32,116 bases of DNA from positions 1 through 32,116 of the forward strand of contig JBBIOM010000022.1 in assembly GCA_037443365.1 (NCBI GenBank), given 5' to 3'. This document shows positions 1 through 32,116 of this stretch, one piece after another. The notes beneath the pieces are model-generated. The model was not told where the DNA came from. It searched no databases and saw only the letters and a list, made by a program, of their open reading frames with translations. Source of the DNA: Armatimonadota bacterium (lineage in GTDB: Bacteria; Sysuimicrobiota; Sysuimicrobiia; Sysuimicrobiales; Humicultoraceae). The position numbers and the translations under genes were made by a program. Positions within the stretch are counted from its first letter, which is position 1, and the number at the start of each line of letters is the position of its first letter.

Positions 1-58
1 TTAGCGCGCAGCGTTCGGGACGCTGAGGCCGGGGGTTCAAATCCCCCCTCCCCGACCA
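1..58 (+). tRNA. tRNA-Pro (anticodon CGG), 5' end truncated by the window edge
   Basis: Anticodon stem CAGCG(9-13)/CGCTG(21-25) with loop TT-CGG-GA; T-arm GGGGG-TTCAAAT-CCCCC (31-47); 3' acceptor strand CTCCCCG, discriminator A, encoded CCA (56-58). Confidence 0.95.
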
Positions 59-81
59 GACAACCGAGGATCGTGGATGCG

Positions 82-107
82 CGGGGCGGCGCAACAGCGC
101 CGCCCCG
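82..107 (+). terminator. GC-rich stem-loop after the tRNA (possible terminator or processing hairpin)
   Basis: CGGGGCGGCGC-AACA-GCGCCGCCCCG, a perfect 11-bp stem; no U-tract follows. Confidence 0.5.
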
Positions 108-152
108 TCGCGTTGGCGGGCCGGGGAAGGGCCTCGACCGAAGGAGAACGGC

Positions 153-1361
153 GTGGGGTCGAGAACGATGAAGGGGATGGGCAGGGATGATGCCGTGCGC
201 GTGGGGGTCTTCTCCGACTCCTACCTTCCGCGCATCAGCGGTGTCGTTCGCTCGATCGAAGCCCTGGTGGTGGAGCTCCGGCGCCAGGGGCACCAGGCGT
301 CGGTCTTCGCGCCCGCGTACCCGGGCTACAGGGACGCCGATCCCGACGTGGTGCGGTTCCCGTCGGTTCGCGCGCCCGGGATCCCCGACTTCCCGCTCGC
401 CATCCCGGTGGCGCGGCGATTCACGGCCGATCTGCGGTCACGGCGTCTGTCCGTGATCCACACGCACTCGCCCTTTCTCATGGGCTCGGCAGGCCTCTAC
501 GCCGCGCGCCGGCTGCGCCTGCCGCTCGTCTTCACGCACCACACGATGTACTCGGAATACGTTCACTACGTCCCAATCGTGTCCCAGCGGTTCTCGCGCG
601 AGGTCGTCACGCGGTATACCGTGCGGTACTGCAACCGCTGCACGGTGGTCGTCGCGCCCTCGCACGCCGTCCGCAACTGGCTGCTGGCCCGCGGCGTGAC
701 CGCGCGTGTGGAGGTCGTCCCGACCGCGGGCTTCGACCTGGAGCGCTTCACCCGGCTGGACCCGTCCTGGGTCAGGCCCAGGTTTGGGATTCCCCCGGGC
801 GCGCCGCTTGTCATAACGGTGGGCCGCCTGGCCCGGGAGAAGCGCTTCGACGTGCTGCTGTCGGCCTTCAGCATGGCGGCAGGGGGGACGCCGGCCCGCC
901 TGCTGGTCGTGGGGGGCGGCCCGCAGGCCGAGGGCCTGCGGCGCGCGGCCGCGGACCGGGGAGTGGGCGGGCAGGTGATCTTCGCAGGACCGCTCGACCA
1001 CGATCGAGTCCTCGATTGCTACGCCGCCGCCGACCTGTTTGCCTTCTCGTCGCCCACCGAGACCCAGGGGCTCGTCGTGGTGGAGGCGATGGCAGCCGGC
1101 CTCGCGGTGGCGGCCGTGGGCGCGGGAGGGGTATCCGAGGTCGTGAGCGACGGGGAGACCGGGCTCTTGACCGGTCTGGACGCCGGGGCGCTGGGCGCGG
1201 CGATTGGCCGGCTGCTGGGCGACCAGGAGCTTCGTGGCCGCCTCTCGGCCGCGGGCCGGGCCGCGGCACGCGCCTATGCCATCGAGACCATAGCCAGGCA
1301 ACTCGTGGAGCTCTATCAGCAAGCGGCAGTGGTTGCGCCTGTCATCGCAGCACCCGATTAG
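153..1361 (+). CDS. GT4-family glycosyltransferase, resembling diacylglycerol glycosyltransferases; true start may be GTG at 195
   Basis: N-terminal (V)RVGVFSDSYLPRISGV, IHTHSPF, HHTMY, VGRLAREK, and GT4 E-x7-E motif (TETQGLVVVEAMAAG). Confidence 0.9.
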   Translation: MGSRTMKGMGRDDAVRVGVFSDSYLPRISGVVRSIEALVVELRRQGHQASVFAPAYPGYRDADPDVVRFPSVRAPGIPDFPLAIPVARRFTADLRSRRLSVIHTHSPFLMGSAGLYAARRLRLPLVFTHHTMYSEYVHYVPIVSQRFSREVVTRYTVRYCNRCTVVVAPSHAVRNWLLARGVTARVEVVPTAGFDLERFTRLDPSWVRPRFGIPPGAPLVITVGRLAREKRFDVLLSAFSMAAGGTPARLLVVGGGPQAEGLRRAAADRGVGGQVIFAGPLDHDRVLDCYAAADLFAFSSPTETQGLVVVEAMAAGLAVAAVGAGGVSEVVSDGETGLLTGLDAGALGAAIGRLLGDQELRGRLSAAGRAAARAYAIETIARQLVELYQQAAVVAPVIAAPD

Positions 1362-1436
1362 ACCCTCGCCGCCCCGGGCGGCGGTCGCACAACGGGCGGG
1401 CCGCAGAGGCGGCCCGAGTCGAGGAGGAGACGGAGC

Positions 1437-4400
1437 GTGCAGCTTCGCAGACTTGAGCTCGTAGGATTCAAGACGTTCGTGGAGCGCACGGAGCTCGAGT
1501 TCCACCCCGGGATTACCGCGATAGTAGGCCCCAACGGAAGCGGGAAGAGCAACATCATGGACGGCATACGCTGGGTGCTGGGCGAGACCAACGCGCGCCT
1601 GCTGCGCGGCGCCCGCATGGACGACGTCATCTTCGCCGGCACCGCCTTGCGCCGGCCCCACGGCCTGGCCCGGGTCGCGCTTACCCTGGAGAACGGCGCG
1701 GGCGATCTTCCCCTGGAGTTCAGCGAGGTGACCGTGTCGCGCACCGTGACCCGGGGTGGCGAGGGGGAGTACGCCATCAACGGGGTGGACTGCCGCCTGC
1801 GCGACATCCAGATGCTGTTCCTCGGCACCGGGTTGGGCGGACGCTCGTACGCGTTGATCGGGCAGGGCGAGGTGGACTCGGTCCTGCGCGCCACTCCCCA
1901 GGAGCGCCGGCAGTGGTTGGAGGAGGCCGCGGGCCTGGCAAGGCAGAAGCGCCAGCGCACCGAGGCGGAGCGCAGGCTTGGCCACTCCCAGGCGCACCTC
2001 GACCGGGCCGGCGACCTGATCGGCGAACTGGACGCGCAACAGCAGGTGCTGGCTGTGCAGGCCGAGGCTGCCACGCTGTACCGCACACACACGGAGGAGC
2101 TGCGCAACCTGGATCTGGCGCTGTACGCGGATGAGGCACGCCGCCTGCTTGGGGCCGCGCGCCGCCTGGCCGCTTCCCTCTCATCTGAGAAGGAGCGGGC
2201 CGCGCTCTCCACGGCCCGGGTCGAAGCCGCCGCCGCCGCGGCAGCAGACGTCCGGGAGCGGGTCGATTCACTAAGCACGCAATGGGAGGAAGGCCAGCAG
2301 GCGCTGCTGGGCGGCGCCGAAGAGATCGCGGCGCGCGCGGCCGATGTCGTGCAGGCCGAGCGGCGCATAGAGGCGCTGCGCGCGCACCACCAGCACCTGG
2401 CAGACGAGATCGCCCGCCTGCAGGAAGAGCATGCGCGCGCATCCGGCGACGCCGAGGGGCTGCGTCTGCAGGCCGCCGGAGTCGCAGACGATCTGGAGTC
2501 GCAGCGGCGCTGCTTGTCCGAGGCCGCGGCAGGCCTCACCGACGCGGCCAGGGCGGCGGAAGAGGCGGAATCCCATCTGGCCCTTGCGCGCCGCGACGCG
2601 GGAGATGTCGCGCGCACGCTGGCCCAGGCGCGCAGCGACCTGGCCGGGCTCTGCGCGAGGGCCGAGATGCTAGGCCAGGCGGCATCAGGCACCGAGAAGC
2701 GGGCAGAGGCCCTTCGGGAGGCCGCCGCGCGCGTCTCGGGCGCGCTCGAGACCGCGCGCCAGGCCTGCGCCCAGGCCCGGGTTGAGCGAGAAGAGGCAGA
2801 CGCCTCGCTGGCGCGCGCCGCAGCAGAGGCGGAACGGTGCCGCCGCGACCTCGATGCCTGCCTGGAGCGGCTGCGAGCCGCCGAGATGGAAGAGCATGGG
2901 CTCCGGGCGCGTCTGGCCTCCCTGGAAGAGGCGCACGCCGGGTTCGCCGATTTCGAGGAGGGCGCGCGCAGCGTGCTCCTGGCAGCCCGTGCCGACCCTG
3001 GGCGGTTTCCGGGAATGCTGGGCGCGCTCGCGGATCTCGTGGAGGTGCCGGACGAGTACCAGGCCGCGATCGCCGCCGCCCTGGGTAGGCGACTCCACTG
3101 CCTGGTGGCGGAGAGCAGGGCTGCAATCCAGGGGGTCTGCGCATTTCTTGAGGCAGAAGGGAGCGCGGGCGTCGCCCTCCTGGCCATGGACACGGTGCGC
3201 GCCCATCATCTTGCTGCGCCCGCGGCTTCACAGGAGGGTCTTGTGCGCGCGTCCGACGTCGTCACCGCCGACGCCGCGATGAGGCCGGTCGTGGACGCCC
3301 TGCTGGGTGACGCGGTCATAGTCCCCGGCCTGGAGCGCGCCTGGGACATGTTCGCGGCGGGATTCCCCGGGCGGATCGTCACGCGCGACGGTGCGCTGCT
3401 CTCGCCCGATGGTGTGCTGTCCATCCGCGGGCGCCGCCGCGGCGACGCGATGCCGCTGGGGCGCAATCAGGCGCTGGCAGCGCACCGCGCCGCGGCAGAC
3501 GCGGCATCGTCGCACCGGGAGGGCACGCAGGCGCAGCACGCGGACGCCGCGCGCAACGCGGCCGCGGCCTCAGCCGCCCTTTCCGCGCGCACGACAGAGA
3601 GCGTCGCGGCGGCAGCCGCCCTGAACGAGCGCGTGGCCCACCTGGCACAGCTGGAAGCCTCATCCGCCCGCCTGGCAGCGGACGAGGCCGCGCTGGCCGA
3701 GGAGGCGGCGGCGCGCCGGAGGGAGTTCGAGAGCAGCCGGGCCGAGGCAGACCGGCTGACCGCCGATGCCCGCCACCTCGAGGAGGAGGCCGGGGGACTG
3801 GAAGCCCGGCTGGTGGAGCTCGAGCAGGAAGCGCGAGGGCGAAGCGCCGCGCGCGACGCTTCGGCGCAGGCCGTGGCCGCGCGCCAGGTTGCGCTTGCAC
3901 AGGCGGAAGGCGTCCTGGAGTCCCTGCACGCGCGCCTGCGCGACCGCGAAGTAGCGCTGGCCGAGATCGAAGCCCGCCGCGACGCGTGCTGCGACGACGC
4001 GGAGTGGATGCGCGCGGACCTGGACGCGGCATCCGAGCGCCTGCGCGAGGCGGCCGCCGCGCACGCCGCGGCCGCCTCGGAGCAGGCCTCTGGGAAGTCG
4101 CGGCTCGAGCGCCTGGCAGCCGAGCGCGCGGAGCTGCGTGATGTCCTGGTTGTCCGAGAGGAGGAGCACAAAGCGGCGGTTGCGGCCGCCCGCGAGAGCG
4201 AGGCGGCGCTGCACCGCACCGAACTGCGCTGCGCGCAGGCCGACGCCGAGCTGGCCGCGGCCGCATCTCGCCTCGGCGAGCAGTACGGCATCACCTTGGA
4301 GGAGGCCGCGTCGCGGCGCCTCGAGTCGTCGCGCGAGGACGCGCGCCGGCGCCTGGACGAGCTGCGCGGCGCGATACGCGATCTGGGGCCTGTGAACCTG

Positions 4401-5069
4401 CGCGCGATCGAGGAGCACGCCGCCGTAAGCGAGCGCCTGGAAGCGCTGCGCGGCCGCGCGCAGGACGTCCGAGCCGCCGCGGAGTCGCTCCGGCAGTCAA
4501 TCACGCTCATCAACGCCGCGCTGCGCGTGCGGTTCGATCAGTCCTTCGTGGAGGTCGACCGCGAGTTCGGCCGGCTCTTCCAGCAGCTCTCCGACGGGGG
4601 GCGCGGGTCCCTGGAGCTGGTCGAGGACGAGCTGGGCGCGGAGCCGGGGCTGGAGGTGATCGTCCAGCTCCCCGGCAAGAAGCGCCGGTCCCTGGTCGCG
4701 CTCTCAGGTGGGGAGCGCGTGCTGGTGGCCCTGGCCCTGATCTTCGCGATGCTTCGCGTACACCCCAGCCCGTTCTGCATCTTCGACGAGGTGGAGGCCG
4801 CCCTCGACGACGAGAACACCCGACGGTTCACCGACCTGCTGCGCGATCTGTCCCGGCAGACCCAGGTGTTGATCATCACGCACAACAAGGGCACGATGGC
4901 TGCTGCAGACGTGCTCTACGGCGTGACGATGCAGGAGCTGGGCACTTCTTCGCTGGTCTCGGTGCGGCTGGTCCCGTCCCGGAACGGGCAGGAGCCTGCC
5001 CCGCGACATGAGCCAGGGGTCAGGGAACCCTCCCGGGAGCGTGAGACGGTTGCCCTTCCGGCGGATTAG
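1437..5069 (+). CDS. smc: Chromosome segregation protein SMC
   Basis: Walker A GPNGSGKSN, Q-loop IGQG, long coiled coils around a central hinge, signature LSGGE, Walker B/D-loop FDEVEAALD, ITH; SD GAGGAGG upstream of GTG; directly precedes ftsY. Confidence 0.97.
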   Translation: MQLRRLELVGFKTFVERTELEFHPGITAIVGPNGSGKSNIMDGIRWVLGETNARLLRGARMDDVIFAGTALRRPHGLARVALTLENGAGDLPLEFSEVTVSRTVTRGGEGEYAINGVDCRLRDIQMLFLGTGLGGRSYALIGQGEVDSVLRATPQERRQWLEEAAGLARQKRQRTEAERRLGHSQAHLDRAGDLIGELDAQQQVLAVQAEAATLYRTHTEELRNLDLALYADEARRLLGAARRLAASLSSEKERAALSTARVEAAAAAAADVRERVDSLSTQWEEGQQALLGGAEEIAARAADVVQAERRIEALRAHHQHLADEIARLQEEHARASGDAEGLRLQAAGVADDLESQRRCLSEAAAGLTDAARAAEEAESHLALARRDAGDVARTLAQARSDLAGLCARAEMLGQAASGTEKRAEALREAAARVSGALETARQACAQARVEREEADASLARAAAEAERCRRDLDACLERLRAAEMEEHGLRARLASLEEAHAGFADFEEGARSVLLAARADPGRFPGMLGALADLVEVPDEYQAAIAAALGRRLHCLVAESRAAIQGVCAFLEAEGSAGVALLAMDTVRAHHLAAPAASQEGLVRASDVVTADAAMRPVVDALLGDAVIVPGLERAWDMFAAGFPGRIVTRDGALLSPDGVLSIRGRRRGDAMPLGRNQALAAHRAAADAASSHREGTQAQHADAARNAAAASAALSARTTESVAAAAALNERVAHLAQLEASSARLAADEAALAEEAAARRREFESSRAEADRLTADARHLEEEAGGLEARLVELEQEARGRSAARDASAQAVAARQVALAQAEGVLESLHARLRDREVALAEIEARRDACCDDAEWMRADLDAASERLREAAAAHAAAASEQASGKSRLERLAAERAELRDVLVVREEEHKAAVAAARESEAALHRTELRCAQADAELAAAASRLGEQYGITLEEAASRRLESSREDARRRLDELRGAIRDLGPVNLRAIEEHAAVSERLEALRGRAQDVRAAAESLRQSITLINAALRVRFDQSFVEVDREFGRLFQQLSDGGRGSLELVEDELGAEPGLEVIVQLPGKKRRSLVALSGGERVLVALALIFAMLRVHPSPFCIFDEVEAALDDENTRRFTDLLRDLSRQTQVLIITHNKGTMAAADVLYGVTMQELGTSSLVSVRLVPSRNGQEPAPRHEPGVREPSRERETVALPAD

Positions 5070-5088
5070 ACCCGGCTGACCAGACCCG

Positions 5089-6003
5089 ATGGAAGCGACA
5101 TCAACACCCCCTGGTTGGTTCGCCCGGCTGCGCGCATCACTCGGGCGTACGCGCGAGGCGATCGCCTCGCGCATCGACGCCCTGCTTCAGGCGCCCCCAG
5201 ACGACGCGTTCTTCGAGGGTCTAGAGGAGGCTCTGATCCAAGCCGACATGGGCCCAGCGCTTAGCGCCGAGATTGCGCAGCGCCTGCGTCAGGATCCCAC
5301 GGCGCGCACGCCCGGAGCCCTGCGCGCCGGGCTTGGCGCGATCCTGCGCGAGCTGCTGGGCGCGCCAGGAGCGCTGCGCCTCGGCCCGGCTCCTGCCGTG
5401 GTGCTGGTCCTGGGAGTGAACGGTTCGGGCAAGACCACGACGATCGGCAAGCTCGCCTTCAGGCTGCGCCAGGAAGGCCGCCAGGTGATGCTGGCCGCAG
5501 CCGACACGTTCCGCGCCGCGGCGATCGAGCAGCTCGAGCTCTGGGGCGAGCGCACGGGCGCCCCGGTCGTGCGGCACCGGGCCGGGAGCGATCCTGCGGC
5601 CGTGGTGTTCGACGCGGCCCAGGCGGCCTCGGCGCGGGGCTTCGACGTGCTCGTCGTCGACACCGCCGGACGGCTGCACACCAAGGTCAACCTGATGGAG
5701 GAGCTCAAGAAGATCGACCGGGTGCTGGCGCGCGCGCTGCCTGGCTCGCCTGTCGAGCGCCTGCTCGTGCTGGACGCCACAACAGGCCAGAACGGCCTGG
5801 CCCAGGCCCGTCGCTTCCACGAGGCAGTCGGCATCACAGGGGTCGTTCTCGCGAAGTTGGACGGCACCGCGAAGGGCGGGATTGCCGTGGCCATCACCCG
5901 GGACCTGGGCGTCCCGATAACCTTCGTGGGCACAGGAGAGGCCCCGGACGATCTCGTGCCCTTCGACCCTGAGGCGTTCGCAACCGCCCTGCTTGCCCCC
6001 TAG
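5089..6003 (+). CDS. ftsY: SRP receptor FtsY (short form, no acidic A domain)
   Basis: N-terminal amphipathic WFARLRASLGRTRE; GVNGSGKTTT, DTFRAAA, DTAGR, DATTGQNG, KLDGTAKGG. Confidence 0.97.
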   Translation: MEATSTPPGWFARLRASLGRTREAIASRIDALLQAPPDDAFFEGLEEALIQADMGPALSAEIAQRLRQDPTARTPGALRAGLGAILRELLGAPGALRLGPAPAVVLVLGVNGSGKTTTIGKLAFRLRQEGRQVMLAAADTFRAAAIEQLELWGERTGAPVVRHRAGSDPAAVVFDAAQAASARGFDVLVVDTAGRLHTKVNLMEELKKIDRVLARALPGSPVERLLVLDATTGQNGLAQARRFHEAVGITGVVLAKLDGTAKGGIAVAITRDLGVPITFVGTGEAPDDLVPFDPEAFATALLAP

Positions 6004-6036
6004 AGCGCGCTTCTGAGGGGCTGGCCTGCCTCCACC

Positions 6037-6066
6037 TTGACTATTGCGCCATCCCTGCGCTATCGT
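6037..6066 (+). promoter_or_regulatory. Putative sigma70-type promoter for the ylxM-MTase/ffh operon
   Basis: TTGACT (6037-6042), 18 nt spacer, TATCGT (6061-6066) in the ftsY-ylxM intergenic region. Confidence 0.55.
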
Positions 6067-6073
6067 GAGGGGG

Positions 6074-6097
6074 CTGTCAAGGGGATTGACTTGACAG
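6074..6097. promoter_or_regulatory. Perfect inverted repeat, putative operator
   Basis: CTGTCAAG (6074-6081)-N8-CTTGACAG (6090-6097), between the predicted -10 and the ATG at 6108. Confidence 0.65.
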
Positions 6098-6107
6098 ATG
6101 AGGGAAC

Positions 6108-6968
6108 ATGGAGCGCGCGCTGGCCGACAGGGACCGGGCCAACCGGATGTTCGACGCCTACGGGGCGCTGCTGACCGAGCGGCAGCGGCGCCTGCTGCGG
6201 CGCTACTATCAGGACGACCTGTCGCTCGGCGAGATCGCCTCACTGATGCGCGTGAGCCGCCAGGCCGTGCACGACGGCCTGCGCAGGGCCCTGGCGGCCA
6301 TGGAGCGTCTGGAGGGAGCGCTGGGGCTGGCGGAGCGAGGTGACCACTACTCCACGAGTGCGCCGCGCTCGAAGCCGCGTGCGCGGGAGCTTCGGGTCGA
6401 GCTGCGGGGCCGGACGTGGACCTTCCAGGCCGCATCCGGCGTCTTCGCGCACCGCCGGTTCGACGCCGGGACGCGACTGCTCGTGGAGGCGATGCAGGTG
6501 CGCCCCCGGGACCGCATCCTGGACCTGGGATGCGGCTACGGCGCGATCGGCCTGGTGGCCGCATCGCTCGCGCCCCTTGGCCGTGCCTGGCTCGTGGATC
6601 TGAACCAGCGCGCGGCGCGCCTGGCGTGCGCCAACGCCGCGGTGGCTGGGCTCACCAACGCCTGCGTGCTTGTGGGCGACGGCGCGGCCCCGTTTCAGGA
6701 CGCCTGTTTCGAAGTGGTGCTCACCAACCCGCCGATCAGGGCCGGGCGGCGGGTTGTCGTGGAGTTCATCGAGGGAGCGTGGCGGGTGCTCAGGCCCAAC
6801 GGTCGGTTCTACATGGTGGCGCGCACCGCGCAGGGTGCGCGCACGCTCGCGAAACTCGTGGCCGAGAAGTTCGGTGAAGCGCGCGAGGTGCGTACTTCCG
6901 GGGGGTACCGCGTCTACAAGGCGCGGCGCAGGCGCGCCGCCCCTCATGAGGTGACCGGCGGTGTTTGA
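6108..6968 (+). CDS. Fusion of a YlxM (UPF0122) HTH domain and an RsmC/YbxB-like class I SAM methyltransferase
   Basis: aa ~1-77 match YlxM (FDAYGALLTERQ..YYQDDLSLGEIA..VSRQAVHD). The remainder matches the small MTase domain (DHY, SGVF..RFDAGTRLL, LDLGCGYG, TNPPIRAG). Occupies the ylxM position between ftsY and ffh. Confidence 0.9.
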   Translation: MERALADRDRANRMFDAYGALLTERQRRLLRRYYQDDLSLGEIASLMRVSRQAVHDGLRRALAAMERLEGALGLAERGDHYSTSAPRSKPRARELRVELRGRTWTFQAASGVFAHRRFDAGTRLLVEAMQVRPRDRILDLGCGYGAIGLVAASLAPLGRAWLVDLNQRAARLACANAAVAGLTNACVLVGDGAAPFQDACFEVVLTNPPIRAGRRVVVEFIEGAWRVLRPNGRFYMVARTAQGARTLAKLVAEKFGEAREVRTSGGYRVYKARRRRAAPHEVTGGV

Positions 6969-8280
6969 GGCGCTGCAGTCCCGGCTGGGGGAGATCTTCC
7001 GCAAGATAGCCGGCCGGGGAACGCTCAGCCCCGAGGACGTGGACGCGGCGCTGCGCCAGGTGCGCATGGCCCTGCTCGAGGCCGATGTGAACTTCCGCGT
7101 GGCCCGCGAGTTCGTTGAGGGCGTGCGCGCGGCCGCGGTCGGGCAGGAGGTGTGGAAGCACCTGAACCCCGGCCAGCAGGTGATCAAGATCGTGCACCAG
7201 GAGATGATCCGGCTCCTGGGCGGGCAGGCGCGCGAGCTCCGCAGGGCCGCAGCGCCTCCCACGGTCATCCTGCTCGTGGGTCTGCACGGCGTGGGCAAGA
7301 CCACGACCGCGGGGAAGCTGGCCGGCTACCTGAAGCGCCGGGGCCGCACGCCGCTCCTCGTGGCCACCGACCTGAAGCGGCCGGCCGCGATCCGGCAGCT
7401 CGAGATCGTCGGCGACCATGTAGGGGTCCGCGTGTTCGCCCTTCGCGGGGAGACGGACTCGATTGGTGTGGCGCGAGCCGCGGTGGCCGCAGCCGCTGCG
7501 GACGGGCATGACGTGGTCATTGTGGATTCGGCGGGGCGGCTGCACGTGGACGACGAGCTGATGGCCGAGCTTGCCACGATGCACTCCGCGCTTGCCCCGC
7601 ATGAGACCCTGCTTGTGCTGGACGCGATGGCTGGGCAGGACGCCGTGCGCATGGCCGAGCAGTTCGGCTCGCGAATGCCGCTCGATGGCGTGGTGCTCAC
7701 CAAGCTCGACGGCGATGCCCGTGGCGGCGCGGCGCTCTCGGTCGTGGCCACGATCGGGCGCCCGATCCTGTTCGTCGGGGTGGGAGAGAGGCCCGACGCC
7801 CTGGAGAGGTTTCACCCGGACCGCATGGCATCGCGCATACTGGGGATGGGCGACCTGCTGACGCTGATCGAGCGCGCGGAGGCGGCCGTCTCGGCCGAGG
7901 ACGCGGCCGAGATGGAGCGCAAGCTGCGCCGGCAGCAGTTCACCCTGGGCGACTTCCTGGAGCAGCTGCGCCAGGTGCGCAGGATGGGGCCGCTGGACCA
8001 GCTGCTGGAGATGATCCCGGGCTTCGGCCGCATGCGCGAGGCCGGCGCCCAGGTGGACGAAGGGCAGCTCCGGAAGATCGAGGCCATGATCCAGTCCATG
8101 ACGCCGCGGGAGCGCGACTCGCCGACCGTGATCGACGGAAGCCGCCGTCGCCGCATCGCGCGGGGGAGCGGGGTGACCGTGCAGGATGTCAACCGGCTGT
8201 TGAAGCAGTTCGAGCAGGCACGCCGCCTCATGCGGCAGGTGGCGGCGCGCAAACCCAAGGAGGCAGAAAGATGGCTGTGA
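6961..8280 (+). CDS. ffh: Signal recognition particle protein Ffh
   Basis: [49 protein letters not shown]-domain [18 protein letters not shown]. Confidence 0.98.
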
Positions 8281-8558
8281 AGATCCGACTCATGCGAACC
8301 GGAGCCAAGCACCAACCGTCGTACCGGGTCGTGGTGGCCGACTCGCGTACCCCCAGGGGCGGCAGGTACATCGAGGCGCTCGGGCACTACAACCCCAGGA
8401 CCGAGCCGTCCACCATTCAGATTGACGAGACGAAGGTGCGTTCCTGGCTCGAGCGGGGCGCCCGGCCCTCGGACGCGGCCCGCGTGCTGCTGGTCAAGAC
8501 CGGCATCCTCCCGCGCTGGGAGGCCGATCGGTCGGGCGGCGAAGAGCGCCCGGGGTAG
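8271..8558 (+). CDS. rpsP: 30S ribosomal protein S16
   Basis: [47 protein letters not shown] inside the ffh 3' end. Confidence 0.97.
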
Positions 8559-8564
8559 AGCGTC

Positions 8565-8825
8565 ATGCCGGGGGCTGATCTGAGGGCGTTGGTCGAGTAC
8601 CTGGTCCGGGGATTGGTGGACGACCCAGGGGCGGTCGGCGTGAGAGCGGCCGAGCGCGACCGTCTGGTGACGATCGAGATCAGGGTGGCCGCAGGCGACC
8701 TGGGCAAGGTCATCGGCCGCCGCGGACGCATCGTGGGGGCGATTCGCACCCTCGCCCGGGCCGCGGGCGCATCCGACGGTCGGCGCGTTGTGGTGGAGAT
8801 CGCGTCGCAGTCTAGCCGGGAGTAG
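8565..8825 (+). CDS. khpA: KH-domain RNA-binding protein KhpA (YlqC)
   Basis: LVEYLVRGLVDDP, DLGKVIGRRGR (KH GxxG loop), AIRTL; canonical position after rpsP. Confidence 0.92.
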   Translation: MPGADLRALVEYLVRGLVDDPGAVGVRAAERDRLVTIEIRVAAGDLGKVIGRRGRIVGAIRTLARAAGASDGRRVVVEIASQSSRE

Positions 8826-8836
8826 CGGAGGCGGGC

Positions 8837-9241
8837 ATGGGGATAACCGTTGTTCGACCCGTAATCGTGAAGGCCATAGTCACGGAGGCGTTCAAGAAGC
8901 AGTACATGAGCGAGATCGAGGACACCGTTCGGCGTCTCGACGCCGTGATCTCGCAAATCGACACGCAGATCCGGCGCTCCGAGCTGGAGCGCCAGGTCAG
9001 CCCGCAGTCGCGCGCGATCCGTCAGCAGCTCGAGGTGGAGCGTTCGCGGCAGGAAGCCGCGCGCATGGAGCTCGCCGCGCGCATGAAGGAGGCCGAGGGG
9101 CTCGAGCTCCAGTCCGAGTTCTCTCAGGGCACCCTGGAGAGCATTGTCGAGCTGGGCGTCGGGGACAACTTCTTCACGCGCATGGCGCGGGCCGAGGTAG
9201 TGATCAAGGATGGGATCGTCATCGAGATCCGCGAGGACTGA
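8837..9241 (+). CDS. ylqD: YlqD-family protein
   Basis: RPVIVKAIVTEAFK, central coiled coil, [23 protein letters not shown]; located between khpA and rimM. Confidence 0.88.
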   Translation: MGITVVRPVIVKAIVTEAFKKQYMSEIEDTVRRLDAVISQIDTQIRRSELERQVSPQSRAIRQQLEVERSRQEAARMELAARMKEAEGLELQSEFSQGTLESIVELGVGDNFFTRMARAEVVIKDGIVIEIRED

Positions 9242-9779
9242 AGCCGGGTCGCCCGACCCGGCCGGCCTTGTCACGGTGGGACGCGTGGTCAGGCCGCACG
9301 GGCTGCGCGGTGAGGTGAGGGTGCGCCTGGAGACGGACTTCCCGGAGCGCTTCGCCCACCTCGGGGAGGCATACCTTGTGCGGGCGGGACAGGCCGAGGC
9401 GATCGAGATCACCGGCAGCCGGCCGCACAAGGACGGCCTGCTGGTGACCATCCGGGGATTCGACGACCTGGAGGCGGCCGAACGACTGCGCGGCGCGGAC
9501 ATCGCGGTGCCCCGCGACGCCGTCGTGCCGCTCGGGGAAGGCGCCTACTACGTCTTCGAGATGGTGGGCCTGCGCGTGCGGACCGAGGAGGGACGGCGGC
9601 TTGGCACCCTCTGCGAGGTGCTGCGCGGTCCGGCCAACGACGTCTACGTCGTCCGGGGCGAAGGGGGCGAGATCCTGCTGCCCGCCACGCGCGAGGTTGT
9701 GCGTCGGGTGGATCGGGCCTCGGGCGAGATGATCGTCGCCATCCTGCCCGGTATGGAGGAGCAGGAAGTTGCGCGTTGA
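9210..9779 (+). CDS. rimM: Ribosome maturation factor RimM
   Basis: [44 protein letters not shown]; start overlaps ylqD and is uncertain. Confidence 0.95.
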
Positions 9780-10494
9780 GGTAGTGACCATCTTCCCGGA
9801 GGCGCTCGCCCCGCTCGAGGTCTCGATACTGGGCCGCGCGCGTGCGCGGGGACTGGTCGAGATCTCGGTCGTGGACCTGCGCGACTTCACGTCCGACCGC
9901 CACCGTCAGGTGGACGACCTGGCGTACGGGGGCGGCCCTGGGATGGTCATGAAGCCCGAGCCGTTCTTCGCCGCGGTGGAGGCGCTGACGCGCCCCGGGG
10001 AGACGCGCCCGCGCGTGCTGCTGACCTCCCCGCAGGGCCGGCGCTTCGACCAGGCCACCGCGGAGGAGCTCTCGCGCGAGCGGCACCTGATCGTGCTCTG
10101 CGGCAGGTACGAGGGAGTGGACGAGAGGGTGGTGGAGGGCCTCGGCGCCGAGGAGATATCAGTAGGCGACTACGTCCTGACCGGCGGCGAGATCGCGGCC
10201 ATGGTAATAGTGGATGCCGCGGTGCGTCTGATCCCCGGCGTGGTGGGCGATGCGGGCTCGGTAGCGGCCGAGTCGTTCGCCGGAGGGCTGCTCGACTACC
10301 CGCACTACACGCGCCCGGCCTCATTTCGCGGGCTTAGCGTGCCCGAGGTGCTGCTGGGAGGGAACCACGAGGCAATCCGGCGCTGGCGCCGGAGGGAGCA
10401 ACTGCGCCGCACGCTCACCCGGCGGCCGGATCTACTTCGCTGGGAGGCCCTGAGCGAGGAGGACCGCGCGCTGCTGCGCGACGATGACGCCTAG
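9769..10494 (+). CDS. trmD: tRNA (guanine37-N1)-methyltransferase TrmD
   Basis: TTG start after [58 protein letters not shown]. Confidence 0.97.
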
Positions 10495-10512
10495 GGCGGG
10501 CTGTGCTACAAT
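10484..10512 (+). promoter_or_regulatory. Putative internal promoter for rplS
   Basis: ATGACG (10484-10489), 17 nt spacer, extended -10 TG-C-TACAAT (10504-10512). Confidence 0.55.
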
Positions 10513-10568
10513 CACGAACTGTGACTGCGGCGCCGCACGACGCGTCGGGCAAGAGGGAGGCGGAAGTG

Positions 10569-10910
10569 ATGGACAAGCTCAAGGTGGTGGAGGCCGGTCA
10601 GGTCAAGAAGAAGGTAGCGGCCTTCGCTCCCGGCGACACCGTGCGGGTCCACATGCGCGTCACCGAGGGCGGGCGCGAGCGCGTGCAGGCGTTTGAGGGC
10701 ACGGTGATCGCGCGTCGGGGCGCGGGCGCGAACGAGTCGTTCACCGTGCGGCGCATCAGCCATGGGATCGGAGTGGAACGCATCTTCCCACTGCACTCGC
10801 CGCGCGTCGAGAAGATCGACGTGGTTCGCCGCGGGCGCGTGCGGCGTGCCAAGCTCTACTTCCTCCGGGGAAAGGTGGGCAAGGAGGCGCGCATCAAGGA
10901 ACGGCGCTAG
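10569..10910 (+). CDS. rplS: 50S ribosomal protein L19
   Basis: [52 protein letters not shown] 10569 follows SD GGGAGG. Confidence 0.97.
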
Positions 10911-10925
10911 CCACGATCCCGTAGC

Positions 10926-11579
10926 ATGAGCCGCGACCTGCTAGCCCTGATCGAGCGCATACCGCTCGGCGTTCCCACGCTGATTCTCGCCCTGGCGCTG
11001 GGGCTGTTCCTGCTGCGCCAGATAGTGCGCCGCATCTACCGGATCCCGCCAGCGGTGCGCCTATCGATCGTGGAGACCCTCGACGCCACGATCTTCGCGG
11101 CGCTCGTGAGCCTGGTTGTGATCGTGTTCGTGGTCCAGGCCTTCTTCATCCCCTCGGGCTCCATGGAACCGTCGCTCCGCGTGGGAGACCGCATACTGGT
11201 CGGCAAGTTCGCCTACCGGATATGGGAGGTCCGCCGCGGCGAGGTCATCGTCTTCCGGTATCCGCTCAACCCTAACAAGGACTTCGTCAAGCGTGTCGTG
11301 GGCCTGCCAGGTGAGCGCGTCGAGCTGAAGGAGGGGCTCGTGCTGATCAACGACCGGCCGCTGGGCGAGCTTTACCCGACCGCCTTGCCCGGGGGCGACC
11401 GTGCCTGCTCGAGCAACTATGGACCCGAGGTGGTGCCAGCCGGCAAGGTGTTCGTGCTGGGCGACAACCGGTGCAACAGCGAGGACAGCCGGTTCTTCGG
11501 ATTCGTTCCGGTCAAGAACGTGGTGGGGCGGGCCCTGGTCGTCTACTGGCCGCCCGAGAGGATTGGCCTCGTCCAGTGA
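10926..11579 (+). CDS. lepB: Signal peptidase I
   Basis: Two N-terminal hydrophobic helices; IPSGSMEP (catalytic Ser), FVKRVVG (catalytic Lys), GDNR.NSEDSR. Confidence 0.96.
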   Translation: MSRDLLALIERIPLGVPTLILALALGLFLLRQIVRRIYRIPPAVRLSIVETLDATIFAALVSLVVIVFVVQAFFIPSGSMEPSLRVGDRILVGKFAYRIWEVRRGEVIVFRYPLNPNKDFVKRVVGLPGERVELKEGLVLINDRPLGELYPTALPGGDRACSSNYGPEVVPAGKVFVLGDNRCNSEDSRFFGFVPVKNVVGRALVVYWPPERIGLVQ

Positions 11580-12208
11580 TGCGGCCGGCCGCGCTCTTCA
11601 CCAGGGAGCGCGAGGCCTGGAGGAAGGGAATCACGCCGGTGGCCGGCCTGGACGAGGCCGGACGCGGGCCGCTGGCAGGCCCGGTCGTCGCGGCTGCCGT
11701 GATCTTCCCGGGCGTGCTCGATATCCCCAACCTACGCGACTCCAAGCTGCTCACACCCCGGATGCGCGAGGAGGTGTACGCTGCGATCCAGGCCTCGGGC
11801 GCGCTCGTCGGCGTGGGCATGGCCGATGTTGGTGAGATCGACCGGCTCAACATCCTGGGCGCGACCAAGCTGGCGTGGGTCCGGGCCGTTGGGTCGCTCC
11901 GCCTGCCTGTGGCGCTGCTGCTCGTTGATGGCAACGTGAGGGCCCCTCTTGCGCTGCCCCAGGCCACGCTGGTCCGGGGCGACCAGACCTGCGCCTCGAT
12001 CGCCGCGGCCTCGGTGGTGGCGAAGGTGACGCGCGACCGCATGATGGTCGAACTGGACCGAAGGTACCCGGGCTACGGGTTCGCCAGGCACAAGGGCTAC
12101 GCGACCGCGGCACACCTGGCCGCGCTGCGGACGCACGGCCCCTCGCCCGAACACCGGCGCGCGTTCCTGCCAGAGGATCTGCGCCGGGCGCGGCCATTCC
12201 CCATGTAA
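11579..12208 (+). CDS. rnhB: Ribonuclease HII
   Basis: GLDEAGRGPLAGPVVAAAV, DSK, VDG, SIAAASVVAKVTRDRMM, HKGY; ATG overlaps the lepB stop. Confidence 0.96.
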   Translation: MRPAALFTREREAWRKGITPVAGLDEAGRGPLAGPVVAAAVIFPGVLDIPNLRDSKLLTPRMREEVYAAIQASGALVGVGMADVGEIDRLNILGATKLAWVRAVGSLRLPVALLLVDGNVRAPLALPQATLVRGDQTCASIAAASVVAKVTRDRMMVELDRRYPGYGFARHKGYATAAHLAALRTHGPSPEHRRAFLPEDLRRARPFPM

Positions 12209-12240
12209 GACGCGGATCGGCCGGCGATAACAGGAGCAGG

Positions 12241-12606
12241 ATGACCACGTCCAACCGTCGGGCGCTGGGAGCGACGGGCGAGGCCGCGGCCGCTGCTTGG
12301 TTGGAGACACGCGGGTACCGCGTGCTGGCGCGCAATGTTCGGTCGCGGGCCGGGGAGATCGACCTCGTAGCGCGACAGGCCGACCTGGTCGTGTTCGTCG
12401 AGGTGAAGAGCCGCACCGGAGAGGCGTTCGGGCATCCCTCCGAGGCGATCGTCGGCCGCAAGCAGCGGCGCATCGCACGGCTGGCCGACGCCTTCCTGCA
12501 GGCTCATCGTTTGCACCGGTGCGCGGTGCGGTTTGACGCGATGGCGGTCCGGCTGGGCAGGGACGGCGAGGTGCTTGAGATCGAGCACATCCCTGACGCG
12601 TTCTGA
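12241..12606 (+). CDS. yraN: YraN (UPF0102) family putative endonuclease
   Basis: GATGEAAAAAWL..GYRVLARN..GEIDLVA..VFVEVKSR..RFD..HIPDAF. Confidence 0.93.
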   Translation: MTTSNRRALGATGEAAAAAWLETRGYRVLARNVRSRAGEIDLVARQADLVVFVEVKSRTGEAFGHPSEAIVGRKQRRIARLADAFLQAHRLHRCAVRFDAMAVRLGRDGEVLEIEHIPDAF

Positions 12607-12636
12607 CAACGCCAGGACTGCTCCCGCCGACCCGAA

Positions 12637-14085
12637 TCAGGACCCGAAGGCAGCGGGCCGGGAATCGCGGGGAGCCGAGAGGATGTGCCCGAGGAGCCGC
12701 CCCGCGGCCTCGGCGCCCTGCCGCACGCAGTCCGGGATGCCGATCCCCCGATAGCCGGCCCCGGCCAGGGCGAGCCCCGGGACCTCCCGGAGAGCGGCGT
12801 CAATGGCCGTCAGCCGCTCCGGGTGTCCTGCCGGGTACTGCGGCATGGCCCCAAACCACCGGGCCACGCGCGCGAACAGCGGCGATGCTTCGATCCCCAT
12901 GGTCGTCCGGAGGTCGGCCCGGACTGCGGCGATCAGCCGGTCGTCGTCTTCTCCGACGATCTCCTCACGGCCCGCCCTGCCGAGGTAGCAGCGGATCAGC
13001 GCGATCTCCGGGGGCGCCCTGTGCGGCCACTTGGACGATGCCCAGGTGCACGCGGTGATCGCGAGCGTGCTCCCGCGCGCGACCACGAACCCGTGCCCGT
13101 CAAGGGGATGGGCGAGATCGGCGCGGCGGAAGGCGAGCGTGACAGCCGCGGTCGAGACGTACGGGATCAGCCGCAGGGTGGCGGAGACCGCGGGGGCGAT
13201 CGGCTCCAGCAGGCCTGCGCTGATGTAGGCCGGGGTGGCGAGCAGGAGGGCGTCGGCGTCCAGCGCCGATCCTTGGTCCAGCGCTACCAGGAACCCTGCA
13301 CCCGGCCCGCCGCGGGGTGTTATGCGCCGCACCGTGCGGCCCGTCAGCATCACGGTGCCTTCGAGCGCCGTCTCTAGTGCCGCGACCATCTCGCCGAGCC
13401 CACCGATCAGGCTGAGGAACATGGGAGCGGGGCCGCGCTGGTGGACCTCGCGCGCCCGGCGCCTGCCAAGGGCCGCCAGGATGAGGCTGCGGTGTCCGGC
13501 TTCCCATTCCGCGAGGAGCGGGAACGTGGCCCGCACGCTCAGGGCGTCGGGGTCGCCCGCGTAGATGCCTCCGAGCAGCGGGCCGGCCAGGCGGTCTACC
13601 ACAGCATCGCCCAGCCTCCGCCGGAGCATCCCACCGATGGTCTCATCGCCCGGGCTCCGTCTGCGAGGCAGGACGAGGTCGGCGGCGGCCCGCAGTTTCT
13701 CCACCGGCGACAGCAGGCGGGTGCGCACCATCGGTCCGATCCGGGTGGGGATGCCGAACGCCATGCCTTCAGGCAGTGGATGGAGACGTCCCCTGTGCCA
13801 GACGTAGACCGCCCGGCCAGGCTGCGTGGGAACGATCCGTTCGCCGAGCCCGACCCGCCGGCACAGATCTGCCGCCCACGGCTTGGTGGAGAGGAACGAG
13901 TCCGGGCCGTTCTCGACGAGACAGCCATTGATCCGCTCGGTGAGGAGTTTGCCACCCAGCCGCGCGTCGGACTCGACGAGGGTACAGCGCACGCCCGCGG
14001 CCCGGGCGCGCGAATCGGTCACCAGGGCATGGGCGGCGGCCAGGCCCGTGATGCCGCCCCCGACGATGACAAGGTGCGGGCTCAC
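12637..14085 (-). CDS. hemY: HemY-type (copro/proto)porphyrinogen oxidase (CgoX-like)
   Basis: FAD motif IVGGGITG, RLGG, ENGPDSFL, PLLGGIYAGD, SSKWPHRAP, MPQY, GIGIPDCV; GTG 14085 overlaps the hemH stop (GTGA). Confidence 0.94.
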   Translation of the reverse strand: MSPHLVIVGGGITGLAAAHALVTDSRARAAGVRCTLVESDARLGGKLLTERINGCLVENGPDSFLSTKPWAADLCRRVGLGERIVPTQPGRAVYVWHRGRLHPLPEGMAFGIPTRIGPMVRTRLLSPVEKLRAAADLVLPRRRSPGDETIGGMLRRRLGDAVVDRLAGPLLGGIYAGDPDALSVRATFPLLAEWEAGHRSLILAALGRRRAREVHQRGPAPMFLSLIGGLGEMVAALETALEGTVMLTGRTVRRITPRGGPGAGFLVALDQGSALDADALLLATPAYISAGLLEPIAPAVSATLRLIPYVSTAAVTLAFRRADLAHPLDGHGFVVARGSTLAITACTWASSKWPHRAPPEIALIRCYLGRAGREEIVGEDDDRLIAAVRADLRTTMGIEASPLFARVARWFGAMPQYPAGHPERLTAIDAALREVPGLALAGAGYRGIGIPDCVRQGAEAAGRLLGHILSAPRDSRPAAFGS

Positions 14086-15008
14086 GTCCGGCGCCCCACG
14101 AGATCGGCCAGGGCGTCCAGCAGGCGCGGGTGGTCGTTGAGCGACGCGGCGCGCACGAACCGCATCCCCAGGCACGCGCACAGATCTCTGAGCTCGATGT
14201 CGAGGTCGTATAGCACTTCCAGGTGGTCGGCCACGAAGCCGATGGGGCAGGAGACCACGCCGCGCCCCCCGGCCGCGTGAAGGCGCCGCACCTCATCGCG
14301 CACGTCCGGGCCGAGCCACGGCTCGGATGTGCGGCCGGCGCTCTGGTAGGCGAGCGTCCAGCGCTGGACACCCACCCGCTTGGCGACCTCCGCCGCGGTC
14401 CGGCGCAGTTCGTCCGGGTAGGGGTCGCCCCAGGTGAGAACACGCTCCGGCAGGCTGTGGGCCGAGAAGACGACAGGCGTCTCTGCGCGGATCGCGCTCG
14501 GCAACTCCGCCAGCGCGGCCGCGAGTCGTTCGGCGACCGCGTCGAGGAACGCCGGGTGCTCGCCCCAGCGCTCCACGTACGCCATCGGGAACGGCCGCGG
14601 CAGCGCCCGCCGCGCCTCCTCCGCGTGCTCGAAGTAGGTGCCTGTGCTCATCCGCGAGTAGTGGGGCGCCATCACGAGGCCGACGCCCTCGGCGATGCCG
14701 TCGTCGGCCATCCGGCGGACGACGTCACCGATGAACGGCGCCGCGTGCTTCATGCTCACGTAGACGCGCCACCGACCCGGCGCGATGGCCTCGAGCCGCG
14801 TCTGGAGCCCGTCGGCCTGGCGGCGGGTCAGCTCGTCAAGCGGCGACCAGCCAATCGCCTCGTACCGGGCAGCAACCTCCGTCAAGAGGTCCGCGGACGG
14901 CGAGCGGCCGCGCCGGATTCGCGTGTAGTAGGCCTCCAGATCCTCGGGGCCGGTCGGGCTGCCGTGAGCCATCAGCAGGACCCCGATCGAGGGGAGGGCT
15001 CTGCTCAT
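14082..15008 (-). CDS. hemH: Ferrochelatase, Firmicute/coproporphyrin (CpfC)-type
   Basis: LLMAHGSP..YYTRIRRGR..RYEAIG, APHYS, FSAHSLP (catalytic His), YQSAGRTSEPWLGPDV, GFVADHLEVLYDLD (catalytic Glu). Confidence 0.95.
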   Translation of the reverse strand: MSRALPSIGVLLMAHGSPTGPEDLEAYYTRIRRGRSPSADLLTEVAARYEAIGWSPLDELTRRQADGLQTRLEAIAPGRWRVYVSMKHAAPFIGDVVRRMADDGIAEGVGLVMAPHYSRMSTGTYFEHAEEARRALPRPFPMAYVERWGEHPAFLDAVAERLAAALAELPSAIRAETPVVFSAHSLPERVLTWGDPYPDELRRTAAEVAKRVGVQRWTLAYQSAGRTSEPWLGPDVRDEVRRLHAAGGRGVVSCPIGFVADHLEVLYDLDIELRDLCACLGMRFVRAASLNDHPRLLDALADLVGRRT

Positions 15009-16039
15009 GCGCGCCTGCCCTTGGCAGGGGTGTGCTCGTGGACCAGCTCCACGAGGCGCCGCAGGTGGTCCGGGGGCGTCTGCGGCAGCACGCCGTGTCC
15101 CAGGTTGAAGATGTGCCCAGGCCGCCCGCCAGCCTGATCCAGGACATCGCGCGCGGCCTCTGCGGCGACCTCAAACGGTGCGAGAAGCGCGCGGGGATCG
15201 AGGTTCCCCTGGATCCCGGCGCTGCCGATTCGCGCCCAGGCGTCGGAAAGACCGATCCGCCAGTCCACGCCGATGACGTCCCCACCGGATTGCGCCATGA
15301 GGGGAAGCAGCCCGGCGGTGCCGGTGCCGAAGTGAATCACCGGCACCCCGCAGGGGATCAGTTCGCCGAAGAGCCTCCTCATGTGCGGCGAGACCGCGCG
15401 CTCGTAGTCGCGCGGCGCCAGTTCGCCCACCCATGAATCGAATACCTGCAGGGCCTGCGCGCCAGCATCCACCTGGGCCCTCAGGTACGCGATCGTCGCA
15501 TCGGTCAGGCGGCCCATGAGCCGGTCCCAGAGCGCGGGCGCGCCCAACATCATCGCCTTGGTCTGGGGCAGGTCGCGGGAGCCCCGCCCCTCGATCATGT
15601 AGCTGGCCAGCGTGAAAGGCGCGCCCGCGAAGCCGATCAACGGCACGCGGGCCTGCTCCCGCACGAGGCGGATTGCCTCGAGGACGAATCGCAGGTCGCG
15701 CTGTGGGTCCAGGGGGCGCAGCGCGTCTACCTGGGCCTCGGTGCGTATCGGCGCCCCGATCACCGGTCCCGTGCCCTCCACGATCTCGAACGGGACGCCC
15801 ATGCCAACAAGCGGCAGCATTATGTCGGCGAACAGGATGGCCGCATCCACGCCGAGCTGATCCACCGGCAGCAGCGTGACCTGGGCGCAGAGCTCCGGCG
15901 TGCGGACGAGGTCCAGCATCGAGTAGCGAGCCCGCAGCGCGCGGTACTCGCTCTGGTAGCGGCCGGCCTGGCGCATGAACCACACCGGCGTGCGGTCCGT
16001 GGGCTCGCCGCGGCAGGCGCGCAGGAACCGATCGTTCAT
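15005..16039 (-). CDS. hemE: Uroporphyrinogen decarboxylase
   Basis: PVWFMRQAGRY, DAAILFADI, GFAGAPFTLASY, QVFDSW, QGNLDP, HIFNLGHG; ATG 16039 overlaps the upstream stop (ATGA). Confidence 0.97.
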   Translation of the reverse strand: MNDRFLRACRGEPTDRTPVWFMRQAGRYQSEYRALRARYSMLDLVRTPELCAQVTLLPVDQLGVDAAILFADIMLPLVGMGVPFEIVEGTGPVIGAPIRTEAQVDALRPLDPQRDLRFVLEAIRLVREQARVPLIGFAGAPFTLASYMIEGRGSRDLPQTKAMMLGAPALWDRLMGRLTDATIAYLRAQVDAGAQALQVFDSWVGELAPRDYERAVSPHMRRLFGELIPCGVPVIHFGTGTAGLLPLMAQSGGDVIGVDWRIGLSDAWARIGSAGIQGNLDPRALLAPFEVAAEAARDVLDQAGGRPGHIFNLGHGVLPQTPPDHLRRLVELVHEHTPAKGRRA

Positions 16040-17157
16040 GCGGGCTCGTAGGGGCACAGGGGATCCTCGGCCAGGACGTCACCGGTGTGCGCGAACGCCC
16101 GGGCCCTCGATCCTCCGCAGATCACCCTGTACTCGCAGCGCCCGCATCTGCCATGCAGCCGCGACGTGTCGCGCAGCGCGGTGAAGAGTGGGTTTGAGCG
16201 GTAGATCTCAGGCAGGGAGCCGCTCCGCACGTTGCCCGCGGACAGCGGGAGGAACCCCGACGGTGCCACCTCGCCGGTCCTTGAGATGAACATGATGCCG
16301 TTGCCGTCACGGATGCCGAACCCCCGTCCGACGCTGCTGCGTTGCACCTGGGCGCCATCCATCCCCGCGGCCTGCATCCGCGCCAGCGCCACGCGCCGGT
16401 AGTGCGGGGCCTCGGTCGTCTTGATCGCGAAGGGCGCCCGCTCGCTCTGGTCGTAGATCCAGTCCATCAGGCATTCCGCGTCATGGGGCGCCATCTCGCG
16501 AAGGGAGGTCCCGCGCCCCACCGAGATCAGGAAGAACAGGCTCCATCTCTCCACGGGCAGCGACGCCAGCAGATCGTAGATAGCCGGCAGGTCGGGTGCG
16601 GTCTCCGAAGTCACGAGCGTGTTGATCTGGAGCGGGATTCCTGCCGCGGTGACCCAATCCACGGCCCGCATCGTCAGATCGAAGCAACCCGGCACGCCGC
16701 GGAACGCGTCGTGACGATCGGGGTTCGAGCCGTCGAGGCTCAGCGACATGCTCTGGATGCCGGCCTCGCGCAGGCGCTCGACGGCTTCCGCGGTCAGCAG
16801 GCTCGTGCCGCTGGGCGCCAGCGAGACCCCGATTCCCAGGCGCCCGGCTTCCTCTATCAGGTCGTGCAGGTCGGCCCTCTTGAGCGGATCGCCGCCGGTG
16901 AGCACCAAGTGCGGCAGCGGGCGGCCGAACTTCGGCACCTGCCGCAGCAGCGCGCAGGCCTCGCCGGTCGTCAGCTCGTCCGGGTCGCGATTCACCATCG
17001 CCTCCGCGCGGCAGTGGCGGCAGGCCAGATCGCAGGCCCGGGTGAGCTCCCAGTAGATGAGCATGGGTGCCCTGGCGTACTCGTGTCCAGCCTGCGCCGC
17101 ACGCACCGCCTCGTATGACGGCTCGGCCGCGCCAGGCCGGATGCGCGAGGGATGCAT
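16036..17157 (-). CDS. Radical SAM protein with partial SPASM domain, AhbD/NirJ-like (resembles the TIGR04053 family)
   Basis: WELTRACDLACRHCRA (CxxxCxxC), LTGGDPL, SLSLDG, C-terminal CGRCEYRVICGGSRARA..EDPLC; start ATG 17157 or GTG 17160, coupled to the hemL stop. Confidence 0.88.
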   Translation of the reverse strand: MHPSRIRPGAAEPSYEAVRAAQAGHEYARAPMLIYWELTRACDLACRHCRAEAMVNRDPDELTTGEACALLRQVPKFGRPLPHLVLTGGDPLKRADLHDLIEEAGRLGIGVSLAPSGTSLLTAEAVERLREAGIQSMSLSLDGSNPDRHDAFRGVPGCFDLTMRAVDWVTAAGIPLQINTLVTSETAPDLPAIYDLLASLPVERWSLFFLISVGRGTSLREMAPHDAECLMDWIYDQSERAPFAIKTTEAPHYRRVALARMQAAGMDGAQVQRSSVGRGFGIRDGNGIMFISRTGEVAPSGFLPLSAGNVRSGSLPEIYRSNPLFTALRDTSRLHGRCGRCEYRVICGGSRARAFAHTGDVLAEDPLCPYEPA

Positions 17158-18473
17158 CACCGGGCCGCCTCCGCGAACGCGCCCCGCGCCGCCGCGAGCG
17201 TGCGCGCGACGTCCTCCTCGGTGTGCGAGGCCGAGACGAACCATGCCTCGAACTGCGAGGGCGGGACGAGCACTCCCTTGGAGAGCATCGCCCTGAAGAA
17301 CCGCGCGAAACGGGACGTATCGGCCGTCCTGGCCGTAGCGTAGTCGCGCGGCGGCTCCTTCGTGAAGAACACCGTCAGCATCGAGGCCACGTGGGCAACC
17401 GACGCCACGCACCCTGCCTCGGCCGCGGCCTGGGCGAGCCCCAGCGCAAGGCGCGAAGTGAGCGCGTCGAGGCGCGCGTAGAACGCCGCGTCAGCCAGGC
17501 GCCGAAGCGTCACGACCCCGGCCGTCATGGCCAGCGGATTCCCGGAGAGGGTCCCTGCCTGGTAGACCGGGCCCAGCGGCGCCACGGTCTCGATCACATC
17601 ACGCCGCCCGCCGTAGGCACCCACAGGCAGCCCTCCGCCGATGATCTTGCCCAGACAGACGAGGTCGGGCCTGATGCCGAAGCGCGCCTGCGCGCCCCCC
17701 TGTCCAAGCCGAAATCCGGTGATGACCTCGTCGAAGATCAACAGCGCGCCCTCGCGAGAAGTGATCTCGCGCAGCCCCTGCAGGAACCCGCCTGCCGGCA
17801 TCACCACGCCCATGTTGGCCGCCACGGGCTCGACGATCACCGCCGCGATTGCCCCGGGGTTGGCCGCGAACAGCGCCGTTGTGGCGTCCAGGTCGTTGTA
17901 CTCCGCCACCAGCGTGTCGGCCACCGCGGGGGCCGGGACGCCGGCGCTGCTGGGCAGCCCGAAGGTGGCCACGCCGGAGCCTGCCTGGGCCAGCAGCGGA
18001 TCGGCGTGGCCGTGGTAGCAGCCGGCGAACTTGATGATCTTGTCACGCCCCACAAACCCCCGCGCCGCGCGGATCGCGCTCATCGAGGCCTCGGTCCCGG
18101 AACTGACGAAGCGCATGCGCTCCATCGCCGGGACCGCCCCTCGGATGAGGCGGGCCAGTTCGACCTCCTCGGACGTGGGCATCCCGTAGCTGGTTCCTGC
18201 CGCGGCCCGCTGTCCGATGGCTGCCACCACCTGCGGGTCGGCATGCCCCAGCACAAGCGCCCCCCACGAGCCCACGTAGTCGAGGTACTTGCGGCCGTCG
18301 AGGTCGGTCAGATACGCGCCGCGCGCGGAACGCACGACGATAGGGCTGCCGCCGACCGCGCGAAACGCCCGCACCGGGCTGTTCACCCCTCCGGGGAACA
18401 GACCCTCGGCCTCCTCGAAGACGGCCGCGCCCAGCGGCCCCGCGGATGCAAGGTTGTCCATGCGCTGCCTCAC
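17157..18473 (-). CDS. hemL: Glutamate-1-semialdehyde 2,1-aminomutase (alternative start ATG 18461)
   Basis: PGGVNSPVRAF, DYVGSWG, SGTEA, GCYHGH, FDEVITGFR, GKIIGGG (PLP Lys), YQAGTLSGNP, PSQFE. Confidence 0.97.
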   Translation of the reverse strand: MRQRMDNLASAGPLGAAVFEEAEGLFPGGVNSPVRAFRAVGGSPIVVRSARGAYLTDLDGRKYLDYVGSWGALVLGHADPQVVAAIGQRAAAGTSYGMPTSEEVELARLIRGAVPAMERMRFVSSGTEASMSAIRAARGFVGRDKIIKFAGCYHGHADPLLAQAGSGVATFGLPSSAGVPAPAVADTLVAEYNDLDATTALFAANPGAIAAVIVEPVAANMGVVMPAGGFLQGLREITSREGALLIFDEVITGFRLGQGGAQARFGIRPDLVCLGKIIGGGLPVGAYGGRRDVIETVAPLGPVYQAGTLSGNPLAMTAGVVTLRRLADAAFYARLDALTSRLALGLAQAAAEAGCVASVAHVASMLTVFFTKEPPRDYATARTADTSRFARFFRAMLSKGVLVPPSQFEAWFVSASHTEEDVARTLAAARGAFAEAAR

Positions 18474-19738
18474 GCCTCCCCAGGTTCCTCGGAGTCCACC
18501 GCCAGTTCGAAGAGCTCGGCCGCCAGCTCCAGCGTGCGCGCGTCGTTGCGGGCCGCGGATGCGCGCAGGCGCAGGATCGGCGCCTGGAGCAGCCTGCGCG
18601 CCGTGGCCCTGGCTACCACGCGCACCGCGGCGTGCTGCGCTTCGCTCAGGCCGGCCAGGCGCGTGCGCGCGCGGGCAATCTCGCCTTCCGCGACGGCCTC
18701 CGCCCTGCGCTGCAACGCCGCGATCAGTGGAACCGCCCTACGGGACGCCATCCATTCCTCGAACCCTGCCAGGGCCGCCTCCACGATCGCTTCGGCGCGC
18801 GCCAGATCCTCGGGTGCAACCTCTCCCAGGACCGGCTCGCCCTGGAACTGGTCCAGCGCGTGGAGCGTGACTCCCGGCAGCGCGGCTACCGCCGCGTCCA
18901 CGCCGCGCGGAATGCCCAGGTCGATCACCAGCAGCGGGCGGTCCCGGTCCGCTCCGATGGCATCCGGCGACACGAGCGGCCCGTCGGCGCCCACGCAGAC
19001 GACCATCAGGTCAACGCTGCTGCTCATCTCCGCGATCGCCTCGAGGGAAATCGCCCGGGCCCCGGAGGGGGCCCCCAACTCGCGTGCCGCCTCCAGGGTG
19101 CGGTTGGCCACGGCCACGATCCTGGCCCCGCATTCTGCCAGGAGCCTCACAACGATCGATGCGACCTCCCCGGCACCTACCACGAGCGTGGCCCTTCCGT
19201 CCAGTCGGCCCAGCGCGCGCCTGGCGAGCAGTACCGCGGCCCGAGGGATCGAAGGCGCGCCGCGCGACACGCGGGTTTCGCGGCGCACGCGGCGCCCGGT
19301 GGCTATGGACAGCGCGACCAGGCGGTTGAGCACGGGTCCGGTATGACGGCCCTGGCGCGCGAGATCGAAGGCACGTTTCACCTGCCCGAGTATCTGCTCC
19401 TCGCCCAGCACCATCGAGTCGAGCCCGGAGGCGACCCGCAGTATGTGCCGCGCGGCCGTCCTCCCGCTACGCTCGTAGAGCGAGGCCGCAAACGCCTCGG
19501 TCGGGACTCCGCGCGCGGCGGCGAGCGTCCGGGCCACAGCGGCAGTCGGGGGCGCGCCGGGCGTGATCAGGTACGCCTCGGTGCGGTTGCAGGTGGATAT
19601 CAACATCCCCTCAGAGATCCCCTCGTCTCGGCGCAGCGCCTCGAGAACGGGCAACAGGTCCGCTTCCGCGAGGGCCACGCGCTCGCGCACCTCTACAGGC
19701 GCGGTCCTGTGACTGAGCCCGATCGCCGACAGGATCAT
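18470..19738 (-). CDS. hemA: Glutamyl-tRNA reductase
   Basis: GLSHRTAPVEVRE, STCNRTE (catalytic Cys), SGLDSMVLGEEQILGQVK, NADPH motif VGAGE, NRT. Confidence 0.96.
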   Translation of the reverse strand: MILSAIGLSHRTAPVEVRERVALAEADLLPVLEALRRDEGISEGMLISTCNRTEAYLITPGAPPTAAVARTLAAARGVPTEAFAASLYERSGRTAARHILRVASGLDSMVLGEEQILGQVKRAFDLARQGRHTGPVLNRLVALSIATGRRVRRETRVSRGAPSIPRAAVLLARRALGRLDGRATLVVGAGEVASIVVRLLAECGARIVAVANRTLEAARELGAPSGARAISLEAIAEMSSSVDLMVVCVGADGPLVSPDAIGADRDRPLLVIDLGIPRGVDAAVAALPGVTLHALDQFQGEPVLGEVAPEDLARAEAIVEAALAGFEEWMASRRAVPLIAALQRRAEAVAEGEIARARTRLAGLSEAQHAAVRVVARATARRLLQAPILRLRASAARNDARTLELAAELFELAVDSEEPGEA

Positions 19739-20751
19739 CGCTGGGCGAGGCCCCCCGCGTCTTCCCTCAACCAGCGCGCAACGTCGGCCGCGGCGTAGGT
19801 GATTACGAGATCGGCTCCTGCGCGGCGAATGGCGACCAGCACCTCGCTCATCGCGCGGCGCTCCTCCAACCAGCCCAGTTGGGCCGCGGCCTTGAGCATC
19901 GCGTACTCGCCGCTCACGTGGTAGGCGGCGATCGGAAGCGATACCGCCTCACGGGCGGCGCGTATGACGTCGAGATAGGCGTGGGCGGGCTTGATCATGA
20001 TGATGTCGGCGCCCTCTTTCGCGTCCAGCACAACCTCGCGCAGGGCCTCGCGCACGTTGGCCGGGTCCATCTGGTAGGCGCGCCGGTCGCCGAACTGCGG
20101 GGACGACCCCGCCGCCTCGCGGAACGGGCCATAGAAGGCCGAGGCGTACTTTGCCGCGTAGGCCATGATGCCCACCTGGCCGAAGCCGCCCTCGTCGAGC
20201 GCCTCGCGTATGGCGGCGACCTGCCCGTCCATCATGGCGCTGGGCGCCACCACGTGCGCGCCCGCGGCCGCGTGCGACACCGCGGTGCGGGCCAGCAGGC
20301 CCAACGTCGCGTCGTTGTCCACCCCGTCACCGCACACAACCCCGCAGTGCCCGTGGTCGGTGTAGGCGCACAGGCAGACGTCGGTCATGACAACGGGCAC
20401 GCGGTTCCCCTGTCGGAGCAGGCGCACGGCCTGCTGGATGACGCCGTCGTCCGCGTAGGCCCCGCTGCCGGAGGGGTCCTTCGCGTCGGGAACGCCGAAC
20501 AGCAGCACGGCCTGGATGCCAAGATCCGCCAGGGCGTCCACCTCGCGTGCGAGCTCGTCGGGAGAGAAGCGCGTCTGGCCGGGGAGCGACGCGATAGGTT
20601 CCCTGACACGCGTGCCGGGCCGAACGAACAGGGGCGCGATGAGCATCTCCGGGTGCAGCCGGGCTTCTGCCACGAGCCGCCGGAGCGCATCCGTGGCGCG
20701 CAGCCGGCGCGGACGCACGCGCAGATCAGCGCGCGGTGATTCCCCTGACAT
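19735..20751 (-). CDS. hemB: Porphobilinogen synthase (ALA dehydratase), Zn-type
   Basis: RPRRLR, DVCLCAYTDHGHCG (Zn ligands), APSAMMDG, KYASAFYGPFREA, YQMDP, MIKPA, YHVSGEYAM; ATG 20751 fits the AAAGGAG spacing better than 20757. Confidence 0.97.
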   Translation of the reverse strand: MSGESPRADLRVRPRRLRATDALRRLVAEARLHPEMLIAPLFVRPGTRVREPIASLPGQTRFSPDELAREVDALADLGIQAVLLFGVPDAKDPSGSGAYADDGVIQQAVRLLRQGNRVPVVMTDVCLCAYTDHGHCGVVCGDGVDNDATLGLLARTAVSHAAAGAHVVAPSAMMDGQVAAIREALDEGGFGQVGIMAYAAKYASAFYGPFREAAGSSPQFGDRRAYQMDPANVREALREVVLDAKEGADIIMIKPAHAYLDVIRAAREAVSLPIAAYHVSGEYAMLKAAAQLGWLEERRAMSEVLVAIRRAGADLVITYAAADVARWLREDAGGLAQR

Positions 20752-21556
20752 CGCCATCTCCTTTCATCCCGGCGCCTCGCCCTCGGCTGTGGGCGACCAG
20801 GGCGGCGATCAGCCCATCCGCCGTGTGCTCGCCGGCCACGAAGGCCGGCTCGAATCCCTCTTGCGTCACCGCTGCGGCCGTGACCGGGCCTATGCAGCCG
20901 ATCACCATCGCCCGAAGGCCACGGCGCTCCTCTCCGAGCAGGGCCACCAGGCCGCGCACCGTCGAGGCGCTCGTGAAGAGCACGGTGTCCACCCCCCGTG
21001 ATCCGATAAGGCGGCACGCCTCGGCGCGCGATCGCCTCGGCGCCTCGACCGTCCTGTAGGCCGTCACCTCGTCCACGATCGCGCCCAGGGCAGTCAGCGC
21101 CCTGCGCAGCCCTGGGCCGGCGGCATCCGTGCGCGGCAGCAGCACGCGCGCCCCGGCGACATCGCCCAAAGCGTCGGCGATCGCCTGGGTCAGGTATCTG
21201 GATGGAGTCACGATGTCCGGGACCCCGGCCCGCTTGAGGCCTCTTGCGGTGTACGGCCCTGTCGCCGCCCACCGCGGTCGGGCCCTGCCGGCAAGGTCTA
21301 CACCCAGGGCCCTCGCCCGTGATGCGAGGGCGCGCGCGCCGTTCGCGCTCGTCACCACGACCCAATCGAACCTGTCGATCTCCCGCAGGGCCGTATCCAG
21401 CGGTCCGCCCGCGCGCGGTCCGGCAACGGCTATCGTTGGCACCACCACCGGCTGCGCTCCAAGCCGGATGAGCCGGGCGCACATGCGGCGGCTCTGGCGC
21501 CGCGGACGCGTGACCAGGATGCGCCGGCCGGCCAGCGGCAGCGCCTTCGTACTCAC
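20726..21556 (-). CDS. hemD: Uroporphyrinogen-III synthase
   Basis: LAGRRILVTRP, DWVVVTSANG, GPYTA, AYRT, FTSASTV, CIGPVTA; GTG 21556 overlaps the hemC stop. Confidence 0.93.
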   Translation of the reverse strand: MSTKALPLAGRRILVTRPRRQSRRMCARLIRLGAQPVVVPTIAVAGPRAGGPLDTALREIDRFDWVVVTSANGARALASRARALGVDLAGRARPRWAATGPYTARGLKRAGVPDIVTPSRYLTQAIADALGDVAGARVLLPRTDAAGPGLRRALTALGAIVDEVTAYRTVEAPRRSRAEACRLIGSRGVDTVLFTSASTVRGLVALLGEERRGLRAMVIGCIGPVTAAAVTQEGFEPAFVAGEHTADGLIAALVAHSRGRGAGMKGDGDVRGITAR

Positions 21557-22461
21557 CCGGCCGCCTCCCGCAGGAGCGCGCTGGCTCCCTCGGCCAGCAG
21601 TCGAGTCGCCAGACGCGCACCCAGCTCCGCCGGCGCCGCGACTCGGCCCTCGGCTCCGGCCCGCACCATGCTCTCCCCGGATGGGGCCAGCACCGCGCCC
21701 TGGAGCACCAGGCGCGCGCCGCCGGCGACAGCCAGCGCGGCGATCGGGCGCTGGCATCCCCCGCCCAGGCCGGCCAGGAAGGCGCGCTCCGCCTCCACGG
21801 CGGCGCGGGTTGGCCAGTCGTCCAGCGCAGAGAGTTGCTCCTCCAGGCAGTCCTGGCCAGCACGGCACTGAATCACCACAGCGCCCTGGCCGACCGCCGG
21901 GAGCATCACAGAAGGATCCAGGCGCTCCGCGGCGTGAGCCGCGATGCCAAGCCGCTCCAGGCCGGCTGATGCGATCACGAGCGCGTCCACCTCGCCGGAC
22001 TCCAGCTTGCGGATTCGGGTGTCCACGTTGCCTCTCGTGTCGCGCACCACCAGGCGCGGATTCGCGGCCAGCAGGAACGCCCGGCGTCGCGGGCTCCCGG
22101 TGCCCACCACGCTGCCCGGGGCAAGGCCGCGCAGCCCGGCGCCGTCCCTCGTCATCAGCGCGTCCCTGGGATCCCCGCGCGACGTGAACGCCACCAGCGT
22201 CAAGCCCGGCGTGGCTTCCACCGGAAGGTCCTTGGCGCTGTGCACTGCCAGATCAACCCTTCCTTCCAGCAGCGCGGTTTCGATCTCCCGCACGAACGCG
22301 CCCACGCCGAGGCCGGCCGCAGGACGATCGGGATGCCGGTCCCCCTGCGTGCGGACCGTGACGACCTCGCATCTGTGGCCTTCGGCCTCCAGCGCAGCGA
22401 CCACGGGCGCGGTCTGGGCCATGGCGAGCGCGCTGGCGCGCGTGCCGATGCGCAGGTTCAC
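21553..22461 (-). CDS. hemC: Hydroxymethylbilane synthase (porphobilinogen deaminase)
   Basis: RIGTRASALAMAQ, AVHSAKDLP, GTGSPRR, RGNVDTR, PAVGQG, GGGCQRP (cofactor Cys). Confidence 0.97.
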   Translation of the reverse strand: MNLRIGTRASALAMAQTAPVVAALEAEGHRCEVVTVRTQGDRHPDRPAAGLGVGAFVREIETALLEGRVDLAVHSAKDLPVEATPGLTLVAFTSRGDPRDALMTRDGAGLRGLAPGSVVGTGSPRRRAFLLAANPRLVVRDTRGNVDTRIRKLESGEVDALVIASAGLERLGIAAHAAERLDPSVMLPAVGQGAVVIQCRAGQDCLEEQLSALDDWPTRAAVEAERAFLAGLGGGCQRPIAALAVAGGARLVLQGAVLAPSGESMVRAGAEGRVAAPAELGARLATRLLAEGASALLREAAG

Positions 22462-23117
22462 TGGAGCATGCGCCTTCGCGCATCCCGTCCTTGCGTGCGC
22501 TCCTCATCCCACGCGCGCAGCACCGACATGAAGACCGCGTCGAGGAGGTCGCTTACCTCTACGAGCGTTCGCGCCTGATCCTCATCCAGCATGCCGCCGC
22601 GCCCCCTGGGCTCGGTCACCGTCTTGAGCACGAGGTGCCGGAAGAAGCCGAAGGCCTCGGCGACCTCCACCGGCCCCAGGCCCGCCCTTCGCAGTTGGCG
22701 CCCGTAGTTGCGGCTGTGCTCCTCCATCTTCCTGCGAACGGATCTTCGCGATCGAGGGTCCGCCGCATACCGGGCGAGCGCGGTGAACAGGTGCCGGCCG
22801 TGCGCGCGCGCCCGAGCCCGCAGCGGCTCACCGAGCCCGGCGAACCAGGGCCGCGCCGCCAGCACCCGCGCCGGCCTTCTGGCCAGCAGCTTGGCGCACC
22901 GGCGCTCCAGGAGCCGCCCCAGATCCTCCACGCGGGGAACCTCCTGGTGCATCAGCGCGCGCAGGTCGCCTTCCTGAAACCGCCTGTGCCCGCCGGGAGT
23001 CCGGAAGGTCCGCACCCTTCCGGTGTCGGCCCAGTGCCGCAGCGTTGCCTCGTCCACTCCCAGACGGGTTGCGGCCTGGCCGAGCGGCAGCCAGCGCTCA
23101 ACGCGTTGCTTGCCCAT
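22458..23117 (-). CDS. BldC/excisionase-like (MerR-fold) HTH regulator with a C-terminal all-helical, probably globin-like domain
   Basis: WLPLGQAATRLGVDEATLRHWADTG..RTPGGHRRF..DLRAL; SD GGAGGG before ATG 23117; stop overlaps the hemC start (GTGA). The C-terminal fold is inferred from helix pattern only. Confidence 0.85.
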   Translation of the reverse strand: MGKQRVERWLPLGQAATRLGVDEATLRHWADTGRVRTFRTPGGHRRFQEGDLRALMHQEVPRVEDLGRLLERRCAKLLARRPARVLAARPWFAGLGEPLRARARAHGRHLFTALARYAADPRSRRSVRRKMEEHSRNYGRQLRRAGLGPVEVAEAFGFFRHLVLKTVTEPRGRGGMLDEDQARTLVEVSDLLDAVFMSVLRAWDEERTQGRDARRRMLQ

Positions 23118-23139
23118 CGTGGCCCTCCGGGCTGGCTTT

Positions 23140-23172
23140 CTATGCAAGCCTACGCAATCCTACACTAATCTA
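23140..23172 (-). repeat. Four imperfect direct repeats with exact 10-bp period
   Basis: Minus strand reads TAGATTAGTG / TAGGATTGCG / TAGGCTTGCA / TAG(AAAGCCA); on the + strand CTA starts at 23140, 23150, 23160 and 23170. Confidence 0.7.
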
Positions 23173-23195
23173 GCGGCACCAGGGGGTGTTGCCAA
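23167..23195 (-). promoter_or_regulatory. Putative sigma70-type promoter of the heme operon
   Basis: Minus strand TTGGCA (23195-23190), 17 nt spacer, TAGATT (23172-23167). Confidence 0.65.
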
Positions 23196-23336
23196 GGGGG
23201 CAGCCGGGCGCAGTACCGGCCATCACGGCCAGGGGAACCGTCTGGCCCGAGTAGGAGTTTTCCCGGGCGGGTGCGAACTAACAGGGCGCGCGCCGCAGAT
23301 CGGGCGACGCACGGGTGTCTATTGGAGGGATCCCGC

Positions 23337-24329
23337 ATGACGGTCTATCGCACGCTTGTGATTGTGACCGTGCTTGTCCTGGCCCTCGTAGGGACGTCAG
23401 TGCAGGCCCAGCCGCGGCCGGGCTGGCCGCGGAGCGTGACAATTGGCTCCGCCACGATCGGCGGAGTCTACTTCGTGGTGGCTGGCGGCTACGCGCGGGT
23501 AATCGGCGAGAAGATGGGGATGGCGGCCACCAACCGGGTGACCGGAGGCCCGGTGCAGAACGTGCAGCTCGTGCAGACCAAGGAGATCGAGCTGGGCATG
23601 ACCACGACCGGCCCGGCCTACGAGGGGCTCAACGGCCTCGGGGACTTCAAGGGAAGGAAGACCGACGCGATCCGCGTTGCGTTCCCGATGTACACCTCTT
23701 ACGCGCACTGGATCGTCAACGCCGACTCGCCCATCCGGTCGGTGGCCGACCTCACTGGCAGGGTTGTGAGCCTCGGACCCCGCGGCGGCTCCGCGGAGTT
23801 CGTGGGCGACCGGGTGATCGAGATGTTCGGCATCAAGCCGCGGCGCGTGGTCTACCTTGCATTCGCCGATGGCGCCACGGCGCTGCGCGACGGCACCGTG
23901 GACGCCTGCTTCGGCGTGATCGGGCTGCCGGTTCCGGCCTGGGTAGAGGCCGCGCTCACCCGGCCGATGCGGTTCCTCGGGTTCACAAGGGAGCAGGTCG
24001 AGACCCTTACCGAGAAGTTTCCCTATCTGGCGCGCACCGCCATCCGCGCCGGCGTCTACCGCGGCCAGGACCACGTCATCCCCACCGTGCAGATGTGGAA
24101 CGCGGCGGTCGTGCACAAGGACATGCCCGAGGACTTCGTCTACACGCTCACCAAGACGATCTTCGACAACCGGGAGTTCCTGGCGACAGTGCACGCCACG
24201 TCACACGAGACGATGCCGGTGAACGTCTTCTACATCAAGCTCCCGTTGCACCCTGGCGCCGTGAGGTACTTCCGCGAGCAGGGAGTGCGGATCACGGATG
24301 AGCAGATCCCGCCCGAGATGAAGCGGTAG
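23337..24329 (+). CDS. TAXI-family TRAP transporter substrate-binding protein
   Basis: Sec signal peptide ending VQA; IGSATIGGVYF, VTGGPVQN, IRSVADLTGRVVSLGPRGGS, PLHPGAVRYFRE; SD GGAGGG before ATG 23337. Confidence 0.93.
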   Translation: MTVYRTLVIVTVLVLALVGTSVQAQPRPGWPRSVTIGSATIGGVYFVVAGGYARVIGEKMGMAATNRVTGGPVQNVQLVQTKEIELGMTTTGPAYEGLNGLGDFKGRKTDAIRVAFPMYTSYAHWIVNADSPIRSVADLTGRVVSLGPRGGSAEFVGDRVIEMFGIKPRRVVYLAFADGATALRDGTVDACFGVIGLPVPAWVEAALTRPMRFLGFTREQVETLTEKFPYLARTAIRAGVYRGQDHVIPTVQMWNAAVVHKDMPEDFVYTLTKTIFDNREFLATVHATSHETMPVNVFYIKLPLHPGAVRYFREQGVRITDEQIPPEMKR

Positions 24330-24355
24330 CGTCGGCGACGAGAGGAGACGACCCG

Positions 24356-26302
24356 ATGACCGACCCGTCGGTCGGCCTCCCGGTTGACATCGAGCAGCTA
24401 GGGGACACCTCGGAGATCCGCACGCGGCCTCTCCGGGGTGTCCTGCGCATTCTGGTTCAACTGCTCGGCGTCGGGATGGCCGCCTATCACATACTGCAGC
24501 TCGGCGGCTTCTTCGGGGTCGTGACCGATCCGCAGAAGCTGTACGCGGTACATCTGGCCTTCGTGCTAGTGCTCGCCTTCCTGTTGATCCCTGGCAGGCG
24601 CGCCTCGGCCGCGGCGCCGACCATCTTCGACTGGGCGTTAATCCTGGCGAGCCTTGCCGTGGTGGTCTACGTGTTCGTTGTCTTCAAGGCGCTGACCGGG
24701 CGGGCAGGCGCCTTCCCGACGCGCGAGGATGTATTCTTGGGCACCCTGCTGCTCATCGTCACGATCGAGGCGGTGCGGCGGTCCACGGGCGTTGCGCTGC
24801 CGATTCTGTGCGGTCTGTTCATTGTCTACGTGTTTGCGGGGCCCTGGCTGCCCGGCCTGCTGGCGCACAAGGGTTTCCGGTTCGACACCCTGATATCGTT
24901 CCTGTTCAGCGACAACGGGATCTACGGCGTCCCCATCGGCGTGTCCGCCCGGTACGTCTACCTGTTCATCCTCTTCGGGGCGTTCATAGAGGCCTCGGGC
25001 ATCGGCAAGTTCATTGTGCACCTGGCGCTCAGCGTGGCCGGGAGCAAGCGCGGCGGGCCGGCCAAGGTCTCGATCATAACGAGCAGCCTCTTTGGGACCG
25101 CAAGCGGCTCCTCGGTCGCCAACGTCATGGTGGACGGGGTCATCAACATCCCCCTGATGAAGGCCACGGGGTTCAGGGGCGCGGTGGCCGGAGGGGTCGA
25201 GGCGATGAATAGCACCGGTGGACAGATCGTGCCGCCGGTGATGGGGGCCGCGGCCTTCCTCATGGCCGACATCATCGGCGTCCCGTACTCGGAGATCGCC
25301 GTGGCCGCGATTGGGCCGGCGCTGCTGTACTACGTGGCCGCCTACTGGATGATTGACTTCTACGCGGCTTCGGCCCACCTGCACGGGCTCCCGCGAGAGC
25401 AACTGCCCAGGTTCCGGGCGGTCTTGTTCCAGCACGGGTACCTGCTGATCCCGCTCGTGCTGCTCCTCTACATGATCATGGGGGCCGGCGCTTCGCCGTT
25501 CCGCGCCGCCCTCTACGCCCTGGGCAGCACGGTTGTCCTCTCGTGGATGCGGGCAGACACGCGCCTGAACCTCCGCAAGATCGTGGGTGCCATGGAAGAT
25601 GGCGCAAAGCGCACGATCGAGATCGGGGCCACGTGCGCCGCGGCCGGCATCATCGTGGGGGTGCTCTCGCTCACCGGCCTTGGGGGAAAGTTCTCCGAGC
25701 TGCTCATTGACCTGGCCGGCGGAAGCCTGCTTCTCGCGCTCATCGCCACGATGGTGGTGGCCATCATTCTCGGCATGGGCATGCCCACGACCGCGGCATA
25801 CGCGATCGGCGCGAGCGTGCTGGCGCCGGCGCTGATCAAGCTCGGCGTGATCCCGCTGGCCGCCCACATGTTCCTCTTGTATTTCGCTGTGCTGTCGGCG
25901 ATCACGCCGCCCGTGGCCCTGGCCTCGTTCGCCGCGGCGAGCCTGGCCAAGGCCGGGATGTGGGACACCGGGGTGCAGGCCGTGCGGCTGGCCATTGCCG
26001 GTTTCATTGTGCCCTACATGTTCGTCTACGGTCCGGCGATACTTGTGGGGCAGGGGCCGTGGCTGCCTACGCTGCTTGCGCTCGCTACGGGAACGATCGG
26101 CACGCTCTGCCTGGCCGGCGCCGCCATAGGATACTTCCTCAGGCCGGCCACGGTGCTGGAGCGCCTGCTGCTTCTTCCGACGTCCCTGCTATTGATCCGG
26201 CCCGGCCTGTTGACCGACGGCCTGGGTCTGGGGCTGCTCGCGCTCGTGGTTGTCCTGCAGCGCGTGATGCCCAGGGCCTCGCGGCAGATGCCTGCCACCT
26301 GA
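24356..26302 (+). CDS. TRAP transporter fused permease (4TM/12TM, DctQM-like)
   Basis: Highly hydrophobic; GIYGVPIGVS, GGPAK, SGSSVANV, STGGQIVPPVMGAAAF, LGMGMPTTAAY, ITPPVALA. Confidence 0.94.
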   Translation: MTDPSVGLPVDIEQLGDTSEIRTRPLRGVLRILVQLLGVGMAAYHILQLGGFFGVVTDPQKLYAVHLAFVLVLAFLLIPGRRASAAAPTIFDWALILASLAVVVYVFVVFKALTGRAGAFPTREDVFLGTLLLIVTIEAVRRSTGVALPILCGLFIVYVFAGPWLPGLLAHKGFRFDTLISFLFSDNGIYGVPIGVSARYVYLFILFGAFIEASGIGKFIVHLALSVAGSKRGGPAKVSIITSSLFGTASGSSVANVMVDGVINIPLMKATGFRGAVAGGVEAMNSTGGQIVPPVMGAAAFLMADIIGVPYSEIAVAAIGPALLYYVAAYWMIDFYAASAHLHGLPREQLPRFRAVLFQHGYLLIPLVLLLYMIMGAGASPFRAALYALGSTVVLSWMRADTRLNLRKIVGAMEDGAKRTIEIGATCAAAGIIVGVLSLTGLGGKFSELLIDLAGGSLLLALIATMVVAIILGMGMPTTAAYAIGASVLAPALIKLGVIPLAAHMFLLYFAVLSAITPPVALASFAAASLAKAGMWDTGVQAVRLAIAGFIVPYMFVYGPAILVGQGPWLPTLLALATGTIGTLCLAGAAIGYFLRPATVLERLLLLPTSLLLIRPGLLTDGLGLGLLALVVVLQRVMPRASRQMPAT

Positions 26303-26323
26303 AACGCCCAGGCTTGACGTCCG

Positions 26324-26357
26324 ATGTAGACAGCGGGCAGGTGCCCGCTGTCTGCAT
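26324..26357. repeat. 34-bp near-perfect inverted repeat overlapping the comM start
   Basis: ATGTAGACAGCGGGCA-GG-TGCCCGCTGTCTGCAT; 15 of 16 positions pair, and the mismatch is a G-U wobble in RNA. Confidence 0.75.
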
Positions 26358-27876
26358 GCTTGCCGCTGTCCTGAGCGCGACTATTGTGGGCCTTGATGCC
26401 CTGCCCGTCTCGGTGGAGGTGGACGTCGGGCCGGGCCTGCCGACCTTTAGTATCGTGGGCCTGCCCGATGCCGCGGTGCAGGAAGCCCGGGAGCGGGTGA
26501 GGTCGGCCATTCGCAACTCGCGCTACGAGATCCCTCCGCGGCGCACCATAGTCAACCTGGCGCCGGGAGACAGGCGCAAGGAGGGTCCGGCCCTCGACCT
26601 CCCGATCGCCCTGGGCGTGCTGGTCGCCACAGGGCAGCTGGCCCAAAGTGCGGTCTGTGGGCACCTGGCTGTGGGTGAACTGGGGCTCGACGGCTCGGTG
26701 CGGCCGGTTCCCGGGGTACTGGCTGTGGCGCAGGCGGCCCGCGCGCTTCGCGCGCGCGCCCTGCTGGTGCCTGAGGCCAACGCCGCGGAAGCGGCCGCCA
26801 GTGAGGAGGTAGGGGTCTATGCTGTCCCAACACTGCGGGCAGCGGTGCAGCACCTCGAGGGGACGCGTCCCATCCGCGCGACCGACCGAACAGGGCTCGA
26901 TCCCCCACCGCAAGAGGCGGCATCGGAGGACCTCGCCGAGGTGCGCGGTCAGGGCGCGGCGCGCCGGGCCCTGGAGATCGCGGCCGCGGGCGGGCACAAC
27001 CTCCTGCTCATCGGGCCGCCCGGCGTTGGCAAGACCATGTTGGCGCGCCGGCTGCCGACGATCCTTCCCCGGCTTTCCGGCGCAGAGGCCGTAGAGGTGA
27101 CCAAGATCTACAGCGTCGCAGGGCTGCTGCCTGCCTGGCGCGGCCTGATCACGCGCCGCCCTTTCAGGGCCCCGCACCACGCCGCCAGTGCGGCAGCGAT
27201 CATGGGCGGGGGGCTGGGCCCTCGGCCGGGCGAGATCACGCTTGCGCACCACGGCGTGCTGTTCCTGGACGAGCTGCCGGAATTCCGGGCCGACGTGCTC
27301 GAGGGGCTGCGCCAGCCGATGGAGGACGGGGTCGTGGTCGTGGCCCGCGCGCACGGGACCGTGCGGTTCCCAGCGCGCTTCTCGCTCGTCGCGGCCATGA
27401 ACCCGTGTCCGTGCGGCTACCGCGGCGATTGCCGGCGCGACTGCACGTGCACAGAGGGTCGGTTGGCGCAGTATCTGGCCCGGCTGTCCGGTCCCCTCCT
27501 GGACCGGATAGATCTCCAAGTCGAGGTGCCGCGGTCCCCGGGGGATGAGCTGCTCTGCGGCGCCGCCGGCGAGCCGTCATGCGCCGTGCGCGCGCGTGTG
27601 GCCGCCGCGCGCATGCGGGCCGCCTCACGCGCCGCGGTCTGCCAGGGCGCGGGCCTGCGCGGGCCTGCACGATGGGGTCCGGTAGGCGCCGAGGCGCTGG
27701 CCTTCATGCGTTCCGCCGCGGATCGTCTTGTGCTGGGCGCACGGGCCATGGAGCGGGTCCTGTGCGTGGCGCGTACCATCGCGGACCTGGAAGTCGCGGA
27801 GGCAGTGGCGGTGCAGCACGTCGCAGAGGCCCTCCGGTACCGCGTGCTCGATCGGTGGGCGCCGCGGGCTCCTTGA
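26356..27876 (+). CDS. comM: YifB/ComM Mg-chelatase-like AAA+ ATPase
   Basis: IVGLPDAAVQEARERVRSA, NLAP, GELGLDG, Walker A GPPGVGKT, PFRAPHH, GVLFLDELPEF, AMNPCPCG, SGPLLDRID, ARTIADL. Confidence 0.94.
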   Translation: MLAAVLSATIVGLDALPVSVEVDVGPGLPTFSIVGLPDAAVQEARERVRSAIRNSRYEIPPRRTIVNLAPGDRRKEGPALDLPIALGVLVATGQLAQSAVCGHLAVGELGLDGSVRPVPGVLAVAQAARALRARALLVPEANAAEAAASEEVGVYAVPTLRAAVQHLEGTRPIRATDRTGLDPPPQEAASEDLAEVRGQGAARRALEIAAAGGHNLLLIGPPGVGKTMLARRLPTILPRLSGAEAVEVTKIYSVAGLLPAWRGLITRRPFRAPHHAASAAAIMGGGLGPRPGEITLAHHGVLFLDELPEFRADVLEGLRQPMEDGVVVVARAHGTVRFPARFSLVAAMNPCPCGYRGDCRRDCTCTEGRLAQYLARLSGPLLDRIDLQVEVPRSPGDELLCGAAGEPSCAVRARVAAARMRAASRAAVCQGAGLRGPARWGPVGAEALAFMRSAADRLVLGARAMERVLCVARTIADLEVAEAVAVQHVAEALRYRVLDRWAPRAP

Positions 27877-27897
27877 CATCCCGTGCTACCGTATAGG

Positions 27898-29049
27898 ATG
27901 GGTTTTGGGGTTGCGCGGTCCGAGGCGCCCGACCCTCCGTCAGCGGACGAGGTCGCGGCCTGGGTTGGCCTAAGCCGCCTGCCGGGTGTGGGGCCCAGGA
28001 CGATCGCGGCATGGGTGGAGCGGTCCGGATCGGCACGCGCGGTCTGGGCGCGCCTGCCCGCCCTGGTGGCAGGGAGGGCTGATGGCGCAGAGATCCTGAC
28101 CGCCTGGAGGCAGACCGACCCGGCCGCGATCAAGGCGGGCGCCCGCGCGCTGGGGCTCGAGGTTCTCGCGGTCTGCGAGCCCGGGTATCCGGCGCTCCTG
28201 CGCGCGGTCTGTGATCCGCCCGCGGTGCTCTACGCGCGCGGCAGCCTGGCCGAGGCGCCCTCGGTCGCGGTGGTGGGATCGCGCCGCGCCACACCGTACG
28301 GGCTGGCCGCGGCCGAACGGTTGGCGTTCGATCTGGCAGGGGAGGGTGTGACGATCATAAGCGGTCTGGCCCGCGGCATCGACAGCGCCGCGCACAGGGG
28401 CGCCCTGGATGGTGGGGGGCGGACGGTCGCCGTGTTGGGTTGCGGCGCGGACGTCATCTACCCTCCGGAGCATCGCCGGCTGGCCGATGCCATTGCAGCG
28501 CAGGGCGCGCTCGTAAGCGAGTTCCCACCCGGGACACCCCCGCTGCCCGGGCACTTCCCGCGGCGCAACCGCATCATAAGCGGCCTGGCGCTGGGTGTGG
28601 TGGTGGTCGAGGGCTCGGGGGACAGCGGCGCCCTGATGACCGCCGACTACGCCCTGGACCAGGGCCGGGAGGTCTTCGCGGTGCCCGGCAGCATCTTCAG
28701 TCCGCGCAGCCGCGCGCCGCATCTCCTGCTGCGCCAGGGCGCACGCCTGGTGGAGGAGGCCGGCGACATCGTGGCGGAGCTGGGGTTGGGGTCCTTGGGG
28801 CGGACCAGGCACGAAGAGGCAGGAGCGACAACAGCAGCCGGACAAGGCTCCGACACTGGGCCCCAGGAGGGGGAACAGGGGGCAGGCCGCCTCCTGGCGC
28901 TGCTGGAAGGCGGCCCGATGCCCCTTGACGATCTGGCAGAGCAGGCTTCACTCTCGGCGGCCGCGGTGGGCGCGCTGGTGACCGTGTTGGAGATGCGGGG
29001 CCTTGTGCGCATCCTTCCGGGGCAGATGGTGATGCGGAGGCCAGGATGA
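27898..29049 (+). CDS. dprA: DNA-processing protein DprA (start 27898 or 27883)
   Basis: YPALL..DPP..LY, VVGSR, IISGLARGIDSAAH, AVLGCG, SEFPPG, FPRRNRIISGL, SGALMTA, GREVFAVPG, C-terminal winged helix. Confidence 0.95.
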   Translation: MGFGVARSEAPDPPSADEVAAWVGLSRLPGVGPRTIAAWVERSGSARAVWARLPALVAGRADGAEILTAWRQTDPAAIKAGARALGLEVLAVCEPGYPALLRAVCDPPAVLYARGSLAEAPSVAVVGSRRATPYGLAAAERLAFDLAGEGVTIISGLARGIDSAAHRGALDGGGRTVAVLGCGADVIYPPEHRRLADAIAAQGALVSEFPPGTPPLPGHFPRRNRIISGLALGVVVVEGSGDSGALMTADYALDQGREVFAVPGSIFSPRSRAPHLLLRQGARLVEEAGDIVAELGLGSLGRTRHEEAGATTAAGQGSDTGPQEGEQGAGRLLALLEGGPMPLDDLAEQASLSAAAVGALVTVLEMRGLVRILPGQMVMRRPG

Positions 29050-31235
29050 GTCCTGCGCGAGCCCTTGTCGTTGTCGAGTCGCCCACCAAGGCACGCACGC
29101 TGGGCAAGATGTTGGCGCGCTCCCATCAGGTTAGGGCATCTATGGGGCACGTAAAGGATCTGCCCAAGAGCCGGCTCGGCGTGGACGTGGAAGACAACTT
29201 CGCGCCGAGGTACATCCTAATCAAGGGCAAGGGACCAATAGTCCGCGAACTGAAGGAGGCCGCCCGGAAGGCCTCTATGGTCTACATGGCGACCGACCCG
29301 GATCGCGAGGGCGAGGCGATATCCTGGCACCTCTCGGAGGTCCTGCGCCCTGTCAATCCGGCGATCCAGCGCATCGAGTTCCACGAGGTGACAAGAGAGG
29401 CGGTCCGACACGCACTCGCGCACCCGCGCGAGATGAACAAGCAGCTGGTGGATGCCCAGCAGGCCCGTCGCGTCCTCGACCGGCTCGTCGGCTACAAGTT
29501 GAGCCCGCTCCTCTGGCGCAAGATACGTGGCGGGCTGAGCGCTGGCCGTGTGCAGTCGGTCGCCGTGCGGCTGATCGTCGACCGCGAGCGCGAGATCGAG
29601 GCGTTTGTTCCCGTGGAGTACTGGTCCCTGGAGGGCACATTCCGCACCGGCTCCGGCCAGGCGTTCCAGGCGCGCCTGATCGCAAGGGACGGGGAGCGGA
29701 TCGGCACACCGCTGGACGCGGGCGCCGCGTTCGTGAGAACCGAGGCAGAAGCGCGCGCGCTGGCAGCCGAGATCGAGGGTGCATCGTACGTGGTCGGCGA
29801 GCTCCGGCGGAGGGACCAGGTGCGCAACCCCGCTCCGCCGTTTACAACCAGCACGCTGCAGCAGGAGGCCAATCGGCGGTTCGGGTTCTCGGCCTCGCGC
29901 ACGATGTCGGTGGCGCAGCAACTCTACGAGGGGCTGGATGTGGGCGCCGAGGGCACGGTCGGGCTGATCACCTACATGCGCACGGACTCGGTGCGAGTGG
30001 CGGAGGGGGCAGGGCACGAGGCGCGCGACTACGTCGAGCGCGCGTTCGGGAAAGCGTATCTCCCGGAACGTCCCCGGCGCTACCGCTCGCGCCGCGGTGC
30101 CCAGGATGCGCACGAGGCGATCAGGCCCACGAGCCTGGCGCGGACGCCAGACCGCCTCAAGCCCCATCTGAGATCGGACCAGTTCCGTTTGTACAGGCTG
30201 ATATGGGAGAGATTCCTGGCCAGCCAGATGGCATCCGCGGTGCTCGATACGCTCTCGGTGGATGTGACCGGTGGCCGGTTCACCTTCCGCGCCACGGGCA
30301 GCCGGATCAAGTTCCCCGGATATCTCATCTTGTACCGCGAGACCGAAGACAATGGCGGCGAGGAGCGAGAGGGCTGGCTGCCGCCGCTCGCCCCAGGCGA
30401 CCCCTTGATCCTCGACGGGGTGGCCGCGGAGGGGCACTTCACGCAGCCGCCGCCCCGCTACACCGAGGCCTCACTGGTGCGGGCGCTCGAGGAGAAGGGG
30501 ATCGGCCGGCCCAGCACCTATGCGCCGACCATCGAGACCATCAAGAAGCGCGGATATGTGGCTTTGCGAGAGCGCCGCCTCGTCCCCACCGAGGTCGGAG
30601 GGATGGTCACCGACATCCTGGTGGAGCACTTTCCACAGATCGTGGACGTGGACTTCACCGCCGGCCTCGAGAGCGACCTGGATCGCATCGAAGAAGGCCA
30701 GGCCGACTGGGTGCAGATCGTGAACGAATTCTACGTGCCCTTTGAGCAGACGCTGCAGCGCGCCGAGGCCAGGATCCCGGTGGTCGAGGTGCCCGAGGTG
30801 GAGATCGGCGAGGCCTGCCCGCACTGCGCGCGGCCGCTGGTGCGCAAGCACGGCCGGTTCGGAGAGTTCATCGCGTGCTCAGGCTATCCCGAGTGCCGGT
30901 ACACACGGCCGGTGGGCATCGGCGTGGCATGCCCGAAGTGCGGGGCCGAGGTAGTGGCGCGCCGCACCCGGCGTGGCCGGACCTTCTACGGCTGCAGCGC
31001 CTATCCGGCGTGCTCGTTCACGTCATGGGACCGTCCTGGCGACCACCCGTGCCCGCGGTGCGGCGGGATGACGGTCGTGAAGCGCGCGCGGGGGGCGGAT
31101 GAGGTGCGCTGCACGAGCAAGGCGTGCCGCTACAAGGCCGCGCTGCGCGAGGCTCCCCGCAAGGACGAGCGGGGCGCAGTTCCAACGCCACGAGAAGCAG
31201 AGGCCGCGGCAGGGCATGGGCAGGACGGCGTCTGA
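29046..31235 (+). CDS. topA: DNA topoisomerase I
   Basis: VVESPTKA, ATDPDREGEAI, SAGRVQS, LITYMRTDS (catalytic Tyr), AQDAHEAIRPT, GIGRPSTY, three C-terminal Cys4 zinc ribbons. Confidence 0.98.
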   Translation: MSPARALVVVESPTKARTLGKMLARSHQVRASMGHVKDLPKSRLGVDVEDNFAPRYILIKGKGPIVRELKEAARKASMVYMATDPDREGEAISWHLSEVLRPVNPAIQRIEFHEVTREAVRHALAHPREMNKQLVDAQQARRVLDRLVGYKLSPLLWRKIRGGLSAGRVQSVAVRLIVDREREIEAFVPVEYWSLEGTFRTGSGQAFQARLIARDGERIGTPLDAGAAFVRTEAEARALAAEIEGASYVVGELRRRDQVRNPAPPFTTSTLQQEANRRFGFSASRTMSVAQQLYEGLDVGAEGTVGLITYMRTDSVRVAEGAGHEARDYVERAFGKAYLPERPRRYRSRRGAQDAHEAIRPTSLARTPDRLKPHLRSDQFRLYRLIWERFLASQMASAVLDTLSVDVTGGRFTFRATGSRIKFPGYLILYRETEDNGGEEREGWLPPLAPGDPLILDGVAAEGHFTQPPPRYTEASLVRALEEKGIGRPSTYAPTIETIKKRGYVALRERRLVPTEVGGMVTDILVEHFPQIVDVDFTAGLESDLDRIEEGQADWVQIVNEFYVPFEQTLQRAEARIPVVEVPEVEIGEACPHCARPLVRKHGRFGEFIACSGYPECRYTRPVGIGVACPKCGAEVVARRTRRGRTFYGCSAYPACSFTSWDRPGDHPCPRCGGMTVVKRARGADEVRCTSKACRYKAALREAPRKDERGAVPTPREAEAAAGHGQDGV

Positions 31236-32106
31236 CCGCGAGGTGCGCGCCTTCCTGGAGGAGCTGGAGGCCGAGCAGGCCGCCTCGCCACACACACGCG
31301 CGGCCTACGGCCGCGACCTCGACGCCTTCTGGAACTTCCTGCAGGGCGAGGGCATAGCCGGGTGGGCACAGGTAACGCCGGGCGTGGCGCGCCGCTATGC
31401 CGCTGTGCTGCACCGGCGCTACTCGAGGGCCTCGGTGGCCCGTCACCTCTCGACCCTGCGCTCGTTCTACCGGTTCCTGCGCCGCAGGGGCCGAGTCCAG
31501 ACCAGCCCTCTTCGACTGACGACGGCGCCCCGGGGCCGGCGCCGGCTCCCCTCCGCGCTCACGCACGAAGCGATCGCGGCGCTGCTTGCGGCCCCTCCGC
31601 CGGATTCGCCTACCGGCCTGCGCGACCGCGCCATACTCGAGCTCCTCTACGCCGGGGGGGTTCGCGTCGGCGAGCTCGTCGGCATCCGGTGCGCTCAGCT
31701 GGCGGGCGACGAGATACGCGTGCGCGGCAAGGGAAGCAAGGAACGCATAGTGCTGGTTGGCGCGAAGGCGGCCGCGGCTCTGGAGCGCTACCTTTCCAGC
31801 GGCAGGCCACGCCTGGCGCGGGGAGAGACCGACGCGCTGTTCCTGAGCGCCCGCGGAAGGCCGATCTCCACGAGGGCGGTGCAGCTCATCGTGCGGCGCT
31901 GGGTCGAGGCCGCGGCTATCGCGCAGCGCGTGAGCCCGCACGTCATCCGCCACACGTTCGCCACGCACCTGCTCGACGGCGGCGCCGATCTGCGCGTCGT
32001 CCAGGAGCTGCTAGGGCACGCCAGCCTCTCCACCACGCAGATCTACACGCACGTCTCGCGCGACCATCTCAAGCGCATCTACGCCGCGGCGCACCCAAGG
32101 GCATAG
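31216..32106 (+). CDS. xerC: Chromosomal tyrosine recombinase, XerC-like
   Basis: Catalytic residues in RDRAILELLYAGGVRVGE, GKGSKER, HVIRHTFATHLL, LGH, TQIYTH; follows topA; start position approximate. Confidence 0.88.
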   Translation: MGRTASDREVRAFLEELEAEQAASPHTRAAYGRDLDAFWNFLQGEGIAGWAQVTPGVARRYAAVLHRRYSRASVARHLSTLRSFYRFLRRRGRVQTSPLRLTTAPRGRRRLPSALTHEAIAALLAAPPPDSPTGLRDRAILELLYAGGVRVGELVGIRCAQLAGDEIRVRGKGSKERIVLVGAKAAAALERYLSSGRPRLARGETDALFLSARGRPISTRAVQLIVRRWVEAAAIAQRVSPHVIRHTFATHLLDGGADLRVVQELLGHASLSTTQIYTHVSRDHLKRIYAAAHPRA

Positions 32107-32116
32107 CGAACCGGGG

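Follow-up and report, generated by a model that had tools for sequence, protein, structure and literature searches.

The window (the whole stretch of 32 116 nucleotides analysed here) encodes, between the signal recognition particle (SRP) genes ftsY and ffh, a single reading frame in which a YlxM helix-turn-helix domain runs directly into a methyltransferase (Table 1). The frame sits in an operon-like block and overlaps ffh, its methyltransferase part lying between the YlxM part and that gene. Across positions 4900–12 400 we observed two promoter-like sites, as compared with 0.2 expected from shuffled sequences, and found no terminator-like sites. The operon is a mixed one, of SRP and ribosome-biogenesis genes, like that of Bacillus, and since it includes rpsP, rimM, trmD and rplS the presence of a 16S rRNA methyltransferase in it requires no link to SRP.

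Table 1. The fusion gene, its parts and its neighbours, in window coordinates.
Feature	Position	Strand	Basis or detail
ftsY (SRP receptor), upstream neighbour	5089..6003	+	PF00448 SRP54 GTPase domain, E 1e-75
Promoter-like site TTGACT-18-TATCGT in the ftsY–fusion spacer	6037..6066	+	Consensus match only
Candidate Shine–Dalgarno sequence GAGGGA, just 5' of ATG 6108	6100..6105	+	Read from sequence
Fusion ORF, 286 aa, uninterrupted, stop included	6108..6968	+	ATG start, TGA stop at 6966-6968
YlxM (UPF0122) helix-turn-helix domain, aa 1-76, without C-terminal helix	6108..6335	+	PF04297 match
Junction/linker, aa 73-79, AERGDHY; about 5 residues	6324..6344	+	Alignment of 83 fused proteins
Single-domain MTS methyltransferase (YbxB/MJ0882 type), aa 79-275	6342..6932	+	PF05175 and 1dus matches
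SAM-binding motif I, DLGCGYG, aa 139-145	6522..6542	+	Read from translation
Motif IV, NPPIRAG, aa 207-213	6726..6746	+	Read from translation
Overlap of 8 nt between ffh GTG 6961 and fusion TGA 6966-6968	6961..6968	+	ORF listing
ffh (SRP54 homologue)	6961..8280	+	SRP54_N, SRP54 and SRP_SPB domains
rpsP, khpA-like KH, ylqD, rimM, trmD, rplS	8271..10910	+	Pfam matches
Signal peptidase I and RNase HII, after rplS	to 12208	+	Pfam matches

In Pfam, the N-terminal part matched PF04297 (YlxM/UPF0122; amino acids 7–77; E = 1.5e-19; 70.6 bits against a cut-off of 22.7) over profile positions 3–73 of 101, so that the C-terminal part of the profile is absent, and its score with the NCBIfam YlxM equivalog NF045758 was 75.6 bits, slightly below the cut-off of 80. 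The YlxM structures 1xsv and 1s7o were its PDB matches (E about 6e-11). The remainder of the protein matched PF05175 (MTS; amino acids 104–271; E = 1.3e-37; 129.5 bits) over profile positions 2–170 of 170, and Pfam found neither PF08468 (MTS_N) nor a second PF05175 domain in the fusion protein. With the RsmC equivalog NF007023 it reached 58.5 bits, as against a cut-off of 295, and covered only the C-terminal half of that profile (169–340 of 342).

An alignment of 83 fused proteins placed their N-termini at the start codon ATG 6108. Throughout this alignment D139, G141, C142, G143, Y144 and G145 of motif I, N207, P208, P209, R211 and G213 of motif IV, and YlxM helix-turn-helix residues such as S39, E42, I43 and R51–D56 are invariant; motifs I and IV are likewise invariant in an alignment of 40 diverse single-domain homologues of the methyltransferase. 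The features that the original prediction had read from the letters were all borne out, namely one in-frame YlxM–methyltransferase ORF with no interruption (apparent in the ORF listing and from both Pfam matches), a YlxM part devoid of its usual C-terminal helices, intact SAM-binding and NPP motifs, and a stop codon overlapping the ffh start by eight nucleotides. Its reading of DHY as the typical N-terminus of YbxB-like enzymes also agrees with the single-domain homologues, in which H3 and Y4 are nearly invariant.

The AlphaFold2 model built with the fused-protein alignment as input (mean pLDDT 86.9, pTM 0.75) has YlxM helices at residues 2–21, 24–35, 40–47 and 51–72, followed by coil (73–91) and a Rossmann-type domain, the first methyltransferase strand of which begins at residue 92. 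Across the junction, pLDDT was 68 for residues 71–80 and 79 for residues 81–90. A complex prediction for the two halves (residues 79–286 versus 1–76) scored 0.00, which is no answer and counts neither for nor against contact between them.

The window belongs to a metagenome-type assembly and the runs that carry it all come from one study, with no RNA run among those listed. Two genes read through in this one genome, or an error of sequencing or assembly, could in such circumstances pass for a fusion. We therefore inspected Logan contigs of four runs, all of that study, over positions 5600–7400. One contig (X1), from what may be the source sample, spans this whole region with a sole substitution at 6043, outside the ORF; two others (X2 and X3) cover 6210–6360 without any difference, and the fourth (X4) covers 6183–6448 with a single substitution, 6380 T>C. 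The doubt voiced in the original prediction, that reads might disclose a stop or an indel at the junction, thus found no support, as no insertions or deletions were reported there in the contigs of the four runs, three of which are further runs that bridge the junction. Genomes and proteins speak more strongly still: the same uninterrupted frame recurs in 21 other genomes, and a search of 5.8 billion proteins returned PF04297 and PF05175 together in 87 of the 120 clusters listed (the window's own and 86 more), the two-domain clusters among those listed being 228–338 amino acids in length and 47–100% identical. The fused state, moreover, maps to one well-supported clade (see below). With bridging contigs, other fused genomes and clusters, and a single clade, an artefact or private read-through is ruled out for practical purposes and its probability is negligible; positions 6108..6968 are a genuine two-domain protein gene. 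The names that databases give to such proteins are generic, i.e. 'methyltransferase', '16S rRNA (guanine1207-N2)-methyltransferase' and, twice, 'YlxM family DNA-binding protein'.

The distribution of the fusion was followed through 94 species genomes of the phylum, which make up one order and seven families; the phylum is an uncultured one, probably Sysuimicrobiota (CSP1-3). The protein was matched in 90 of them (E <= 1e-12), the four genomes without a match being 72–96% complete. Reading frames were analysed at 88 loci plus the window, and three loci at contig ends, which lacked the ylxM part, were left out, giving a total of 86. At 22 of these loci the two parts form one ORF (282–321 amino acids, in eight genera of the window's family), while 64 have two separate genes; the split state occupies the six other families and four genera of the window's own. 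Close relatives are therefore not uniformly split, the two-domain architecture being kept in eight genera. Genome G024 also appears fused in the match tables and stands outside the count of 22. The ESM Atlas cluster of the fusion protein has 51 members, with Candidatus Sysuimicrobiota as the commonest phylum.

Gene order at the loci of the phylum, fused or split, is ftsY–ylxM–methyltransferase–ffh wherever the contig allows it to be seen, and the 8-nt overlap of the methyltransferase stop with the ffh start is found at most of them. Among the split loci, the methyltransferase start lies on the ylxM stop in a 4-nt RTGA overlap in 46 of 64, ranges from a 1-nt overlap to 12 nt past the ylxM stop in 15, and lies 39–149 nt from it in the remaining three. 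At several loci of another family ylxM and the methyltransferase gene share a frame, with a single stop codon between them. Because the two genes are adjacent, and mostly overlapping, at the 64 split loci across the phylum, the fusion merged an existing pair and created no new juxtaposition.

A tree of the first 300 amino acids of Ffh (81 rows, five loci with fewer than 200 amino acids of Ffh being left out) set all 21 fused rows beyond one branch with an SH-aLRT support of 99, so that one change of state suffices. The methyltransferase-domain tree (85 rows) again recovered the fused genomes as one clade, with the same support of 99 and one change. A single origin thus suffices for the fusion. 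It is also a handy marker of one clade inside the phylum.

Stand-alone methyltransferases start 2–20 residues ahead of the conserved HY motif, and in the fusions this motif comes after the linker, which indicates that the whole enzyme was joined and not a fragment of it. YlxM itself has 110–156 amino acids, among them an additional helical stretch at the C-terminus, across most of the phylum, and the stand-alone YlxM of three split genera of the window's family has only 84–92; loss of the C-terminal helix is hence not peculiar to the fusion. The most economical history for these patterns runs in three steps. The methyltransferase gene would have been inserted between ylxM and ffh in the ancestor of the phylum, where it was presumably coupled translationally on both sides, through the RTGA overlap upstream and the 8-nt overlap downstream. 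YlxM would then have been shortened within one family, and finally one ancestor in that family would have lost the ylxM stop and the methyltransferase start, merging the frames into a state that at least eight genera have inherited.

A single small mutation is enough to fuse genes with a 4-nt overlap, while splitting them again takes more changes, and for this reason retention alone is no sign of an advantage. Purifying selection acts on both domains, which are conserved: in pairwise comparisons of the 22 fused genes, the YlxM part averaged 76% identity and the methyltransferase part 67%, with median pairwise dN/dS values (NG86) of 0.24 and 0.28 respectively. The linker of the 83 fused proteins is a low-complexity segment of about 0 to 75 residues in which G, A, R and P abound. 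Linkers of the window's own genus have only about five residues, a length that may restrict the two domains. For the clade of fused genes, the stem branch measured 0.42 (methyltransferase) and 0.47 (YlxM) substitutions per site versus 0.105 for Ffh, where the ratios of whole-tree length to Ffh, from quick single-gene trees, were about 2.1 and 1.6 respectively; methyltransferase/Ffh stem ratios of about 2.6–2.7 occurred in two other clades as well. The long stem branches in these quick single-gene trees could reflect functional change at the fusion as opposed to neutrality.

The best PDB sequence match of the methyltransferase part was MJ0882 (1dus; E = 1.5e-35, amino acids 86–274), followed by the two-domain enzyme of Thermus thermophilus (3dmf, 2zul), Escherichia coli RsmC (2pjd) and RlmG (4dcm), RsmC being the m2G1207 enzyme and RlmG that of m2G1835. 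Foldseek also placed 1dus first (target-normalised TM 0.91, rmsd 1.7 Å, 191 columns, 38% identity) and below it RlmG, then T. thermophilus RsmC, the entry of which is titled 16S rRNA N2 G1207 methyltransferase, and E. coli RsmC. The methyltransferase part is 34–51% identical to 39 stand-alone homologues of 193–216 amino acids in length. Homologues from Bacillus timonensis and two Paenibacillus (35–44% identity) lie in the order rplA–rplJ–rplL–methyltransferase–rpoB, i.e. at the place between rplL and rpoB that the original prediction had given for B. subtilis ybxB. A second rsmC, which it had proposed to look for, was not found: the source genome (97.7% complete) yielded no other enzyme of the YbxB/MJ0882/RsmC type, its remaining PF05175 matches being PrmC, PrmA, RsmD, a spermidine-synthase fusion, ArsM, RsmG and RlmD. 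It yielded no second ylxM either.

According to a preprint (bioRxiv 10.64898/2026.05.25.727669), YbxB of B. subtilis places approximately one m2G in each 16S rRNA, within helix 34, and deletion of ybxB causes cold sensitivity and streptomycin resistance together with an unexplained drop in 23S m2A. The methyltransferase half is thus most likely the helix-34 16S rRNA m2G enzyme of this lineage (G1207 of E. coli), a prediction that draws on the identity to the positional ybxB homologues given above and on that one preprint. Its predicted action is RsmC-like, yet the protein falls outside the RsmC equivalog, since both the second domain and the required score are missing, and with a score so far below the RsmC cut-off and no RsmC N-terminal domain its substrate recognition may differ. 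Its target could instead be a guanine or adenine elsewhere in rRNA or in tRNA, or a glutamine of a protein, in which case the fusion would be no less real. PF05175 also includes RlmG, PrmC-like and tRNA m6A enzymes, the entry title of MJ0882, the closest solved structure, names no target, and the preprint leaves unexplained why 23S m2A drops when ybxB is deleted. As the fusion carries the only YbxB/RsmC-type enzyme of a nearly complete genome, and as the nearest named enzymes past MJ0882 are m2G rRNA methyltransferases and the Bacillales homologues sit at the ybxB position, we consider a substrate other than helix 34 improbable.

At the loci scanned outside the phylum this gene order was not seen. 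When species genomes were scanned with the alignment of 40 single-domain homologues, 80 loci were obtained, four of them from this phylum, and none of the other 76 methyltransferase loci (Bacillota, archaea and others) had ylxM, ffh or ftsY within 2.5 kb. A second scan, anchored on YlxM, also gave 80 loci, 43 of which have the methyltransferase between ylxM and ffh; all 43 encode an Ffh at least 62% identical to that of the window and on this ground were taken to be of this lineage. The other 37 YlxM loci (from Sumerlaeota, Clostridia, Moorellaceae, Alicyclobacillus and others; Ffh 46–56% identical) had no YbxB-type methyltransferase within 2.5 kb on either side, and in 34 of them ffh follows ylxM directly.

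Among the best 150 representatives of 1.84 billion proteins, the only one with both YlxM and MTS domains was P0065, of the same fusion family. Representatives P0157, P0184, P0229 and P0252, which have N-terminal extensions of about 90 amino acids, were tried as independent fusions and rejected as they gave no YlxM match. Tandem-MTS proteins (370–420 amino acids) fell in separate clusters. A short-word search, of a kind that misses distant relatives, found 98 longer proteins with a YlxM part, comprising 85 of the present fusion and 13 that are merely longer YlxM proteins, and no other YlxM architecture among them.

We favour, with a probability of roughly 0.6, a bifunctional protein in which each half retains its own task; the estimates for this reading, for a targeting role of YlxM and for another substrate are not mutually exclusive. 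The YlxM domain would still bind SRP, the two domains would act largely independently on a flexible tether, and the fusion would be tolerated or mildly useful (through a fixed 1:1 stoichiometry) with no new mechanism involved. The high variability of the linker is no less compatible with two domains that act independently than with coupling, and may suit the former better.

A functional coupling of the halves, with YlxM as a targeting or RNA-binding module, either in place of the non-catalytic N-terminal domain of two-domain RsmC or docking on Ffh or SRP RNA, strikes us as rather unlikely. If it worked by docking, methylation could be tied to the SRP cycle, or SRP RNA could become the substrate. 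The original prediction had likewise suggested that SRP may be coupled to ribosome maturation or the methyltransferase redirected to an RNA such as SRP RNA, and the present results speak neither for nor against these ideas. YlxM of Streptococcus mutans is reported to bind Ffh and SRP RNA directly and to modulate GTPase activity (as cited in PMC8546722), and the source genome has a large SRP RNA of the Bacillus type (RF01854, 176 bits, all 256 model positions matched). RsmC-type enzymes, moreover, normally bear an extra N-terminal domain that the methyltransferase of the fusion lacks. The order ylxM–methyltransferase–ffh with overlapping frames holds at all analysable loci of the phylum, the fusion has been kept across the eight genera with purifying selection on both domains and strong conservation of the shortened YlxM, and at the node of the fusion both domains have stems of more than average length (which is suggestive only). 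Set against this, the association and the fusion are each one evolutionary event, so that one insertion and one fusion amount to a single observation with little statistical weight for a functional link. The length of the linker is unconstrained, none of the 76 methyltransferase loci outside the phylum lies near ylxM, ffh or ftsY, none of the 37 YlxM loci there has such an enzyme nearby and nearly all of these have ffh right after ylxM, and co-regulation with the translation apparatus, given the ribosome genes rpsP, rimM, trmD and rplS of the operon, would suffice to account for the location. Pure chance of location would leave the tight placement of the methyltransferase between ylxM and ffh across the phylum unexplained.

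A more far-reaching version, which we hold to be quite improbable, is that the YlxM helix-turn-helix was recruited as an RNA- or SRP-docking N-terminal domain through which the m2G methyltransferase would act on SRP-engaged ribosomes or on the Alu-bearing SRP RNA, the coupling across the phylum then pointing to a hitherto unrecognised function of YlxM, be it in modifying RNA or in crosstalk that links the small subunit to SRP. Were a link of halves functional, it would provide a concrete, testable hypothesis on what YlxM touches (RNA or the small subunit) and a hint at how single-domain YbxB-type enzymes find their substrate. With separate jobs for the two halves, the reading we prefer, the gene would be a clean, dated example of how a stable bifunctional protein emerges from genes overlapping by 4 nt. 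How YlxM works is as yet poorly understood, and the finding places this protein in another phylum, alongside a large SRP RNA of the Bacillus type.

A full-text literature search, with most subscription journals outside its coverage, returned no prior description of a YlxM–methyltransferase fusion, and the phrase 'signal recognition' is absent from a paper on the phylum. We regard the protein as two known families combined in a new domain architecture.

Among known systems, YbxB of B. subtilis resembles the enzyme half in having a single PF05175 domain of about 200 amino acids, an HY N-terminus and the motifs DxGCGYG and NPPIRAG; in the source genome the enzyme half is the sole one of this type. 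The Bacillales gene, in contrast, stands alone between rplL and rpoB, whereas that of the window is joined to ylxM and followed by ffh. This likeness is drawn via the B. timonensis and Paenibacillus homologues, not from the B. subtilis sequence itself, and the activity of the fusion is a predicted one. MJ0882 is the top match of the methyltransferase by both sequence and fold, but is an archaeal stand-alone protein (Methanocaldococcus jannaschii, 194 amino acids) without a YlxM domain and is titled a hypothetical protein. The RsmC enzymes (E. coli 2pjd; T. thermophilus 3dmf, 2zul and 2zwv) have a homologous catalytic domain (E = 1.5e-11 to 9.4e-17; Foldseek probability 1.00) and, as predicted, would share its chemistry, i.e. 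N2-methylation of guanine via the NPP motif. They differ in consisting of two methyltransferase-like domains (343–381 amino acids), where the fusion has the YlxM helix-turn-helix at its N-terminus. Published accounts (bioRxiv 10.64898/2026.05.13.724699 and other papers) treat YlxM as specific to Firmicutes and Tenericutes, where it is an accessory protein of the SRP and its gene is co-transcribed with ffh. Like YlxM/UPF0122 proteins (that of S. mutans; 1xsv and 1s7o), the N-terminal half of the fusion conserves the SRQAVHD residues of the helix-turn-helix and the neighbourhood of ftsY and ffh. Unlike them, it spans about 76 instead of about 110 amino acids, has no C-terminal helix, is parted from ffh by the methyltransferase part, belongs to a host outside the Firmicutes and Tenericutes, and is covalently joined to an enzyme.

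The same pair of genes was found in a near-fused state in a family of the phylum other than the window's own, where ylxM and the methyltransferase gene lie in the same frame (loci L043, L044, L048, L073, L075 and L080). A single stop codon stands between the two genes and the next start lies 0–3 nt beyond it, i.e. the pair is one substitution short of fusion at these loci. The ylxM–methyltransferase–ffh block typical of the window's phylum was also observed on the contigs of three loci fetched by the YlxM-anchored genome search (L194, L203 and L235; Ffh 67–88% identical to that of the window), whose record titles, Candidatus Nitrosymbiomonas sp., Pirellulales bacterium and Bacillota bacterium, name taxa other than this one. 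These foreign titles are probably naming or binning inconsistencies.

From ftsY through rnhB (window 4900–12400) no intrinsic-terminator-like site was detected, with 1.6 expected from shuffled sequences, and only two promoter-like sites were found. Further downstream, Pfam assigned no family (E ≤ 1e-5) to two ORFs surrounded by haem-biosynthesis genes, i.e. those encoding ferrochelatase, URO-D, an amine-oxidase-type oxidoreductase, ALAD and HemD.

Features in the window and elsewhere in its genome (G000; C8 and C16 are contigs)
Feature	Location	Strand	Basis
Promoter-like site 1	shortly before the fusion ORF		sequence scan of 4900–12400
Promoter-like site 2	close to the trmD 3' end, shortly before rplS		sequence scan of 4900–12400
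ORF, 102 aa	window 16748–17056	+	no Pfam match at E ≤ 1e-5
ORF, 759 aa	window 17067–19346	+	no Pfam match at E ≤ 1e-5
SRP RNA	G000:C16:46632–46897, outside window	-	RF01854, 176 bits
RsmD + CoaD, single 371-aa open frame	G000:C8, locus L004:1333–2445, outside window	+	domain content

The SRP RNA match covers 256/256 model positions; the RNA is of the large, Alu-bearing Bacillus type, although the genome belongs to a non-Bacillota phylum. RsmD, the 16S m2G966 methyltransferase, and CoaD, pantetheine-phosphate adenylyltransferase, are encoded by classic operon neighbours; here they occupy residues 34–195 and 212–366 of one frame, which looks like a second fusion of such neighbours in this genome.

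Among the 150 best representatives from 1.84 billion proteins, the next-best clusters (P0121, P0122 and P0130; 392–405 aa) carry a tandem pair of complete MTS domains, with two PF05175 matches (about 283 bits), a different route to doubling this enzyme.

Follow-up and report, generated by a model that had tools for sequence, protein, structure and literature searches.

The window analysed here, a stretch of 32,116 nucleotides, carries an operon whose predicted enzymes lead from glutamyl-tRNA to coproheme, and it raises the question of how coproheme would then be converted to heme b. An earlier note on this DNA had placed a radical SAM protein, encoded within the operon, at the step usually assigned to ChdC (HemQ). 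The product of the gene is probably a coproheme decarboxylase that requires neither oxygen nor peroxide, i.e., an AhbD-type heme b synthase; a probability of roughly 0.8 is given to this reading. Its support comes from comparative genomics, namely, family membership, operon structure, the absence of alternatives from the genome and the genus, and synteny, and from these we infer the substrate, product and mechanism of the enzyme.

Table 1. Genes of the heme biosynthesis operon in the window, in the order of transcription.
Feature	Coordinates	Strand	Evidence or assignment
BldC/MerR-type HTH protein, 229 aa, operon gene 1	22458..23147	-	PF00376; NF033787 47.5 bits (cut-off 77, not reached)
hemC, hydroxymethylbilane synthase	21553..22461	-	TIGR00212 295 bits
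hemD, uroporphyrinogen-III synthase	20726..21556	-	PF02602 174 bits
hemB, porphobilinogen synthase	19735..20757	-	NF006762 483 bits; AAAGGAG site before ATG
hemA, glutamyl-tRNA reductase	18470..19738	-	TIGR01035 324 bits
hemL, glutamate-1-semialdehyde 2,1-aminomutase	17157..18473	-	TIGR00713 596 bits
radical SAM/SPASM protein P0001, TIGR04053 family, AuxII-only AhbD-like	16036..17157	-	candidate oxygen-independent coproheme decarboxylase (heme b synthase)
hemE, uroporphyrinogen decarboxylase	15005..16039	-	TIGR01464 415 bits
hemH, ferrochelatase	14082..15008	-	PF00762 268 bits; NF009095 283 bits; TIGR00109 212 bits
hemY, FAD oxidase, protoporphyrinogen/coproporphyrinogen oxidase family	12637..14085	-	TIGR00562 287 bits (cut-off 98)

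The operon consists of ten genes in the order HTH-hemC-D-B-A-L-rSAM-hemE-H-Y (Table 1; rSAM, radical SAM gene). Stop and start codons overlap (GTGA, ATGA or TGATG) at eight of the nine junctions, and at the remaining one the start of hemB lies 32 nt within hemD, behind its AAAGGAG site. The hemL stop TGA and the ATG of the radical SAM gene have one base in common (TGATG), while the stop of the latter is overlapped by the ATG of hemE (ATGA). The HTH gene overlaps hemC (GTGA) and keeps its position in relatives, as synteny indicates. For hemD, a GTG start overlapping the hemC stop is likely, as is a GTG start of hemY at 14085 overlapping the hemH stop. The only sigma-70-like site in the region 12100-23400 is located at 23195-23167, just upstream of the HTH gene. 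The top match of HemH is a Bacillus-type model, and its product is presumed to be the coproporphyrin ferrochelatase CpfC; the product of hemY is presumed to be CgoX. Coordinates and HMM matches agree with the gene position and the hemA, L, B, C, D, E, Y, H content described in the earlier note, and the codon overlaps agree with its description of a single radical SAM gene coupled between hemL and hemE.

The radical SAM gene runs on the minus strand from the ATG at 17157-17155 to the TGA stop at 16036-16038 and encodes 373 aa. To judge from the matches to Pfam Radical_SAM (E 9.4e-21) and TIGR04053 (E 9.4e-140), this ORF is real and not due to chance. A longer ORF (458 aa, from 17412) was not accepted as the gene: it starts inside hemL, the TIGR04053 match begins at its residue 111, and homologues begin at the ATG at 17157.

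Genome-wide domain searches of the source assembly (2.22 Mb, 97.7% complete, a draft of 69 contigs) yielded no match to Chlor_dismutase/ChdC (PF06778), HemN_C (PF06969; neither HemN nor HemW), HemF or the AhbA/B domain AsnC_trans_reg2. No uroporphyrinogen methyltransferase gene was found in the assembly, the sole TP_methylase gene being rsmI. The lack of chdC, hemN, hemF, uroporphyrinogen methyltransferase and ahbAB seen at the operon in the earlier note was thereby confirmed at the level of the genome. A siroheme route was also sought, and was rejected, since both the uroporphyrinogen methyltransferase and AsnC_trans_reg2 are missing. A second TIGR04053/AhbC/AhbD-like gene is absent from the assembly, as are catalase and CgoN (DUF1444), an oxygen-independent partner for the HemY step. 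The genome carries two Ccm-type genes for cytochrome c assembly and encodes a fusion of a CydA-like protein with a cytochrome c domain, so heme is needed by the cell. This fusion, divergent and without an NCBIfam match, is the sole PF01654 match and was not counted as a cytochrome bd oxidase.

Among NCBIfam models, P0001 matched TIGR04053 with 466 bits, above the curated cut-off of 395 (463.5 bits in the genome-wide search). The HMM comparison proposed in the earlier note placed AhbD (TIGR04545) next, at about 325 bits (324.6, and 325.5 in the genome-wide search) and under its cut-off of 500, followed by NirJ2 (199 bits), NirJ (176 bits; 175.9 against a cut-off of 515) and AhbC (156 bits). Among the 25 of 46 NCBIfam matches listed for P0001, no HemN-family model was present, which places the protein outside HemN/CgdH as far as these matches go; Chlor_dismutase (PF06778), the domain of ChdC/HemQ, was not found in it. 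The Pfam SPASM match is weak (20.3 bits, cut-off 21.5). Cysteines C42, C46 and C49 form the CX3CX2C motif, and C338, C341, C347 and C368 form CX2CX5CX20C. In an alignment of 23 sequences these seven cysteines, as well as E249 and S350, are invariant, and the motifs TTEAP, PSGFLP and CGGSRAR are common to P0001 and TIGR04053-type homologues. The eight-cysteine full SPASM motif is not present in P0001, which has CGGS in place of CGGC and lacks cysteines at the AuxI positions. The AF2 model of the protein has a pLDDT of 80.2, and PqqE, SuiB, SkfB, BlsE and anSME are its nearest solved folds. Many homologues, 58-81% identical, are labelled 'radical SAM protein, BA_1875 family' or 'AdoMet-dependent heme synthase' (IMG). 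In a phylogenetic tree from a quick search only, 65 S-type and 15 C-type proteins were split by one branch with SH-aLRT 98. By its sequence, P0001 belongs with the AuxII-only proteins of TIGR04053 and differs from the full-SPASM AhbD known in sulfate reducers and methanogens. With this refinement the AhbD-like identity suggested in the earlier note is supported, TIGR04053 being the best family and AhbD the second.

The distribution of the two candidate decarboxylases was compared genome by genome in 94 species genomes of the phylum, belonging to 31 genera. ChdC is encoded in 80 of the 94 genomes and in 30 genera; the only genus without it is that of the window (0/8). The radical SAM gene was found in 53 genomes, including all eight of the window's genus (73-98% complete), where it is intact. 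Both genes are present in 44 genomes, ChdC alone in 36 and neither in five, while the nine genomes with the radical SAM gene alone comprise the eight of the window's genus and one 72%-complete genome. HemN_C and HemF are missing from nearly the whole phylum. Heme-copper oxidase (COX1) is encoded in 83 of the 94 genomes and in none of the eight.

By coordinates, 17 of the 44 genomes that have the two genes carry chdC directly upstream of the radical SAM gene on the same strand; in four of these 17 the adjacency was confirmed by tblastn mapping. In a sister genus the operon is flanked by the same genes (TAXI and YraN/RNase HII) and has the order HTH-hemC-D-B-chdC-rSAM-hemE-H-Y, and in the window's genus hemA-hemL stands at the slot occupied there by chdC. 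Seven loci of the genus were mapped, and in all five that cover the slot it is contiguous and filled by hemA-hemL. The same linkage of the radical SAM gene with hem genes was found in MAGs of Anaerolineae and Actinomycetes, with chdC directly upstream in two. The loss of ChdC throughout the genus with the radical SAM gene kept, together with the chdC adjacency in 17 relatives, lends support to the hybrid hemE-hemY-hemH-rSAM route put forward earlier.

In the pathway suggested by the operon, HemE would produce coproporphyrinogen III, HemY (CgoX) would oxidise it to coproporphyrin III, and HemH (CpfC) would insert iron, giving coproheme. The radical SAM enzyme would then turn two propionates, those of rings A and B, into vinyl groups, yielding heme b. 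By homology, the [4Fe-4S] cluster held by CX3CX2C would cleave SAM reductively; the 5'-deoxyadenosyl radical would take a hydrogen off the propionate, CO2 would depart, and the leftover electron would leave via the single C-terminal auxiliary cluster, AuxII (CX2CX5CX20C). Ancestrally, the enzyme was probably the anaerobic partner of ChdC, with the genes side by side, and in the window's genus chdC appears to have been lost along with the heme-copper oxidases. This loss would leave the radical SAM enzyme as the sole remaining route to heme b. The lack of COX1 in the genus and of catalase in the window's genome fits the loss of a peroxide-dependent enzyme.

Some observations stand against the decarboxylase reading, namely, the TIGR04545 score under its cut-off and the missing AuxI of Methanosarcina barkeri AhbD; a non-homologous decarboxylase that has escaped recognition may also be encoded elsewhere in the genome. 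It is very unlikely that the enzyme decarboxylates coproporphyrinogen III, as HemN/CgdH does, with HemY and HemH acting on protoporphyrin(ogen) in a protoporphyrin-dependent route. A HemN-type step would otherwise be vacant, with HemN_C and HemF lacking in the genome and nearly all of the phylum; the HMM matches do not tell the substrate preference of HemY and HemH, and bacterial TIGR04053 proteins have no assigned substrate. However, in 17 relatives with otherwise identical operons the gene adjoins chdC, whose product acts on coproheme, and coproheme is also the substrate of AhbD, the nearest characterised family. In haloarchaea, moreover, the pathway served by family members includes coproheme and no coproporphyrinogen step.

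Another tetrapyrrole modification, of the NirJ/AhbC type or in heme handling, would require an unrecognised decarboxylase or heme uptake, and it is regarded as likewise very unlikely. NirJ, NirJ2 and AhbC are detectable relatives, and only one branch lies between the S-type proteins and the full-SPASM clade, to which NirJ2-like proteins belong; yet the scores of these models (156-199 bits) are far from their cut-offs (500-650). The siroheme route is missing, as is any siroheme decarboxylase domain of the AhbA/B-NirD/L/G/H type, the gene is intact in every genome of the genus, and an operon with the full set of nine enzymes that stops at coproheme would be pointless without a decarboxylase. Least probable of all, indeed hardly credible, is that chdC was overlooked in an assembly gap or as a divergent copy, the radical SAM enzyme being a mere anaerobic backup as in most relatives. 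The draft state of the genome and the coexistence of both genes in 44 of the 94 genomes would allow it; against it, ChdC is lacking in all eight genomes of the genus while each of the other 30 genera has it, and the ancestral slot is contiguous sequence with hemA-hemL in all five covering loci.

The preferred assignment as a coproheme decarboxylase meets one difficulty in the preceding reactions. HemY-type oxidases are described as oxygen-dependent, which sits oddly with an oxygen-labile radical SAM enzyme; according to a review, CgoX of S. aureus serves both aerobic and anaerobic synthesis. A broader scenario is put forward tentatively, with doubt prevailing: the genus may possess a coproporphyrin-dependent heme route free of O2 and H2O2, with an AhbD type with one auxiliary cluster as the sole decarboxylase and a non-oxygen acceptor for the electrons of HemY/CgoX, and the replacement of chdC by hemA-hemL and the loss of heme-copper oxidases may reflect a transition from facultative to obligate anaerobe. 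If this is true, the genus is a natural knock-out, in which the S-type enzyme of bacteria suffices in vivo.

Replacement of ChdC by an AhbD-like enzyme is already predicted by heme researchers and is not a new concept here. The remark in the earlier note that the idea was not wholly new is correct, but the idea is firmer in print than was implied, as reviews include it in their accounts of the pathway: AhbD performs the last step anaerobically in bacteria with the coproporphyrin pathway. The anaerobic last step in such bacteria is widely assumed to be AhbD-like. A full-text literature search for 'TIGR04053' gave no match, and in the accessible literature there is no measured activity for any bacterial member of this family. 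For 'AhbD in CPD organisms' the primary literature is Dailey et al. (PNAS, 2015) and an MMBR review of 2017, both cited by the later reviews relied on here. The distinctive feature here is the loss of chdC across a whole genus. In most carriers of the radical SAM gene the genetics are ambiguous, because ChdC is also kept; the genus that lost ChdC in all eight genomes and kept the radical SAM gene in the hem operon is therefore a clean candidate for biochemical proof. Its protein would test whether one auxiliary cluster suffices for both decarboxylations.

Compared with known systems, P0001 has the same invariant cysteines and motifs as the TIGR04053 family and does not differ from it structurally; the family bears a name without a function. 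Here its member is the sole candidate for the final heme step, unlike in the 44 genomes of the phylum where it coexists with chdC. An AuxII-only subgroup of AhbD was described in non-methanogenic archaea (Fix et al. 2023, PMC10452713). Like P0001, these proteins contain CX3CX2C and CX2CX5CX20-38C and have no AuxI cysteines. The Glu/Ser/Ser residues that mark this subgroup at C223/C274/C324 of M. barkeri AhbD correspond to E249, S300 and S350 in P0001, as assigned solely by shifting the published numbering uniformly by 26, and these residues recur in an aligned haloarchaeal homologue (49% identical; TIGR04053 474 bits, above the cut-off). In Haloferax volcanii (PMC5746218), deletion of ahbD abolished anaerobic growth, and protoheme fully restored growth by DMSO respiration; the tie of this gene to P0001 is indirect, through control tallies and a different haloarchaeal homologue. 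The same source describes the formation of coproheme from siroheme in haloarchaea. The archaeal AuxII-only enzymes thus receive coproheme via siroheme and AhbABC, whereas in the window's genome it would be formed via HemE-HemY-HemH, siroheme genes being absent.

The AhbD of Desulfovibrio vulgaris and M. barkeri (TIGR04545) shares with P0001 the radical SAM domain, the C-terminal AuxII and the proposed reaction, but has an eight-cysteine SPASM with two auxiliary clusters, while P0001 can hold one. When AuxI of M. barkeri AhbD is perturbed, a monovinyl intermediate accumulates (PMC10452713). The components of the siroheme route that accompany AhbD sensu stricto (AhbA/B, AhbC and uroporphyrinogen methyltransferase) were not found here. 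ChdC/HemQ has the same proposed overall reaction and position in the pathway as the radical SAM protein, but its fold (Chlor_dismutase) is unrelated and it depends on H2O2, whereas the radical SAM protein would rely on SAM and Fe-S clusters.

The gene for the radical SAM (rSAM) protein P0001 lies among ten closely packed minus-strand genes at 12637-23147 of the window, the G+C content of which is about 71%. Gene calls, junctions and Pfam/NCBIfam matches confirmed both the coordinates of this gene and the operon gene list in the earlier note.

Coordinates of the hem operon genes and of two further reading frames in the window
Feature	Position	Strand	Identified by
BldC/MerR-type HTH protein	22458-23147	-	Pfam/NCBIfam
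hemC	21553-22461	-	Pfam/NCBIfam
hemD	20726-21556	-	Pfam/NCBIfam
hemB	19735-20757	-	Pfam/NCBIfam
hemA	18470-19738	-	Pfam/NCBIfam
hemL	17157-18473	-	Pfam/NCBIfam
Radical SAM/SPASM protein (P0001)	16036-17157	-	Pfam/NCBIfam
hemE	15005-16039	-	Pfam/NCBIfam
hemH	14082-15008	-	Pfam/NCBIfam
hemY	12637-14085	-	Pfam/NCBIfam
YlxM-type/methyltransferase fusion	6108-6968	+	
361-aa ORF	8417-9502	-	

Stop and start codons overlap at eight of the nine operon junctions; the exception is hemB, the start of which lies 32 nt within hemD and is preceded by an AAAGGAG site. The rSAM gene, with ATG start at 17157-17155 and TGA stop at 16036-16038, has one base in common with the hemL stop (TGATG), and its stop is overlapped by the hemE start (ATGA). 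The sole sigma-70-like site within 12100-23400 is located just upstream of the HTH gene. The latter, translationally coupled into the operon and also the first gene of hem operons in relatives, encodes a protein of 229 aa, in which an N-terminal HTH domain (residues 19-68) is followed by an uncharacterised remainder; this protein could be a regulator of the heme pathway. Elsewhere in the window, the gene between ftsY and ffh encodes a YlxM-type DNA-binding domain (residues 9-76) fused to a class I SAM methyltransferase domain of the RsmC/PrmC type. The 361-aa ORF between ffh and trmD, on the strand opposite to its neighbours, had no match in NCBIfam and may be spurious in this high-GC DNA.

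Protein P0001 (373 aa) was best matched in NCBIfam by TIGR04053 (466 bits, cut-off 395), followed by TIGR04545, the model of the heme b synthase AhbD (325 bits, cut-off 500), NirJ2 (199 bits, cut-off 500), NirJ (176 bits, cut-off 515) and AhbC (156 bits, cut-off 650), which completes a comparison proposed in the earlier note. It contains the motifs CX3CX2C (C42, C46, C49) and CX2CX5CX20C (C338, C341, C347, C368); in a 23-sequence alignment all seven cysteines, E249 and S350 are invariant, while position S300 is mostly Ser, with Ala in a few. Two sequence types of AhbD are distinguished in the available text of Fix et al. 2023 (PMC10452713). The full-SPASM type of methanogens and sulfate reducers has eight cysteines, which hold two auxiliary clusters; the type of non-methanogenic archaea retains only CX2CX5CX20-38C and carries Glu, Ser and Ser at the positions of M. 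barkeri C223, C274 and C324. P0001 is of the AuxII-only type, because E249, S300 and S350 fall at these positions at a constant offset of 26, as mapped by the published numbering rather than by direct alignment to M. barkeri AhbD. The 23-sequence alignment was also used for an AlphaFold2 model (mean pLDDT 80.2, pTM 0.80), which was closest to the solved SPASM/Twitch radical SAM enzymes PqqE, SuiB, SkfB, BlsE and anSME; the matches listed included no AhbD structure.

Among 1.84 billion cluster representatives, 1048 proteins were related to P0001 at E <= 1e-30, the best 150 of which were scanned for motifs. CX2CX5C without a fourth cysteine two residues on was found in 104, nearly all with Ser there ('CGGS', S-type); the fourth cysteine is present in 27 ('CGGC', C-type), and 19 are fragments without the motif. 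Sixty-seven of the 150, hand-picked as full-length proteins with both cysteine motifs, were scanned against NCBIfam: TIGR04053 was best in all 52 S-type proteins, and the 15 C-type proteins were best matched by TIGR04545 (12), TIGR04053 (2) and NirJ2 (1). In a quick, unrooted IQ-TREE tree of 80 proteins (these 67, 11 of 120 homologues, a haloarchaeal homologue and P0001), a single branch with SH-aLRT 98 splits 65 S-type from 15 C-type proteins. Nine of the cluster representatives (P0137, P0218, P0222, P0224, P0232, P0241, P0253, P0262 and P0268) have lengths of 666-773 aa, roughly double the usual size, which suggests fused tandem radical SAM enzymes, e.g., AhbC-AhbD-like fusions.

Other enzymes for the last heme step were sought by six-frame searches of the whole genome (2.22 Mb, 69 contigs, 97.7% complete), in each of which positive controls were matched in the expected model genomes. 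HemN_C is a domain of both HemN and the widespread heme chaperone HemW. Neither Chlor_dismutase/ChdC, HemN_C and HemF nor the AsnC_trans_reg2 domain of AhbA/B was found, so the absence of chdC, hemN, hemF and ahbAB noted earlier for the operon extends to the assembly; CgoN/DUF1444 was likewise not found. The only TP_methylase gene is rsmI, and a second TIGR04053- or AhbD-like gene was not found in the genome, two other matches reaching only 30-39 bits. Heme is needed: the genome contains two Ccm-type cytochrome c assembly genes and a gene for a 460-aa protein in which a partial cytochrome bd subunit I domain (58 bits, covering profile positions 5-220 of 418) is fused to a cytochrome c domain at the C-terminal end (G000:C54, L034:820-2202, minus strand). 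This CydA-like fusion is without a match in NCBIfam; apart from its gene, no oxidase-like gene was found in the genome, and no catalase.

The distribution of these genes was analyzed in 94 species genomes of 31 genera of the phylum, including eight genomes (73-98% complete) of the window's genus. TIGR04053 proteins (E <= 1e-60) are encoded in 53 genomes of 19 genera and in all eight of the window's genus. None of the eight contains ChdC (PF06778; 80 genomes, 30 genera), heme-copper oxidase subunit I (COX1, PF00115; 83 genomes, 29 genera) or HemN_C (PF06969, E <= 1e-5), which is rare phylum-wide (six genomes, three genera). Both rSAM and ChdC are present in 44 genomes and ChdC without rSAM in 36; rSAM without ChdC is confined to nine, namely, the eight of the window's genus and G084 (72% complete), and neither is present in five (G011, G040, G045, G048, G087). 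Two genomes flagged as unpublished (G017, G025) contain ChdC and COX1 but not rSAM; their omission (ChdC 78/92, COX1 81/92, rSAM 53/92) leaves the conclusions unchanged. The available part of the paper in which the phylum of the closest labelled relatives is named credits all lineages of that phylum with aerobic respiration and has no mention of heme (PMC11604079); having lost COX1, the window's genus departs from this account.

Of the 44 genomes that contain both genes, 17 have chdC directly upstream of the rSAM gene on the same strand, according to coordinates (G004-G009, G012-G014, G020, G038, G039, G042, G047, G050, G052, G053). Operons of relatives were mapped by tblastn with the window's own proteins. 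The order HTH-hemC-D-B-A-L-rSAM-hemE-H-Y is common to the window and six loci, three from genomes of the genus (L026, L027, L033) and three found as relatives (L035, L036, L040), flanked, where covered, by a TAXI transporter gene at one end and yraN/RNase HII at the opposite end. The sister-genus locus L023, with the same flanks, has HTH-hemC-D-B-chdC-rSAM-hemE-H-Y; L022 and L024 have hemA-hemC-D-B-chdC-rSAM-hemL-hemE-H-Y, and L025 has hemA-L-C-D-B-chdC-rSAM-hemE-H-Y. Therefore, hemA-hemL occupy the position of chdC in the window's genus, where tblastn detected no chdC remnant in the loci.

Of 29 related loci, 23 are from taxa outside the phylum, and in seven of these hem genes occur in the flanking sequence retrieved (Anaerolineae/Anaerolineales L044, L048, L050, L051, L055; Actinomycetes L041, L049). 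In L049 and L050 chdC is directly upstream of rSAM, while the operon of L048, hemC-D-B-rSAM-hemA-L-E-H-Y, lacks chdC. No hem neighbour was seen by tblastn in the other 16 (Gemmatimonadota, Methylomirabilia, Halobacteria, Planctomycetota and others), some of which are short and three only 32% identical. In another family of the phylum (L029:10267-16274), the TIGR04053 gene is outside the hem operon and closely follows a COX2-COX1-COX3 heme-copper oxidase cluster, from which a single unknown 238-aa ORF separates it; the same arrangement was found by coordinates in G071, G081, G082, G083, G086 and G091.

Genomics thus supports the earlier reading of an AhbD-like rSAM protein at the vacant HemQ/ChdC step. 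With a probability of about 0.8, judged from homology and context, HemE, HemY (CgoX) and HemH (CpfC) would produce coproheme, which P0001 would convert to heme b by oxidatively decarboxylating the propionates of rings A and B in two radical SAM-dependent steps, with the electron removed by the single AuxII cluster. Against this mechanism stand the lack of an AuxI cluster in P0001 and the description of HemY-type enzymes as oxygen-dependent. Perturbed AuxI in M. barkeri AhbD leads to accumulation of a monovinyl intermediate, as reported in the available text of PMC10452713; as to oxygen dependence, CgoX of S. aureus is used in heme synthesis with and without oxygen alike, according to the accessible part of a 2025 review (PMC12670364).

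The idea of an AhbD-type last step of the coproporphyrin-dependent (CPD) pathway is already in print, and P0001 belongs to a known family, to which reviews have assigned this job. A 2023 review reports colocalisation of ahbD with hemY/hemH/hemQ (PMC10548856), and the accessible part of the 2025 review gives the last CPD step as 'aerobic ChdC or anaerobic AhbD' (PMC12670364); for Bacillaceae, the oxygen-independent enzyme was still 'yet unknown' in Mingers et al. 2024 (PMC10965808). A full-text literature search found no paper on TIGR04053 by name. Specific here are the genus-wide, positionally exact loss of chdC, the retention of rSAM and the additional loss of heme-copper oxidases; therefore, P0001 is a good candidate for biochemical proof of the family's assigned job.

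Among 14 control genomes, TIGR04053 and TIGR04545 matched only Haloferax volcanii and Methanosarcina acetivorans, with one genome above cut-off for each model; the simplest reading, the tally itself not assigning which, is that the methanogen AhbD belongs to TIGR04545 and that of the haloarchaeon to TIGR04053. The haloarchaeal homologue L058 (49% identical) shows the same score pattern as P0001 (TIGR04053 474 bits, TIGR04545 330 bits). According to the available text of PMC5746218, deletion of ahbD in H. volcanii impairs only anaerobic growth, which protoheme restores fully in DMSO-respiring and only partly in denitrifying cultures, and aerobic growth is impaired when pitA, the gene of the ChdC homologue, is deleted. 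Genetically, ahbD and pitA set a precedent for a pair of enzymes, one aerobic and one anaerobic, that act on coproheme.

Follow-up and report, generated by a model that had tools for sequence, protein, structure and literature searches.

What stands at the head of the hem operon of this Armatimonadota bacterium, and does it govern the pathway that it leads? In the window, by which we mean the whole stretch of 32,116 nucleotides analysed here, a ten-gene hem operon spans positions 12637-23117 of the minus strand (Table 1). Its lead gene is a regulator gene, with hem genes downstream on the same strand as the original prediction had it, and the overlap that had been noted between the regulator's stop and the hemC start is seen in the sequence, the TGA (22458-22460) and the GTG (ORF 21553-22461) sharing GTGA. 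The longest regulator ORF begins at a TTG (23147) and would encode 229 aa, but we favour the ATG at 23117 as the start because GGAGGG lies at 23122-23127 and because close homologues (P0003-P0005) are 219 aa long. For hemD, the Pfam domain begins only at aa 131 of the longest ORF, so that translation probably starts close to the end of hemC. No Rfam family (riboswitch) was found in the leader or in the rest of the operon. A database search yielded 179 relatives of the regulator at E ≤ 0.001 among the 8000 candidates scored, and a profile search with the regulator family yielded 365 clusters (50% identity) at E ≤ 1e-30; given these relatives, the regulator ORF is a real gene and not a chance reading frame. 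Database annotation describes the relatives only as 'helix-turn-helix' or 'excisionase family' proteins, and a protein Atlas search, useful for leads only, returned the family's own clusters and no others (scores 0.81-0.86).

Table 1. Coordinates of the regulator gene, its domains, the putative promoter and operator, and the genes of the hem operon.
Feature	Position	Strand	Basis
-35-like hexamer TTGGCA	23190..23195	minus	sigma-70-like site scan
-10-like hexamer TAGATT, 17-nt spacer; also operator repeat R1	23167..23172	minus	sigma-70-like site scan
Putative operator, four head-to-tail 10-bp repeats TAGATTAGTG / TAGGATTGCG / TAGGCTTGCA / TAGAAAGCCA	23133..23172	minus	sequence, TRF, orthologues
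Shine-Dalgarno-like GGAGGG, ending 4 nt 5' of the ATG	23122..23127	minus	sequence
Regulator CDS, 219 aa	22458..23117	minus	translation without internal stop; homologues
BldC-type winged helix-turn-helix, aa 7-58	22944..23099	minus	Pfam/NCBIfam, 6amk/6ama sequence match, Foldseek, VIA
Predicted sensor-globin/RsbR-N-like all-helical domain, aa 63-208	22494..22931	minus	AF2 model, VIA-wide, Foldseek, RsbRD_N
hemC (porphobilinogen deaminase)	21553..22461	minus	Pfam, E 1.6e-70
hemD (uroporphyrinogen-III synthase), longest ORF	20726..21868	minus	domain searches including Pfam
hemB (ALA dehydratase)	19735..20757	minus	Pfam
hemA (glutamyl-tRNA reductase)	18470..19738	minus	Pfam
hemL-type class-III aminotransferase	17157..18473	minus	Pfam
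Radical SAM/SPASM protein, family TIGR04053, AhbD-like	16036..17412	minus	Pfam and NCBIfam; longest ORF, domain from aa ~111
hemE (uroporphyrinogen decarboxylase)	15005..16057	minus	Pfam
hemH (ferrochelatase)	14082..15008	minus	Pfam
hemY-type (copro/proto)porphyrinogen oxidase, at the operon's end	12637..14181	minus	Pfam and NCBIfam

The BldC-like HTH predicted for the N-terminus of the regulator is borne out by Pfam, by NCBIfam and by the BldC chains themselves, in sequence as well as in fold. Matches to Pfam MerR, HTH_17 and MerR_1 are confined to aa 12-57, and NCBIfam HTH_BldC (NF033787) is matched with E 1.1e-12 at 47.6 bits, which lies under the family cut-off of 77. A sequence search of the PDB linked the N-terminus to the BldC chains 6amk and 6ama (E 5.5e-8 and 1.1e-7), Foldseek aligned the HTH with 6ama/6amk at TM(target) 0.84-0.90, and VIA superimposed aa 7-58 on 6amk_A with Z 8.9 and rmsd 1.1 Å (52/52 aligned, 40% identity). 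The wing reads T40-P-G-G-H44-R-R46 and the recognition helix T25-L-R27-H28-W29. By sequence alignment, residue n of BldC maps to residue n-2 of the regulator, in agreement with the residue identities named for BldC in the source that also provides the list of its interface and wing residues (PMC5859096). The BldC wing residues His46/Arg47/Arg48 thus correspond to H44/R45/R46, which are invariant, and the head-to-tail interface is kept at 8/8 positions, invariant or near-invariant and hydrophobic or identical among 45 regulator sequences (Phe21, Val23, Trp31 and Leu11 of BldC are L19, V21, W29 and W9; Ile40, Thr42, Leu43 and Gly44 are F38, T40, P41 and G42). The Arg22-Glu16 salt bridge of BldC is not kept (the regulator has G20 and Q14), and H28 and A24 stand where BldC contacts bases with Arg30 and Lys26. 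From these losses it follows that the DNA specificity of the regulator must differ from that of BldC and that cooperative head-to-tail binding is not assured.

In an AF2 model of the regulator (mean pLDDT 88.8, but about 77 at aa 51-70, around the short linker between HTH and sensor domain), the last ~160 aa are predicted with high confidence to be all-helical. Their anticipated globin-like/RsbR-N fold held up, for the structure search with VIA-wide gave sensor-globin and RsbR-N matches and no unrelated fold. The top match is the non-heme globin pXO2-61 (3pmc_B; Z 13.7, rmsd 2.4 Å, 132/132), and others are MtR (3zta, Z 10.3), RsbR-N (2bnl, Z 9.9), Rv2242-N (Z 9.6), the globins of DosC (Z 10.6) and of GsGCS, BpeGReg, AfGcHK and HemAT (Z 8.3-10.6 for the five, globin-coupled sensors next after DosC standing at Z 9.4-9.6), and the photoglobin/photocobilin chains 8j2w and 8j2y (Z 7.3-7.6, with 8j2w at 7.6). 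Queried with the full-length model, Foldseek found nothing at E ≤ 0.001, and its rows for the C-domain were weak (3pmd, E 0.037, TM-target 0.66). A profile of the C-domain alone, run against PDB sequences, returned only chance-level matches, the best of them to designed proteins (E 0.047), so that the fold assignment rests on structure comparison. Scanned against Pfam at E ≤ 10, the C-domain matched Phasin and RsbRD_N alone, with no Globin or Protoglobin; RsbRD_N (PF14361) reached E 0.087 and 14.0 bits against a threshold of 24.3, over profile positions 4-102 of 104. Across the family, RsbRD_N was found in 2/50 and Rsbr_N (PF08678) in 1/50 C-domains at E ≤ 0.01, and a precomputed RsbRD_N match is carried by 12 of the 120 homologues listed. 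No B12-binding Pfam domain was detected in the regulator.

Conserved in the sensor domain are W91, R104, G107, R108, L110, Y138, G139, G146, F156, F159, R160 and D193, and these residues are kept equally in family members that adjoin dnaA/dnaN or Moco genes. No invariant or near-invariant His occurs in aa 59-219 (45 full-length sequences; 50 C-domains) and no conserved Cys in the sensor domain in the family alignments, which leaves Y138 as the sole conserved candidate axial ligand. We therefore rejected heme ligation by the several His residues to which the original prediction had drawn attention, as H106, H109, H134 and H161 differ among close relatives. With neither a conserved His nor a conserved Cys, and with sensor residues common to members lacking hem linkage, classical heme ligation is unlikely.

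A symmetric homodimer is predicted for the regulator with ipSAE 0.58, the best control reaching 0.00; in the calibration of the prediction tool the same mark was reached by 20/30 solved homodimers and by 1/23 solved single chains. At least 89% of the contacts agree among the three prediction runs, and the partner pLDDT is at least 70. The predicted interface is formed by the last two sensor helices (aa 148-204), where the invariant residues R160 and D193 would touch across the subunits. This modelled interface explains the conservation of R160 and D193, and its positions 153, 157 and 161 also belong to the conserved surface that the predicted dimer explains; W91, R104, R108, L110, Y138, F156 and F159 are absent from the predicted interface list. 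A symmetric dimer of this kind would fit direct repeats only by way of a flexible linker and would not be their natural fit.

Direct repeats are nonetheless what the promoter region contains. A scan of both strands of 12300-23500 (11.2 kb) gave a single sigma-70-like site, TTGGCA-17-TAGATT. Four 10-bp repeats, reported by TRF with period 10, overlap the -10 box and start of this near-consensus promoter and would cover the first ~30 bases transcribed from it. The consensus of this putative operator is yAGrhTTnnn, with an AT-rich core in each ~10-bp repeat, and the repeat pattern occurs twice, against 0.01 expected. Similar 10-bp repeats lie upstream of regulator orthologues in several phyla; the sites of L029 (Dehalococcoidia) and L005 are near-identical, although the two proteins are only about 35% identical. 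The Chloroflexota loci have a promoter of their own, TTGACA-N17-TAGAAT, on the upstream side of the repeats, which are thus more than promoter hexamers. At L053, where an insertion parts the regulator from hemA, four such repeats are found directly upstream of hemA.

Using a PWM derived from 6 Armatimonadota-type sites, one of them the window's own, we found the best match of the locus on the coding strand within 200 nt upstream in 29 of the 75 non-training loci. Of these upstream matches, 27/29 sit 57-98 nt before codon 8, those of L061 (-152, 9.6 bits) and L071 (-154, 1.3 bits) fall on the upstream promoter region, and several are low-scoring (<10 bits). The best match lies elsewhere in the other 46/75 loci, many of which carry a related but divergent motif as judged by eye. 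Within the 2.2-Mb genome, no second PWM site above 14 bits was present among the segments passing a two-sub-motif prefilter, which weak sites could escape. A looser three-repeat regex identified one other place in the genome (G000:C5:38868), flanked by a gene for an OmpR-type regulator and by a pstS-like gene, which we rejected as a target of the regulator because it resembles Pho boxes. By eye, no convincing operator repeats precede hemA in L088 and L089, two loci in which the regulator is unlinked to hem genes, the operon start of L089 lying outside the locus.

The expectation that homologues would be linked to hem genes was confirmed by a neighbourhood survey of 80 family loci, all from MAGs. 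A hem gene lies downstream on the same strand in 53/80 loci, or in 49 of the 64 with at least 1 kb of downstream sequence, and two further loci directly follow chdC-hemE-hemH. Hem-linked loci occur in Armatimonadota, Sysuimicrobiota, Chloroflexota and Thermomicrobiota and in one Bacillota MAG, and hem-linked members are spread over the two deep branches of the family's tree. The order of the genes depends on the clade (REG-hemC..., REG-hemA-hemC..., REG-sirC-like-hemA...), and the hem linkage is thus not one inherited block. In 15 of the 64 loci with enough flanking sequence no hem gene lies downstream; unlinked members adjoin dnaA/dnaN or Moco oxidoreductase genes, and in five such genomes (one of them, G002, flagged unpublished) the unlinked gene is the sole full-length copy of the regulator. 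No match to HemA or HemB was obtained in G004, an unlinked-regulator genome of unestablished completeness.

We conclude that the regulator is probably a one-component transcription factor, equipped with a putative operator and dedicated to the hem operon that it leads. Most likely it acts as an autoregulated repressor of tetrapyrrole synthesis, a role suggested by the position of the operator: as the repeats extend over the -10 box and the ~30 bases that would be transcribed first, bound protein should block RNA polymerase, and it would repress its own gene together with the hem operon. Protomers would bind the repeats head-to-tail in the manner of BldC, and the sensor domains would dimerise via their last two helices, two dimers filling the four repeats, an arrangement that we liken to that of OmpR/PhoB-type regulators with their tandem DNA-binding domains on direct repeats. 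Through the sensor domain a small molecule, as co-repressor or as inducer, would set the affinity for DNA. A non-covalently bound tetrapyrrole or other anionic lipophile is possible as the ligand, and our preferred guess, though a tentative one, is tetrapyrrole feedback, in which the globin pocket would hold heme, coproheme or a porphyrin(ogen) non-covalently through the conserved Arg, Tyr, Trp and Phe rather than through His. The original reading therefore stands for the BldC-like HTH, the first position in the operon, the globin/RsbR-N fold and the hem linkage; its sensing of heme, coproheme or a porphyrin is unsupported, though not refuted. We regard as doubtful the more specific proposal that the BldC class here has its first effector-controlled member, in which a His-free globin domain would bind a product or intermediate of the heme pathway non-covalently and so switch the head-to-tail assembly of the wHTH on a four-repeat operator.

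The same regulator and operator could also serve an RsbR/pXO1-118-type non-heme globin that reads a non-tetrapyrrole signal, such as a fatty acid, another anionic lipophile or some general cue of growth or stress, with the hem operon as one of several outputs. This would agree with the higher score of pXO2-61 than of any heme globin (Z 13.7 against at most 10.6), with sequence signals that lead to RsbRD_N and Rsbr_N and never to Globin/Protoglobin, with the identity of the sensor residues in members linked to dnaA/dnaN or Moco oxidoreductase genes, with the presence of the regulator in G004, where HemA and HemB gave no match, and with the potential of the RsbR branch to bind a fatty acid through an Arg, as described in PMC8717448. 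We nevertheless consider it somewhat unlikely, because hem linkage is dominant and found in both deep branches of the tree, because a dedicated local regulator with a single genomic operator usually senses its own pathway, and because non-heme globin-like domains can hold tetrapyrroles with no His as ligand, as photocobilins, whose chains are among our fold matches, do with biliverdin (PMC10979010). Fold likeness to DosC, GsGCS, BpeGReg, AfGcHK and HemAT, seen in Foldseek rows too, would suit a true heme-binding sensor globin whose prosthetic heme b signals O2, NO, CO or the redox state to the hem promoter, and control by oxygen would be reasonable for an operon that pairs an O2-dependent hemY-type oxidase with a radical SAM enzyme. 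Such a sensor is improbable, however, for a domain that has no invariant or near-invariant His in aa 59-219, no Pfam Globin or Protoglobin match at E ≤ 10 and Y138 as its one conserved possible axial ligand.

Alternatively, the C-domain may be a ligand-free dimerisation or oligomerisation module, and the regulator either a BldC-like autoregulator, architectural or constitutive, that fixes the level of the hem operon or a promoter-remodelling activator, as MerR and BldC can be. BldC is effector-free and can act as activator or repressor, according to PMC5859096. The predicted dimer interface would account for the conservation of R160, D193 and positions 153, 157 and 161, but not for that of the seven residues absent from it, which lie on helices that would line the globin pocket, as far as secondary structure alone tells. 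MerR-style activation operates on over-long promoter spacers (19-20 bp) with a palindromic operator inside; the optimal 17-nt spacers and near-consensus hexamers found here argue against it, as does the placement of the repeats at the -10 box or downstream of it. We hold a ligand-free module, in either form, to be unlikely.

That this family was undescribed had been surmised, and literature searches indeed found no published description of a regulator family that joins a BldC-type HTH to a globin-like domain; nor did they find published work on how Chloroflexota, Armatimonadota and related phyla, most of them uncultured, control heme synthesis, for which the family provides a concrete candidate with a defined putative operator. 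The four 10-bp repeats at the promoter, their recurrence across phyla and the predicted symmetric dimer are first identified here. A sensor-fused relative of BldC would show ligand control of head-to-tail, direct-repeat binding, and it would extend to DNA binding the outputs of the RsbR-type non-heme globins, for which few natural signals are known so far. If our preferred reading, tetrapyrrole feedback through a His-free domain, is true, Chloroflexota, Armatimonadota and their neighbours would possess a dedicated feedback repressor of tetrapyrrole synthesis, and a 'non-heme' globin could still serve as a heme or porphyrin sensor.

Irr, HrtR, HrrA/ChrA, PerR and Fur/DtxR are regulators of heme synthesis or heme-responsive regulators whose folds and DNA-binding domains are unrelated to those of the regulator. 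No Pfam/NCBIfam match of the regulator to these families was found, and they share with it only the proposed role in the transcriptional control of heme synthesis genes. Classical MerR regulators have a palindrome inside a 19-20-bp spacer, whereas the regulator's promoter has a 17-nt spacer and direct repeats. CarH/LitR carry B12-binding domains after the MerR HTH, none of which Pfam detected in the regulator, and Foldseek gave TM(target) 0.17-0.18 for CarH. In photoglobin/photocobilin (8j2w, 8j2y), a non-heme globin-like domain binds biliverdin non-covalently (PMC10979010), and some photoglobin architectures carry a MerR-HTH or HTH_17 (PMC8717448). The N-terminus of 8jbs matches the regulator with E 1.7e-4 in the HTH only; photoglobins and photocobilins combine B12-binding domains with light sensing, whereas the regulator has no detected B12 domain and matches their fold more weakly.

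The globin-coupled sensors DosC, HemAT, GsGCS, BpeGReg and AfGcHK resemble the regulator in joining a sensor-globin fold to an output domain, but they bind heme via a proximal His (F8) that has no conserved counterpart here, and their globin is N-terminal, with cyclases, kinases or MCP domains as outputs. The best whole-domain fold matches are the RsbR-type non-heme globins (pXO2-61/pXO1-118, 3pmc and 3pmd; RsbR-N, 2bnl; MtR, 3zta), which like the regulator have no heme-ligating His, and we count the dimer predicted through the C-terminal helices as a further likeness. Where heme globins have the proximal His, these globins keep an Arg that potentially binds a fatty-acid carboxylate (PMC8717448); the conserved Arg residues of the regulator's sensor domain are R104, R108 and R160, the last at the predicted dimer interface. 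RsbR-type domains feed STAS/stressosome or kinase-inhibition outputs, whereas that of the regulator feeds a DNA-binding domain. BldC of Streptomyces (6ama, 6amk) has the same MerR-like winged HTH fold, the GGHRR wing and the hydrophobic head-to-tail positions, and both proteins dispense with the classical MerR coiled coil. BldC binds direct repeats with the consensus AATTXXXX(C) (PMC5859096), and the putative operator of the regulator is likewise an array of ~10-bp direct repeats with AT-rich cores, of a different sequence (yAGrhTTnnn). BldC is a stand-alone domain of 68 residues, with no effector or oligomerisation domain according to the same source, and controls development genes, whereas the regulator comprises 219 aa with a folded C-domain of 146 residues and sits on hem operons.

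The regulator gene is the first gene of a ten-gene minus-strand operon, since hem genes follow it close-packed on the same strand down to 12637; its leading position had been read from the sequence alone. Its 219 codons translate without a stop, and its TGA and the GTG start of the porphobilinogen deaminase gene (Pfam E 1.6e-70) have bases in common, so the overlap with hemC seen originally also stands. The originally chosen start, ATG 23117, was preferred over TTG 23147 because GGAGGG lies just upstream and the nearest homologues have 219 aa. Along with coproporphyrin-type genes (hemE, hemH and hemY), the operon has a radical SAM/SPASM gene of AhbD-like type, which scores 466 bits against TIGR04053 (cut-off 395) and 324.6 bits against AhbD TIGR04545 (cut-off 500). 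No match to Chlor_dismutase/ChdC was found in the window's own genome (97.7% complete), and the radical SAM/SPASM product may be an oxygen-independent coproheme decarboxylase acting in place of ChdC. Other features of the window are listed in the table; ARAGORN detected no complete tRNA in it.

Features of the window discussed here
Feature	Coordinates	Strand	Remarks
tRNA 3' part	1-55	+	truncated by contig end; Rfam 36.2 bits
ftsY-like gene	5089-6003		flanks the fusion gene
YlxM/UPF0122 helix-turn-helix fused to MTS-type methyltransferase domain	6108-6968	+	
ffh-like gene	6961-8280		flanks the fusion gene
hemD, hemB, hemA, hemL-type aminotransferase, radical SAM/SPASM gene (TIGR04053), hemE, hemH, hemY-type oxidase	to 12637	-	close-packed; Pfam/NCBIfam
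Radical SAM/SPASM gene	16036-17412	-	AhbD-like
Porphobilinogen deaminase gene (hemC)	21553-22461	-	
Regulator gene	22458-23117	-	
Repeat array	23172-23133		from -10 box onward
Sigma-70-like promoter	23195-23167		
TAXI-family TRAP transporter operon	23271-26302	+	divergent from regulator; NMT1_3 binding protein, then fused DctM-type permease with DUF3394 piece

Pfam matches to MerR, HTH_17 and MerR_1 are confined to residues 12-57 of the regulator, its top NCBIfam model is HTH_BldC (E 1.1e-12; 47.6 bits, under the curated 77), and its top PDB sequence matches are the BldC entries 6amk and 6ama. An AlphaFold2 model from a 45-sequence alignment (mean pLDDT 88.8, pTM 0.70) superposes on BldC with a TM(target) of 0.84-0.90, the HTH matching at Z 8.9 (VIA; rmsd 1.1 Å, 52/52 residues), all of which confirms the BldC-like HTH proposed for the N-terminus. 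In the sequence alignment BldC residue n corresponds to regulator residue n-2, a numbering that fits every residue whose type is given in PMC5859096. The minor-groove wing residues reported there, His46, Arg47 and Arg48, are H44, R45 and R46 in the regulator and invariant in the family, and the hydrophobic head-to-tail interface described in the same text (Phe21, Val23 and Trp31 against Leu11, Ile40, Thr42, Leu43 and Gly44) has as its equivalents L19, V21, W29, W9, F38, T40, P41 and G42, invariant or nearly so. In contrast, the Arg22-Glu16 salt bridge of BldC is lost (G20, Q14) and its base-reading Arg30 and Lys26 are replaced by H28 and A24, the family having an invariant R27 instead. With wing and interface kept but salt bridge and base-reading residues lost, the alignment suggests that the BldC binding mode is probably retained, and that the DNA sequence recognised must differ.

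By sequence, the C-terminal domain falls into no curated family: scanned alone, its sole match is RsbRD_N (E 0.087, 14 bits vs 24.3), in an alignment covering almost the entire profile. At E ≤ 0.01, RsbRD_N is matched by 2 of 50 C-terminal domains of the family and Rsbr_N by 1 of 50; a precomputed PF14361 match occurs in 12 of the 120 homologues listed, and a profile of the domain found nothing meaningful among PDB sequences. Structure comparison of the predicted model bears out the original guess of a globin-like/RsbR-N fold. The best match to residues 63-208 is the non-heme globin pXO2-61 over its entire length (VIA; rmsd 2.4 Å, 132/132), at Z 13.7, a tool score in whose neighbourhood (about 13) chance arrangements in helical models often fall. 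The DosC globin (Z 10.6), the Moorella stressosome sensor MtR (Z 10.3), the T. elongatus globin 8h17 and RsbR-N (both Z 9.9), Rv2242-N (Z 9.6), several globin-coupled sensors (Z 9.4-9.6), phycobiliproteins (Z about 8-9.4) and photocobilin globin domains (Z 7.3-7.6) follow. Despite that caveat the modelled fold is supported, because the top 12 rows, each spanning the domain in full, are all globin-fold except the regulator fragment Rv2242-N.

The family alignments contain no conserved His or Cys in this domain, which argues against its histidines as heme ligands; the conserved set is W91, R104, G107, R108, L110, Y138, G139, G146, A155, F156, F159, R160 and D193. A homodimer prediction for residues 58-219 passes the tool's mark (ipSAE 0.58, best control 0.00), which 20 of 30 solved homodimers and 1 of 23 solved single chains reach, with at least 89% contact agreement across three runs and a partner pLDDT of at least 70; structures of globin-sensor dimers already exist, and similarity to these may have contributed to the pass. 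In the predicted interface the last two helices (aa 148-204) pack as a symmetric bundle, and R160 contacts D193 of the partner subunit, a contact that would explain these two invariant residues as structural. The other conserved residues, placed by secondary structure only, lie on earlier helices, which would line the ligand pocket in a globin.

A search of both strands of 12300-23500 gave a single sigma-70-like promoter, TTGGCA-17 nt-TAGATT. From its -10 box onward, TAGATTAGTG TAGGATTGCG TAGGCTTGCA TAGAAAGCCA form four head-to-tail 10-bp units, an array absent from the original prediction and newly described here. TRF gives them a period of 10 with a weak score of 34 (2.4 copies), and the pattern TAGRNTTRNNTAGRNTT, expected 0.01 times in the window, has two occurrences there, both of them in the array. 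Orthologues are preceded by like arrays of three or four copies, with a consensus of roughly yAGrhTTnnn. A weight matrix from six Armatimonadota-type sites, run over both strands of the whole locus at 75 non-training loci, had its locus-best match on the coding strand and no more than 200 nt upstream in 29, where we roughly estimate fewer than one by chance. In 27 of these, several of which score below 10 bits, the match precedes codon 8 by an almost constant 57-98 nt; in L061 (-152, 9.6 bits) and L071 (-154, 1.3 bits) it falls on the upstream promoter region. Judged by eye, many of the other 46 loci have a related but shifted motif, e.g. GTTTTGCACAATTTAGTGAGGTT. The sites of L029 (Dehalococcoidia) and L005 are almost identical, their proteins sharing ~35% identity. 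Chloroflexota have a canonical TTGACA-N17-TAGAAT promoter upstream of the repeats, which makes these an element of their own within the early transcribed region. One locus has a ~1-kb AT-rich insertion with one ORF between regulator and hemA (L053:1060-2134), and four operator-like direct repeats about 70-110 nt upstream of hemA. A prefiltered matrix scan of the 2.22-Mb genome that contains the window (97.7% complete) found no second site, so the regulator looks local. Three 11-bp direct repeats, GTAGGTTTTTCC CAGGTTTGACA TAGGGTTTACC (G000:C5:38858-38905 in the same genome, equal to L081:3359-3405), were rejected as a target: they resemble Pho boxes and are flanked by a pstS-like gene and one for an OmpR-type regulator.

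Scanning one genome per species gave 80 loci, all from MAGs, in which hem linkage was scored with the hem proteins of the window as tblastn queries. A hem gene lies downstream on the same strand in 53, the regulator directly follows chdC-hemE-hemH in 2, full flanks lack a downstream hem gene in 14, and the downstream sequence is too short to judge in 11. Where 1 kb or more of downstream sequence is available, 49 of 64 loci are hem-linked, and the linkage anticipated for homologues thus holds in this survey. Linked loci come from Armatimonadota, Candidatus Sysuimicrobiota, Chloroflexota (mostly Dehalococcoidia), Thermomicrobiota and one Bacillota MAG, and occur in both deep branches of a quick maximum-likelihood tree. 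Gene order differs, the regulator immediately preceding hemC or hemA; in Chloroflexota a siroheme-synthase-N-like gene comes next, ahead of hemA-hemC-hemD-hemB, and some loci have a radical SAM gene in between. At L029:6001-7260 the regulator frame extends 440 aa into a sirC-like region, through gene fusion or else a frameshift in the assembly. Unlinked members fall into a 14-member Thermomicrobiales/Chloroflexia clade, in which one member is linked, and a small group of Dehalococcoidia; seven adjoin dnaA or dnaN (L061, L062, L064, L069, L072, L079, L080) and three precede a molybdopterin oxidoreductase gene (L038, L057, L065), all in Chloroflexota/Thermomicrobiota, and four have other neighbours. 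The unlinked gene is the sole full-length copy in five genomes checked (4/4 without G002, flagged unpublished), and HemA and HemB have no match in G004, a genome of unestablished completeness carrying an unlinked member; the family therefore also includes members with other tasks.

Good promoters with 17-nt spacers, whose putative operator coincides with the -10 box or follows it, favour a model in which the regulator would repress its promoter rather than activate it in the MerR manner; head-to-tail binding is favoured by the direct-repeat arrangement and by conservation of the BldC interface, and we infer that two sensor dimers would occupy four repeats. A tetrapyrrole is a candidate signal, given the dedicated link to the heme pathway and the precedent of biliverdin held in histidine-free globin domains (PMC10979010). 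However, the best fold matches are non-heme, the RsbR branch is reported to potentially bind fatty acid (PMC8717448), and the conserved sensor residues are alike in hem-linked and unlinked members.

In the literature searched we found no description of the regulator family, although supplementary files might list the architecture; its database names are generic. What appears new is the pairing of a known BldC-type head with a known RsbR-type sensor, and the predicted regulon. MerR-HTH and HTH_17 fusions are listed for photoglobins (PMC8717448), which are a different globin family and also carry B12-binding domains. The predicted symmetric sensor dimer on direct repeats would resemble the OmpR/PhoB-type regulators, cited in PMC5859096 as the other direct-repeat binders.
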